From: a virus | Taxonomy: Duplodnaviria > Heunggongvirae > Uroviricota > Caudoviricetes | Virus record (IMG/VR): IMGVR_UViG_2623620496_000009 | DNA length: 15,806 bases | Reading direction: 5' to 3' (one strand) | Shown here: in pieces, positions 1-15,806 of the stretch | How positions within the stretch are numbered: position 1 is the first letter of the stretch | Layout: each line of letters starts with the position of its first letter | Position numbers and translations under genes: made by a program | The notes under the pieces: generated by a model | Told to the model about the DNA's origin: nothing | The model's input: only the letters and a program-made list of their open reading frames with translations | Databases searched by the model: none

Positions 1-258
1 ATGCAAACCGTTATTTTTGGTCGTTCGGGTTGCCCTTACTGTGTGCGTGCAAAAGATCTGGCTGAGAAATTGAGCAATGAACGCGATGATTTTCAGTATC
101 AGTATGTAGATATTCGTGCGGAAGGGATCACTAAAGAAGATCTACAACAAAAGGCAGGTAAACCCGTAGAAACCGTGCCGCAGATTTTTGTCGATCAGCA
201 ACATATCGGCGGCTATACCGATTTTGCTGCATGGGTGAAAGAAAATCTGGACGCCTGA
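1..258 (+). CDS. grxA: Glutaredoxin 1
   Basis: Complete 85-aa ORF starting with ATG at position 1. CPYC active-site motif (GCPYCVRAK) and overall sequence recognised as E. coli GrxA. Confidence 0.95.
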   Translation: MQTVIFGRSGCPYCVRAKDLAEKLSNERDDFQYQYVDIRAEGITKEDLQQKAGKPVETVPQIFVDQQHIGGYTDFAAWVKENLDA

Positions 259-267
259 TCGTCTGAC

Positions 268-300
268 AAGCCCTCGCGTTGAGGGCTTTACTGATTTTTT
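268..300 (+). terminator. Putative intrinsic terminator downstream of grxA
   Basis: Inverted repeat aagccctc / gagggctt (268-275 and 281-288) with a 5-nt loop, followed by a T-run at 295-300. It overlaps the convergent ybjM stop codon. Confidence 0.5.
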
Positions 301-665
301 CTGTGCTGTGGTTTAAACAAACTACTGATAAATAAGAAACACAGTGCCCCCAGCGCACACCAGAACACCGCGCTTAGTAACCATGCCAGCTCTTGCCAGA
401 ATGAGCGCGTCGGTGAAAAAAACAGCCGCATAATGAGCATCGAACAGGGTGCCGCCAGCATTGCGCCAAACAGAGGTTTCAGGACTTCTCTACGCTGTGA
501 AAAGAAGCTGGCGACTGCTCCAGGAAGAATGAAAAATAGCAAGCCGATTTCAGGATGCCCGGCAGCCCGAAAAGCGCCTTTCATGTGCGTCGCCAGAAAA
601 AGGCACACCACAATGAAGAGGACAAAACAGCAGATTGCCCCCGCCCAACGTTGTTTATGTTTCAC
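288..665 (-). CDS. ybjM: Inner membrane protein YbjM
   Basis: 125-aa hydrophobic ORF convergent with grxA, matching the length and conserved position of E. coli ybjM between grxA and ybjL. Confidence 0.85.
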   Translation of the reverse strand: MKHKQRWAGAICCFVLFIVVCLFLATHMKGAFRAAGHPEIGLLFFILPGAVASFFSQRREVLKPLFGAMLAAPCSMLIMRLFFSPTRSFWQELAWLLSAVFWCALGALCFLFISSLFKPQHRKNQ

Positions 666-934
666 TCGTTCCTCCTGACACTGCGTCTATCGAACACATT
701 TTTCGCCAGTGTGGCGTTCAGTAAGATAAAGCCGCTTCGCATTCCATGCTAATATAGGCCAACGCAATTCATATAGCCGTTGATACCTAATGTGATTACA
801 CTAGTAAAATATATTGTTACTTTACTATCGTTTAGGTGCGCTGAATGAATCTGCGCCCTGAATTCTGGTAAAAAACATTATCGTAAATTACCATTTCTTT
901 CAACAGCTTACTAGTAAACAAGAAGTTAGCCTCC

Positions 935-2620
935 GTGAATATAAACGTCGCCGAATTGTTAAATGGGAATTACATTTTGTTATTATTTGTGGTCCTCGCG
1001 CTTGGGCTATGTCTCGGAAAGTTACGACTTGGTTCGATCCAACTGGGTAATTCCATTGGCGTTTTAGTCGTATCGCTGTTATTAGGCCAACAACATTTCA
1101 GCATTAACACCGATGCGCTTAATCTTGGCTTTATGCTGTTTATTTTCTGCGTCGGGGTCGAAGCCGGACCGAACTTTTTTTCCATTTTTTTTCGCGATGG
1201 GAAAAATTACCTAATGTTAGCACTGGTGATGGTTGGCAGTGCGCTGGTGATCGCCTTAGGGTTAGGTAAGCTGTTTGGCTGGGATATTGGCCTGACGGCC
1301 GGTATGTTAGCAGGCTCTATGACGTCGACACCGGTTCTGGTCGGTGCTGGCGATACACTGCGTCATTCCGGCATGGAAAGCAGGCAGCTCTCACTGGCAC
1401 TGGATAATCTGAGCCTCGGGTATGCCTTAACCTATTTAATCGGTCTGGTGAGTTTGATTGTTGGTGCGCGTTACTTGCCGAAATTGCAGCATCAGGACTT
1501 ACAGACCAGCGCCCAGCAAATCGCCCGCGAACGTGGCCTGGACACTGATGCCAACCGTAAGGTTTATTTACCGGTGATCCGCGCCTATCGCGTCGGCCCG
1601 GAGCTGGTGGCCTGGACCGACGGCAAAAATCTGCGTGAACTGGGTATTTATCGACAAACCGGCTGCTACATTGAACGTATTCGACGTAACGGGATTCTGG
1701 CAAATCCAGACGGTGATGCCGTGCTACAAATGGGCGATGAAATAGCGTTGGTAGGCTATCCCGACGCCCATGCCCGACTCGATCCCAGCTTCCGTAACGG
1801 TAAAGAAGTTTTCGATCGTGACCTTCTCGACATGCGTATCGTCACTGAAGAAGTGGTCGTTAAAAACCATAACGCTGTAGGTAAACGTCTCGCACAACTG
1901 AAGTTGACCGATCACGGTTGCTTCCTTAACCGCGTCATTCGTAGCCAGATTGAGATGCCGATAGATGACAACGTCGTGCTTAACAAAGGTGACGTTTTAC
2001 AAGTCAGCGGTGATGCCCGTCGCGTAAAAACCATCGCCGATCGCATCGGCTTTATCTCGATTCACAGCCAGGTCACTGACCTGCTGGCATTTTGCGCCTT
2101 CTTTGTTATTGGGCTGATGATCGGGATGATCACCTTCCAGTTCAGCACATTCAGTTTCGGCATGGGGAACGCTGCCGGGTTGTTATTCGCCGGAATTATG
2201 CTGGGCTTTATGCGTGCTAACCACCCGACCTTCGGTTACATTCCGCAAGGTGCATTAAGCATGGTGAAAGAGTTCGGCTTGATGGTGTTTATGGCAGGCG
2301 TTGGTCTGAGCGCCGGTAGCGGTATTAATAACGGCCTGGGCGCGATTGGCGGTCAGATGTTGATTGCCGGATTAATTGTCAGTCTTGTGCCCGTGGTTAT
2401 CTGTTTCTTGTTCGGTGCTTATGTATTGCGAATGAACCGCGCACTGTTGTTCGGCGCAATGATGGGCGCACGCACCTGCGCGCCGGCAATGGAGATCATC
2501 AGTGATACAGCTCGCAGTAACATCCCTGCGCTGGGCTATGCGGGCACCTACGCAATCGCCAACGTCCTGCTGACGCTGGCAGGGACAATCATCGTCATGG
2601 TATGGCCAGGATTAGGATAA
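935..2620 (+). CDS. ybjL: Putative AAE-family transporter YbjL
   Basis: 561-aa ORF with a GTG start at 935. Hydrophobic N- and C-terminal halves flank a soluble central region, and the N-terminus [25 protein letters not shown] is recognised as E. coli YbjL. Confidence 0.9.
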
Positions 2621-2732
2621 AACTGAAGTTGCCCTGAAAATGAAATTTTTTTGCACAACCGCAGAACTTTTCCGCAGGGCATCAGTCTTAATTAATGCCA
2701 CTGCTTTTCTTTGATGTCCCCATTTTGTGGAG

Positions 2733-2775
2733 CCCATCAACCCCGCCATTTCGGTTCAAGGTTGATGGGTTTTTT
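2733..2775 (+). terminator. Rho-independent terminator-like hairpin in the ybjL / prophage-end spacer
   Basis: Perfect 10-bp inverted repeat cccatcaacc (2733-2742) / ggttgatggg (2760-2769) with a 17-nt loop, immediately followed by tttttt (2770-2775). Confidence 0.55.
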
Positions 2776-2855
2776 GTTGCCTAAAATTTATTCTATTTAA
2801 AATCATGAGGTTAGAAGCACTGTTTTTTAACGATGGCGACAAAATGGCGGCAGCG

Positions 2856-3074
2856 TCAAAGAGAGAGCGCCACCTGTCCTGATTTCATTGGATGCGGCTG
2901 AACCGGATTTGACTCTTTTGGCGTTGCAATCGAACGAACAAAAGTTTCATGGGTAACAAAAGTATGGCTGCAGTTAATATTCTGGCACTGGTTGTAACGC
3001 TCTTTGGTCAATGAAGATACCTGAAAACTGCTGCGAGTATGGGCGGCACTTCCACACAGTGGGCAAATCATCAT
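2856..3074 (-). CDS. ogr: Late-gene transcriptional activator Ogr/Delta family (zinc finger)
   Basis: 72-aa product from the ATG at 3072-3074, MMICPLCGSAAH...YNQCQNINCSHTF, with the Cys-X2-Cys ... Cys-X4-Cys arrangement and strong resemblance to P2 Ogr. The six-frame ORF extends to a GTG at 3107, but the ATG is preceded by a GGGGAG Shine-Dalgarno-like sequence. Confidence 0.85.
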   Translation of the reverse strand: MMICPLCGSAAHTRSSFQVSSLTKERYNQCQNINCSHTFVTHETFVRSIATPKESNPVQPHPMKSGQVALSL

Positions 3075-3111
3075 TTTTCGAGTTCTCCCCATTTTTGCTA
3101 AATTCACAATA

Positions 3112-3139
3112 ATGATACCGCATTATTCCATTTTGCAAA
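3112..3139 (-). promoter_or_regulatory. Candidate sigma70 promoter for ogr
   Basis: On the minus strand, TTTGCA (forward 3134-3139), a 16-bp spacer, then TATCAT (forward 3112-3117), about 35 nt upstream of the ogr ATG. Confidence 0.4.
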
Positions 3140-3164
3140 CTTAAAAGTTCTCCATTGCGAAGAA

Positions 3165-4265
3165 TCATTCCATTTCGAAATCATCAATCCTCACTTCAAG
3201 CTCCAGACTGGTCGTAAAACCGTTATCCGGGCTGACGGTATGCGTCAGAGTCGTAATGGTCCATTCCGCATCATCTATCGGCTGTTTAAAGCCACTGACT
3301 TTCACTGGCATTTCCGTGTAGAGATCTGCCCGACCTTCCGCCAGTTGTAGCGAGAATGACGCAACGCCGCGTTGCAGGCGTTCCCACTGCATTTTCGCCG
3401 CTCGTTCGGCGTTGCTCCGGTTGGCATAAGTGCGATTAAGTACCAGCACGTTTTCATCCGTACCCACCAGGTAATCGCCCTGCTTCGCTTCCGGCTCTTT
3501 CTTCTGCTTCTTAGTCCTGCGCTTACGCTTCACCGTGGTGCTTTCTTTCTTCGAGGGTTCGCGAGTATGCAACCAGCTGGCAATTACGCCCGTGTAAGCT
3601 CCGCGATCTGCCAGGGTAAAGCGGTGACTGTCGCCGTCCTTACGTGTGATAGTGATCACCGGCAGTGGTTTACCGCTGGCACTTTTACCCTGTCCCTGTC
3701 GGATGAATAACAGATTGCCATTTTTCACTGACGCGATAGCACCGTACTGGCGCGCCAGCCGCATCAGAAAACTGCCGTCACTCTCATTAGTCTGGTCTAT
3801 ATGTTCCACGGGCTTATCCGACAGGTCATTACCCAGTGCCATCTTCAGCTTGTGACGCGCGGCTATTTCCTTGACCACTTCCCCGACAGTGGTCTTGTGC
3901 CACGACTTTTCACGGCGGGTATTCAGCGTTTCACGAAAATCAGCACTTCGCGCCCGGATAGTCAGGCGGTCCGGTGCGCCAGTGTGTTCAATCTCGTCCA
4001 CCGTGAATGCCCCTTTCGGGAAAAGCGGCTGCCCCTTCCAGCCCAGCGCCAGCGTAATGACCGCACCACGGCGCGGCAGCGCTATTTTTCCATCGGCGTC
4101 GTCCAGCTCCAGATCAAGCTGGTCCGCTTCAAAGCCCCGGTTATCCGTCAGCGTCAGCCTCATCAGGCGGTTATCCAGCACAGTGGTGATATCCCTGCCC
4201 TCAATACTGATGCTGAATGCGGGAGTTTTGTTGCCTTTGTTAAGCAGTTCAGAGCTGAAATTCAC
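3165..4265 (-). CDS. D: Tail protein D (late control gene D family)
   Basis: 366-aa ORF recognised as a P2 gpD homolog. Its start overlaps the U stop by 4 bp. Confidence 0.9.
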   Translation of the reverse strand: MNFSSELLNKGNKTPAFSISIEGRDITTVLDNRLMRLTLTDNRGFEADQLDLELDDADGKIALPRRGAVITLALGWKGQPLFPKGAFTVDEIEHTGAPDRLTIRARSADFRETLNTRREKSWHKTTVGEVVKEIAARHKLKMALGNDLSDKPVEHIDQTNESDGSFLMRLARQYGAIASVKNGNLLFIRQGQGKSASGKPLPVITITRKDGDSHRFTLADRGAYTGVIASWLHTREPSKKESTTVKRKRRTKKQKKEPEAKQGDYLVGTDENVLVLNRTYANRSNAERAAKMQWERLQRGVASFSLQLAEGRADLYTEMPVKVSGFKQPIDDAEWTITTLTHTVSPDNGFTTSLELEVRIDDFEME

Positions 4266-4747
4266 GACAGCAGCCCTCCCACCGTTTTACTGATATCACT
4301 TAAGGCAGATGTTGCCGTGTCCTGCAGATTATTCAGTTGCGTACTGAGATCACCGAACATATCGGACAGGGATTCATCCACCCGTTTGAGCGACAGGGTG
4401 AACTCAATCCGCCGCGGCATACCGTCGCGGAAAAACTCCGTTTTAGTCAGATTCAGTCCCTCAATCACATACATGCCGTAAATCGTGCCGCTGCCTTCAA
4501 TCAGGGGCCATGCTTTTCCCTGTTCTGCCATCTGCTCCAGAGCCAGCAACGACAGCCTGCCGCCCGTTATCTCCGGCATAAGAACACCAGAAAGCGTCAG
4601 CATGTCGTTGTCCGGTCCCAGAAACTGCGTGGACGGACGACGGTTTACCCGGCTGTTTGCCGCATGTCGCCAGCTGCGTTGATACTGCAGTTCCTGATAC
4701 GGAACGGTGCGCAGCATAAACACGTACAATCCCAGCACCATCATCAT
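4262..4747 (-). CDS. U: Tail protein U (tail terminator)
   Basis: 161-aa ORF, P2 gpU-like in size and position. Its start overlaps the T stop by 4 bp. Confidence 0.85.
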   Translation of the reverse strand: MMMVLGLYVFMLRTVPYQELQYQRSWRHAANSRVNRRPSTQFLGPDNDMLTLSGVLMPEITGGRLSLLALEQMAEQGKAWPLIEGSGTIYGMYVIEGLNLTKTEFFRDGMPRRIEFTLSLKRVDESLSDMFGDLSTQLNNLQDTATSALSDISKTVGGLLS

Positions 4748-7700
4748 GCGTCGTATCCCCCCTGATCGCTGTAGTTACTCCTGGCTTTTGCCTTCAGCCT
4801 GCGTTCACGTTCATCAAGCTGGCGTGCCACCTCCCGCGCAATATCCTGCGCACTTTGTCCTGGCTGCATCTGAATGATGATCTGCGTCGGTGCCTCAATC
4901 CTGTAAACGGGCGGCACAGTGGCTGCACGACTCACCATCGCTTCGCCGCCTTTCGCGGGAAGTGCCAAAGGATGCAACGGTGGAAGCTCTGCAGGCGCGG
5001 CAGCAACGCCCATCATTCCGGCAACAACGGCAGCCAGTGCAGCTGTATTTCTCCGGCTGGTCACATTTGCCGGGCCGTTAACAATTTCCGGCCCGTTTTC
5101 ACCGACGATGCCAAACTGCCCGCGCGGGATATAGCCGCCGCTGTCATACATCCCCGCAAAGCCATATCCCCATGACGGAAAACCACCCGATGGCATCATC
5201 ACTTTACCGTTTGTATTCACCGTCGCAGGTTGCTGACGCGTCACACTTTCCGGTAGTTTCGCCTTTGCGGCCTCTTTACTGACAACGCCGAGTTTCTCCA
5301 GCAACCAGGAAACGCCGGATTTCAGGGAGTCCAGCGGATGCATGACCATATTCAGCCCTTCCGCCAGTGCCTCCCCGAATCGCCGCCCCATTGCCGCTGC
5401 ACTCTGCAGTTCGGCAGAGGTTGACTTAACGGGCGTCAGCAGATCAGTAAACCAGCCCCACAGCGCCTGTACTTTGTCGCCAATCCACTGGAACACGGGC
5501 TTAAGCGGTTCGAATGCTGCACTGACGGGACCTGCCGCCGCTTTGAATCCTTCCACCACGCCACCAAGAAATGCGGTGATGGGTTGCCAGTATTTCCAGA
5601 CAACCAGCGCCACGCCCGCCAGTGCAGTAACCACAAGACCTATCGGACTGAGCAGAGCACCTAACAGACCAGATACGGCATACAGGGCAACGCGCAGCAT
5701 CGCCAGTGGACCAGATGCCAGTACTCGCAGCACCGTGCCTGCGGCGGCCAGTCCACCACGCAGTACCGCCAGAGGATTCATAAACATCACAGCAACAGCA
5801 CGTAAACCGGATAATCCAGACCGCAAAAGTGCAACCGGCGCACCTGCTACAGTTTTCAGGACATTTCCCGTCAGTGATGCCGTGCGGCGCAAAGACGACA
5901 ACGGCGCAGTAAGTAAACCCGCAGCGTGGCCCGATGAAGCAAGCCCGCGTCGCAGCAGTGCCAGTGGTGCGCCAGCCAGCCAGGACAACGCGCTGCTGGT
6001 TCGAGTTACTGCTGCCGTAACGGAAGGTAACGTTTTGATACCCAGCACAGAGAACCCCAGACGGATCACTGCCAGCGGCCCCAGCACTGCAGCTAACACC
6101 ACCGCTAAGGTGCCGAGGCCCACGGTAACCGCAGCCACAACAGCCGCCGCTTTCATCAGTGTGCCCGTCAGTTCCGGGTTAGCTTCCACCCAGCGACGCA
6201 ACGCCCCCGTGACGCTTTTCACCGTGAACAGAATATCCATCAGCGGCTGGCGCAGCGTTTCGCCCAGGCTGCTGAAGGTGTTCTGCGCTCCGGTTTTGAC
6301 CAGCAACCACTGAGCAGAAAGTGAGTCTTTGTTGATGTCGGATTCTTTCTGCATGGAGCCGAGCGCATCATTGCCCGCTGTCAGTTTTAGCTGGCGCTGC
6401 AGTTCCGGCAGGTTGTTTGCCAGTTTCGCCGCGTCATCGCCAAACTCTTTACCAAACAACATGGTCATGGCAGACAGGCGCTTATCCTGCGGCAGCGCGT
6501 TCACCTTCTCCAGCACGCGCTGGATGGTTCCCATCGCATCCTTCGTCATCTGCTTTTCAATCACTTCAGGATTGAGTTTCAGCAGATTCATCCCTTCAAA
6601 GAAACTCTTGCTCTGCATGGTGGCAATGGACAATTCACGCACCATCGCGTTTGCTGCACTGGCTGCAACCTCTGGCGCAGCGCCCAGTGTCAGGAAGGTG
6701 GAACCCAGCGCCGCCGCTTTACGATAATCCAGACGATCAGCCACACCGCCCAGGCGTTGCATGACATCAATGATGTCTGCCCCTTTCGACATGGCGTTAT
6801 CATCCAGATAGTTCAGCGCATCACCGAGCTGTTCAATATTGCGGGTAGGGATTTTGTAGAGCTGGGCGATTTTCCCCAGACTTTCTGACAGTTCATCCGC
6901 TGGCAGCTCAAAGGCTGTTGCCGCCTTTGCTGCCGTACTGGCGAAGGCCAGCAGGTCACGTTTCTGGTCCTCCCAGCTGTCGTCAGGGTTTGCAACGTTC
7001 ATACGCGCACCACCTTCAACCAGTGCAGCGAAGTCCACCGCACCGTTTTCCATCGGCAACTGTTCGCTGGCAGCTTTGATGGCATCCTGCATTTCATAAA
7101 AACGTGCAGTGCGGTTGCCATTATCGTCACGCAGACCATTGACCTGCTTTGCCACACCTTTCATGGCATCTTCCATGCTGGTATAGCTTTTTACTGCCGC
7201 CATCACTGGCGTCCCCATTGCCAGCCCTGCCGCCGTGGTGGTGGCTCCGGTTCCTGCGATGCGATCGCGCACCTCCAGCGAACGGGCATAACTGGCACGC
7301 GCTGCATTCATCCTGCGCTGAGCTTCCCCCAGTCGCTTCAGCCGCGCCTCCTGTTTCGACAGTTCCTGGTTATAACGTGATGTTTCACGGGCTAAACGGG
7401 CAGTTGCTCCCGCATCATCTTTCGCAGAAATTCCCGCCCGGTACAGTTCTGCACGCACAAGCGCCGTTTGCTTCTGCAAATATTTTTGTTGTTCTTCCAG
7501 GCGTTGGACTGCCAGTGTTTGCCGACCTAAAGCCACAAGGTGCCGTTGTGATGGTTGTTCCATCGCTTCCAGCTCAGAACTAAGCAAATTTGCCTTCTGT
7601 CTGGCATAGTTCAGCCTGTCGCCTAACTTTTTGTTATCGGCCTGCAGCTTGCGAAATTTTTCCAGGCTGTTACCCGCCTGATTGAGTTGCTTTAATGCGT

Positions 7701-7821
7701 CACGGGAGTTTCTGATTGCGCCAGCCAGCTCTTTCGAACTGGCCTGTGCAGCACGGAATGGGCGGGTGAGTTTGTCAACCGCATTAAGAATGACCTGCAG
7801 GCGCAGGTTATTATCACTCAT
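4744..7821 (-). CDS. T: Tail tape measure protein
   Basis: 1025-aa ORF with a coiled-coil-like N-terminal region, a central Ala/Leu/Gly-rich hydrophobic repeat region (PLAxLRxGL-like motifs) and a C-terminal domain; P2 gpT-like position after E/E'. Confidence 0.9.
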   Translation of the reverse strand: MSDNNLRLQVILNAVDKLTRPFRAAQASSKELAGAIRNSRDALKQLNQAGNSLEKFRKLQADNKKLGDRLNYARQKANLLSSELEAMEQPSQRHLVALGRQTLAVQRLEEQQKYLQKQTALVRAELYRAGISAKDDAGATARLARETSRYNQELSKQEARLKRLGEAQRRMNAARASYARSLEVRDRIAGTGATTTAAGLAMGTPVMAAVKSYTSMEDAMKGVAKQVNGLRDDNGNRTARFYEMQDAIKAASEQLPMENGAVDFAALVEGGARMNVANPDDSWEDQKRDLLAFASTAAKAATAFELPADELSESLGKIAQLYKIPTRNIEQLGDALNYLDDNAMSKGADIIDVMQRLGGVADRLDYRKAAALGSTFLTLGAAPEVAASAANAMVRELSIATMQSKSFFEGMNLLKLNPEVIEKQMTKDAMGTIQRVLEKVNALPQDKRLSAMTMLFGKEFGDDAAKLANNLPELQRQLKLTAGNDALGSMQKESDINKDSLSAQWLLVKTGAQNTFSSLGETLRQPLMDILFTVKSVTGALRRWVEANPELTGTLMKAAAVVAAVTVGLGTLAVVLAAVLGPLAVIRLGFSVLGIKTLPSVTAAVTRTSSALSWLAGAPLALLRRGLASSGHAAGLLTAPLSSLRRTASLTGNVLKTVAGAPVALLRSGLSGLRAVAVMFMNPLAVLRGGLAAAGTVLRVLASGPLAMLRVALYAVSGLLGALLSPIGLVVTALAGVALVVWKYWQPITAFLGGVVEGFKAAAGPVSAAFEPLKPVFQWIGDKVQALWGWFTDLLTPVKSTSAELQSAAAMGRRFGEALAEGLNMVMHPLDSLKSGVSWLLEKLGVVSKEAAKAKLPESVTRQQPATVNTNGKVMMPSGGFPSWGYGFAGMYDSGGYIPRGQFGIVGENGPEIVNGPANVTSRRNTAALAAVVAGMMGVAAAPAELPPLHPLALPAKGGEAMVSRAATVPPVYRIEAPTQIIIQMQPGQSAQDIAREVARQLDERERRLKAKARSNYSDQGGYDA

Positions 7822-8250
7822 CGTTAGCCCCGCTTCTCTGAATCGCTTTATACCGCCATTCCAGCACTTCGGTCAGCGGCATAACGTCAGTAACGGATGG
7901 CGGCCAGTGAAAGATGGTGGCGATATCAGCCACCAGATCGTCAACCGTCAGGCTGTCGGTAAACCGGCAAGCACCGACTTCTTCAACAAAAAAGTGACAA
8001 CCTCAACCGACATAGCGGTGAGATCTGCCGGGTCCATCTCTGCAATTTCCTGTGCAGTCAGTGCCGGGCTGGAGATGCGGGGGATCACGGTCATCATCGC
8101 GTTCACATCCATATCCATAATGGCCTGCAGGCGTGTACCGCGCAGTGCACCAGACTGCGGTTTACGCAGCACAATTTCGGTGATTTCCGTTTTACCGCGC
8201 TTGATAGGGGTATCCAGTTGAATAGTCTTTTCAGTCTGCTTATCGCTCAT
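7814..8250 (-). CDS. E+E': E+E' tail assembly chaperone made by a programmed -1 frameshift (about 145 aa)
   Basis: Slippery site TTTTTTG on the minus strand (forward 7987-7993). The -1 frame stays open for about 57 codons (VEEVGACRFTDS...AIQRSGANDE) to a TGA at 7814-7816 that overlaps the T start codon (ATGAGTGA). The predicted size is close to the P2 E+E' product as recalled. Confidence 0.6.
7948..8250 (-). CDS. E: Tail assembly chaperone E
   Basis: 100-aa ORF directly upstream of T, with a T6G slippery heptamer 12 codons before its stop; P2 gpE-like. Confidence 0.85.
   Translation of the reverse strand: MSDKQTEKTIQLDTPIKRGKTEITEIVLRKPQSGALRGTRLQAIMDMDVNAMMTVIPRISSPALTAQEIAEMDPADLTAMSVEVVTFLLKKSVLAGLPTA
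7987..7993 (-). other. Programmed -1 ribosomal frameshift slippery heptamer (U UUU UUG)
   Basis: Forward caaaaaa is TTTTTTG on the coding strand, aligned X XXY YYZ in the E reading frame. Confidence 0.6.
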
Positions 8251-8304
8251 TTTGTTGTCCTGTAAATTGGGTTCTGGCGCGGAATCCCGCGCCGTTCAGA
8301 TACA

Positions 8305-8820
8305 TCAGAGGCCGAGGGCGTTGCGGTGCGCTTCCATCAGGTCCACACCGTCCACAATTTCCACCATGTTGATAAGGTCCACTTCATAGAGCACCTCACC
8401 ATTGATAGTCAGCTTCGCGTAGCTGTTGGTACTGGTCACTTTGGTGGTGTTGCTTTCGCCCGTCTTCCACTCACCGGAATCCACTTCTTTGTGACGTCCG
8501 CGCACCACAAGCTCCACGGCCTGCACTTCCCCGGTATCGTCACGCTGGATAGAGCCGGTAAAGCGCAACTGGATACCATCCACCGTGGCTTTGCCCATCT
8601 GCTTAAACAGCAGCAGTTCAGTACCACCAATGGAAAATTCCGTATCCAGTGCGCCGTCATCCAGCCCCAGATCAACATCCACTGCACCCGGCATTCCGCC
8701 GCCGCGATACTTCTCATATTTGCGGGTGAATTTCGGCAGCGTCAGCGACTCAACGATCCCCTGCCAGTTGTTCCCGTCATTAAACAGGTTCAGGTGTTTT
8801 AATTTGCGTGGTAAAGCCAT
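8305..8820 (-). CDS. FII: Tail tube protein FII
   Basis: 171-aa ORF recognised as a P2 gpFII homolog, 9 bp downstream of FI. Confidence 0.9.
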   Translation of the reverse strand: MALPRKLKHLNLFNDGNNWQGIVESLTLPKFTRKYEKYRGGGMPGAVDVDLGLDDGALDTEFSIGGTELLLFKQMGKATVDGIQLRFTGSIQRDDTGEVQAVELVVRGRHKEVDSGEWKTGESNTTKVTSTNSYAKLTINGEVLYEVDLINMVEIVDGVDLMEAHRNALGL

Positions 8821-8829
8821 GTTGTCCCC

Positions 8830-10002
8830 TTACGCGCTGACCTGGCTGGAGAAATTCACCAGGTACTGATCGGTGATGCGCTGACGCAGCATCAGGTTTT
8901 CAAGTGGCGGCACTGGTGTGTAGTCGTAGTCGATGGTGAGTTTTCCAGCTTTCAGAGTGTCTTTGTCGTTCACCGACTCATCCAGCCAGCAATCGCCACC
9001 AATGAGATAGCCCTGACTGATCAGGCTGCGCATTTTGGCGCGGATACCTTCGATAATGTCGCGGGCCAGCGACGGATTCAGCGGTTTGTCGACAGCCCAC
9101 ATTGGCGCTTCTGCCATCGTGTCCATCAGCACCTGCGCCGTGCGGGTGTTGTTTTCGAAGGCAAAGAGTGGGTCATCACTCAGACAGCGGGAACCCCAGA
9201 AGCGAAAGCCGTCTTTGCGGATAAGTGTGGTAACATCGTTCTGGTTAAGCAGTCCCGCATCAGTTGCCGGGTCCTGCAGATCCCAGAACACATCAGCAGA
9301 AATTCCAGTGACACCGTTCACGCCCACGTTGGACAGGCTTTTGTGCCACCCTGTCTGCTCATCAATTTTGGCACGCAGACCAAGCGCACGGGCGGTGGCA
9401 TATGCCGTTGCGTCGGCATTCAGCACCGTGTCCCAACCAGTAAAGTCAGGCCAAATCAGCATCCCTTCACGCTGACTGAAGTTTTCACGGTAAGTGATCG
9501 CCTCCTGCACCGTCTTGCAGCCATACGCTGACAGGTAAGCAAACCCACGCAGGCTTTGCGCCACGCCCAGCAACTCAGTAGCAACGGCTTTATTATCGTG
9601 CCCCGGCACGCCGAGGATGCGCGGTTTAACACCGAGCTGTGACTGGGCAGATAACAGGGCTTTCATACCAGTTTTTTTACCTTCAGCAGTCACTGCGCCG
9701 ATGATATTGGTCGTGGTTTCTTCTTCCGTTTCACCCTGCGGCACACGCACAACAACGGTCACGGGTTTTGCCTGGTCAGCGATGGCATCCAGCGAGCGGG
9801 CCAGCGTACCGGATTCACCCGCCTTACCGCTGGCAGTAAGCACATCAGTGATTAGCACGGGTTTATTAAGAGGGAACATTTTTGCATCGGCATCATCGCC
9901 CGTGCAGACCATGCCCACGATGGCGGTGCTCACCGTGGTAATGGATCGAGTGCCTTCGTTGACTTCAACAACGCGCACTCCGTGGTGGTAATCCTGAGCC
10001 AT
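8830..10002 (-). CDS. FI: Contractile tail sheath protein FI
   Basis: 390-aa ORF with strong resemblance to P2 gpFI ([19 protein letters not shown]..., [13 protein letters not shown]). An AGGAGG Shine-Dalgarno sequence lies 9 nt upstream of the ATG. Confidence 0.95.
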
Positions 10003-10078
10003 AGTGGCGAACCTCCTGATTGGATTAGGCTTCGCCCTATGTTGAAGTGATTGTGTCTGACAAGCAGCTAAGCGCAGT

Positions 10079-10096
10079 TGTACCGTTATTCACACA
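10079..10096 (-). promoter_or_regulatory. Candidate Ogr-type activator site (TGT-N12-ACA) of a PF-like late promoter
   Basis: TGTaccgttattcacACA lies in the 106-bp spacer between the tail fibre assembly gene and FI, centred about 85 bp upstream of the FI ATG. No convincing -10 hexamer was found by eye. Confidence 0.35.
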
Positions 10097-10108
10097 AAAT
10101 GACGGTAT

Positions 10109-10522
10109 TTATCTGCTTGCAGGGAAAACAGGCCAAATAATATCAGGTGCGGTGCTGGTATCTGTTGCCGTCACAGCCTCGATATAATCCAGCACAACGT
10201 TAAGTCGGGTAGTTTCCTCTTGCGTCAGTTTGCGCCCGGCCTGCAGCTTTAACTGAATCACGCTGATATTGACCATTGCTGCGTCTATCAACGACTGTTT
10301 TTTCTGTTCAGCGTCAGCTACCAGTTCATCATGAGAACGTTCCGGAGTGGGTGGTGCAGTAAATACCCCGTCTGAATACGCCCAGCCGATTCCGGGCTGC
10401 TCACTGATATCAGAAATATTAATGAGCTGCAGATTATCCGGCACAGTGAATTCATCCTCGCCATCCCAGACAATGACATTCACAACCATCCCATTTTCAA
10501 TAACTGCATATGACGCATTCAT
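10109..10522 (-). CDS. G: Tail fibre assembly protein (Caudovirales Tfa family), in the P2 G position
   Basis: 137-aa product from the ATG at 10520-10522, preceded by GAGGAG. The C-terminus ...DTSTAPDIIWPVFP is the characteristic Tfa ending. The start overlaps the H stop (TAATG). The six-frame ORF extends 8 codons further to a TTG. Confidence 0.85.
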   Translation of the reverse strand: MNASYAVIENGMVVNVIVWDGEDEFTVPDNLQLINISDISEQPGIGWAYSDGVFTAPPTPERSHDELVADAEQKKQSLIDAAMVNISVIQLKLQAGRKLTQEETTRLNVVLDYIEAVTATDTSTAPDIIWPVFPASR

Positions 10523-12441
10523 TATGCAAACTCCTCGATAATACAAACCCCATCAGCACCTTTCCCGCCCGTCATACTGGTTCCGCTATAACCTGCATCG
10601 TATGCACCACCTCCGCCTGAACCAAATGCCCTGCCTCTAACGCCACCGCCAGCGCCTGCGCGTCCACCGCCACCCCAGTACGATGTTCCGCCTTCACCGC
10701 TGACGCCGATATTTCCGGACTGACCGTCGCCTCCATCTCCACCAGTGATGCGGATATCGCCAGTACTCGGCACACCTCCGTTACCGCCGTTTGTGTTTGT
10801 AACACCCACTTTCCCGCCACCTTCGCCACCAGGAGCAATTAACGATGCGAATACGCTATTCCCGCCCCTGGTGCCGTTCGTTGCACTAACACCACCGGCC
10901 CCACCTGCGCCGATAGTGACTGGATAACTATTCTGTGTCGGGGTCATTATTGAAATTATTGTTCCACCGGCCCCACCGCCAGCACCGAAAAACGTTTCAT
11001 TATTGGATGTAGCCTTGCAGCCGCCCCCTCCGCCACCGCCGCCCGTTATTGTGACCCTGATCCGTTTTGTTTCTGGTGATGGGGTATACGTACCTGATGA
11101 CGCGAAAGCCCGGGTACTCAGCCGGCGTCCCACGTATCCGCTTGTATCTCCCAAACCAAGATAACGAATAACCTCCTGTTTGCTTGTTTTAGCCAGAATA
11201 TCCCGTCCAACATTAGTCAGGGTTGTCAGGCTGGCTGTATCATTCCCCGTAAAATACGGTAGTTTGTCTGCCGCAGTGGCAAGGCCTGCCAGTGCGGTCA
11301 GTGTGGCGTCGGCAGGTTGTTTTCCATTGGCAAGGTCATATACAGCCTTCACAGCTTTTGGTGTGGCAGCCTGCGTTTCTGACGTGCTGTTAGTGGCGCT
11401 GCTGAGTTGCACGGTACCTTTTACCGTCAGTGAAGCTGCAGGCACATCCGTTATCTGGCTCCACGGGTGCGTGTGACTGACAGGTGCCTTACCTGCTGCA
11501 AGGTCATATGCCGCCTTCACTGCCTTTGGTGTGGCAGCCTGCGTTTCTGACGTGCTGTTAGTGGCGCTGCTGAGTTGCACGGTGCCTTTTACCGTCAGTG
11601 AAGCTGCAGGCACATCCGTTATCTGATTCCACGGGTGTGTGTGACTGACAGGTGCCTTACCTGCTGCAAGGTCATATACAGCCTTCACTGCCTTTGGAGT
11701 GGCAGCCTGCGTTTCTGATGTGCTGTTAGTGGCGCTGCTGAGTTGCACGGTGCCTTTTACCGTCAGCGAGGCTGCAGGTACACCTGTTATCTGATTCCAC
11801 GGGTGTGTGTGACTGGCGGATGCTTTACCTGCTGCAAGATCATATGCAGCCTTCACAGCCTTCGGTGTTGCGGCCAGTATTTCGGATTCACTGTTGGTCG
11901 CACTGCTTAACTGAGTAAAACCTTTTGCGGTCAGCGAGGCGTCCGGGTGACGTCGTGACTGTTCGTGCTCTGATATTTTGTCATCCACATACTTGCGGGT
12001 TGCCAGCACTACAGCAGGGTCGATTTTCAGGATGATATTGTCCGTACTGCTGGTAATCAGCACCATGCGCACGGTCTGGGTACGCCCACTGCCTTCAGCC
12101 AGTTGCGGCTTATAGCTTTCCGGGCAGTTACCCACGGCAATCAATGCCCCGGACTCATCAAACAAGCCCACTTCACGTATCCACCAACCGCCCTCGTTTT
12201 CAGGGATCACCTGTTCAGCAATAATCTGGCTGCTGTTCTGCGGGTCGATATAAAGCATATTCAGCGCAGCCCGGCGTTTCTCATTTACCAGTGCCGTCTG
12301 CTTTGCGTCCGGCGTTGGCAATACTCCGCCGCCATCGCCCACCGCCATATGGGTAATTTTTAGCGGCACACCGAGCGCGGCGGCGCTGGCAAGTTTCGCC
12401 GCGCCAATATCCGTCAGCAGGGTATAAAATTTTGTGCTCAT
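10522..12441 (-). CDS. H: Tail fibre protein (P2 gpH-like N-terminus, Phage_fiber_2-type repeats, Gly-rich C-terminal domain)
   Basis: 639-aa ORF. The N-terminal ~165 aa resemble the P2 H baseplate-attachment region. It is followed by four tandem ~56-aa repeats (LSSATNSTSETQAATPKAVKA...HTHPWNQIT) and a glycine-rich C-terminal third. Confidence 0.9.
   Translation of the reverse strand: MSTKFYTLLTDIGAAKLASAAALGVPLKITHMAVGDGGGVLPTPDAKQTALVNEKRRAALNMLYIDPQNSSQIIAEQVIPENEGGWWIREVGLFDESGALIAVGNCPESYKPQLAEGSGRTQTVRMVLITSSTDNIILKIDPAVVLATRKYVDDKISEHEQSRRHPDASLTAKGFTQLSSATNSESEILAATPKAVKAAYDLAAGKASASHTHPWNQITGVPAASLTVKGTVQLSSATNSTSETQAATPKAVKAVYDLAAGKAPVSHTHPWNQITDVPAASLTVKGTVQLSSATNSTSETQAATPKAVKAAYDLAAGKAPVSHTHPWSQITDVPAASLTVKGTVQLSSATNSTSETQAATPKAVKAVYDLANGKQPADATLTALAGLATAADKLPYFTGNDTASLTTLTNVGRDILAKTSKQEVIRYLGLGDTSGYVGRRLSTRAFASSGTYTPSPETKRIRVTITGGGGGGGGCKATSNNETFFGAGGGAGGTIISIMTPTQNSYPVTIGAGGAGGVSATNGTRGGNSVFASLIAPGGEGGGKVGVTNTNGGNGGVPSTGDIRITGGDGGDGQSGNIGVSGEGGTSYWGGGGRAGAGGGVRGRAFGSGGGGAYDAGYSGTSMTGGKGADGVCIIEEFA
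11326..11940 (-). repeat. Tandem 168-bp in-frame coding repeats in the tail fibre gene (three full copies plus one partial)
   Basis: Near-identical DNA units, e.g. gccttcac[a/t]gc[t/c]tttgg[t/a]gtggcagcctgcgtttctga[c/t]gtgctgttagtggcgctgctgagttgcacggt, recurring about every 168 bp. Confidence 0.85.
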
Positions 12442-13043
12442 GGATTCACTCTCATTGTGTCAATAACATGGACCGCCCCGCCTTCATGCGCGGTGCCACC
12501 GGAAATAATCGTTTCGTTGATATACGGATAGATCGTGATTTCTTCGCCAAGATAGCTGGCGGCTCCCACCCAATGCGGGCCGCTGGTCTGCAGATTGATG
12601 GACATGCCGATCATGTGGCGGCTACATGGTTTGGCATCGCTTATCAGTCGCTCAAGTTCCAGATAGGTATCTTCAGTGATACCCTGGTCCTGCACGCCGA
12701 TATCCAGGCGAAACGTGCCCGGTGCCTCTCCGGTCTGCCACCACTCAATAATGCGGATCAGAAAGCCGAACGGCTCCACCACCCGCCGCACGGCACTGGT
12801 GGTCCCTTTATGCTGATGAATATAAAAAGCATCCTTCACCACCTGGCGCTTGACGCTTTCTGTCCAGCCCTCGTCCCAGCGATCTACAGAGAACGCCCAG
12901 GCGAGATAAGGCAGGAAACTGACCGGACAGGTTGCCGGATTCCACAAGTCACGAAGCGGCACCTGCAGATCAGAAATCCCGCTGCAGGTTTGCGCCAGTC
13001 GGCGCTCCAGTGGTGTTGAACCCGGTGGCAGCAGACTATTCAT
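12438..13043 (-). CDS. I: Baseplate protein I
   Basis: 201-aa ORF recognised as a P2 gpI homolog (conserved LWNPATCP...LPYLAWAFSVDRWDE). Its start overlaps the J stop by 8 bp. Confidence 0.85.
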   Translation of the reverse strand: MNSLLPPGSTPLERRLAQTCSGISDLQVPLRDLWNPATCPVSFLPYLAWAFSVDRWDEGWTESVKRQVVKDAFYIHQHKGTTSAVRRVVEPFGFLIRIIEWWQTGEAPGTFRLDIGVQDQGITEDTYLELERLISDAKPCSRHMIGMSINLQTSGPHWVGAASYLGEEITIYPYINETIISGGTAHEGGAVHVIDTMRVNP

Positions 13044-13944
13044 CCGTTCCTCCGTTGGTTACGCTCCACTGCGTACATGATGCCGCCTGTGTTTTGTTCA
13101 GGACCACATCCTCCAGAGGAGAAGCCAGCTCCACACGCTGCACACCCTCAACATGCAGGGCGGCAAAGATGGCGCTACGGCGAATATCCCGACCAAGACG
13201 CGTCTGACTGGCGATGTACTTCTGCAGGCTGGCTTTTGCCGCTGCCATTACCGGCTCTGCTTCCGGTCCAGGATAGAGAAAAATGGTGGCTTCCACGCGA
13301 TACGGGATGATTTCTGCGCTGCGAACCGTAAGACGGTCAGCCACCGGGCGGACGTTCTCACTGTTCAGAGCTTTTTCCACCACGTCCAGCAGGTCTTTTT
13401 CTGCAGTTCCGTCGCCTTCGCGGCTAAGGACAGTCAGCACCACCTCTGCAGGTGCCGGGCTGGTTGCACTGGCATCCGCCACCCGACCGTCGGCGCTTCG
13501 GGCATGAAATTCATAAGCTGCAGTTGGCCCCGCAACTGAAAGCCCTTCAAAGGCTGCAGGCACACGCAGGCGTAACGCTTCATCGCTTTCCATCACAGCT
13601 GCAACGGGCGGCACAGCGTCATTATCAGCAGGCGTCACCGTCAGGCGTTTCACGTTGTAGTTGGCAGCGAGCTGGTCAAGATCGCTGCCCATCGCGTAAG
13701 CCACCATCACAGCCTGCGCGGCTTCGTTAATGCGCTGGCGCAGAAGCAACTCACGGTAAGCGTTCTCCTGCAGCAATTTGGTGACGGGTTCAGATTCCAG
13801 TTCCAGCGTGCGGATCACTGCTTCCTGCTCATCTTTCGGATGAAGCGCAACAAATCCGGCCTTGCGTTCGGCAAGCAGCGTCTCAAAGTCCGGCACATCC
13901 ACAATCTGCGGCGCAGGCAACTGCGAAAGGTCAATCACTGCCAT
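13036..13944 (-). CDS. J: Baseplate protein J
   Basis: 302-aa product from the ATG at 13942-13944 (MAVIDLSQLP...), preceded by AGGAG. This matches the P2 gpJ length as recalled. The six-frame ORF extends 13 codons further upstream. Confidence 0.9.
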   Translation of the reverse strand: MAVIDLSQLPAPQIVDVPDFETLLAERKAGFVALHPKDEQEAVIRTLELESEPVTKLLQENAYRELLLRQRINEAAQAVMVAYAMGSDLDQLAANYNVKRLTVTPADNDAVPPVAAVMESDEALRLRVPAAFEGLSVAGPTAAYEFHARSADGRVADASATSPAPAEVVLTVLSREGDGTAEKDLLDVVEKALNSENVRPVADRLTVRSAEIIPYRVEATIFLYPGPEAEPVMAAAKASLQKYIASQTRLGRDIRRSAIFAALHVEGVQRVELASPLEDVVLNKTQAASCTQWSVTNGGTDE

Positions 13945-14290
13945 TCTCTGCTCCTGTTGATACTGAAAGGGACACAGGCACACCGTTATTCCGCCGCCCG
14001 GTCAGCTCCACCACCATTGAACCGTCAAAATTGCTGTTAATAGTGATGGAATCCAGCGTCAGCCGTGGCTCCCAGCGACTCAGTGCCACATACACAGCCG
14101 ACATAACCTGCAGGCGTAACGCCGGATTTTGTGGCTGATCTATCAGTGCCGACAGCAGGGAACCATATTCCCGACGGGCAATGCGGCTACCCTGCGGCGT
14201 CAGCAGAATGTCCCGCACCGACTGGCGCAGATGGTCAATATCAGTAATGGCTTTACCGTTGGTATTGTTCATCCCGCTATAAAGCGTCAT
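13931..14290 (-). CDS. W: Baseplate wedge protein W (GPW/gp25 family)
   Basis: 119-aa ORF, P2 gpW-like. Its ATG overlaps the V stop (ATGA). Confidence 0.85.
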   Translation of the reverse strand: MTLYSGMNNTNGKAITDIDHLRQSVRDILLTPQGSRIARREYGSLLSALIDQPQNPALRLQVMSAVYVALSRWEPRLTLDSITINSNFDGSMVVELTGRRNNGVPVSLSVSTGAENGSD

Positions 14291-14865
14291 ACCGGGCCTC
14301 CGGTTGTGTCGCCGCCTTTCAGGACGCCAGTATGCTGATGCGCATCAACCACGATCCCGTTAGAACTCATTGCTCCGCCACCCTGGGTAACGCCACCATT
14401 GATCACCACTTCGCTGTTAATGCGCGTGCGGTCAGCCTCCAGTACAAACTCACTGGTTTTCATGGTGATGTTGTCAGCGGCCTCAATGACCATTGATTTG
14501 ATGCCCCTGACATACCAGCGCCCGGTGGCGGGTTCATATTCAAACCAGCCACCGTCCGGGTATTCCGTCACGTTGCCGTCCTCAGAGCCTGAAGGTGGCG
14601 GAAACTGGTTTGAGTAGACCGCAGGCAGGGCAAACGCGGTTTCCAGATTGCCGCCAAGGCTGAACAGCACAACCTGCTCACCCACAGACGGTTTCCACCA
14701 GGTGCGCGATTTGCCCGCGCGCAGTGTCAGCCAGTTAATCCAGTTGGTTTCGAGGTCGCCAGTTTTCACCCGACACAGCCAGTTTGCCCTGTCCACTTCG
14801 GTGACTACACCTGTGCGGATCAGGTTGGTGATAAGGCGCATGATTTCGGTTAATTGTGCGTTCAT
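14287..14865 (-). CDS. V: Baseplate spike/hub assembly protein V
   Basis: 192-aa ORF, P2 gpV-like (MNAQLTEIMRLITNLIRTGVVTEVD...). It is the first gene of the V-W-J-I-H-G block. Confidence 0.9.
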   Translation of the reverse strand: MNAQLTEIMRLITNLIRTGVVTEVDRANWLCRVKTGDLETNWINWLTLRAGKSRTWWKPSVGEQVVLFSLGGNLETAFALPAVYSNQFPPPSGSEDGNVTEYPDGGWFEYEPATGRWYVRGIKSMVIEAADNITMKTSEFVLEADRTRINSEVVINGGVTQGGGAMSSNGIVVDAHQHTGVLKGGDTTGGPV

Positions 14866-14911
14866 AGGGAAAGGTTGCCATCAATAGCAAGCAGTAGACA
14901 GCCTTTGTAAT

Positions 14912-14929
14912 TGTATTAGACATAGAACA
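14912..14929 (-). promoter_or_regulatory. Possible Ogr-type dyad (TGT-N12-ACA) upstream of V
   Basis: TGTattagacatagaACA is centred about 55 bp upstream of the V ATG. That spacing is unusual if the dyad sits near -55 from the transcription start, so this may be a chance match. Confidence 0.25.
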
Positions 14930-15085
14930 AATGCCTTTCAATGGTCTGCGTTAGAGCATTAATACGTTGCAAAAGGTCGAATGACGTTGCGCAAGTTAAG
15001 AAGTTCAATGCTCTTAAAAAAGCACTTGAAAGCAACGCCTTTAATTATTAAAAGCCAATTAATTTAGGCGGTTACTATGTTATCT

Positions 15086-15114
15086 TTGACACAAAAGATG
15101 TTTATTGACAATAT
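15086..15114 (+). promoter_or_regulatory. Candidate sigma70 promoter for the DUF262 gene
   Basis: TTGACA (15086-15091), a 17-bp spacer, then CAATAT (15109-15114). A second TTGACA lies at 15105-15110. An AAGGAG Shine-Dalgarno sequence at 15131-15136 sits 7 nt before the ATG. Confidence 0.35.
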
Positions 15115-15143
15115 ATAAGTTCAATCTAACAAGGAGAAAAATT

Positions 15144-15806
15144 ATGCCAAATGAAAATCTTGATATTGACTCAAGGACTACCGAGCAATTATACGAATGG
15201 TATTTGCAAGGAAATTTGATAGTCAATAGACGTTATCAAAGGAAACTTGTATGGTCTCTAGAAGAAAAGACTTCTTTAATATCTTCTATGCTGCAACAAT
15301 ATCCTATTCCGTTATTATTATTTGTTACCATCAATGAACAAAGAGAAATATTGGATGGAATGCAAAGATTAGAAGCAATTATGAGCTTCATCGAACAGAG
15401 ATTTTCATTAGATGGACAATATTTTGATTTGGACTCTATAGCTTTAACAAAACAACTTAAAGATAATGGAACTTTAATTCAGAAAGAACCAATCCTTTCC
15501 CGTGATTCTTCAGCAATTATTGCACGTTATCGATTTGCAATATCAGAATATAGCTCCACAAATGAAAATATTGACGAAGTATTCAGACGAATAAACTCAA
15601 ACGGGAAGATTTTATCCAAACAAGAATTACGTAGTGCAGGAACAGTTAGTAACTTCTCTGAACTGGTCAGATCGATATCAACATCGATCAGAGGTGATAC
15701 TAGCCATTCTGACATTATGAATCTCGGTAATGACTCCAACTTACTGATAGTGTTTTATGTTCAGATAATGCCCGATGACTTTGTCATGCAGCTCCACCGA
15801 TTTTGA
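15144..15806 (+). CDS. DUF262 / ParB-like nuclease-superfamily protein (GmrSD N-terminal-type domain), 220 aa
   Basis: ATG at 15144 with a strong RBS. Motifs read directly from the translation: YQRKLVW, QQYPIP, ILDGMQRL (DGQQR-like), and FRRINSNGKILSKQELRSA (the second DUF262 signature). The gene is AT-rich and divergent from the phage V operon. Its stop codon is the last three bases of the window. Confidence 0.7.
   Translation: MPNENLDIDSRTTEQLYEWYLQGNLIVNRRYQRKLVWSLEEKTSLISSMLQQYPIPLLLFVTINEQREILDGMQRLEAIMSFIEQRFSLDGQYFDLDSIALTKQLKDNGTLIQKEPILSRDSSAIIARYRFAISEYSSTNENIDEVFRRINSNGKILSKQELRSAGTVSNFSELVRSISTSIRGDTSHSDIMNLGNDSNLLIVFYVQIMPDDFVMQLHRF

Follow-up and report, generated by a model that had tools for sequence, protein, structure and literature searches.

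A P2/186-like prophage attachment site at the 3′ end of the small RNA gene rybB

Here, we examined the boundary between host and phage DNA in a stretch of 15,806 nucleotides (hereafter, the window) in which host genes adjoin late genes of a P2-like phage. Positions 2621–2855 very probably constitute the attR of a ~33.3-kb P2/186-like (Peduoviridae) prophage that inserted, through tyrosine-integrase recombination, into the 3′ end of rybB, between the convergent genes ybjL and rcdA. A sequence-only reading of the same DNA had assigned both attR and the phage/host boundary to this interval, with ogr as the last prophage gene; alignments and flanking genes agree with that assignment, and the boundary is now placed to within 14 bp (2765–2778). 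As a discovery, the rybB junction matters little; its value lies in the corrected annotation, whereby the supposedly empty spacer becomes a stress-response small RNA (sRNA) gene and the hairpin that it contains becomes the terminator of that gene.

Gene content and position of the phage/host boundary

The features of the window on which the argument rests are the following, in order of position.

1–258: grxA, host gene at the start of the window
Minus strand: ybjM, host gene
935–2620, plus strand: ybjL, aspartate:alanine antiporter family (Pfam Asp-Al_Ex and TrkA_C; RefSeq annotation in identical genomes), host gene upstream of the junction
2663–2690, plus strand: predicted sigma-E-type promoter of rybB, with −35 element AGAACTTTT at 2663–2671, −10 element GTCTTA at 2685–2690 and +1 at G2697 (prediction from sequence only)
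2697–2775, plus strand: rybB, complete and intact gene for the Hfq-dependent, sigma-E-controlled sRNA RybB of ~79 nt (Rfam RF00110; identity to K-12)
2731–2775, plus strand: intrinsic (rho-independent) terminator of rybB, with a 12-bp stem (2731–2742/2760–2771) and U6 at 2770–2775 (Rfam consensus structure; ViennaRNA)
2765–2778, no strand: att core ATGGGTTTTTTGTT (14 nt), common to attR, attL, attB and attP
2779–2791, no strand: extended, imperfect core and first phage-derived DNA, phage allele GCCTAAAATTTAT versus ATCTAAAAYTTAT in the E. coli attB
2801–2813, plus strand: putative IHF-like site AATCATGAGGTTA in the ogr-proximal arm (pattern WATCAWNNNNTTR; conserved offset)
2834–2852, plus strand: candidate arm-type integrase site, tandem octamers TGGCGACA-AAA-TGGCGGCA (TGGCGRCA pair; rarity and conserved offset)
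2856–3074, minus strand: ogr, late-gene activator with an Ogr/Delta zinc finger (Pfam PF04606, E = 7e-22; RefSeq CDS of 72 aa), last gene at this prophage end

Beyond ogr, the window continues with leftward-reading P2 genes, including D, U and the tape measure gene (Pfam Phage_GPD, P2_GpU and tape measure), and the P2 right-end gene order ogr, D, U, T, E/E+E′, FII, FI is present (Pfam; RefSeq annotation of identical DNA). Positions 1–15725 are 100% identical to several complete genomes, such as that of EC-JS426, and comparison with the corresponding locus of CFSAN064035 (L002) yields 128 mismatches, all located beyond 15645, where IS1 insertions differ. No open reading frame (ORF) of at least 50 aa is found in 2621–2855, where only chance ORFs of 22–45 aa occur; thus, the earlier description of the stretch as ORF-free holds at this threshold, but the spacer is not empty, given that the complete rybB gene lies within it.

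The breakpoint was located by base-by-base comparison of the window with the attB of K-12 and of WEC (a strain free of the phage, with 99.5% identity along the aligned ybjL–rybB stretch), the attL of seven lysogens, and the int-to-ogr junction of KP12. Prophage-free genomes align to the window up to ~2795, and unambiguous identity stops at 2778; the megablast alignment extends to 2795 because weak similarity, which runs to ~2791, continues beyond the core. The core itself consists of ATGGG (the last five bases of the terminator stem, in the descending arm), TTTTTT (the U-tract) and GTT. It is present once in the empty site of K-12 and WEC and recurs at the attL of EC-JS426, 813R9, CFSAN064036, Z1323CEC0014 and SA53-3. 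In KP12, a Klebsiella phage contig (L004), int ends at 6053, the core occupies 6128–6141 and ogr starts at 6219, all contiguous, which is the structure of an attP, and the arms match the attR arm of the window and the attL arm; KP12 is recorded as a “partial sequence” clone whose provenance is uncertain, but its int–core–ogr contiguity is exactly as expected of attP. To the left of the core, attR and attB carry rybB sequence (..GGTTCAAGGTTG), and attL and attP carry phage sequence (..CCCGTTTACATAA). To the right, attR and attP carry phage sequence (GYCTRAAATTTAT.., then AAAATCATGAKGTTAGAAGC..), and attL and attB carry host sequence (ATCTAAAAYTTATCTACTACC.., with the rcdA stop codon 17 nt on). 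Thus, the flanks swap as expected for B-O-P and P-O-B arrangements around a common block, which places the strand exchange inside 2765–2778. The perfect identity of the phage core with the E. coli attB amounts to 14 bp, 11 of which lie inside the RybB transcript.

The other prophage end lies outside the 15.8-kb window; for attL and int, we relied on public genomes that match window positions 1–15725 exactly. In EC-JS426, the second core is located 33,309 bp from the first, where it directly follows int and a 240-aa ORF and shortly precedes rcdA, and the DNA between the two cores encodes a complete 186-like P2-family set (int, cI, cII, fil, replication, dam, portal, terminase, capsid, lysis and tail genes). 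The int/rcdA end in the strain from which the window comes is expected to read ATGGGTTTTTTGTT followed by ATCTAAAAYTTATCTAC. The two comparisons that the sequence-only reading had proposed, namely, alignment with a prophage-free genome and a search of the other prophage end for a matching direct repeat, have therefore both been carried out, the former providing an empty-site reference with the boundary at the core and the latter the second copy of the core.

A 601-nt probe spanning the K-12 site was compared with 5423 complete E. coli genomes. The site is empty, with ybjL, rybB and rcdA uninterrupted, in 4294 of these (79%), and in the remaining ~21% the probe is split exactly at the core; a ybjL–rybB–ogr junction like that of the window is found in 1115 genomes. 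Arms of this prophage type also adjoin rybB in Enterobacter, Shimwellia, Silvania, Serratia and an Enterobacteriaceae genome. For the survey of other species, contigs were searched with the pattern GGGTTTTTTGTTGYCTRAAATT, which was abandoned as a marker of attR, given that it matches the native post-rybB sequence in many Enterobacteriaceae and, by chance, sequences in unrelated taxa; lysogens of other species were counted only where the arm motif was present as well. Several loci display further arrangements. A few genomes have variant prophages at the rybB core, among them E. coli 2c3 (L005, 6766–7700), which carries a different P2-like prophage whose arm is divergent and in which an additional hypothetical ORF of 120 aa separates the arm-type site from ogr. 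In Serratia fonticola (NZ_JAVGCU010000011.1; L087, L046), a second junction on the same contig consists of an int-side arm, the core and an ogr-side arm; this attP-like structure implies what would be tandem prophages at rybB. In Enterobacteriaceae bacterium RIT714 (L031, L043), a degenerate IHF-like site and an arm-like motif occur on the host side of attL, which suggests that they might be remnants of a decayed earlier arm.

Immediately past the core, 2779–2780 read GC in attR and AT in attL and attB. In other Enterobacteriaceae, GCCTGAAATT is native after rybB, and in many of them the native post-rybB sequence is GTTGCCTGAAATT, the same as the phage allele, so that the identity between attP and attB is longer there, at least 22 nt. 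The E. coli attB (GTTATCTAAAA) is a diverged target with 14 perfect bases only, yet about one-fifth of the sequenced strains are lysogenic. The rybB stem of Serratia fonticola is different, and the match to the phage arm starts there only at ACGGG; if homologous integrases cut at equivalent positions, the cleavage or overlap region probably lies within GGGTTTTTTGTT (2767–2778). Two of the seven attL copies, those of CFSAN064035 (L002, 37921–37934) and 22AR0322 (L009, 2501–2514), have the core ATGGTTTTTTTGTT, with a single G-to-T change, and may be impaired for excision. Narrowing of the crossover to TTTTTTGTT on the basis of the CFSAN064035 change was considered and dropped: the IS-free copy in EC-JS426 has G at this position, which identifies the change as a late mutation.

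The rybB gene at the junction

The Rfam model RF00110 matches the plus strand at 2700–2778 along its entire length (model positions 1–79 of 79; 105.3 bits against a gathering score of 40, E = 3e-21). The mapped RybB 5′ end, GCCACUGC, sets the gene from G2697 to the end of the U-tract at 2775, and the sequence through 2778 is identical to that of K-12. In K-12 (L001), rybB occupies 3701–3779, between ybjL (ending at 3621) and rcdA (ending at 3796), in line with its published location in the ybjK(rcdA)–ybjL spacer (Papenfort 2006, PMC1804206); in the window, the left flank is as in K-12, with ybjL on the same strand. Each lysogen locus contains a single rybB copy, at the ogr end, and none at the int end (Rfam). 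Across the whole window, ARAGORN detects no tRNA or tmRNA gene and the Rfam scan yields nothing above threshold except RybB, so that the core overlaps no tRNA or tmRNA gene. Hence, the earlier observation that no tRNA-like structure is present, and that the target is not a tRNA gene, was correct. The further proposal of integration at an intergenic or protein-gene-adjacent site was not, given that the core includes the 3′-terminal bases of an RNA gene.

Upstream of the gene, AGAACTTTT and GTCTTA, separated by 13 nt, end 6 nt before G2697. By comparison with the sigma-E consensus GGAACTTTT/GTCAAA and the described rybB promoter (Papenfort 2006, PMC1804206), 2663–2690 was assigned as a putative sigma-E-type promoter of rybB. 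Between 2615 and the end of the core, the window differs from K-12 and WEC at one position only, 2695, which is A in the window and G in both references, corresponding to position −2 of the rybB promoter.

Folding of the 82-nt RNA with ViennaRNA gives −25.2 kcal/mol (z = −3.3), a value that none of 200 shuffled sequences equaled. The hairpin and T-run previously noted at 2733–2775, and suggested to be possibly the native ybjL terminator or a part of the junction, are indeed native host sequence and at the same time a part of the junction, because the descending arm and the U-tract supply 11 of the 14 core bases; however, they belong to the rybB terminator rather than to a dedicated terminator of ybjL. 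A simple terminator scan of 2500–3200 made no call and is uninformative on this point, because its loop limit of 3–8 nt excludes the branched 17-nt loop of rybB.

Phage arms, integrase and cargo

From the core to the ogr stop codon, the phage arm spans 77 nt; it contains two motifs that keep their offsets in 2c3, KP12, Enterobacter, Shimwellia, Silvania, Serratia and an Enterobacteriaceae genome while the rest of the arms diverges. The pattern WATCAWNNNNTTR begins 22 nt past the end of the core in the window, in the KP12 attP and in the otherwise divergent arm of 2c3, and at +21/22 in the arms of other genera. Taken by itself, the IHF consensus does not reach significance in the window (3 matches against 0.94 expected), and the site is retained as a candidate only because its offset is conserved. 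The TGGCGRCA pair has exactly 2 matches in the 42-kb locus (0.01 expected), the second of which, at the int end, extends into the 3′ terminus of int and lies 95 nt upstream of the core. The pair invariably stands at +55 from the end of the core in arms of E. coli, a Klebsiella phage, Enterobacter, Shimwellia, Silvania and Serratia (the scan of other genera, in which counting begins one base later, gives this offset as +54). P2 attP, in which the core and arm Int sites are accompanied by IHF and Cox sites (PMC3936717 and the P2 literature), serves as the model from which IHF and Int roles are read from the conserved offsets, and we infer on this analogy that AATCATGAGGTTA and TGGCGACAAAATGGCGGCA are, respectively, predicted IHF and arm-type Int sites. 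The geometry of core, IHF-like site and TGGCGRCA pair is a usable signature for rybB prophages across Enterobacteriaceae, and the arm motifs are candidate sites for characterization of this integrase. In the int-proximal arm, outside the window (L002, 37866–37901), two tandem 18-nt repeats of AAYCTAACTTATTGTTTT (reverse complement AAACAATAAGTTA) are located between the int-side arm site and the core; these could be excisionase (Apl/Cox-type) or IHF sites.

The integrase encoded next to attL is a tyrosine recombinase with the domains Int_N (PF24624) and Phage_integrase (PF00589). It shows 35% identity to P2 Int and 98–99% identity to the integrases of E. coli phage 813R9 and a set of Klebsiella phages, and the EC-JS426 copy keeps the full catalytic-domain match. 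In this lineage, int is 343 aa long and is followed by the 240-aa ORF (L002, 36083–37847; L009; L131, 20068–21832; L007, 1021–2380), which ends in sequence that is int C-terminal coding sequence or the arm-type site in other phages. This ORF has no Pfam match, and PADLOC returned only weak HEPN-like matches (E ~0.005). Z1323CEC0014 has a different, 89-aa ORF in its place, and in 813R9, KP12 and SA53-3 no ORF follows int, which is 350 aa long. The position between int and attP thus looks like a cargo slot.

Other variable elements occur elsewhere in the prophage. A GmrSD-type (DUF262, PF03235) restriction/defense cargo gene, located at 15144–15806 between the baseplate V gene and the tail-completion genes, is cut in the window at 15725/15726 by an IS1 end (GGTAATGACTCCAACTTACTGAT...); it is intact in EC-JS426 (591 aa), and the IS1 of CFSAN064035 is inserted elsewhere, after 15645. 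CFSAN064035 further carries ISKox3 between cI and int. The tail-fiber gene (10522–12441, minus strand) contains three overlapping 259-nt direct repeats at ~11313–11907 (L002, 11050–11644), spaced by 168 nt and 84–100% identical, which correspond to a 56-aa tandem repeat in the fiber shaft.

Interpretation and known systems

The junction is most readily understood as the product of standard heterobivalent recombination by a tyrosine integrase, the partners being attP and an attB overlapping the 3′ terminus of a conserved RNA gene. The phage attP duplicates the final bases of the rybB terminator (ATGGG, TTTTTT and GTT), and recombination within the 14-bp identity leaves rybB complete on the ybjL side, from its predicted sigma-E promoter and seed region to the terminator stem and the U-tract. 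Beyond the U-tract, the phage arm takes the place of the host DNA, although the GTT that follows is unchanged too, and the second copy of the core, at the int/rcdA end, is attL. Under this scheme, rybB is rebuilt intact at attR because attP carries the same terminal terminator bases, and RybB expression is likely to be unchanged in the lysogen. By analogy, the rybB insertion can be regarded as the sRNA equivalent of integration into a tRNA gene.

The earlier reading had itself named the outcome that would speak against an attachment site, namely, an ancient, fixed phage remnant downstream of ybjL. Such ogr-only P2 remnants do exist elsewhere, as in the case of the K-12 “ogr-D′” at the cyaR site listed in Table 2 of PMC3032704. 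Here, however, the site is empty in 79% of the complete genomes, the prophage is of full length, carries int and has the matching core at its other end, and near-identical integrases and an attP are found in phage records, including a phage contig, so that a fixed remnant can be considered extremely improbable, practically to the point of dismissal. A subtler objection is that the phage recognizes the ybjL/rcdA intergenic DNA as such, the overlap with rybB being incidental and the hairpin only a terminator of ybjL (and rcdA). Indeed, no more than 11 nt of the core fall inside RybB, the extended core at 2779–2791 lies outside the gene, the rybB hairpin may also stop read-through from ybjL, and the stretch from the ybjL stop codon to rybB yielded no further terminator-like site (by the scan with the 3–8 nt loop limit, which is blind to the rybB hairpin). 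Yet the prophage arm abuts rybB in all the other genera listed above, the identity always takes in the last stem bases of the terminator together with the U-tract, and the literature names rybB as the target in the relevant passages of PMC10121019, PMC4048246 and PMC3032704. Moreover, integrases recognize DNA, so that a landing pad at the 3′ end of an RNA gene and a target defined by DNA sequence only are mechanistically the same. We consider the incidental overlap quite unlikely.

More weight should be given to the possibility that the junction is real but the prophage is now immobile, with 2765–2778 representing a dead att site. The window copy has the IS1 end at 15726 inside the cargo gene, the CFSAN064035 copy combines IS1 and ISKox3 insertions with the G-to-T change in its attL core, and the integrase is 343 rather than 350 aa long, the 240-aa ORF being inserted before the arm site. 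By contrast, the IS-free EC-JS426 copy has intact cores and a full integrase catalytic-domain match, and the IS1 of the window interrupts a GmrSD-type cargo gene rather than an essential phage gene. Loss of mobility therefore seems doubtful, although far from negligible, and attR of a P2/186-like prophage at the rybB 3′ end remains our preferred reading.

The resulting arrangement has one potential regulatory corollary. In the lysogen, rybB and ogr are convergent and 80 nt apart, a geometry in which read-through of the terminator of envelope-stress-induced RybB might yield an RNA antisense to ogr, or phage transcription might disturb the RybB 3′ end. We regard this as a highly speculative suggestion that is very probably wrong; if true, the interference would couple the host envelope-stress response to late-gene control of the prophage and could explain why the site is favored.

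Both the kind of junction and the site are already known, rybB being a published integration hotspot of P2-like phages in E. coli and Klebsiella. P2-like prophages denoted Rybb*W, Rybb*B (the carrier of retron Ec86) and Rybb*Cr are listed at the “rybB ncRNA” of E. coli W, B and Crooks (Archer 2011, PMC3032704), a Klebsiella prophage is described as lying “precisely within the gene for RybB” (Hudson 2014, PMC4048246), and hotspot #29, within rybB in 109 E. coli genomes, is reported to be occupied by Felsduovirus-type phages only (Hochhauser 2023, PMC10121019); sRNA genes have been shown to be integration targets (Bobay 2013, PMC3603311, cited by PMC10121019). In the passages of PMC3032704, PMC4048246 and PMC10121019 that name the rybB site, the 14-bp core and the arm motifs are not given. 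The window prophage shares with the known rybB prophages (Rybb*W/B/Cr, Kpn38RybB of Klebsiella pneumoniae and the occupants of defense hotspot #29) the ybjL–rybB/rcdA site, the phage type, and the orientation, with ogr adjoining rybB and int adjoining rcdA, in a site occupied in about one-fifth of complete E. coli genomes. Nothing essential differs, its own cargo being the IS1-interrupted GmrSD-type gene and, in the identical genomes, the 240-aa ORF.

The rybB case is directly analogous to P2 at cyaR/ryeE and to integration at tRNA 3′ ends. Phage P2 at locH by cyaR (ryeE) and the ryeB/SdsR locus of Salmonella likewise combine a P2-family tyrosine integrase, an sRNA 3′ end with a terminator hairpin and ogr at the junction (Table 2 of PMC3032704; PMC3603311). 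In the present case, by contrast, another sRNA and another core sequence are involved, identity of the integrase to P2 Int is only 35%, and the candidate motif TGGCGRCA is specific to the rybB group. Integration at the 3′ ends of tRNA and tmRNA genes (P4-like elements at leuX, ssrA; Williams 2002, as cited in PMC10121019) shares with the rybB junction the principle that the attP copy rebuilds the RNA gene, and, like those targets, rybB is a conserved, single-copy, hairpin-containing RNA gene. Unlike them, however, rybB encodes an Hfq-dependent regulatory sRNA, and the duplicated part is its terminator end, comprising 11 nt of transcript, much shorter than typical tRNA cores.

What the first reader, a model, noticed from the sequence alone, without database searches (positions are those of the whole stretch)
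7814..7993. Conserved E / E+E' programmed -1 frameshift with the E' stop overlapping the tape-measure start
A T6G heptamer sits in the X XXY YYZ register 12 codons before the E stop. The -1 frame then runs for about 57 codons and terminates in ATGAGTGA, where the ATG is the T start codon. This is the arrangement of the P2 E/E+E' chaperone pair (analogous to lambda G/GT) and is readable directly from the DNA. It argues that the tail module is intact rather than decayed.
Basis: partly seen in the sequence, partly recalled or inferred. Interest (0 to 1): 0.5.

Follow-up and report, generated by a model that had tools for sequence, protein, structure and literature searches.

The report
P2-type tail chaperone −1 frameshift
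This is the well-known programmed ribosome slip that lets P2-like phages make two tail-assembly helper proteins (E and the longer E+E′) from one gene; it is present and intact in this E. coli prophage, so the finding is correct but ordinary.

Summary
On the minus strand, gene E (8250..7948, 100 aa) carries T TTT TTG (7993..7987) in X XXY YYZ register, 12 codons before its stop. The −1 frame then runs 57 codons to TGA 7816..7814, inside ATGAGTGA, whose ATG (7821) starts the tape-measure gene T. The 145-aa, 16.1-kDa fusion aligns without gaps across the junction with phage P2 gpE+E′ (49% identity, E=4e-51). Its −1 part carries Pfam PF06528 (P2 GpE). In 91 of 91 related loci the E′ domain lies in the −1 frame with an in-register slippery heptamer in the overlap. 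Codon-position diversity switches from the E frame to the E′ frame at the slip site. The window is a complete-looking P2-like prophage beside ybjL in E. coli. The biology has been published since 2002–2004. Two side results: no conserved downstream hairpin, and a conserved Shine-Dalgarno-like GAGG(T) 7 nt upstream, supported by codon choice. That motif may compensate for U6G, which is a very weak heptamer in E. coli reporters. Verdict: already known, low interest.

The parts
7948..8250 (-). Gene E (zero-frame product, 100 aa, 10.9 kDa): tail assembly chaperone, homologue of P2 gpE
   Evidence: ORF and translation. Pfam PF10109 Phage_TAC_7 over residues 9-88, E=1e-18. RefSeq name 'phage tail assembly protein'. 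PHROG 103 'tail', 2e-42.
7987..7993 (-). Slippery heptamer T TTT TTG in X XXY YYZ register (codons ACT TTT TTG): the site of the -1 shift
   Evidence: Same sequence and register as the annotated P2 site. T6N or another XXXYYYZ heptamer is in register in 91/91 loci: T6G 71, T6A 12, T6C 3, T7 3, GGGAAAG 1, CCCTTTC 1.
7814..7987 (-). E' extension: 57 sense codons in the -1 frame plus stop TGA 7816..7814. Joined to E codons 1-88 it gives E+E' (145 aa, 16.1 kDa): join(8250..7987, 7987..7814)
   Evidence: Pfam PF06528 Phage_P2_GpE over fusion residues 107-143, E=2.9e-18. PHROG 1756 aligns residues 85-145, i.e. from the slip site. Gap-free alignment with P2 gpE+E' across the junction. Diversity peaks at E'-frame third positions: 0.072/0.030/0.225.
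7814..7821 (-). ATGAGTGA junction: the E' stop (TGA) overlaps the T start (ATG) by 8 nt. Probable translational coupling of T to E+E' termination (inferred)
   Evidence: ATGnnTRR junction in 63/91 loci. P2 has ATGAGTAA and lambda GT/H has ATGGCTGA. The T Shine-Dalgarno signal is only moderate at -6.0 kcal/mol.
4744..7821 (-). Gene T, tail tape-measure protein (1025 aa), the presumed client of E and E+E'
   Evidence: Pfam PF10145 PhageMin_Tail, 2e-18. RefSeq 'phage tail tape measure protein'.
8305..8820 (-). Gene FII, tail tube protein, upstream neighbour that fixes the canonical position of the chaperone pair
   Evidence: Pfam PF04985 Phage_tube, 6e-60.
8000..8004 (-). Shine-Dalgarno-like GAGGT, 6-7 nt 5' of the heptamer: candidate 5' stimulator of the shift (hypothesis)
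   Evidence: The anti-SD duplex profile over 91 loci peaks at windows starting -13..-9 (mean to -7.7 kcal/mol; background -1.7, sd 1.5). The window scores -6.8, P2 -11.7, lambda -2.1. The Glu/Lys/Gln codon completing the motif ends in G in 32/39 deduplicated lineages vs 42% elsewhere in E, p=4e-7. The E-frame third position -9 is unusually conserved.
7961..7980 (-). Candidate hairpin AAGUCGGU-GCUU-GCCGGUUU, 6 nt 3' of the heptamer. Not supported as a conserved stimulator
   Evidence: RNAalifold consensus. 99.1% of cells are paired but changes are one-sided only, and shuffles equal the observed value 500/500. The alternative helix 7978..7955 has one compensatory pair, 22/500. The window's downstream MFE z-score is -1.2 to -0.9 and distant loci average -0.41.

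Best explanation
This is the E/E+E' tail-assembly-chaperone recoding site of a P2-like (Peduoviridae, 4LV2017/Felsduovirus-type) prophage.

**The two products.** Most ribosomes translate E to its stop at 7948 and make the 100-aa chaperone. A minority slip back one nucleotide on T TTT TTG (7993..7987). There the Phe and Leu tRNAs can re-pair with TTT TTT. These ribosomes continue for 57 codons in the -1 frame and make the 145-aa E+E', which shares residues 1-88 with E.

**Presumed function.** This step rests on analogy with lambda G/GT and on P2 genetics; it was not tested here. Both proteins bind the tape-measure protein T through the shared E part. The E' domain of the rarer fusion recruits the tail tube or initiator. 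The slip frequency therefore fixes the E:E+E' ratio needed to build a tail of the right length. Neither protein is expected in the virion.

**Coupling to T (inferred).** The E' stop overlaps the T start (ATGAGTGA), so ribosomes finishing E+E' can probably reinitiate on T.

**Why a weak heptamer may suffice (hypothesis).** U6G is intrinsically weak in E. coli. The conserved Shine-Dalgarno-like GAGG(T) 7 nt upstream may raise the slip rate.
For: **Shown here**
- Exact anatomy.
- E carries PF10109 and the -1 extension carries PF06528. PHROG 1756 aligns from the slip site.
- Gap-free 49% identity with P2 gpE+E' across the junction, E=4e-51. The P2 GenBank record annotates the join and the 'site of -1 translational frameshift' at the same TTTTTTG.
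- tblastn of the fusion hits 425 phage records, 388 of them in two frame-shifted pieces covering >=80%.
- 91/91 complete related loci place E' in the -1 frame with an in-register XXXYYYZ heptamer in the overlap.
- Diversity by codon position is 0.124/0.054/0.379 in the E frame upstream. It is flat and low (0.07-0.11) in the 36-nt dual-coding overlap. It is 0.072/0.030/0.225 in the E' frame after the E stop.
- Canonical position between tube FII and tape measure T.

**From the literature**
- In P2 the -1 shift at TTTTTTG gives E (91 aa) and E+E' (142 aa), and the site is conserved in P2-like phages (PMC3091744, citing Christie 2002 and Xu 2004).
- The lambda G/GT mechanism is established, and P2-type efficiency is 2-3x lambda's (PMC5009743).
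Against: - There is no protein-level evidence for this locus.
- U_UUU_UUG gave only 0.12% (no stimulator) to 0.77% (IS3 stimulator) -1 shifting in E. coli reporters (PMC4066793 Table S3). The heptamer alone therefore does not explain a several-percent shift.
- No significant or covarying downstream structure was found, and Rfam has no match.
- A start-capable GTG (7933) lies in the E' frame. RefSeq models E' as a separate 39-aa protein from it.
Confidence: 0.93

Rival explanations
1. E' is an independent 39-aa protein initiated at GTG 7933, as RefSeq/PGAP and many phage records annotate it ('GpE family phage tail protein'). No frameshift is needed.
For: - The annotation of the identical sequence and of relatives.
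- The 39-aa product sits on about 1000 contigs in the protein collection.
- 69/91 loci have ATG or GTG at that column, and Val there is GTG in 49/51.
- The Pfam PF06528 model starts exactly at that residue.
Against: - 22/91 loci have ATC/ATT/ATA/GCC/GTT/GTC/TGG/CAG/CAA at that column.
- The upstream Shine-Dalgarno signal is weak (window -3.6, mean -3.7 kcal/mol).
- E'-frame residues upstream of it are conserved: V15 80%, D17 90%. PHROG 1756 aligns from the slip site.
- The -1 frame with an in-register heptamer is universal, which independent initiation would not require.
- The P2 record and literature describe a fusion.
Confidence: 0.04
2. The fusion arises by transcriptional slippage: RNA polymerase adds one extra U in the T6 run, and standard translation of that mRNA then reads E' in frame.
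For: The site is a homopolymeric T run (6 T; 7 T in some relatives), and the protein product would be the same length.
Against: - Efficient bacterial slippage is described for runs of about 9 A/T (PMC5009743).
- Some family members use non-homopolymeric heptamers (G GGA AAG in Mannheimia, C CCT TTC in Kp ST16phi5.4), which fit only tRNA re-pairing.
- The X XXY YYZ register is kept in 91/91 loci.
- The conserved anti-SD-complementary motif upstream points to a ribosomal event.
Confidence: 0.025
3. Chance or decay: a frameshift mutation or sequencing error split one ancestral gene, and the heptamer is coincidental.
For: None beyond the bare fact of two overlapping frames.
Against: - The same arrangement occurs in 91/91 loci from Gamma-, Beta- and Alphaproteobacteria and their phages, with an E stop downstream of the heptamer in every one.
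- 585 complete E. coli genomes carry >=80% of this window; the best of them are 100% identical over bases 1..15725.
- Each frame shows purifying selection in its own segment.
Confidence: 0.005

Closest known systems
Bacteriophage P2 gpE / gpE+E' (Christie et al. 2002; GenBank AF063097)
   Same: - Same heptamer TTTTTTG in the same register, and the same 57-codon -1 extension.
- E' stop overlaps the T start (ATGAGTAA vs ATGAGTGA).
- Same position between FII and T.
- 49% identity without gaps across the junction.
- An SD-like AAGGTGG lies upstream of the site in P2 as well.
   Different: - E is 100 aa here vs 91 aa in P2, because the zero-frame tail after the slip is longer (12 vs 6 codons).
- T is 1025 aa here; the P2 T gene spans 19850..22297, about 815 aa.
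- The SD-like motif is weaker here (GAGGTT, -6.8 vs -11.7 kcal/mol).
- No experimental data exist for this allele, and databases do not join it.
Felsduovirus / 4LV2017-type P2-like phages (Salmonella RE2010, SEN8, SopEPhi; Klebsiella 4LV2017; E. coli p13P477T-2)
   Same: 85-98% nucleotide identity over the E/E' region. Identical heptamer, overlap and ATGAGTGA junction.
   Different: Essentially none. These are the same gene family at close range. Their records list 'tail protein E' and 'tail protein E'' as separate CDS.
Lambda gpG / gpGT tail assembly chaperones (Levin 1993; Xu, Hendrix & Duda 2004, 2013, 2014)
   Same: [quoted passage not shown]
- The fusion stop overlaps the tape-measure start in ATGnnTGA.
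- The two products have a fixed ratio and are absent from virions (PMC5009743).
   Different: - No sequence similarity, so this is an analogy rather than family membership.
- Lambda uses G GGA AAG, a strong heptamer (0.28/3.8/43% in reporters, against 0.12/0.25/0.77% for U6G).
- Lambda has no SD-like motif upstream (-2.1 kcal/mol).
- Lambda's tail is non-contractile.
E. coli dnaX and IS-element -1 frameshift signals with a 5' Shine-Dalgarno-like stimulator
   Same: An anti-SD-complementary motif lies a few nucleotides 5' of an X XXY YYZ heptamer.
   Different: - Spacing here is 7 nt from GAGG to the heptamer (8 nt when aligned to the 16S register), against 10 nt in dnaX.
- The range quoted for -1 stimulation is 9-14 nt (PMC5009743), although Sharma et al. 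searched 6-17 nt.
- There is no downstream hairpin.
- Function is untested.

Membership tests
P2 gpE / gpE+E' tail assembly chaperone pair | Zero-frame product homologous to gpE (Pfam PF10109 Phage_TAC_7) | tested here: met
   E=1e-18, residues 9-88. 44% identity to the P2 E core by tblastn.
P2 gpE / gpE+E' tail assembly chaperone pair | E' domain (Pfam PF06528 Phage_P2_GpE) encoded in the -1 frame relative to E and overlapping its 3' end | tested here: met
   E=2.9e-18, full-length model. -1 frame confirmed. 56% identity to P2 E'.
P2 gpE / gpE+E' tail assembly chaperone pair | Slippery heptamer (TTTTTTG in P2) in X XXY YYZ register inside the window where both frames are open | tested here: met
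   7993..7987, register ACT TTT TTG. The -1 frame opens 5 codons upstream and the E stop is 12 codons downstream.
P2 gpE / gpE+E' tail assembly chaperone pair | Located between the tail tube gene FII and the tape-measure gene T in an FI-FII-E-T-U-D operon | tested here: met
   Pfam hits for sheath, tube, TMP, gpU and gpD in that order. RefSeq annotation agrees.
P2 gpE / gpE+E' tail assembly chaperone pair | E' lacks its own translation initiation signal | tested here: inconclusive
   There is no start codon between the frame opening and the heptamer. A GTG exists at 7933 with a weak SD signal (-3.6 kcal/mol), and that column is not start-capable in 22/91 relatives.
P2 gpE / gpE+E' tail assembly chaperone pair | A fusion polypeptide is actually made (about 10% in P2) and is essential for tail assembly | not testable with these tools
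   Needs western blot or mass spectrometry plus complementation. Only the P2 record and literature support it.
Conserved G/GT-type tail chaperone frameshift of long-tailed phages (Xu, Hendrix & Duda 2004) | Two overlapping ORFs between the major tail (tube) gene and the tape-measure gene, linked by a conserved programmed frameshift that yields a C-terminally extended minor product | tested here: met
   Lambda comparison.
SD-stimulated -1 frameshift signals (dnaX / IS type) | Anti-SD-complementary motif at a stimulatory distance 5' of the heptamer, conserved beyond coding needs | tested here: inconclusive
   For: the motif is present and conserved and codon choice is biased toward it. Against: 24-31% of synonymous recodings are as strong, and the 7-8 nt spacing is at or below the published 9-14 nt range.
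SD-stimulated -1 frameshift signals (dnaX / IS type) | Downstream stem-loop or pseudoknot stimulator | tested here: not met
   No significant folding (z -0.9 to -1.2) and no supported covariation. Distant relatives average z -0.41. This agrees with PMC3091744.

The most novel reading that the evidence does not exclude
P2-type chaperone genes shift on U_UUU_UUG, a heptamer that is nearly inert in E. coli reporters (0.12-0.77%). They may manage this because a conserved internal Shine-Dalgarno-like element (GAGG/AAGGTG, 6-8 nt upstream) acts as the main stimulator, possibly by pausing the ribosome so that peptidyl-tRNA-Phe slips while the rare Leu codon waits in the A site. That would make this a short-spacer, structure-free class of SD-driven -1 frameshift signal. 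A still more speculative variant is that the conserved GTG/ATG at 7933 also gives a free 39-aa E' peptide.
Probability: 0.3. Interest if true: 0.35.

Novelty: already known. Interest (0 to 1): 0.15.

Why it matters
Practically, the public annotation of this very common E. coli prophage is wrong at this point. At least 80% of the window is present in 585 of 5426 complete E. coli genomes. RefSeq lists a 39-aa 'GpE family' mini-protein, and the real 145-aa E+E' product is missing from protein databases. Proteomics searches and phage or tailocin engineering would therefore miss it.

Biologically it adds nothing new to the G/GT paradigm. It does sharpen one small open question: why this family keeps an intrinsically poor heptamer, and what raises its efficiency.

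Tried and rejected
1. **Downstream stimulatory RNA structure.** Two mutually exclusive hairpins (7978..7955 and 7980..7961) were tested on a 29-sequence alignment. One has a single compensatory pair (22/500 shuffles). The other has only one-sided changes, indistinguishable from shuffles. MFE z-scores are weak, and distant relatives show nothing consistent. Rejected as a conserved feature.
2. **Rfam scan of 7600..8400.** No match at E<=1.
3. **Solved structures.** No PDB sequence relative of E+E' at E<=1.
4. **Plus-strand ORF 7682..8221 (179 aa), antisense to E/E'.** In the E' segment the variable sites fall on its first codon position. It is therefore not under coding selection (derived).
5. 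**Promoter/terminator scan of 7600..8900.** Nothing above shuffle expectation.
6. **Christie 2002 full text (PMC135442).** Not held. P2 efficiency and essentiality rest on secondary citations, the GenBank record and my own recollection of the abstract.
7. **Structure prediction and large protein-database searches.** Not run, because the identification was already unambiguous.

Full report
**1. Observation**

The genes lie on the minus strand.
- E is 8250..7948 (100 aa; MSDK…VVTFLLKKSVLAGLPTA*).
- The heptamer TTTTTTG occupies 7993..7987 with zero-frame codons ACT TTT TTG, i.e. X XXY YYZ. Twelve sense codons follow before TGA 7950..7948.
- From G7987 the −1 frame reads VEEVGACRFTDSLTVDDLVADIATIFHWPPSVTDVMPLTEVLEWRYKAIQRSGANDE (57 codons). 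It stops at TGA 7816..7814 inside ATGAGTGA, whose ATG (7821) begins the 1025-aa ORF 7821..4744.
- The −1 frame is closed by a stop only five codons upstream of the heptamer.
- The fusion is 145 aa and 16.08 kDa.

Chance does not explain it.
- This is the only T6G on that strand, against 0.54 expected.
- In-register XXXYYYZ heptamers occur about once per 410 codons in the tail genes.
- With a 6.2% stop frequency in −1 frames, the probability of 57 open codons is about 0.026.
- The −1 peptide also matches a curated protein family (see section 2).

**2. Identity**
- Pfam places PF10109 (Phage_TAC_7, E=1e-18) on E residues 9-88. It places PF06528 (Phage P2 GpE, E=2.9e-18, full model) on fusion residues 107-143, which is the −1 frame.
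- The neighbours are sheath FI, tube FII, tape measure T, gpU, gpD and ogr on one side. On the other side are tail-fibre assembly, fibre H, and I, J, W, V.
- The window is E. coli chromosome (grxA-ybjM-ybjL) abutting a P2-like prophage. 585 of 5426 complete E. coli genomes carry ≥80% of the window.
- In an identical genome the prophage continues through S, R, lysis, head, terminase and portal genes, with no pseudogene flags in the tail module.
- The nearest phage records are Klebsiella phage 4LV2017 and the Kp48xx series, E. coli p13P477T-2 (98.4%) and Felsduovirus RE2010/SEN8 (~85%).

**3. Comparison with P2**
- tblastn with the fused protein finds 425 phage records. In 388 of them the match covers ≥80% in two pieces, meaning two frames.
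- The P2 record AF063097 annotates gpE, gpE+E′ as a two-piece join, and the 'site of −1 translational frameshift' at the same TTTTTTG.
- The P2 fusion reconstructed from that record is 142 aa. It aligns with the window's fusion at 49% identity over 139 residues with no gap, straight across the junction (VVTFL|VEEVGA vs VVGFL|VAELGA), E=4e-51.

**4. Comparative test**

I analysed 17 diverse phage loci, 73 complete loci from distinct bacterial species (genome-contig scan) and the window.
- In 91/91 the E′ domain is in the −1 frame relative to E.
- In 91/91 an in-register XXXYYYZ heptamer lies where both frames are open: T6G 71, T6A 12, T6C 3, T7 3, G GGA AAG 1, C CCT TTC 1.

In 33 unique sequences of the DNA-alignable clade, per-site diversity by codon position behaves as follows.

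| Segment | Frame used | Pos 1 | Pos 2 | Pos 3 |
|---|---|---|---|---|
| Upstream of the slip site | E | 0.124 | 0.054 | 0.379 |
| 36-nt dual-coding overlap | E | 0.070 | 0.109 | 0.099 |
| After the E stop | E′ | 0.072 | 0.030 | 0.225 |

At the T start the pattern returns to the E phase. Purifying selection therefore changes frame exactly at the heptamer.

**5. Rivals**

(a) *Independent initiation.* RefSeq/PGAP annotates the identical sequence as a 100-aa 'phage tail assembly protein' plus a separate 39-aa 'GpE family phage tail protein' from GTG 7933.
- The exact fusion is absent from a ~15-billion-protein collection. E and the 39-mer each occur on about 1000 contigs.
- Against this model: 22/91 loci lack a start-capable codon at that column. 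The upstream SD signal is weak (−3.6 kcal/mol here). E′-frame residues upstream of it are conserved, and PHROG 1756 aligns from residue 85.

(b) *Transcriptional slippage.* A T6 run is short compared with the ~9-nt runs quoted for bacteria. Non-homopolymeric heptamers in some members fit only tRNA re-pairing.

(c) *Mutation or chance.* Excluded by the conservation.

**6. Mechanism and stimulators**

The literature supports a −1 shift at TTTTTTG in P2 giving E (91 aa) and E+E′ (142 aa), with no downstream hairpin (PMC3091744). It also supports the G/GT chaperone logic, with P2-type efficiency 2-3× lambda's (PMC5009743).

I found no supported downstream structure and no Rfam match.

U_UUU_UUG is one of the weakest heptamers in E. 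coli reporters: 0.118% unstimulated, 0.247% with the IS911 stimulator and 0.765% with the IS3 stimulator. Lambda's G_GGA_AAG gives 0.277, 3.8 and 43% (PMC4066793 Table S3). Context must therefore help.

A Shine-Dalgarno-like motif (GAGGT, 8004..8000) lies 6-7 nt 5′ of the heptamer.
- Across 91 loci the anti-SD duplex energy peaks there, at a mean down to −7.7 kcal/mol against a background of −1.7 (sd 1.5). In the 49 most distant loci, 75% reach ≤ −6.
- The codon that completes the motif ends in G in 32/39 deduplicated lineages, against 42% for the same amino acids elsewhere in E (p=4e-7).
- That third position is far more conserved than neighbouring third positions.
- Lambda has no such motif (−2.1), P2 has a strong one (−11.7) and this window an intermediate one (−6.8).

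Caveats:
- The conserved E/K-V-V/I peptide explains much of the signal, since 24-31% of synonymous recodings are as strong.
- The lineages are not fully independent.
- The spacing (7-8 nt) is at or below the 9-14 nt quoted for −1 stimulation, though within the 6-17 nt range searched by Sharma et al..
- I could not check whether Christie 2002 or Xu 2004 already noted the motif.

**7. E′-stop/T-start overlap**

ATGnnTRR junctions occur in 63/91 loci, and most of the others have starts within a few nucleotides. Lambda GT/H is ATGGCTGA. The T Shine-Dalgarno signal is moderate (−6.0). Translational coupling of T to E+E′ termination is a reasonable inference, but it is untested.

**8. Verdict**

This is a close homologue of a recoding site that was characterised experimentally in P2 and described as conserved in P2-like phages, so it is already known.

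Its practical value is as an annotation correction. The only mildly new lead is the conserved upstream SD-like element paired with an intrinsically weak heptamer.

Noticed in passing
window 7814..7933 (-): RefSeq/PGAP and many phage records annotate E' as a stand-alone 39-aa 'GpE family phage tail protein' starting at GTG 7933. The true 145-aa fusion is absent from a ~15-billion-protein collection, while E and the 39-mer each sit on about 1000 contigs. The Pfam PF06528 N-terminal boundary coincides with that GTG codon (fusion residue 107).
   Followed up: yes
window 8000..8004 (-), and offsets -11..-7 in loci L001-L095: A conserved Shine-Dalgarno-like GAGG(T)/AAGGTG lies 6-8 nt 5' of the slippery heptamer. 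Codon choice is biased toward it (32/39 G-ending vs 42% elsewhere in E). It is absent upstream of lambda's G/GT site.
   Followed up: partly
window 7987..7993 (-): U_UUU_UUG is nearly inert in published E. coli reporter assays (0.12-0.77%), yet it is the family's conserved slip site (71/91 loci) and P2-type efficiency is reported as higher than lambda's. This mismatch is unexplained.
   Followed up: partly
window 7931..7933 (-) and the equivalent column in 91 loci: The residue at PGAP's putative E' start is Val, Met or Ile. When it is Val the codon is GTG in 49/51 loci. This could be relatedness or a hint of occasional internal initiation.
   Followed up: no
window 15144..15806 (+): This is the N-terminal 220 aa of a GmrSD/DUF262-type nuclease gene (RefSeq name; PADLOC NsnA 3e-23, PD-T4-2_A 1e-18). 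It sits on the opposite strand between baseplate gene V and the S/R tail-completion genes, the slot of P2's non-essential orf30, so it is likely anti-phage cargo. The best E. coli matches stop at 15725, so the last 81 bases may be a variant allele.
   Followed up: partly
window 8276..8293 (-): A GC-rich hairpin GGCGCGG-GAUU-CCGCGCC lies in the 54-nt FII-E intergenic spacer (60-nt fold z = -2.5) with no T tract after it. It may be an attenuator or an mRNA processing or stability element that lowers E-T-U-D expression relative to sheath and tube.
   Followed up: no
window 7814..7821 (-); L097 (lambda) 943..950: The frameshift product's stop overlaps the tape-measure start as ATGnnTGA in the P2-like phages (63/91 loci) and also in lambda (ATGGCTGA), which is unrelated in sequence. 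This suggests convergent translational coupling of the tape measure to the minor chaperone form.
   Followed up: partly
window 7682..8221 (+): A 179-aa TTG-start ORF runs antisense to E/E'. In the E' segment the variable sites fall on its first codon position, so it is a non-coding shadow ORF. ENT90's record annotates similar antisense 'hypothetical proteins'.
   Followed up: yes
window 2620..2856: The prophage/chromosome junction lies between ybjL (935..2620, +) and ogr (3107..2856, -). Two TTTTTTG runs on the plus strand (2647, 2770) sit in this spacer. The attachment site was not mapped.
   Followed up: no
window 7793..7808 (-): A palindrome ACCTGC-GCCT-GCAGGT starts 13 nt into gene T. It was flagged as terminator-like by the consensus scan, but at a rate no higher than in shuffles.
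   Followed up: no

Follow-up and report, generated by a model that had tools for sequence, protein, structure and literature searches.

The stretch of DNA that we analysed, 15,806 nucleotides in length and hereafter called the window, holds the tail half of a P2-like prophage, read from the minus strand. Pfam assignments give the gene order V-W-J-I-H-G, FI-FII-E-T-U-D and ogr on that strand (Table 1), and RefSeq annotates Escherichia coli CFSAN064035 with an identical arrangement; the sequence of that strain differs from the window by one base across positions 1-15645. Among named phages, the closest are Cartapus (Elveevirus) and 500465-1 (Wadgaonvirus), two Escherichia phages of the Peduoviridae. 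The host element is a P2-like (Peduoviridae) E. coli prophage integrated beside ybjL. The junction between prophage and host lies between ybjL and ogr, at 2621-2855, where the attachment-site core and the terminator of ogr and the F operon are expected. At the other end of the window, the S-V interval, which is the orf30 position in P2 and the other cargo site, is occupied by an AT-rich gene (15144-15806, plus strand; Pfam E = 8e-19) of DUF262/GmrSD_N, a family of type IV restriction/defence proteins. This gene is cut from 15726 by an IS1 end (GGTAATGACTCCAACTTACTGAT), while CFSAN064035 diverges about 80 bp earlier (window-equivalent 15646) and then carries an IS1B transposase gene. Judging by these breakpoints, the window and CFSAN064035 appear to hold two independent IS1 insertions in one DUF262/GmrSD_N gene.

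The stop codon of G (TAA, 10111-10109) and the ATG of FI (10002-10000) enclose a spacer of exactly 106 bp (10108-10003), the length that the initial annotation had given. Its description of the interval as a G-spacer-FI junction stands, but the direction had to be corrected: the genes read on the minus strand and the promoter discussed below points from 10108 towards 10003. We found no gene in the spacer, only mechanical antisense ORFs of 20-46 aa; PGAP annotates nothing inside it in CFSAN064035, and Rfam gave no match in 9800-10400 at E ≤ 1. A scan of 9700-10500 detected neither a sigma-70 consensus promoter, which is consistent with activator dependence, nor an intrinsic terminator, which rules out a canonical one. 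Of 5,426 complete E. coli genomes, 828 contain the 126-bp spacer sequence, with no annotated feature beneath it in seven of the eight matches listed.

Table 1. Genes and predicted regulatory features around the G-FI spacer. Positions refer to the window unless preceded by a locus number (L).
Feature	Position	Strand	Basis and remarks
V	14865-14287	minus	Pfam
I	13043-12438	minus	Pfam
H	12441-10522	minus	Pfam
G, tail fibre assembly, 137 aa from ATG	10522-10109	minus	Pfam Caudo_TAP, E = 1.4e-20; PGAP in CFSAN064035
FI, tail sheath, first gene of the FI-FII-E-T-U-D operon	10002-8830	minus	Phage_sheath_1, E = 3e-32
FII	8820-8305	minus	Pfam
E	8250-7948	minus	Pfam
T	7821-4744	minus	Pfam
U	4747-4262	minus	Pfam
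D	4265-3165	minus	Pfam
ogr, 72-aa Ogr/Delta zinc-finger activator	3074-2856	minus	PF04606, E = 6.7e-22; PGAP
ybjL, host gene	935-2620	plus	Pfam
Predicted Ogr/Delta-type activator dyad, TGT-N12-ACA (extended TTGT..ACAA)	10096-10079 (extended 10078-10097)		Pattern, conservation, P2 reference
Weak -35-like hexamer CTGCTT	10067-10062	minus	TG 10066-10065 almost invariant in the dyad-anchored profile
-10-like hexamer CAACAT (family pattern nAnCAT)	10044-10039	minus	Starts 35 nt after the dyad; same at PV and PO
Predicted transcription start of the FI operon	10032-10029	minus	P2 geometry; conserved A 10032 (profile position 76), 7 nt after the hexamer
Shine-Dalgarno of FI, AGGAGG	10017-10012	minus	Sequence; GGAG column nearly invariant
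Fold-back hairpin	10041-10000	minus	Fold of about -20 kcal/mol; arm covariation; opening energies
Nested inverted repeats over the G stop and the dyad	10119-10061 (arms 10119-10109/10071-10061 and 10107-10098/10090-10081)	minus	Fold; no U tract
PV dyad, TGT-N12-ACA	14929-14912		Centre 55.5 nt from the V ATG (14865)
PO/PP dyad, divergent O-P gap of the same prophage	L085 34300-34283		Whole-prophage look in CFSAN064035
Acyl_transf_3 genes between G and FI in relatives, 362-403 aa	L010 1684-2772; L026 1572-2678; L054 1585-2769 (same in L069); L074 1380-2591	both orientations	Family match

The spacer carries a TGT-N12-ACA dyad, which reads TGTGTGAATAACGGTACA on the coding strand; its presence at 10079-10096, as first reported by the initial annotation, is a direct reading of the sequence. 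This pattern is the consensus for the late promoters PP, PO, PV and PF (PMC3931495). The centre of the dyad, 10087.5, lies 85.5 nt from the FI ATG. The bare pattern occurs seven times in the 15.8-kb window, compared with 4.33 ± 2.1 times in shuffled sequence, and at least seven matches were seen in 32 of 200 shuffles. We rejected this count as evidence, as it does not exceed chance, and the case for the dyad is therefore made from position and conservation alone. Each of the two late-promoter intervals of P2 type in the window holds one of the seven matches.

Conservation was examined at two depths. In a close-relative set of 80 IMG/VR contigs with FI at least 97% identical to the window FI, a perfect dyad lies 83-85 nt from the FI ATG in 79 of 79 IMG/VR and phage relatives having upstream sequence. 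Among these, the relatives that we call class B have a spacer otherwise unrelated to that of the window, yet they carry the dyad TGTGCCATTTTTCATACA at 84 nt, with a GC hairpin and a T run before it, and have GAACAT at the offset that CAACAT occupies in the window. The species-level set held one genome per species, giving 80 loci with FI 71-98% identical to the window FI, from Escherichia, Enterobacter, Citrobacter, Klebsiella, Raoultella, Pantoea, Erwinia, Tatumella, Serratia, Plesiomonas, Xenorhabdus, Photorhabdus and Providencia. In 71 of these 80 loci, the centre of a perfect dyad is 78-85 nt away from the FI start, compared with 0.27 expected from a background rate of 4.2e-4 per nt. The nine exceptions include five with TGT-N12-ACT at 80 nt and two with a different start-codon call. 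Across 152 loci we counted 68 distinct dyad 18-mers, so the half-sites are fixed while the N12 between them drifts. Conservation in related phages, on which the initial annotation had made its claim depend, thus holds in both sets. Two further symmetric candidates were rejected: TACCGT-N15-ACGGTA is broken in many relatives that keep TGT/ACA, and the palindrome TGTCAGACA (10060-10052) is destroyed in most relatives by an A-to-G change.

We then aligned 103 unique promoters without gaps, anchored on the dyad. The information-rich columns of the resulting profile are TTGT and ACA (near 2 bits), TG at +13/+14, nAnCAT at +35 to +40 and an A at +47; within nAnCAT, position 2 (A) and positions 5-6 (AT) are nearly invariant. 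In the window, CTGCTT and CAACAT are 17 bp apart; from the dyad centre it is 43.5 nt to the first base of the nAnCAT hexamer and 55.5 nt to the conserved A 10032. By its sequence, the profile is that of a weak sigma-70 promoter, with a -35 TG, a 17-bp spacer, a -10 and a predicted start 7 nt further on. We infer this start from P2 geometry, an extrapolation from a phage whose FI is 67% and whose Ogr is 51% identical to those encoded here, and the activator site would then be centred at about -55.5. In the four P2 late promoters with mapped starts, the corresponding distance between activator-site centre and start is 55-58.5 nt.

A MAFFT alignment of the spacer with P2 PF proved unreliable, since it matched the P2 dyad to bases lying downstream of the one in the window, and we compared the two by distances to the ATG and to annotated features in its place. 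In P2 (GenBank AF063097), the PF activator site lies at 17555-17583, transcription starts at 17626-17628 and the FI ATG is at 17652, which puts the dyad centre 82.5 nt from the ATG. The initial annotation had called the spacer PF-like, and the sequence supports this reading through the matching distances (85.5 nt here versus 82.5 nt in P2), the TG, CAACAT and the conserved A.

The cognate activator gene is intact. The ogr product retains the Ogr motif CX2CX22CX4C (PMC3931495), which we read from its translation as CPLC-X22-CQNINC. Upstream of V, the PV dyad is followed after 34 nt by CAACCT, and in P2 the same 55.5 nt separate the centre of the PV site from the V ATG, the annotated start site there; the V mRNA is probably leaderless, as annotated in P2. 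The PO/PP dyad, TGTGTGGTTGTCGGTACA, closely resembles that of PF. At all three promoters CAAC follows the dyad at exactly 35 nt, as CAACAT at PF, CAACCT at PV and CAACCA (AACCAT) at PO. The PF, PV and PO/PP gaps total about 526 bp and hold one dyad each, compared with about 0.13 expected overall, a figure scaled down from the 10.5 matches that chance would give across the 42.5-kb locus. The proposal that Ogr-dependent late regulation is retained gains support from the intact ogr gene and from this matching geometry at V and O-P. From the anatomy, geometry and conservation observed at the spacer and the presence of ogr, we infer Ogr binding and Ogr dependence, and we consider it very probable that the spacer is the Ogr-activated PF late promoter of a P2-like E. 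coli prophage, with no accessory gene between G and FI.

The interval that is empty here is variable in relatives. According to PMC3091744, which cites Nilsson and Haggard-Ljungquist, P2-like phages hold horizontally acquired genes at three variable loci: the TO-region, the Z-region (Z/fun) and orf30. Our occupancy counts cover the IMG/VR set with FI at least 97% identical. In 54 of about 80 relatives, a serine invertase of the Gin type (Resolvase + HTH_7) lies just upstream of the spacer, accompanied by alternative fibre and assembly genes in inverted orientation. Five relatives carry Acyl_transf_3 (PF01757) membrane acyltransferase genes at G-FI, representing four different genes in either orientation, which by family are probably O-antigen acetylases or modifiers of lysogenic conversion; two more hold inverted fibre remnants. 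The junction is empty in the window and seven relatives of its type, in which G abuts the promoter, in 11 class B relatives and in one further relative (L083). A tblastn search with P2 Z/fun gave no match in the relatives examined. The view of this hotspot as unoccupied is therefore borne out: it holds no gene or known RNA here, while relatives with nearly the same FI carry cargo at the site. The comparison with P2 and P2-like genomes that the initial annotation had proposed shows an interval that is variable, empty in the window and consistent in keeping the dyad.

The window and invertase types become homologous at 10128, inside the last six or so codons of G (10128-10109). In Cartapus and 500465-1, the DNA homologous to the last six G codons (10109-10128 in the window, L002 3985-4040 among the relatives) is non-coding and follows the invertase gene. 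The relic after the invertase stop in Cartapus reads ..IPASRQ where the window has ..FPASR*, the stop being lost. By its sequence, this relic of the G 3′ end marks the recombination junction of the invertase cassette and, since invertase types keep a remnant of the G C-terminus, points to the empty junction as the older state.

Other accounts of the spacer have to be weighed against a PF promoter. The dyad could be a chance match without a regulatory role, FI being expressed by read-through from V-G. The number of matches in the window, 7 against 4.3 expected, is not significant and fits this account, and read-through is plausible because the scan found no terminator between G and FI. Even so, a chance match is close to refuted, and we give it almost no credence: 71 of 80 species-level loci keep the position against 0.27 expected, the dyad recurs in the unrelated spacer of class B, and PV and PO/PP share both the motif and its spacing to a -10-like box. 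The nested repeats that cover the dyad, TACCGT..ACGGTA and CAAGCAG..CTGCTTG, could alternatively be mainly an RNA 3′ structure or terminator of the V-W-J-I-H-G transcript, with the TGT/ACA symmetry as a by-product. RNA from 10125-9990 does fold better than shuffled sequences (z = -3.4), and a true terminator, a canonical GC hairpin with a T run, stands at the corresponding place in P2 and class B relatives. The window has no such element at that position, neither of its stems precedes a U tract, and the scan reported no terminator. Moreover, a GT-to-AC change breaks the inner repeat in 500465-1 and many relatives with TGT/ACA intact, and a C-to-A change unpairs the outer stem in several. We therefore regard a terminator role as very improbable; the repeats are not a canonical terminator and carry little weight, and the window type appears from its sequence to lack a V-operon terminator.

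The history of the empty site admits a second version, in which the junction is the scar of a deleted invertase/alternative-fibre cassette or other cargo and not a site that was never occupied. The cassette is present in 54 of about 80 close relatives, and homology of both types begins inside the G 3′ end, at 10128, as deletion would allow. Set against this, the degenerate ..IPASRQ relic is more easily explained by insertion into a window-like ancestor, and we think a deletion scar unlikely. Under either history, the G-FI site is empty now.

Downstream of the -10-like box, the leader can fold into a hairpin that covers the FI start codon. The 5′ arm CATAGGGCGAA (10041-10031) comprises the last bases of the -10 box together with the discriminator, and the 3′ arm TTCGCC-A-CTATG (10011-10000) the stretch between Shine-Dalgarno (SD) and AUG plus the AUG itself; an inner stem pairs part of the SD. 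Relatives form the same hairpin with other arms, including GGCAG/CTGCC, GTAGCGG/CCGCTAC, AAGGCAT/ATGCCTT, GGGTGAA/TTCATTC, GCGAAA/TTTCGC, GAAGCT/AGCTTC and GTCAC/GTGAC, and we found at least nine different arm pairs. RNAalifold gave no consensus structure on a MAFFT alignment of 69 leaders, because the stems, shifted by bulges, are out of register in it. Clustering of the leaders told us nothing, as almost every sequence was drawn into a single cluster. We instead used alignment-free swap and permutation tests of pairing, leaving out the shared CAT and ATG. The 10 nt following each -10 box paired more strongly with the leader's own 10 nt ahead of the ATG than with those of divergent relatives, a median of 0.11 of the swaps doing equally well. 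In permutation sets of 10-14 sequences, whose members differed from one another in both arms at 4 or more of 10 positions, the summed duplex energy of own arms was -47.6 kcal/mol versus -30.5 kcal/mol under the null, with a median permutation p of 0.004 and p < 0.01 in 74% of sets. We judge it probable, on this covariation, that pairing of the arms is under selection. In the PO/PP gap (L085 34205-34346), GCTCC after the -10-like box is complementary to the O SD region GGAGC, a hint that pairing between discriminator and ribosome-binding site (RBS) is perhaps not unique to PF.

The 5′ arm falls after the -10 box and ahead of the predicted start, so RNA started at PF would lack it. The predicted energy required to open the RBS averages 13.2 kcal/mol in read-through RNA versus 9.3 kcal/mol in PF-initiated RNA and is higher in the former for 98 of 106 promoters. 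Compared with a control in which the upstream sequence was shuffled, the opening energy is 12.6 versus 10.3 kcal/mol and higher in 54 of 68 distinct leaders; about 14 of the 68 show no extra occlusion over shuffled upstream sequence. Taken alone, the window gives a weak signal (16.0 versus 12.4 ± 2.2 kcal/mol, with 7% of shuffles as high). P2 has a weak equivalent, in which CACTCA (17622-17627) pairs with TGAGTG (17653-17658) and the mapped start cuts the 5′ arm. We tentatively propose, as a possibility that we do not favour beyond this, that the hairpin may be a fold-back insulator, such that the sheath would be translated only from RNA of the Ogr promoter and not from RNA entering from upstream.

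The main rival of insulation is that the hairpin belongs to the PF mRNA itself, as a 5′-terminal stem-loop that stabilises the message or tunes FI translation, which requires a start at or before 10041. The covariation of the arms agrees with such a role, as does the location of the SD in or near the loop in many relatives. The promoter profile, however, with its TG, the 22 nt to the A of nAnCAT and the further A 7 nt on, puts the start inside the 5′ arm, and so does P2, where the mapped start at 17626-17628 also cuts the arm CACTCA. With a start at 10041 the activator site would moreover be centred at about -47, a distance seen at none of the four P2 late promoters. We hold a 5′-terminal stem-loop to be doubtful, and somewhat more so than insulation.

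Put together, the promoter would work as follows. After the onset of replication, Ogr made by the prophage would, by analogy with P2, bind the dyad about 55 bp upstream of the start and recruit sigma-70 RNA polymerase through its alpha subunit to the weak core CTGCTT-17 bp-CAACAT, and transcription from near 10032 would express FI, FII, E/E′, T, U and D. If the hairpin insulates, only RNA begun upstream, by V-G read-through or, in relatives, from cargo, would form it and bury the FI AUG. RNA from cargo expressed in the lysogen, such as the invertase or O-antigen acyltransferases, would likewise be left untranslated for FI.

The lineage very probably keeps the textbook P2 late-gene switch, and the leader hairpin alone goes beyond textbook P2 biology. 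The promoter itself matters little as a finding; the lineage is common in E. coli, and its Z-region happens to be empty. More useful are the dyad-N34-nAnCAT arrangement, which provides a position-specific rule for annotating PF, PV and PO/PP in P2-like prophages, and the G-FI junction, which is a defined place to seek cargo such as invertase cassettes and O-antigen acyltransferases. Should the hairpin be functional, the phage would shield its late structural operon from transcription out of an adjacent cargo hotspot, and such insulation, if true, would account for a cargo hotspot directly beside a late promoter with no leaky expression of tail genes in lysogens.

Further members of the Ogr/Delta family that activate late promoters are P4 Delta (at Psid and PLL), 186 B and PSP3 Pag. 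Their promoters share the half-sites seen here and are served by activators of the same small C4 zinc-finger class, but they belong to satellites or other genera. The closest counterpart is P2 PF. As there, the window promoter lies directly upstream of FI, with about 83-86 nt between dyad and ATG and about 55-58 nt between dyad and start (here predicted), the -35 and -10 are weak, and the cognate ogr ends the same operon beside the attachment site. The spacer sequences themselves are not alignable. Unlike in P2, where both the PF and PO sites are imperfect (TGT-N12-CCA), the window dyad is perfect, so perfection is not itself a requirement. P2 has a terminator upstream of its dyad that is absent from the window, and the 1.6-kb Z/fun with its flanks separates the P2 promoter from G, whereas the window promoter abuts it. 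The Z-region of P2 is the same G-FI interval, in which inserts vary among close relatives and which is empty in the window.

For the hairpin, the nearest comparison comes from insertion sequences. A search of the open-access literature for a P2 FI leader hairpin and for IS10 fold-back inhibition returned a description of neither. Fold-back inhibition of translation of the IS10/IS50 transposase in read-through transcripts was reportedly described by Davis, Simons and Kleckner in 1985 and by Krebs, Schulz and Reznikoff. In IS10/IS50, one arm lies upstream of the element's own start and the other over the start codon, so that only external RNA forms the stem. The hairpin described here is alike in that its 3′ arm covers the AUG; its 5′ arm (10041-10031) would lie ahead of the predicted start (10032-10029). 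IS200 combines a terminator with a leader hairpin that sequesters the SD (PMC4513863). The present case differs from IS10/IS50 in that the gene served would be the first of a phage late structural operon and not a transposase, and its start is predicted and its mechanism proposed by analogy with these elements.

Follow-up and report, generated by a model that had tools for sequence, protein, structure and literature searches.

A copy-number-variable 168-bp repeat array in a tail-fibre gene carried by a P2-like prophage of Escherichia coli

Introduction

When a tail-fibre gene carries a run of near-identical tandem repeats, is the run real, is it fixed, and what would a change in its length do to the fibre? 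The window considered here (the whole stretch of DNA that was analysed, 15,806 nucleotides of the IMG/VR virus record IMGVR_UViG_2623620496_000009) raises this question. A sequence-only reading had noticed in it 168-bp repeats coding for 56-aa units, and had proposed that they are recent duplications or are homogenised by recombination, that their number can change and thereby alter the length of the fibre, and that they are a hazard for assembly. In what follows, the gene, the array and its relatives in other prophages are described, and the possible explanations are weighed. The one that we favour, and regard as highly probable, is that the array consists of copy-number-variable shaft modules, the fibre changing in whole units through recombination between the repeats.

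The tail-fibre gene and its surroundings

The following features delimit the gene, its domains and the gene next to it:

10522..12441, minus strand: tail-fibre gene, from the open reading frame and its translation of 639 aa, with a gpH-like N-terminus (P2) and a glycine-rich tip
11992..12441, minus strand: N-terminal domain for attachment to the baseplate, aa 1-150, PF12571 Phage_tail_fib, of the tail-collar fibre type (Pfam, 214.5 bits, cut-off 23)
11143..11328, minus strand: conserved linker after the array (NGKQPADATLTALAGLATAADKLPYFTG...), common to fibres with other tips
10534..11094, minus strand: C-terminal glycine-rich domain, aa 450-636, PF21722 Gly_rich_2 (Pfam, 54.3 bits, cut-off 24.3)
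10109..10522, minus strand: tail-fibre assembly (chaperone) gene, Caudo_TAP (Pfam PF02413 and RefSeq annotation)

In addition to its terminal domains, the fibre protein contains four stretches of PF03406 Phage_fiber_2, which reach together 237.1 bits against a Pfam cut-off of 22. The PF21722 domain is presumed to be the receptor-binding tip. According to Pfam, the fibre gene is preceded by gpI (Tail_P2_I) and gpJ and followed by the Caudo_TAP fibre-assembly gene, whose start shares one base with the stop codon of the fibre gene, and then by the sheath gene. This is the position of a gpH-type fibre in the P2 late operon, with gpI on one side, the assembly gene on the other, and sheath and tube beyond. 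The window matches E. coli chromosomes with 100% identity, and on these the RefSeq order is grxA-ybjM-ybjL followed by a P2-like prophage adjoining ybjL, with the prophage genes running ogr, D, U, tape measure, E/E', tube, sheath, fibre assembly, fibre, I, J, W and V; the RefSeq entry for the identical fibre locus is WP_000104780.1, "tail fiber protein". On the basis of domains, synteny and the RefSeq annotation of the identical locus, we assign the gene to a P2-like prophage of E. coli, as its tail fibre in the gpH position, in agreement with its earlier naming as a tail fibre gene.

The likeness to P2 gpH comprises the PF12571 N-terminus, the slot between gpI and the fibre-assembly gene G, the presence of Phage_fiber_2 motifs after the N-terminal domain, and a conserved '...GKQP.DATLTALAGLATAAD..PYFTG' segment. 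Contrary to this, Pfam found no C-terminal region homologous to P2 gpH, the receptor-binding part of which is unrelated to the PF21722 tip found here in its place. Among isolated phages, the similarity is limited to the beginning of the gene: in a megablast search, its first 464 nt share 96-97% identity with E. coli phage 500465-1, Cartapus and many Klebsiella phages, and the phage records match these 464 N-terminal nucleotides only, the homology ending about 12 codons ahead of the first repeat unit. No isolated phage matching more than 24% of the fibre gene was found when the gene was searched against phage records (fiAA91-ss covers 19%).

Architecture of the repeat array

The array is made of four units, numbered here in the direction of translation:

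11776-11943, minus strand: U1, aa 167-222, a diverged Phage_fiber_2 head followed by an HxH linker tail
11608-11775, minus strand: U2, aa 223-278, internal unit, haplotype A
11440-11607, minus strand: U3, aa 279-334, internal unit, haplotype B
11272-11439, minus strand: span of U4, repeat-like only in its first ~110 nt (11330-11439, aa 335 to ~371)

Tandem Repeats Finder reported a single strong array at 11330-11875, with a period of 168, 3.2 copies, 92% matches, no indels and a score of 917, and an independent repeat search returned three in-register copies of 259 nt starting at 11313, 11481 and 11649, that is, 168 nt apart. At the protein level, the motif LSSATNS occurs four times with a spacing of exactly 56 residues. 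U1 to U3 are whole, and U4 is the Phage_fiber_2 head alone, which then turns into the conserved unique linker, so that the description as three full and one partial 56-aa unit was correct, and the coordinates given for it, 11326-11940, were right within a few bases.

The claim that few positions separate the copies is true of part of the array. U2 and U3 differ at 9 of 168 nt (94.6% identity), affecting six codons synonymously and two non-synonymously out of 56, and U3 differs from the U4 head at 5 of 110 nt. U1, however, departs from U2 at 38 of its 168 nt (77% identity) and from U3 at 43 (74%), with most of the differences within its first 105 nt. At random, at least 159 matches out of 168 would occur with a probability of about 1.6e-75, which excludes chance as the source of the likeness between U2 and U3. 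Near-identical head-to-tail units, with a length that is a multiple of 3 and without indels, give the array the character of a variable-number tandem repeat (VNTR).

Unit number among related prophages

Other P2-like prophages of E. coli carry, in the same place, orthologues with 2, 3, 4, 5 or 6 units, all in frame:

2 units, 527 aa: strain D5 (L002)
3 units, 583 aa: strain 127 (L001) and E. coli HS (L011)
4 units, 639 aa: the window and strain CFSAN064035
5 units, 695 aa: L005 and L006
6 units, 751 aa: L004 and P0008-P0010

The copy number had been expected to be changeable, and among these related prophages it does change, in whole 168-bp steps; the comparison of relatives thus gives a variable count, the opposite of a fixed number with diverged copies. 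The same series appears in the best 120 protein clusters, where proteins of 583, 639, 695 and 751 aa bear three, four, five and six motifs, always at a 56-aa spacing, and the IMG/VR prophage contigs hold 2, 3, 4 and 5 units. The 695-aa class with five units accounts for 90 of these top 120 clusters, a census biased by the bit score, which ranks proteins with more units higher, and by the BLAST piece-joining rule, which hides 5- and 6-unit alleles.

Whether the shaft changes together with the tip can be judged from three fibres that share one tip, with 99-100% nucleotide identity over the last 560 nt, and have three (L001), four (window) and five (L006) units. Change in the shaft is therefore independent of the tip. 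Beyond this locus, the 56-aa unit has 1,319 matches (E<=1e-3) among 1.84 billion representative proteins, and in a tblastn search with two units it was found in a few phage records only (503046, PhiKM and two P1-like phages). Our literature search, of incomplete coverage, returned no publication on the 2-6-unit polymorphism or on the 56-aa composite unit.

Exchange between units

When all units were aligned, two main internal haplotypes were distinguished, A (U2 of the window) and B (U3 of the window), which are 9 sites apart; B is the commonest, and an identical copy of it is present in several other genomes. Several units are clear hybrids. The third unit of L004 reads B/A/B, the second unit of L006 joins the head of B to the tail of U1, the first units of L001 and L004 have the head of U1 and the tail of B or A, and L008 has a U1 head joined to an A-type tail. 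The 27 internal units of the 17 distinct arrays fall into 17 haplotypes, and of the 210 informative site pairs in these arrays 55 are incompatible by the four-gamete test. Copies of haplotype B are 100% identical in several genomes that diverge by 2-4% in the N-terminal 498 nt, and conservation between genomes is higher in the array region than in its flanks. The proposal of duplication or homogenisation by recombination is borne out by these mosaic units, by the failing site pairs and by the identity of one haplotype despite diverged flanks.

One alternative would be that the repeats are ancient and static, similar to each other through purifying selection only. The divergence of U1 is what such a history would leave behind, and P2 gpH itself keeps two diverged motifs at a 44-aa spacing. 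However, synonymous sites too are near-identical between U2 and U3, the copy number ranges from 2 to 6, and the units are recombinant mosaics; with variable copy number and mosaic units, the comparative data rule out ancient static repeats.

The patterns seen in the units are those expected of out-of-register recombination plus gene conversion, for which the pathway may be RecA-dependent unequal exchange or replication slippage. As the internal units are about 95-100% identical over at least 168 bp, out-of-register recombination can add or remove units in frame. According to the explanation favoured here, what the array encodes would be the shaft of a tail fibre that is trimeric and of P2 type (gpH-like). 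Each 56-aa unit is composed of a Phage_fiber_2 motif (a predicted strand and then a helix) and an HxH linker. Unequal crossing-over or slipped misalignment would add or remove whole units, always in frame, and gene conversion would move variants from one unit to another. The outcome would be a family of fibres with 2-6 units, in which the baseplate-attachment domain is constant and the tip can stay constant. Such a change would likely affect the length of the shaft, its reach or its flexibility, and not the receptor chemistry.

The same exchange could be seen in another light, with the repeated motif serving mainly as a homology patch for the swapping of N-terminal adaptor and C-terminal tip modules, and copy number being a neutral by-product. 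We consider this possible but somewhat doubtful as the main role of the array, and it is compatible with the favoured explanation. The 56-aa unit is found on fibres with unrelated N- and C-termini, as is a 44-aa variant without HxH; homologous proteins have up to 12 motif stretches each, and the 56-aa unit is often interleaved with the 44-aa unit to give a 100-aa super-repeat. The homology with Klebsiella and E. coli phages stops, as mentioned above, just ahead of U1. At the same locus, L009 carries three 44-aa units without HxH, and L003, L008, L009 and L010 have extra domains of 132-174 aa inserted between the conserved linker and the tip. The better conservation of the array with respect to its flanks would also fit a patch. 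However, a single patch would suffice for module exchange, and this reading leaves unexplained both the expansion of one haplotype to six units with all frames kept and the combination of the same N-terminus and tip with 3, 4 and 5 units, which the recombinational gain and loss of shaft modules would account for.

Persistence of the four-unit array

Arrays of this kind are an assembly hazard, as had been anticipated, and the draft genomes of related prophages illustrate it. Four IMG/VR contigs (L037, L036, L031 and L026) stop 11-56 nt into an internal unit, and L033, from the same genome as L037, begins 84 nt into the last unit, where the unit turns unique, so that L037 and L033 are a contig pair flanking an unresolved array; the draft L015 has an ambiguous base within a unit. 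Contig breaks also occur in fibres of the non-tandem 44-aa type, which means that sequence shared between prophages is part of the problem, besides the tandem array. These breaks would be the grounds for taking the four copies of the window for an artefact, a collapsed or expanded repeat. We hold this to be extremely unlikely. Ten complete E. coli chromosomes that come from different laboratories agree at 100% over the 5-kb region that contains the array, two further complete chromosomes are 99.6-99.9% identical over the same 5 kb, and the exact 639-aa protein is present on 567 contigs. The 10 identical complete chromosomes and the 567 contigs argue against mis-assembly in the window, and the four-unit array read from it is taken as real.

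All 12 of these complete chromosomes have four units, which bears on the speed at which the array changes. Tail-fibre genes are frequent targets of diversification systems, such as the G segment of Mu and the C segment of P1, and the array could be imagined as a programmed high-frequency switch (a contingency locus with phase variation), or as part of an invertible segment or a diversity-generating retroelement. Such a role is barely plausible here. The unit is of 168 bp and stays in frame in every variant seen, which makes on/off switching impossible, and the 12 near-identical prophages (at least 99.6% over 5 kb) share one count, which argues for slow change and against a high-frequency switch. 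The array thus appears stable on the time-scale of a clone, even though the 12 strains may be one clone, which limits what their agreement can tell. Furthermore, the annotation of the prophage stretch lists neither an invertase nor a reverse transcriptase, and there is no Chi site within the array and no significant inverted repeat around the gene, where only two weak ones of 18-20 nt with 78-80% identity were detected; the Chi and inverted-repeat searches do not suggest a recombination hotspot or an invertible segment.

The repeat unit and its putative metal sites

A complete unit has two parts. The first one is the Phage_fiber_2 motif, (A/D)ASLTxKGxxQLSSATNSxSExxAATPKAVKAxYDLA, also written SLTVKGTVQLSSATNSTSETQAATPKAVKAxYDLA, and the second one is the linker AGKA(P/S)(V/A)SHTHPW(N/S)QIT(D/G)VP, also written AGKAPVSHTHPWxQITDVP. 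This second half has a weak match with PF12789, below the Pfam cut-off. The hexapeptide SHTHPW is present in every complete unit (aa 210-215, 266-271 and 322-327), and with it one HxH motif:

11803..11811, minus strand: HxH motif 1, His211-Thr-His213, from the translation
11635..11643, minus strand: HxH motif 2, His267-Thr-His269, from the translation
11467..11475, minus strand: HxH motif 3, His323-Thr-His325, from the translation

The HxH is retained in divergent homologous units, which read SHTHAW, HKHPW or NHTHPW. In T4 gp37, the R1 and R2 pyocin fibres and P2 gpV, HxH motifs build octahedral six-histidine iron sites on the three-fold axis (PMC6116203). The fibre described here is assumed to be a trimer from its family membership; as every chain contributes one HxH in each unit, six histidines would come together in a trimer, and those of each complete unit would probably form a metal site on its axis.

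The available structures bear only on the first part of the unit. In PDB searches with the whole protein and with a profile of the unit, the sole solved protein with sequence similarity was Mu gpS (5YVQ, 8JU3 and 9KI1), residues 111-148 of which match unit positions 1-38 only (E=5e-10), and the sequence search found no match in the PDB for the HxH linker. An AlphaFold2 monomer of aa 151-440, computed without an alignment, reached a pLDDT of 40.3 and a pTM of 0.32, too low to be usable as a fold, and shows no more than a repeated strand-then-helix pattern in each unit. A monomer is also unable to represent a trimeric shaft.

Relation to known fibres

PF03406, the Phage_fiber_2 family to which the first ~38 residues of each unit give a strong match, includes Mu gpS, and it has been described in lambda Stf and in the collagen-like fibres of EHEC prophages (PMC3368898). 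However, Mu gpS has one copy of the motif, whereas here the motif is fused to the HxH linker and amplified as near-identical DNA. The tblastn alignment of P2 gpH with the unit covers the motif and leaves the HxH linker unmatched, and related P2-type fibres have two motifs 44 aa apart without HxH. The metal-binding fibres and spike mentioned above, T4 gp37, the R1/R2 pyocins and P2 gpV, to which T4 gp12 is added, have iron or zinc HxH sites to which the fibre described here is comparable in having one HxH per chain per unit (PMC6116203). There is, however, no sequence homology with them beyond the tripeptide, and the metal site is here a predicted one.

Regarding variation in length, repeats are stated to permit the adjustment of fibre length in the work on R-pyocin fibres (PMC6116203), EHEC prophage fibres have length-variable Gly-X-Y and heptad regions (PMC3368898), and whole-repeat deletions have been described in the tailocin fibres of Pseudomonas syringae (PMC12208367). 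As in the fibres studied here, the relatives among these EHEC and P. syringae fibres differ by whole repeats with the end domains retained, but their repeats are of 3 or 7 residues, or are large shaft-knob-knob units, as opposed to 56 residues. In-frame, VNTR-like variation is also found in bacterial surface fibres, such as the stalks of trimeric autotransporters and the streptococcal alpha C protein, whose repeats are long, near-identical and in frame, are polymorphic between strains and change via recombination. Contrary to the fibre, which is a virion protein, these bacterial adhesins are under immune selection.

Concluding remarks

Fibres of the gpH type with PF03406 repeats, shafts with a variable number of repeats and HxH motifs in trimeric fibres are all known, and the feature belongs to these kinds. 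It leaves the current understanding of tail-fibre evolution unchanged, and its practical value is modest. Since the array is a documented site of breaks and ambiguity in drafts, the lengths of fibre genes of P2-like prophages taken from short reads are not to be trusted without long reads. The composite of Phage_fiber_2 motif and HxH linker is a widespread unit, the HxH half of which had no solved structure in the PDB searches.

The number of units would alter the length of the fibre, and a more tentative step is to see in the unit count an evolvable ruler, with fibre reach and buried metal sites tuned to the thickness of the host O-antigen or capsule under host-dependent selection, the tip being unchanged. 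We consider this unlikely, but, if true, P2-like phages identical in every other respect would have host ranges predictable from their copy number. The alleles of 2-6 units that occur naturally with the same adaptor and tip represent a ready set of length variants with which reach can be tested against adsorption, both in phages and in retargeted tailocins.

Modular architecture of the fibre gene

Many Klebsiella pneumoniae phage records, together with the E. coli phages 500465-1 and Cartapus, match the first 464 nt of the fibre gene (window 12441 down to about 11978) at 96-97% identity. This homology of the 5' part breaks off abruptly directly before the repeat array, at a sharp mosaic boundary common to different genera.

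Fibres encoded at the same locus also differ beyond the array. Those of FDAARGOS_433 (L003), CX12 (L008) and HUM3355 (L009) have an additional domain of 132 aa, and that of D7 (L010) has a different extra domain of about 174 aa; in each case the insert follows the conserved post-array linker and precedes the glycine-rich tip. The array itself is exchanged in the HUM3355 fibre, where three 44-aa P2-type units stand in place of the 56-aa HxH units.

The 56-aa unit is also present in many copies in the fibre gene of the P1-like Punavirus Escherichia phage vB_EcoM-813R1 (record L013), in which tblastn places it at 10 positions. The splitting of this gene into consecutive coding sequences suggests frameshift or assembly errors inside the repeats of the deposited genome.

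L013 2730-6248: vB_EcoM-813R1 fibre gene, split in the annotation into four successive CDSs, each named 'tail protein (Fragment)'

A shorter periodicity is found in the tip, where the DNA of the glycine run forms a 9-nt periodic stretch flagged by TRF. The run counts 5 glycines in the close homologue P0114 (636 aa), versus 8 in the window fibre and in the other 118 top hits where it was found.

Window 11020-11043: eight-glycine run (TITGGGGGGGGCK), fibre aa 467-474

Neighbouring and overlapping genes

An antisense reading frame within the array is most likely a by-product of repeat composition, without support as a gene.

Window 11180-11476, plus strand: 98-aa antisense ORF inside the array

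Downstream of the fibre gene, the tail-fibre assembly gene is intact in the window and, according to RefSeq, is an internal fragment or pseudogene in several prophages whose fibre gene is intact. This could mean either that these prophages are defective or that the chaperone is dispensable for this tip.

Window 10109-10522: tail-fibre assembly gene, intact, 137 aa
L002 1100-1441, L003 1100-1441 and L009 1122-1439 (compared records): fragmentary or pseudogene copies, RefSeq annotation

Upstream of the tape-measure gene, gene E and a short GpE-family gene are arranged like the E/E+E' programmed frameshift pair of P2.

Window 7814-8250, minus strand: tail assembly gene E and short GpE-family gene

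Lastly, a DUF262-domain gene interrupts the late genes, with baseplate gene V on one side of it and the rest of them on the other.

Window 15144-15806 (15223-16477 in the compared record L007): DUF262-domain gene

RefSeq annotates it as a pseudogene without its C-terminus; two genes come after it, one for an IS1B transposase and one hypothetical. The locus resembles a cargo gene, possibly one for defence, that has been disrupted within a P2-like prophage.

Follow-up and report, generated by a model that had tools for sequence, protein, structure and literature searches.

A P2-like prophage of E. coli encodes a mosaic tail fibre with a Pam3 gp24-like, probably receptor-binding tip that is shared with other phage lineages together with its chaperone gene

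The stretch of DNA analysed here (the window, 15,806 nucleotides) is part of an E. coli chromosome and contains the right-hand part of a P2-like prophage adjoining ybjL (935-2620). Several complete genomes, e.g. NZ_CP031134, match the window at 100% identity. On the minus strand the prophage genes are ordered ogr, D, U, T, E/E', FII (tube), FI (sheath), a Caudo_TAP chaperone gene, H, I, J, W and V. According to Pfam, the neighbours of H (Tail_P2_I, Baseplate_J, sheath and tube) constitute a P2-type tail operon, in which H is positioned between gpI and the chaperone gene (Table 1). The H product is identical to RefSeq WP_000104780.1, which is annotated as 'tail fiber protein', and H was recovered with 100% identity from at least 10 complete E. 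coli genomes. The whole arrangement of a P2-type H with this chaperone was present in only 65 genomes among the complete E. coli genomes searched.

Table 1. Features of the tail-fibre locus, with positions in the window and residues of the encoded proteins.
Feature	Position	Strand	Basis
Tail fibre gene H, 639 aa	10522-12441	minus	ORF and translation
N-terminal baseplate-anchor domain, P2 gpH-like, residues 1-150	11992-12441	minus	PF12571 Phage_tail_fib, E 8.7e-64
Shaft, four Phage_fiber_2 repeats, residues ~160-376	11314-11964	minus	PF03406, four stretches, E 7.5e-72
Final P2-like segment, residues 377-427, closing with the conserved YLGL joint	11161-11313	minus	BLASTP and DNA alignments
Putative receptor-binding tip module, residues 428-639: TNF-like beta-sandwich and glycine-rich lattice (predicted)	10525-11160	minus	Gly_rich_2, residues 450-636
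Eight glycine codons, residues 467-474	11020-11043	minus	Read as the first glycine-rich strand of the lattice
Tail fibre assembly chaperone, 137 aa, Caudo_TAP	10109-10522	minus	PF02413, E 1.2e-20, residues 27-134
Exchanged cassette, tip and nearly whole chaperone gene	10131-11160		91% identity over 1030 bp

Three Pfam families were detected in H, namely Phage_tail_fib, Phage_fiber_2 in four repeats and, towards the C-terminus, Gly_rich_2 (PF21722). The N-terminal domain aligns with the N-terminus of P2 gpH and is 96-98% identical on the nucleotide level to many P2-like phages, and together with the PF12571 match this bears out the conserved P2-like anchor proposed in the initial annotation. 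In the DNA of the shaft, TRF identified a tandem repeat of 168 bp (3.2 copies at 11330-11875, 92% matches), three units of which encode the motif SHTHPW. What the locus has in common with the P2 gpH/gpG pair is the place of the gene, which follows gpI and precedes the sheath gene, as well as the Phage_tail_fib domain, Phage_fiber_2 repeats and the stretch that ends at the YLGL joint, and the surrounding tail and baseplate genes are P2-like as well. The locus differs from P2 in that the shaft contains four repeats instead of two and that a fun(Z)-like cargo gene is absent between the chaperone and sheath genes. Judged by its anchor and its place in the operon, H belongs to the P2 gpH type (Peduoviridae), whereas its C-terminal, presumably receptor-binding part and the chaperone show no homology to P2 gpH and gpG.

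In BLASTP comparisons, residues 1-432 of H aligned with P2 gpH at 54% identity, while the last 207 residues had no counterpart in P2 gpH. It had been proposed from the sequence that H is a mosaic fibre with a host-range determinant unlike that of P2, a proposal at odds with any end-to-end alignment to a single fibre; with P2 gpH the aligned part stops at ~432, in agreement with both parts of the proposal. On the DNA level, similarity to P2 ends at 11188 and similarity to Mu-like-tail prophages starts at 11160. A three-way DNA alignment located the switch at the shared sequence tat-ctY-ggt-tt (YLGL), and at this joint the protein similarity changes from P2 gpH to StfP-type fibres. From here on, the cassette was 91% identical to four Mu-like-tail (e14/StfP-type) prophage loci, which agrees with the earlier suggestion of a horizontally exchanged receptor-binding module. 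In a Klebsiella P2-like phage the backbone is shared as far as H residue ~155 and once more from the C-terminal half of the chaperone onward, pointing to further joints. At one related locus, which has a resolvase as neighbour, the cassette faces a different tip and chaperone, and this is the layout of an invertible segment. In the jumbo phage Goslar, the tip (70% amino acid identity) belongs to a P1 S-like fibre of 1324 aa and is accompanied by the chaperone gp089 (64%); in a distant DNA search of the phage collection Goslar was the only phage record with the whole cassette, at 67% identity over the full length.

The loci with the closest cassettes are Mu-like-tail (e14/SfV-like) E. coli prophages that encode 308-aa StfP-type fibres. 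Their tips are 81-96% identical to that of H, the DNA of the eight-glycine tract is the same, and the 1030-bp cassette is shared with the window. The remainder of these fibres is different, as they have a short anchor (MHRIDTKTAQ...) and no shaft repeats, and some copies are situated in an invertible segment with a resolvase. Their genes occupy the position of Mu gp49, after gp45, gp46, gp47 and gp48, and are followed by a Caudo_TAP gene and a gene for an acyltransferase. RefSeq annotates the N-terminus of these proteins, which are very common in E. coli, as StfP, as in e14. The mosaicism of H is an instance of modular tail-fibre exchange, a long-established mode of evolution that Haggard-Ljungquist and colleagues were reportedly the first to describe, in 1992, with P2, Mu, P1 and lambda as examples.

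The chaperone gene overlaps H by one base, which its start codon shares with the H stop codon. The encoded protein is 90% identical to its counterpart beside the StfP-type fibres and showed no similarity to P2 gpG in BLASTP. Caudo_TAP is a general Pfam family that covers lambda Tfa and, presumably, P2 gpG. A lambda-type Tfa chaperone had been announced directly downstream of H: a Caudo_TAP gene is indeed located there, but its resemblance to lambda Tfa is limited to the C-terminal half (38% identity over residues 68-134). The N-terminal half is specific to the cassette. A single-sequence AlphaFold2 model of poor confidence (pLDDT 55.5) contained N-terminal strands and two long C-terminal helices, by which a two-domain architecture is only suggested. 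In the chaperone gp25 of phage Pam3, an N-terminal beta-sandwich grips the tip and a C-terminal helical domain trimerises (PMC9608196). The H chaperone differs from gp25 as a Caudo_TAP protein for which phmmer detected no sequence match to any chain in the PDB.

To assign the tip, sequence and structure comparisons were combined. The Gly_rich_2 match scored 54.3 bits (cut-off 24.3) and covered profile positions 4-224 of 226, while no NCBIfam model matched either the tip domain or the chaperone. As a single sequence searched against the PDB, the tip matched Pam3 gp24 weakly (E 0.12). With a profile of 34 homologues (39-68% identity to the tip) the match to 7yfw_a reached E 1.4e-10 and extended over the whole domain, profile positions 5-198 being aligned to chain residues 86-276; the gp24 match covers PDB 7yfw/7ypx. 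A profile search of the protein database returned mostly near-identical E. coli proteins, and diversity was then added by using a distant member as query. AlphaFold2 modelling of residues 428-639 on a 42-sequence alignment yielded a confidently predicted monomer (pLDDT 92.4, pTM 0.87) in which a TNF-like beta-sandwich is extended into a lattice of glycine strands. Central strands of the GGGGxGG type were also recognised, since the eight-glycine run and other glycine columns were invariant or nearly so in two alignments, and the variable positions of the tip fall between the glycine motifs. All strong structural neighbours of the model were binding modules of phage fibres or receptor ectodomains.

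Pam3 gp24 is composed of an N-terminal helix, a TNF-like sandwich and a glycine-rich domain, in which twelve extended glycine motifs form a four-layer lattice with GGGGxGG in the central loops, and its sequence diversity rises toward the distal tip (PMC9608196). In the gp24/gp25 system (PDB 7YFW, 7YPX; PMC9608196), gp24 is a minimal 280-aa fibre with an N-terminal helix bundle only, whereas in H the tip is joined to 427 residues of P2-type anchor and repeat shaft; host and receptor differ as well. A fold-level likeness at ~20% identity was found to the TNF-like plus glycine-rich supradomain of the ALK/LTK ectodomains (PDB 7LIR, 7NX3, 7LS0), which, however, are receptors of eukaryotes that bind cytokines, have a larger lattice and are not part of a fibre. 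The tail-tip proteins gp33 ('tail wing brush') and gp29 of mycobacteriophage Bxb1 (PDB 9D93) gave a weak sequence match (E 0.34); Bxb1 is a siphovirus of a mycobacterial host, and the virion position is unlike that of the H tip. The tip of H is thus an ordinary member of a known, structurally characterised domain family. In the literature searched, PF21722 or Gly_rich_2 was nowhere mentioned by name.

The run of eight glycines that had been reported for H is present as GGGGGGGG and is encoded by GGC GGC GGT GGC GGA GGG GGC GGC. Glycine accounts for 33.7% of residues 450-639 compared to 6.5% of residues 1-449, and nine overlapping GGxGG motifs are found in the C-terminal part of H compared to none in the N-terminal part. 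When the tip domain itself was shuffled 100,000 times, a run of at least eight glycines arose in only 1.6% of the shuffles, and of 120 close cluster representatives 116 have preserved the run. Being rare in shuffles and retained in relatives, it is a selected feature rather than a product of chance. The initial annotation let the glycine-rich domain begin at this tract and delimited it as 10525-11046, which corresponds to H residues 466-639. This boundary did not hold: Pfam matches the domain from residue 450 onward, and the exchanged module reaches back to ~428 (window position 11160), so that the first beta-strands of the domain had been cut off. The run is situated ~40 residues downstream of the domain start and is an internal structural strand, not a boundary. 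The beta-strand RIRVTIT (460-466) leads straight into it and is followed, after the run, by a conserved cysteine, the segment KATSNNETFF and a second glycine motif, GAGGGAGG. In the AlphaFold2 model the run is non-regular, being neither helix nor strand; by alignment to Pam3 gp24 we read it as the lattice's first strand, in the first loop.

The repetitive GGN codons had also been suggested to be a slippage site. In that case the tract would be a contingency locus, at which length changes occur at high frequency and switch the fibre on and off or alter the host range. Shorter in-frame runs do exist in 2 of the 120 close cluster representatives, with six glycines in P0074 (seen in three NCBI assemblies) and five in P0070 (one Logan assembly). 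The P0070 allele corresponds to a 9-bp deletion of GGA GGG GGC flanked by GGC codons; the P0074 allele is built from different codons. Against slippage, the tract is an imperfect repeat, for which TRF reported 2.7 copies of 9 bp with 80% matches and a score of 34 compared to a default threshold of 50, and its longest homopolymer is G5. Not a single base of it differs between the window and Mu-like-tail prophages with 9% divergence elsewhere, two of the four exceptions to the eight-glycine run are substitutions (GGGSGGGG and GCGGGGGG) and not length changes, and no frameshift at the tract was found among the relatives compared. In homologues with 40-50% identity the segment keeps its length of eight residues, filled with G, A or S, as expected of a structural strand. 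A perfect short tandem repeat, frequent length variation and frameshifts, by which a contingency locus is recognised, were thus not found at the tract, and slippage as a switch is very unlikely. The split H gene of strain CRE10, the sole frameshifted copy encountered, was considered as evidence for slippage and rejected, as it results from a 2-bp insertion at ~10807, elsewhere in H. The CRE10 assembly has a frameshifted sheath gene too, so the split is probably a sequencing error.

Taken together, the tract is a structural element under purifying selection in which occasional in-frame indels occur. It is conceivable, if very improbable, that the rare variants with eight, six or five glycines are not neutral and that they re-register the distal loop CKATSNNETFF and thereby retune receptor specificity. 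If true, the portable tip would gain a second, indel-based route to a changed host range beside cassette exchange.

Among close relatives, H varies mainly at residues 478, 495-503, 522-532, 540, 545, 562-569 and 579, that is between the glycine motifs and in sandwich strands. From the order of the strands, roughly half of these positions would be placed in distal loop tips; the others are located in sandwich strands rather than loop tips. Data on homologues of Pam3 gp24 bear on a possible receptor. The Klebsiella phage protein TFP_Y binds LPS and blocks the DNA ejection that LPS triggers, and its host-range mutations T169I and S209G fall within the domain rich in glycine (PMC12671077). Selection of phage MMNM on a semi-permissive host led to mutations in the gp24-like tail fibre MMNM_27 (PMC11633184). 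In a 2026 preprint 'pam3-like adhesins' are classed as outer-membrane-protein binders, by inference only. By analogy to these homologues, lipopolysaccharide appears the most likely receptor of the H tip, with an outer-membrane protein as second candidate.

Two other identities of the tip were considered. One is an adhesin of the T-even gp38 type, a separately encoded monomer in Straboviridae, in which case the polyglycine sandwich known from gp38 of Salmonella phage S16 would be fused to the fibre; S16 gp38 (PDB 6F45), the most familiar of the glycine-rich tips, was absent from the structural matches of the tip, and we hold this assignment to be exceedingly improbable. The other is an enzyme that acts on a surface sugar rather than simply binding it, a notion for which the name 'carbohydrate kinase' of many 308-aa homologues in NCBI records would speak, as would the question, left open by the authors of PMC12671077, whether the homologue hydrolyses LPS or only binds it, but which is hardly credible given that neither Pfam nor NCBIfam placed a kinase or other enzyme family on the tip, that its strong structural neighbours are the binding modules described above, that its invariant positions are almost all glycines with conserved catalytic-type residues absent, and that newer records read 'glycine-rich domain-containing protein'.

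To estimate how widespread the tip is, several collections were searched. A phmmer search of 1.84 billion cluster representatives identified 3042 proteins at E<=1e-3, counted as family representatives at 50% clustering, and 262 at E<=1e-10. The domain was almost always matched at the extreme C-terminus of proteins of 215-1405 aa, a placement consistent with a tip of the Pam3 gp24 type, and the N-terminal parts of the carriers varied, comprising Phage_tail_fib, Phage_fiber_2, Gp34_trimer, DUF968 or nothing recognisable. A viral structure library returned 270 matches at E<=0.001; these belonged to giant viruses and to phages with proteobacteria, cyanobacteria or actinobacteria as hosts. The Gly_rich_2 tip is therefore a common, widespread domain. 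By megablast it was detected in 290 of 5426 complete E. coli genomes, including 77 places on plasmids, which is a lower bound as copies below ~85% nucleotide identity are missed. One plasmid copy forms part of a 1060-aa fibre beside a recombinase remnant, and we read this plasmid as a P1-like phage-plasmid. No isolated phage in the phage collection had a close copy of the tip (>80% nucleotide identity). In tblastn against the same collection the tip matched Goslar alone, over half of the query, a result that is uninformative on the distribution of the tip because the low-complexity filter of BLAST masks the glycine-rich part.

With high confidence, H is interpreted as a three-part fibre with an exchangeable receptor-binding tip of the Pam3 gp24 fold that moves with its chaperone as a cassette. 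In this three-part fibre, a P2-type baseplate anchor and a repeat shaft are followed, after the YLGL joint, by the exchangeable tip of ~210 residues. The strands of its TNF-like beta-sandwich are predicted to extend into a lattice of glycine-only strands, as in Pam3 gp24, and from the alignment to gp24 the eight-glycine run would be the first and one of the central strands of this lattice. Glycine would be needed here because the strands pack via main-chain hydrogen bonds without room for side chains, and this packing would explain why the run is conserved in length. By analogy to Pam3 gp24 and the Klebsiella-phage homologues, the receptor surface may be formed by the variable polar residues between paired glycine strands and by exposed sandwich strands. 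The downstream chaperone probably assists folding and trimerisation of the tip. The N-terminal half of this protein is transferred along with the tip and is presumably tip-specific, and its C-terminal half is the generic Tfa part. Tip and chaperone pass as one unit from one phage lineage to another through recombination at conserved joints.

These results leave the underlying concepts unchanged, as both tail-fibre mosaicism and the Gly_rich_2 domain family were established already. The widespread misannotation of the tip domain as 'carbohydrate kinase' in E. coli genomes is corrected. The part of the prophage that presumably decides adsorption is a Pam3 gp24-like tip, unrelated to that of P2, with a matched chaperone. 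The cassette is cleanly bounded by the YLGL joint in H on one side and by a point near the middle of the chaperone gene on the other, and the tip is found on at least four fibre scaffolds (P2-like, Mu-like-tail, P1-like and jumbo phage Goslar). The cassette is therefore a practical unit with which P2-based phages or tailocins could be retargeted.

Within its shaft, the tail-fibre gene H carries a tandem DNA repeat with a period of 168 bp (3.2 copies, 92% identity), each copy of which encodes a 56-residue shaft unit. Three of these units contain the motif SHTHPW(N/S)QIT, which is absent from P2 gpH. The His-x-His motifs of the shaft are reminiscent of the HxH sites of T4 fibre needles, which bind metal. 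The 168-bp repeat, long and near-perfect, is a far likelier place for copy number to change than the run of eight consecutive Gly codons in the H tip.

Coordinates of the features discussed
Feature	Position	Strand	Remark
Chaperone-sheath gap	10003-10108		
Tandem DNA repeat in H shaft	11330-11875	minus	H residues about 190-370
gpV	14287-14865		
DUF262-domain gene	about 15144-15641	plus	past gpV
IS1 element	from about 15701		continues past window end (15806)
L013 fibre region	1501-3921		numbered along locus L013, from one Mu-like-tail prophage

Only about 106 bp separate the tail fibre assembly chaperone gene from the sheath gene, the position occupied in P2 by the cargo gene fun(Z), and therefore this hotspot is devoid of a cargo gene in the prophage studied here. 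At the far end of the window, the DUF262-domain gene, which RefSeq gives as truncated, looks like a cargo gene within a P2 variable region that was broken by insertion, and was possibly a defence gene.

A 308-aa Gly-rich tail fibre matching the H tip is labelled 'carbohydrate kinase' in hundreds of E. coli records (e.g. P0096 and P0029). Neither Pfam and NCBIfam nor the predicted structure lends the name any support, so it looks like a misannotation that spread from record to record. Genes with this label, coding for fibres of the StfP type, also underlie two megablast matches in complete E. coli genomes (NZ_AP027971, NZ_LR882493), which are restricted to the final 115 nt of H (99% identity), while the remainder has diverged beyond the reach of megablast. 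This suggests recombination breakpoints within the tip, besides those at its edges.

In the related locus L013, the Gly-rich fibre and its own chaperone are opposed by a second chaperone gene in reverse orientation and by part of a Gp53-like_C tip, after which comes a gene for a resolvase. Invertible host-range segments of the Gin/Cin/Pin type have this layout, and here the Gly-rich tip would be one of the alternatives.

Follow-up and report, generated by a model that had tools for sequence, protein, structure and literature searches.

A probable IS1-killed DUF262-Schlafen cassette in the S-V slot of a P2-like prophage

Introduction

The DNA directly upstream of the baseplate gene V in one P2-like prophage is AT-rich and carries a short opposite-strand reading frame with a DUF262 domain, and the question is whether this frame opens a larger defence island or represents something simpler. 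The window analysed here is the whole stretch of 15,806 nucleotides of the IMG/VR virus record IMGVR_UViG_2623620496_000009. An initial annotation, made from the letters of the sequence alone, proposed that the AT-rich DNA is the edge of an accessory or defence island and that its reading frame encodes a stand-alone DUF262 protein of 220 amino acids, the partner genes of which lie beyond the window. The analysis leads to another reading. Positions 14884-15806 most likely constitute the V-proximal part of a single-gene DUF262-Schlafen cassette, situated in the S-V slot of the prophage and killed by the insertion element IS1. Both the defence family and the hotspot are known, and the window copy is a disrupted example of the family and not the edge of a new island.

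Composition and boundaries of the AT-rich stretch

V heads the V-W-J-I-H-G late operon, and its annotation follows RefSeq loci that are identical to the window across the region compared. The encoded protein shares 92.7% identity with V of phage 500465-1 and 84% with V of Fels-2. The prophage genes from ogr to V have a mean G+C of 0.551 (sd 0.035), and the value falls to 0.34 over 14866-15143 and 0.33 over 15144-15725, which places the AT-rich stretch at z ~ -6. The drop to about one-third G+C upstream of V that had been estimated by eye is thus confirmed (~55% to 33%), as is the spacer of 278 bp (14866-15143) that separates the V start codon, at 14865 on the minus strand, from the plus-strand ATG at 15144.

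The conserved V leader is the last DNA that is homologous to phages with an empty S-V junction, and the cassette starts immediately after it (Table 1). The whole cassette measures 2.2 kb and, in intact relatives, reaches into the last ~36 codons of S, the 3' end of which is AT-rich and divergent in these relatives. A Shine-Dalgarno sequence, AAGGAG, is situated at 15131-15136 ahead of the ATG. A scan of 14800-15250 returned no consensus sigma-70 promoter on the plus strand and no terminator; the same scan gave two consensus promoter matches, both on the minus strand and not above chance expectation. No tRNA genes were found within the window.

Table 1. Features of the window around the V start codon, the cassette and the IS1 end.
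Feature	Coordinates	Strand	Basis
Baseplate assembly gene V, P2-like (Fels-2 / 500465-1-like) prophage	14287..14865	-	ORF list, RefSeq loci, protein identity
Conserved V leader and ribosome-binding stretch	14866..14883	-	blastn homology to 500465-1 / Fels-2 stops at 14883
AT-rich replacement cassette, in-window part (33% G+C)	14884..15725	.	composition; boundaries against empty-site phage
TGT-N12-ACA dyad (TGTTCTATGTCTAATACA in V sense), probable Ogr/late-activator site of P_V	14912..14929	-	spacing to V ATG
Upstream region of the DUF262 gene	14930..15143	+	sequence; promoter scan
Codons 1-194 of the 591-codon DUF262-ParBDB-Schlafen gene	15144..15725	+	Pfam; identity to intact allele; motifs
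IS1 right-end terminus (inverted repeat GGTAATGACTCC...), inverted relative to the window	15726..15806	-	IS1 matches; divergence point

IS1 insertion and the 220-aa reading frame

The last 81 bases of the window do not belong to the DUF262 gene. Positions 15726-15806 match IS1 copies at 71,562 places in 4963 of 5426 E. coli genomes, and the features lying under these matches are annotated as IS1 family transposase. The intact allele is 100% identical to the window up to 15725 and departs from it exactly at 15726, which locates the insertion after nucleotide 582 of the gene, so that the window stops 81 bp into the element. The reading frame that starts at 15144 therefore comprises 194 real codons, 26 codons encoded by IS1 and a TGA (15804-15806) that is also encoded by IS1. 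Since the last 26 codons and the stop are supplied by the element, the frame is an artefact, and the stand-alone protein of the initial annotation dissolves into the first third of a gene and a piece of IS1. On the evidence of the sequence, the gene in the window is a pseudogene and the 220-aa frame is a product of truncation and read-through. The sensor module is cut off from the middle and effector domains, and the window copy would consequently be dead. RefSeq labels an analogous IS1-cut copy a pseudogene.

The gene family has received at least three independent IS1 insertions. Besides the one after nucleotide 582, an insertion after nucleotide 502, in the orientation opposite to that of the window, is present in two other E. 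coli genomes, and a paralogue on IncFII plasmids has IS1 at nucleotides 1276-1284. In the locus L002, an independent IS1 of 768 bp in the same gene is flanked by a 9-bp target duplication, CAGGAACAG; positions 15726-15806 differ from this IS1 by 1 mismatch in 81 bases.

Domain architecture of the intact protein

The first 194 residues, which the window retains, match Pfam GmrSD_N/DUF262 at E = 4.9e-19, and the recognition of a DUF262/ParB-like defence-type gene in the initial annotation holds. They make up a complete ParB-like DUF262 NTPase module with the motifs QRxxxW (residues 32-37), DGMQR (71-75) and FxxxN (147-151), as these motifs are defined in PMC12065111; the window fragment includes neither the middle, helical domain nor the Schlafen effector. 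In the intact protein of 591 amino acids, WP_100266644.1, Pfam assigns GmrSD_N to residues 26-165 (1.7e-17) and SLFN_AlbA_2 (PF04326) to residues 419-575 (3.8e-6). The latter match is modest, at 27.9 bits against a gathering cutoff of 25.3, and the same domain is precomputed on most homologues. The Pfam search of the intact protein gave no match to DUF1524 or HNH at E <= 0.1, and NCBIfam gave no match for it. The PADLOC model for NsnA covers residues 9-348 (3e-23), which correspond to DUF262 and the domain that follows it, and the PD-T4-2_A model also matches the N-terminal part. The middle domain is helical, of the ParBDB type found in NsnA, SspE and GmrSD, and is probably DNA-binding.

The AlphaFold model of the intact protein (pLDDT 86, pTM 0.83) agrees with this arrangement. 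A Foldseek comparison indicates that its N-terminal part resembles BrxU and the ParB/Noc CTPases, and that its C-terminal part resembles the AlbA_2 domain of SAMD9, DIP2311 (3lmm) and SLFN5/11/13/14; run on the whole multidomain model, the comparison returned weak E-values with probabilities of 0.96-1.0. A profile search against PDB sequences found BrxU alone, weakly, together with one photoreceptor match that is probably spurious. The order of DUF262, helical domain and Schlafen/AlbA_2 is consistent across four independent methods.

The catalytic motif of Schlafen nucleases, Ex4(E/D)xK (PMC13056530), is present in the intact protein in its Ex4DxK form as EQPSYDFK at residues 419-426. Across 28 homologues, E419, D424 and K426 never vary, an acidic residue always occupies position 470, and the three DUF262 motifs are likewise invariant. 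This conservation extends to homologues with as little as 38% identity, which come from Pseudomonas, Comamonas and cyanobacteria, and the full-length architecture of 590-600 amino acids is kept across proteobacteria and cyanobacteria. The homologue search revealed no full-length family of ~200 amino acids with this sequence. Sequence and predicted structure together thus assign the intact protein to the pSlfn7 (DUF262-Slfn) architecture of the prokaryotic Schlafen defence proteins.

The S-V slot and the context of the intact gene

The initial annotation placed S and R of P2 at this position, yet in P2 the genes S and V are not adjacent; a non-essential, opposite-strand gene, orf30, is situated between them. 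Three regions are named as variable in P2-like phages, the orf30 locus along with TO and Z (PMC3091744), and the position is accordingly one of the classic P2 variable loci from which it had been excluded. Fels-2 and 500465-1 have 68 bp at the S-V junction. A survey of 127 S-V loci found 73 empty and 54 occupied, the occupied ones holding 38 cargo clusters. The cargo has a G+C of 31-44% at 53 of the 54 occupied loci, the exception being Duganella with 60%, and it includes AriA/AriB (PARIS), PtuA/PtuB (Septu), SIR2, ApeA-HEPN, a KAP NTPase, and EcoRII with Dcm. P2 orf30 and several of the clusters have no recognisable function. Bona fide defence systems are among this cargo, and the position is a cargo and defence slot, as the initial annotation had proposed.

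The locus is present in 28 complete E. coli genomes, in 26 of which the gene is uninterrupted, encodes 591 amino acids and has no companion between V and S/R of a complete P2-like prophage. In E. coli AR_0019, for instance, the intact 591-aa gene stands alone between V and S/R in a complete P2-like prophage, and S and R resume 76 bp past its stop codon. Prophages of Enterobacter hormaechei carry copies with 89% identity in the same slot and with the same layout, and three IMG/VR contigs hold the intact gene. In E. coli the prophage is integrated next to ybjL/rybB. Homologues also occur on plasmids and integrase islands, a patchy and mobile distribution. Neither the homologue of Vibrio owensii nor the paralogue on IncFII plasmids has an adjacent nuclease gene or an adjacent NsnB- or NsnC-like gene. 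Truncated copies of the plasmid paralogue make up 740 of 847 records, and they trace to a single ancestral insertion of IS1 that gave rise to a resistance region.

Because S and R resume in intact relatives after one gene, with no partner in between, the multi-gene system that was expected past position 15806 is contradicted. The DUF1524/HNH or ATPase partner gene envisaged for it is absent, and the effector is instead the Schlafen/AlbA_2 domain of the same polypeptide. What stands of the proposed island edge is the horizontal acquisition of accessory DNA; its extent is that of a single-gene cassette.

A P_V activator site on the cassette

The centre of the TGT-N12-ACA dyad of Table 1 lies 55.5 bp from the V ATG on its upstream side, and the P2 record places its annotated activator binding site at an equal distance. 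A dyad at that distance (+-1) is present at all 73 empty and at 44 of the 54 occupied S-V junctions, against a chance of ~0.001 per locus. It is the probable Ogr/late-activator site of the promoter P_V, judged by its sequence and spacing, and it is located on the cassette itself. Both this activator site and the 3' end of S are present on the cassette in AT-rich versions of its own. The boundaries against the empty-site phage and the retained dyad point to homologous exchange among P2-like phages as the probable route by which the cassette arrived.

Each S-V cassette brings its own Ogr-type P_V operator, which is divergent from the defence gene. As the operator divergently abuts this gene, activation of the late promoter could silence the defence gene in the lytic cycle of the phage itself. 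We consider this switch-off rather unlikely, and likewise the related proposal that the repeated IS1 hits reflect selection against a Schlafen tRNase that is costly or self-targeting; such a tRNase might, for example, be triggered by the induction of its own prophage or by plasmid transfer. An ordinary alternative for the repeated hits is the preference of IS1 for AT-rich DNA.

Proposed mechanism and alternative explanations

The mechanism proposed for the intact protein is drawn from characterized relatives. During lysogeny, the gene would be expressed divergently from the late operon, and the DUF262/ParBDB module would sense a feature of the nucleic acid of an infecting phage. Nucleotide binding or hydrolysis by this module would switch on the Schlafen domain, which would then cut tRNA, so that translation shuts down and the phage yield is lowered. 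The sensor role is inferred by analogy with that described for DUF262 (PMC12065111), and tRNA as the target is likewise proposed by analogy. EcoSlfn7, a DUF262-Slfn fusion of E. coli, defends against phages, with a 538-fold effect against T7, and RorSlfn5, an Ig-like-fused Schlafen and not a DUF262 fusion, is a trigger-activated, Mn-dependent tRNase (PMC13056530). Two of the seven Schlafen systems tested by the authors of that study defended, and the DUF262-Slfn architecture is thus no guarantee of activity.

Four other explanations were weighed against that of an IS1-killed single-gene cassette. On the first, the frame opens a multi-gene defence system: a small, self-standing DUF262 protein is encoded first, and a DUF1524/HNH nuclease or ATPase partner follows beyond the window. 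This explanation draws on the partners with which DUF262 proteins act in Menshen (NsnABC), PD-T4-2 and Dazbog (PMC12065111) and on the PADLOC matches of the N-terminal part; it is hardly credible, given that the stop of the frame falls inside IS1, that intact loci have one 591-aa gene between V and S in an insert of 2.2 kb, and that no NsnB/NsnC-like or nuclease gene is adjacent, the Vibrio owensii and IncFII contexts included. It is also very doubtful that the 194-residue fragment and its 26-residue tail have been neo-functionalised, as a stand-alone ParB-like NTPase or a dominant-negative regulator. All three DUF262 motifs are present and the plasmid paralogue is very often truncated, but the single ancestral insertion explains that frequency, the effector is lost, and the lost middle domain is needed for DNA binding in SspE (PMC12065111); the pseudogene label given by RefSeq to an IS1-cut copy and the lack of a ~200-aa full-length family among the homologues point the same way.

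The two remaining explanations concern the intact protein. It could be a GmrSD-like type IV modification-dependent restriction enzyme, in which AlbA_2 binds or cuts DNA in place of DUF1524. This would fit the label that RefSeq gives the product, "GmrSD restriction endonuclease domain-containing protein", BrxU as the closest solved structure, the DNA binding of AlbA_2 domains such as that of SAMD9 (7ksp), and the sensing of modified DNA by DUF262 in GmrSD and SspE (PMC12065111). We regard it as improbable, since the defining DUF1524 His-Me nuclease is absent and the catalytic motif of Schlafen RNases is preserved in the C-terminal domain, without variation from phylum to phylum. To our knowledge, T7 and T3 are without hypermodified bases. 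EcoSlfn7 is strongest against these two phages, and RorSlfn5 is inactive on DNA (PMC13056530). A moron with no part in defence, encoding for instance a protein of lysogenic conversion or regulation, would be compatible with the annotation of many bacterial AlbA_2 proteins as DNA-binding regulators, with the ~30% of prokaryotic Schlafen genes that lie away from defence genes (PMC13056530), and with P2 orf30 and the other functionally opaque cargo of the slot. The invariant nuclease and NTPase motifs, the defence by EcoSlfn7, a protein of the same architecture, the bona fide defence systems in which the slot is rich, and the mobile distribution across prophages, plasmids and integrase islands make this explanation extremely unlikely. 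An IS1-killed DUF262-Schlafen cassette remains the preferred reading of the locus.

Implications

The locus has a few practical implications, all of them modest. RefSeq names the family "GmrSD restriction endonuclease", which is misleading, as the name covers the N-terminal domain only, and the effector is a Schlafen-type RNase domain with no HNH. Where a contig ends in a short DUF262 reading frame, truncation by an insertion sequence should be looked for before the frame is called a stand-alone sensor whose partner is missing. As a defence hotspot, the S-V (orf30) slot is rich and has received less study than others, and it could be mined in the manner of tin/old; a small sample already contains PARIS, Septu, SIR2, HEPN, KAP-NTPase and EcoRII, as well as many unannotated clusters. 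The intact allele, for example that of E. coli AR_0019, offers a second DUF262-Schlafen protein for studying what DUF262 senses.

Comparison with known systems

The disruption resembles IS1 insertion mutations in that a canonical terminus abuts the target, and differs in that the window holds 81 bp of the element, with the second junction, the remainder of the gene and S/R of this genome beyond it; an IS1-mediated deletion or inversion may lie past 15806 in this genome. As a locus, the cassette is similar to that of P2 orf30: both lie between the O-operon terminator after S and P_V before V, on the opposite strand, and both are AT-rich and absent from close relatives. Orf30 itself, for which Pfam and PADLOC give no match, bears no relation to the present cargo, and the exchanged block here also replaces the operator region of P_V and the last ~36 codons of S. 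The other variable regions of P2-like phages are TO (tin/old) and Z (Z/fun).

At the protein level, GmrSD, BrxU and SspE share the N-terminal ParB-like DUF262 with QRxxxW, DGxQR and FxxxN, followed by a helical middle domain, and of the solved structures it is BrxU that matches best, in structure as well as in sequence. In contrast to these enzymes, the present protein has no DUF1524/HNH and ends in a Schlafen RNase-type effector, the likely target of which is RNA and not modified DNA. Membership in GmrSD was considered and rejected: DUF262 is present, and the DUF1524 His-Me finger is not. NsnA of Menshen and PD-T4-2_A give the best PADLOC model matches, whereas the NsnB ABC-ATPase, NsnC and the PD-T4-2 partner are absent and the effector is fused in cis. 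Membership in Menshen (NsnABC) and PD-T4-2 was also rejected, as the neighbours are phage V and S and no partner genes.

The closest likeness is to EcoSlfn7/pSlfn7 (Perez Taboada et al., Nat Microbiol 2026, PMC13056530), a likeness of domain architecture. The window copy differs from EcoSlfn7 in being cut by IS1 after codon 194, without its Schlafen domain. Otherwise the two systems have in common DUF262 and Schlafen/AlbA_2 in one polypeptide with the Ex4(E/D)xK motif, occurrence in E. coli on mobile elements, and the sufficiency of a single gene.

Genomic setting and truncation of the reading frame

The AT-rich locus upstream of V holds a DUF262-Schlafen defence cassette of one gene, which IS1 has inactivated in this P2-like prophage. 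The G+C content falls from a mean of 55.1% in the ogr-to-V block (300-bp windows, sd 3.5) to 34% in the spacer upstream of V and 33% in 15144-15725, about 6 sd lower. The compositional drop reported in the initial annotation is thereby borne out, as are the 278-bp intergenic region and the opposite-strand gene with DUF262 signatures; in a profile search, residues 1-194 of this ORF match Pfam GmrSD_N (DUF262) with E = 4.9e-19. The stand-alone 220-aa DUF262 protein described there is, nevertheless, an artefact. A 107-base query over the last 81 bases of the window gave 71,562 matches, spread over 4963 of the 5426 complete E. coli genomes and each in an annotated IS1 transposase region, and this segment differs by one base from the annotated IS1 of a sister genome. 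Window and intact allele are identical through 15725, and the divergence starts exactly at 15726. Thus, only 194 codons are genuine, and the next 26 codons and the TGA (15804-15806) are derived from IS1. The window ends within IS1, as expected of a contig that breaks at a repeat.

The ORF list, the RefSeq annotation of near-identical genomes and Rfam place E. coli chromosomal grxA, ybjM, ybjL and the RybB sRNA gene at one side of the window, followed by the prophage late region with ogr, D, U, T, E, FII, FI, G, H, I, J, W and V, all on the minus strand. At 92.7% identity, the V proteins of Escherichia phage 500465-1 and of Klebsiella phages are its nearest relatives among sequenced phages; those of the Fels-2/SopEPhi group share 84%. 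rybB is situated between ybjL and ogr (2856-3107), and the prophage begins at most ~80 bp from its 3' end. This suggests a probable integration site at or within the rybB terminator, with the sRNA gene serving this phage as tRNA genes serve others. The Z/fun slot between G (tail-fibre assembly; 10109-10546) and FI (sheath; 8830-10002) measures merely ~106 bp (10003-10108), so this classic P2 cargo site is empty here.

Coordinates of the principal features (window coordinates unless a locus is named)
Feature	Location	Strand	Remarks
RybB sRNA gene	2700-2778	+	Rfam RF00110, 105 bits
V	14287-14865	-	ORF list, RefSeq annotation of near-identical genomes
Spacer upstream of V	14866-15143		278 bp
TGT-N12-ACA dyad	14912-14929		centre 55.5 bp from V ATG; in AT-rich DNA
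ORF start ATG	15144	+	preceded by AAGGAG
IS1 terminus	15726-15806		last 81 bases of window; sequence matches to E. coli IS1
IS1 of sister E. coli locus (L002, NZ_CP031134)	15047-15814		equivalent to window 15645/15646, 80 bp upstream of window's insertion
Plasmid paralogue, E. coli IncFII plasmids	L156 4289-6061; L157 3001-4311; L158 2996-3499		
S-V cargo without Pfam match (examples)	L026:6042-6953; L082:5363-6871; L098:5716-6975; L121:5170-6951; L129:5215-6960		

Intact locus and domain architecture

The same locus occurs in 28 complete E. coli genomes at 97-100% identity, and the gene is uninterrupted in 26 of them. In E. coli AR_0019, the intact gene (1776 bp, 591 aa, WP_100266644.1) stands alone between V and the tail completion genes S/R; the P2-like prophage is complete and continues past S/R with lysis genes, head genes and its remaining genes. 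89%-identical copies occupy the same slot in P2-like prophages of Enterobacter hormaechei. A 60% homologue adjoins an integrase in Vibrio owensii with no defence-type partner gene beside it, and IncFII plasmids carry a paralogue (69% DNA identity) that adjoins pemIK. The defence gene and S have convergent stops separated by about 75-76 bp. In locus L001 this spacer (16321-16395, outside the window) contains an inverted repeat, AGACGAGAGG...CCTCCTCGTCT, that looks like a shared bidirectional terminator replacing the O-operon terminator annotated in P2.

The 220-aa frame had been read as a stand-alone DUF262 protein, of a domain type known from GmrSD-type enzymes and other anti-phage systems, and as part of a multi-gene system continuing beyond the window. 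The DUF262 module is confirmed by Pfam, and RefSeq names the 591-aa protein after GmrSD. Pfam places GmrSD_N at residues 26-165 of that protein and SLFN_AlbA_2, above the gathering score, at residues 419-575, and finds no DUF1524 or HNH domain; this refutes the GmrSD reading. The multi-gene reading is refuted by the intact loci, where S directly follows the lone gene and AR_0019 has no partner gene between V and S/R.

The best PADLOC models for the 591-aa protein are Menshen NsnA (residues 9-348, 3e-23) and PD-T4-2_A, the latter for the N-terminal part only. DUF262 is defined by the motifs QRxxxW, DGxQR and FxxxN, and a helical DNA-binding ‘ParBDB’ domain follows it in NsnA, SspE, DndB and GmrSD (PMC12065111); a catalytic Ex4(E/D)xK motif is common to prokaryotic Schlafen nucleases (PMC13056530). 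The 591-aa protein has every one of these motifs (Q32-R33...W37, D71-G-M-Q-R75, F147...N151 and E419...D424-F-K426), and they are invariant across 28 full-length homologues with identity down to 38%, drawn from Enterobacterales, Vibrio, Aeromonas, Pseudomonas, Comamonas, Sulfitobacter and cyanobacteria; all of these have an acidic residue at position 470. A confident AlphaFold2 model built from this alignment (pLDDT 86, pTM 0.83) was compared with the PDB by Foldseek. For the N-terminal part the matches are BrxU, which belongs to the GmrSD family, and ParB/Noc CTPases; for the C-terminal part they are the AlbA_2 domain of SAMD9, DIP2311 and the SLFN5/11/13/14 nuclease domains. Taken together, the Pfam, PADLOC, motif and Foldseek matches establish the architecture as DUF262-ParBDB-Schlafen.

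The S-V slot and its cassettes

The initial annotation placed this position outside the classic P2 variable loci, which is incorrect. P2 itself carries the non-essential, opposite-strand gene orf30 here, flanked on one side by the O-operon terminator that follows S and on the other by the V-promoter activator site. Foreign genes in P2-like phages are commonly carried at three places, namely the TO and Z regions and orf30 (PMC3091744). The TO hotspot was the sole one analysed by Rousset et al. 2022. Further defence hotspots, less populated and lying ‘within the tail genes’, are mentioned in a NAR paper of September 2026 that covers 1511 P2-like prophages and ties these hotspots to known sites of horizontally acquired genes. 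The slot has been known as variable since the P2 genome work, and its status as a minor defence hotspot is a recent recognition.

For a survey of the slot, 146 loci with V homologues (L010-L155) were fetched, each oriented with V on the plus strand and starting near position 7001, and the distance from S stop to V start was measured. The distance is bimodal, either 50-79 bp (nearly always 68 bp) or 0.55-3.8 kb, and the slot is occupied in 54 of 127 loci (21/78 IMG/VR contigs and 33/49 species-representative genomes). The cargo comprises 62 ORFs in 38 sequence clusters, 52 of the ORFs lying opposite in strand to V. In 53 of the 54 slots its G+C content lies at 31-44% and that of the flanks at 51-63%; only a Duganella locus, at 60%, departs from this. 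Recognisable cargo includes AriA+AriB (PARIS), PtuA+PtuB (Septu) and EcoRII endonuclease with Dcm methylase. Two kinds of SIR2 protein, an ApeA-type HEPN protein, a KAP NTPase (PADLOC candidate PDC-S49), an FRG-domain protein, DUF2971+DUF5677, DUF6216 proteins and an EEP-family nuclease are also found. In the domain and defence-model scans, many clusters have no match, as is the case for P2 Orf30; about a dozen, of 150-600 aa, lack a Pfam match, with the PADLOC scan covering a minority of these, and are candidate unknown defence genes. The defence systems in the slot support the earlier intuition of a defence locus; the proposed edge of a larger island is instead a one-slot hotspot inside the phage. 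The feature is of some use in practice, both to annotators and as a lead for mining the S-V slot.

DNA homology to the empty-site phage 500465-1 ends 18 bp upstream of the V ATG (14883) and, at the other side, ~110 bp inside S, whose last ~36 codons are AT-rich and divergent with S length unchanged. The dyad upstream of V lies at the distance of the annotated P2 activator binding site and of the 500465-1 and Fels-2 dyads. In the survey it is found at 55.5 bp (±1) in 73/73 empty junctions and 44/54 occupied ones, being absent from that position in ten occupied loci (L021, L026, L049, L061, L093, L120, L126, L132, L150 and L152). Its inner 12 bases are cassette-specific, and the mean G+C of the 57 bp around it is 34% in occupied versus 54% in empty loci. 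From these sequence comparisons we infer that recombination in the conserved S body and at the V start would transfer cassettes from one P2-like phage to another, each bringing along a predicted functional late-promoter operator.

Repeated IS1 insertion

E. coli CFSAN064035 and 22AR0322 carry IS1 in the same prophage gene after nt 502, in the opposite orientation and with the 9-bp duplication CAGGAACAG. The different site (nt 502 versus nt 582) and orientation make the insertion in the window an independent event. The plasmid paralogue is present in about 800 of 5426 E. coli genomes and is full length in 107 of 847 records. Its common truncated forms end at nt 1284 or start at nt 1276, an overlap of 9 bp as in an IS1 target duplication, and lie beside IS1 remnants, then TEM-1, IS26 and CTX-M modules. 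These features point to a single old IS1 insertion, which seems to have seeded the resistance region. The gene family has therefore received at least three independent IS1 hits, two chromosomal and one in the plasmid paralogue. The repeated hits are most simply explained by the preference of IS1 for AT-rich targets; selection against a costly tRNase is a less probable alternative.

Relation to known Schlafen defence proteins

A March 2026 study in Nat Microbiol (PMC13056530) sorts prokaryotic Schlafens into 55 domain architectures, with a 1.8% share for DUF262 fusions. The mechanism work in that study was carried out on a different fusion, RorSlfn5. A phage tail-assembly chaperone activates this protein, which then cuts the anticodon arms of tRNA in a reaction that depends on Mn and requires the Ex4DxK residues; it has no action on DNA. 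By analogy, the intact protein most likely employs DUF262 and ParBDB as a nucleotide-dependent sensor module that would control a Schlafen tRNase. The direct evidence for the 591-aa protein is its architecture and conservation; the defence and RNase activities belong to relatives, and we infer the sensing step. The cassette family has one experimentally validated E. coli member, and the copy in the window is broken, the defence function of the intact allele being putative. The validated member, EcoSlfn7, is an E. coli DUF262 fusion whose defence effect was strongest on T7 (538-fold; PMC13056530); it could be the present allele, its plasmid paralogue or yet another one, and resembles the 591-aa protein in its described architecture.
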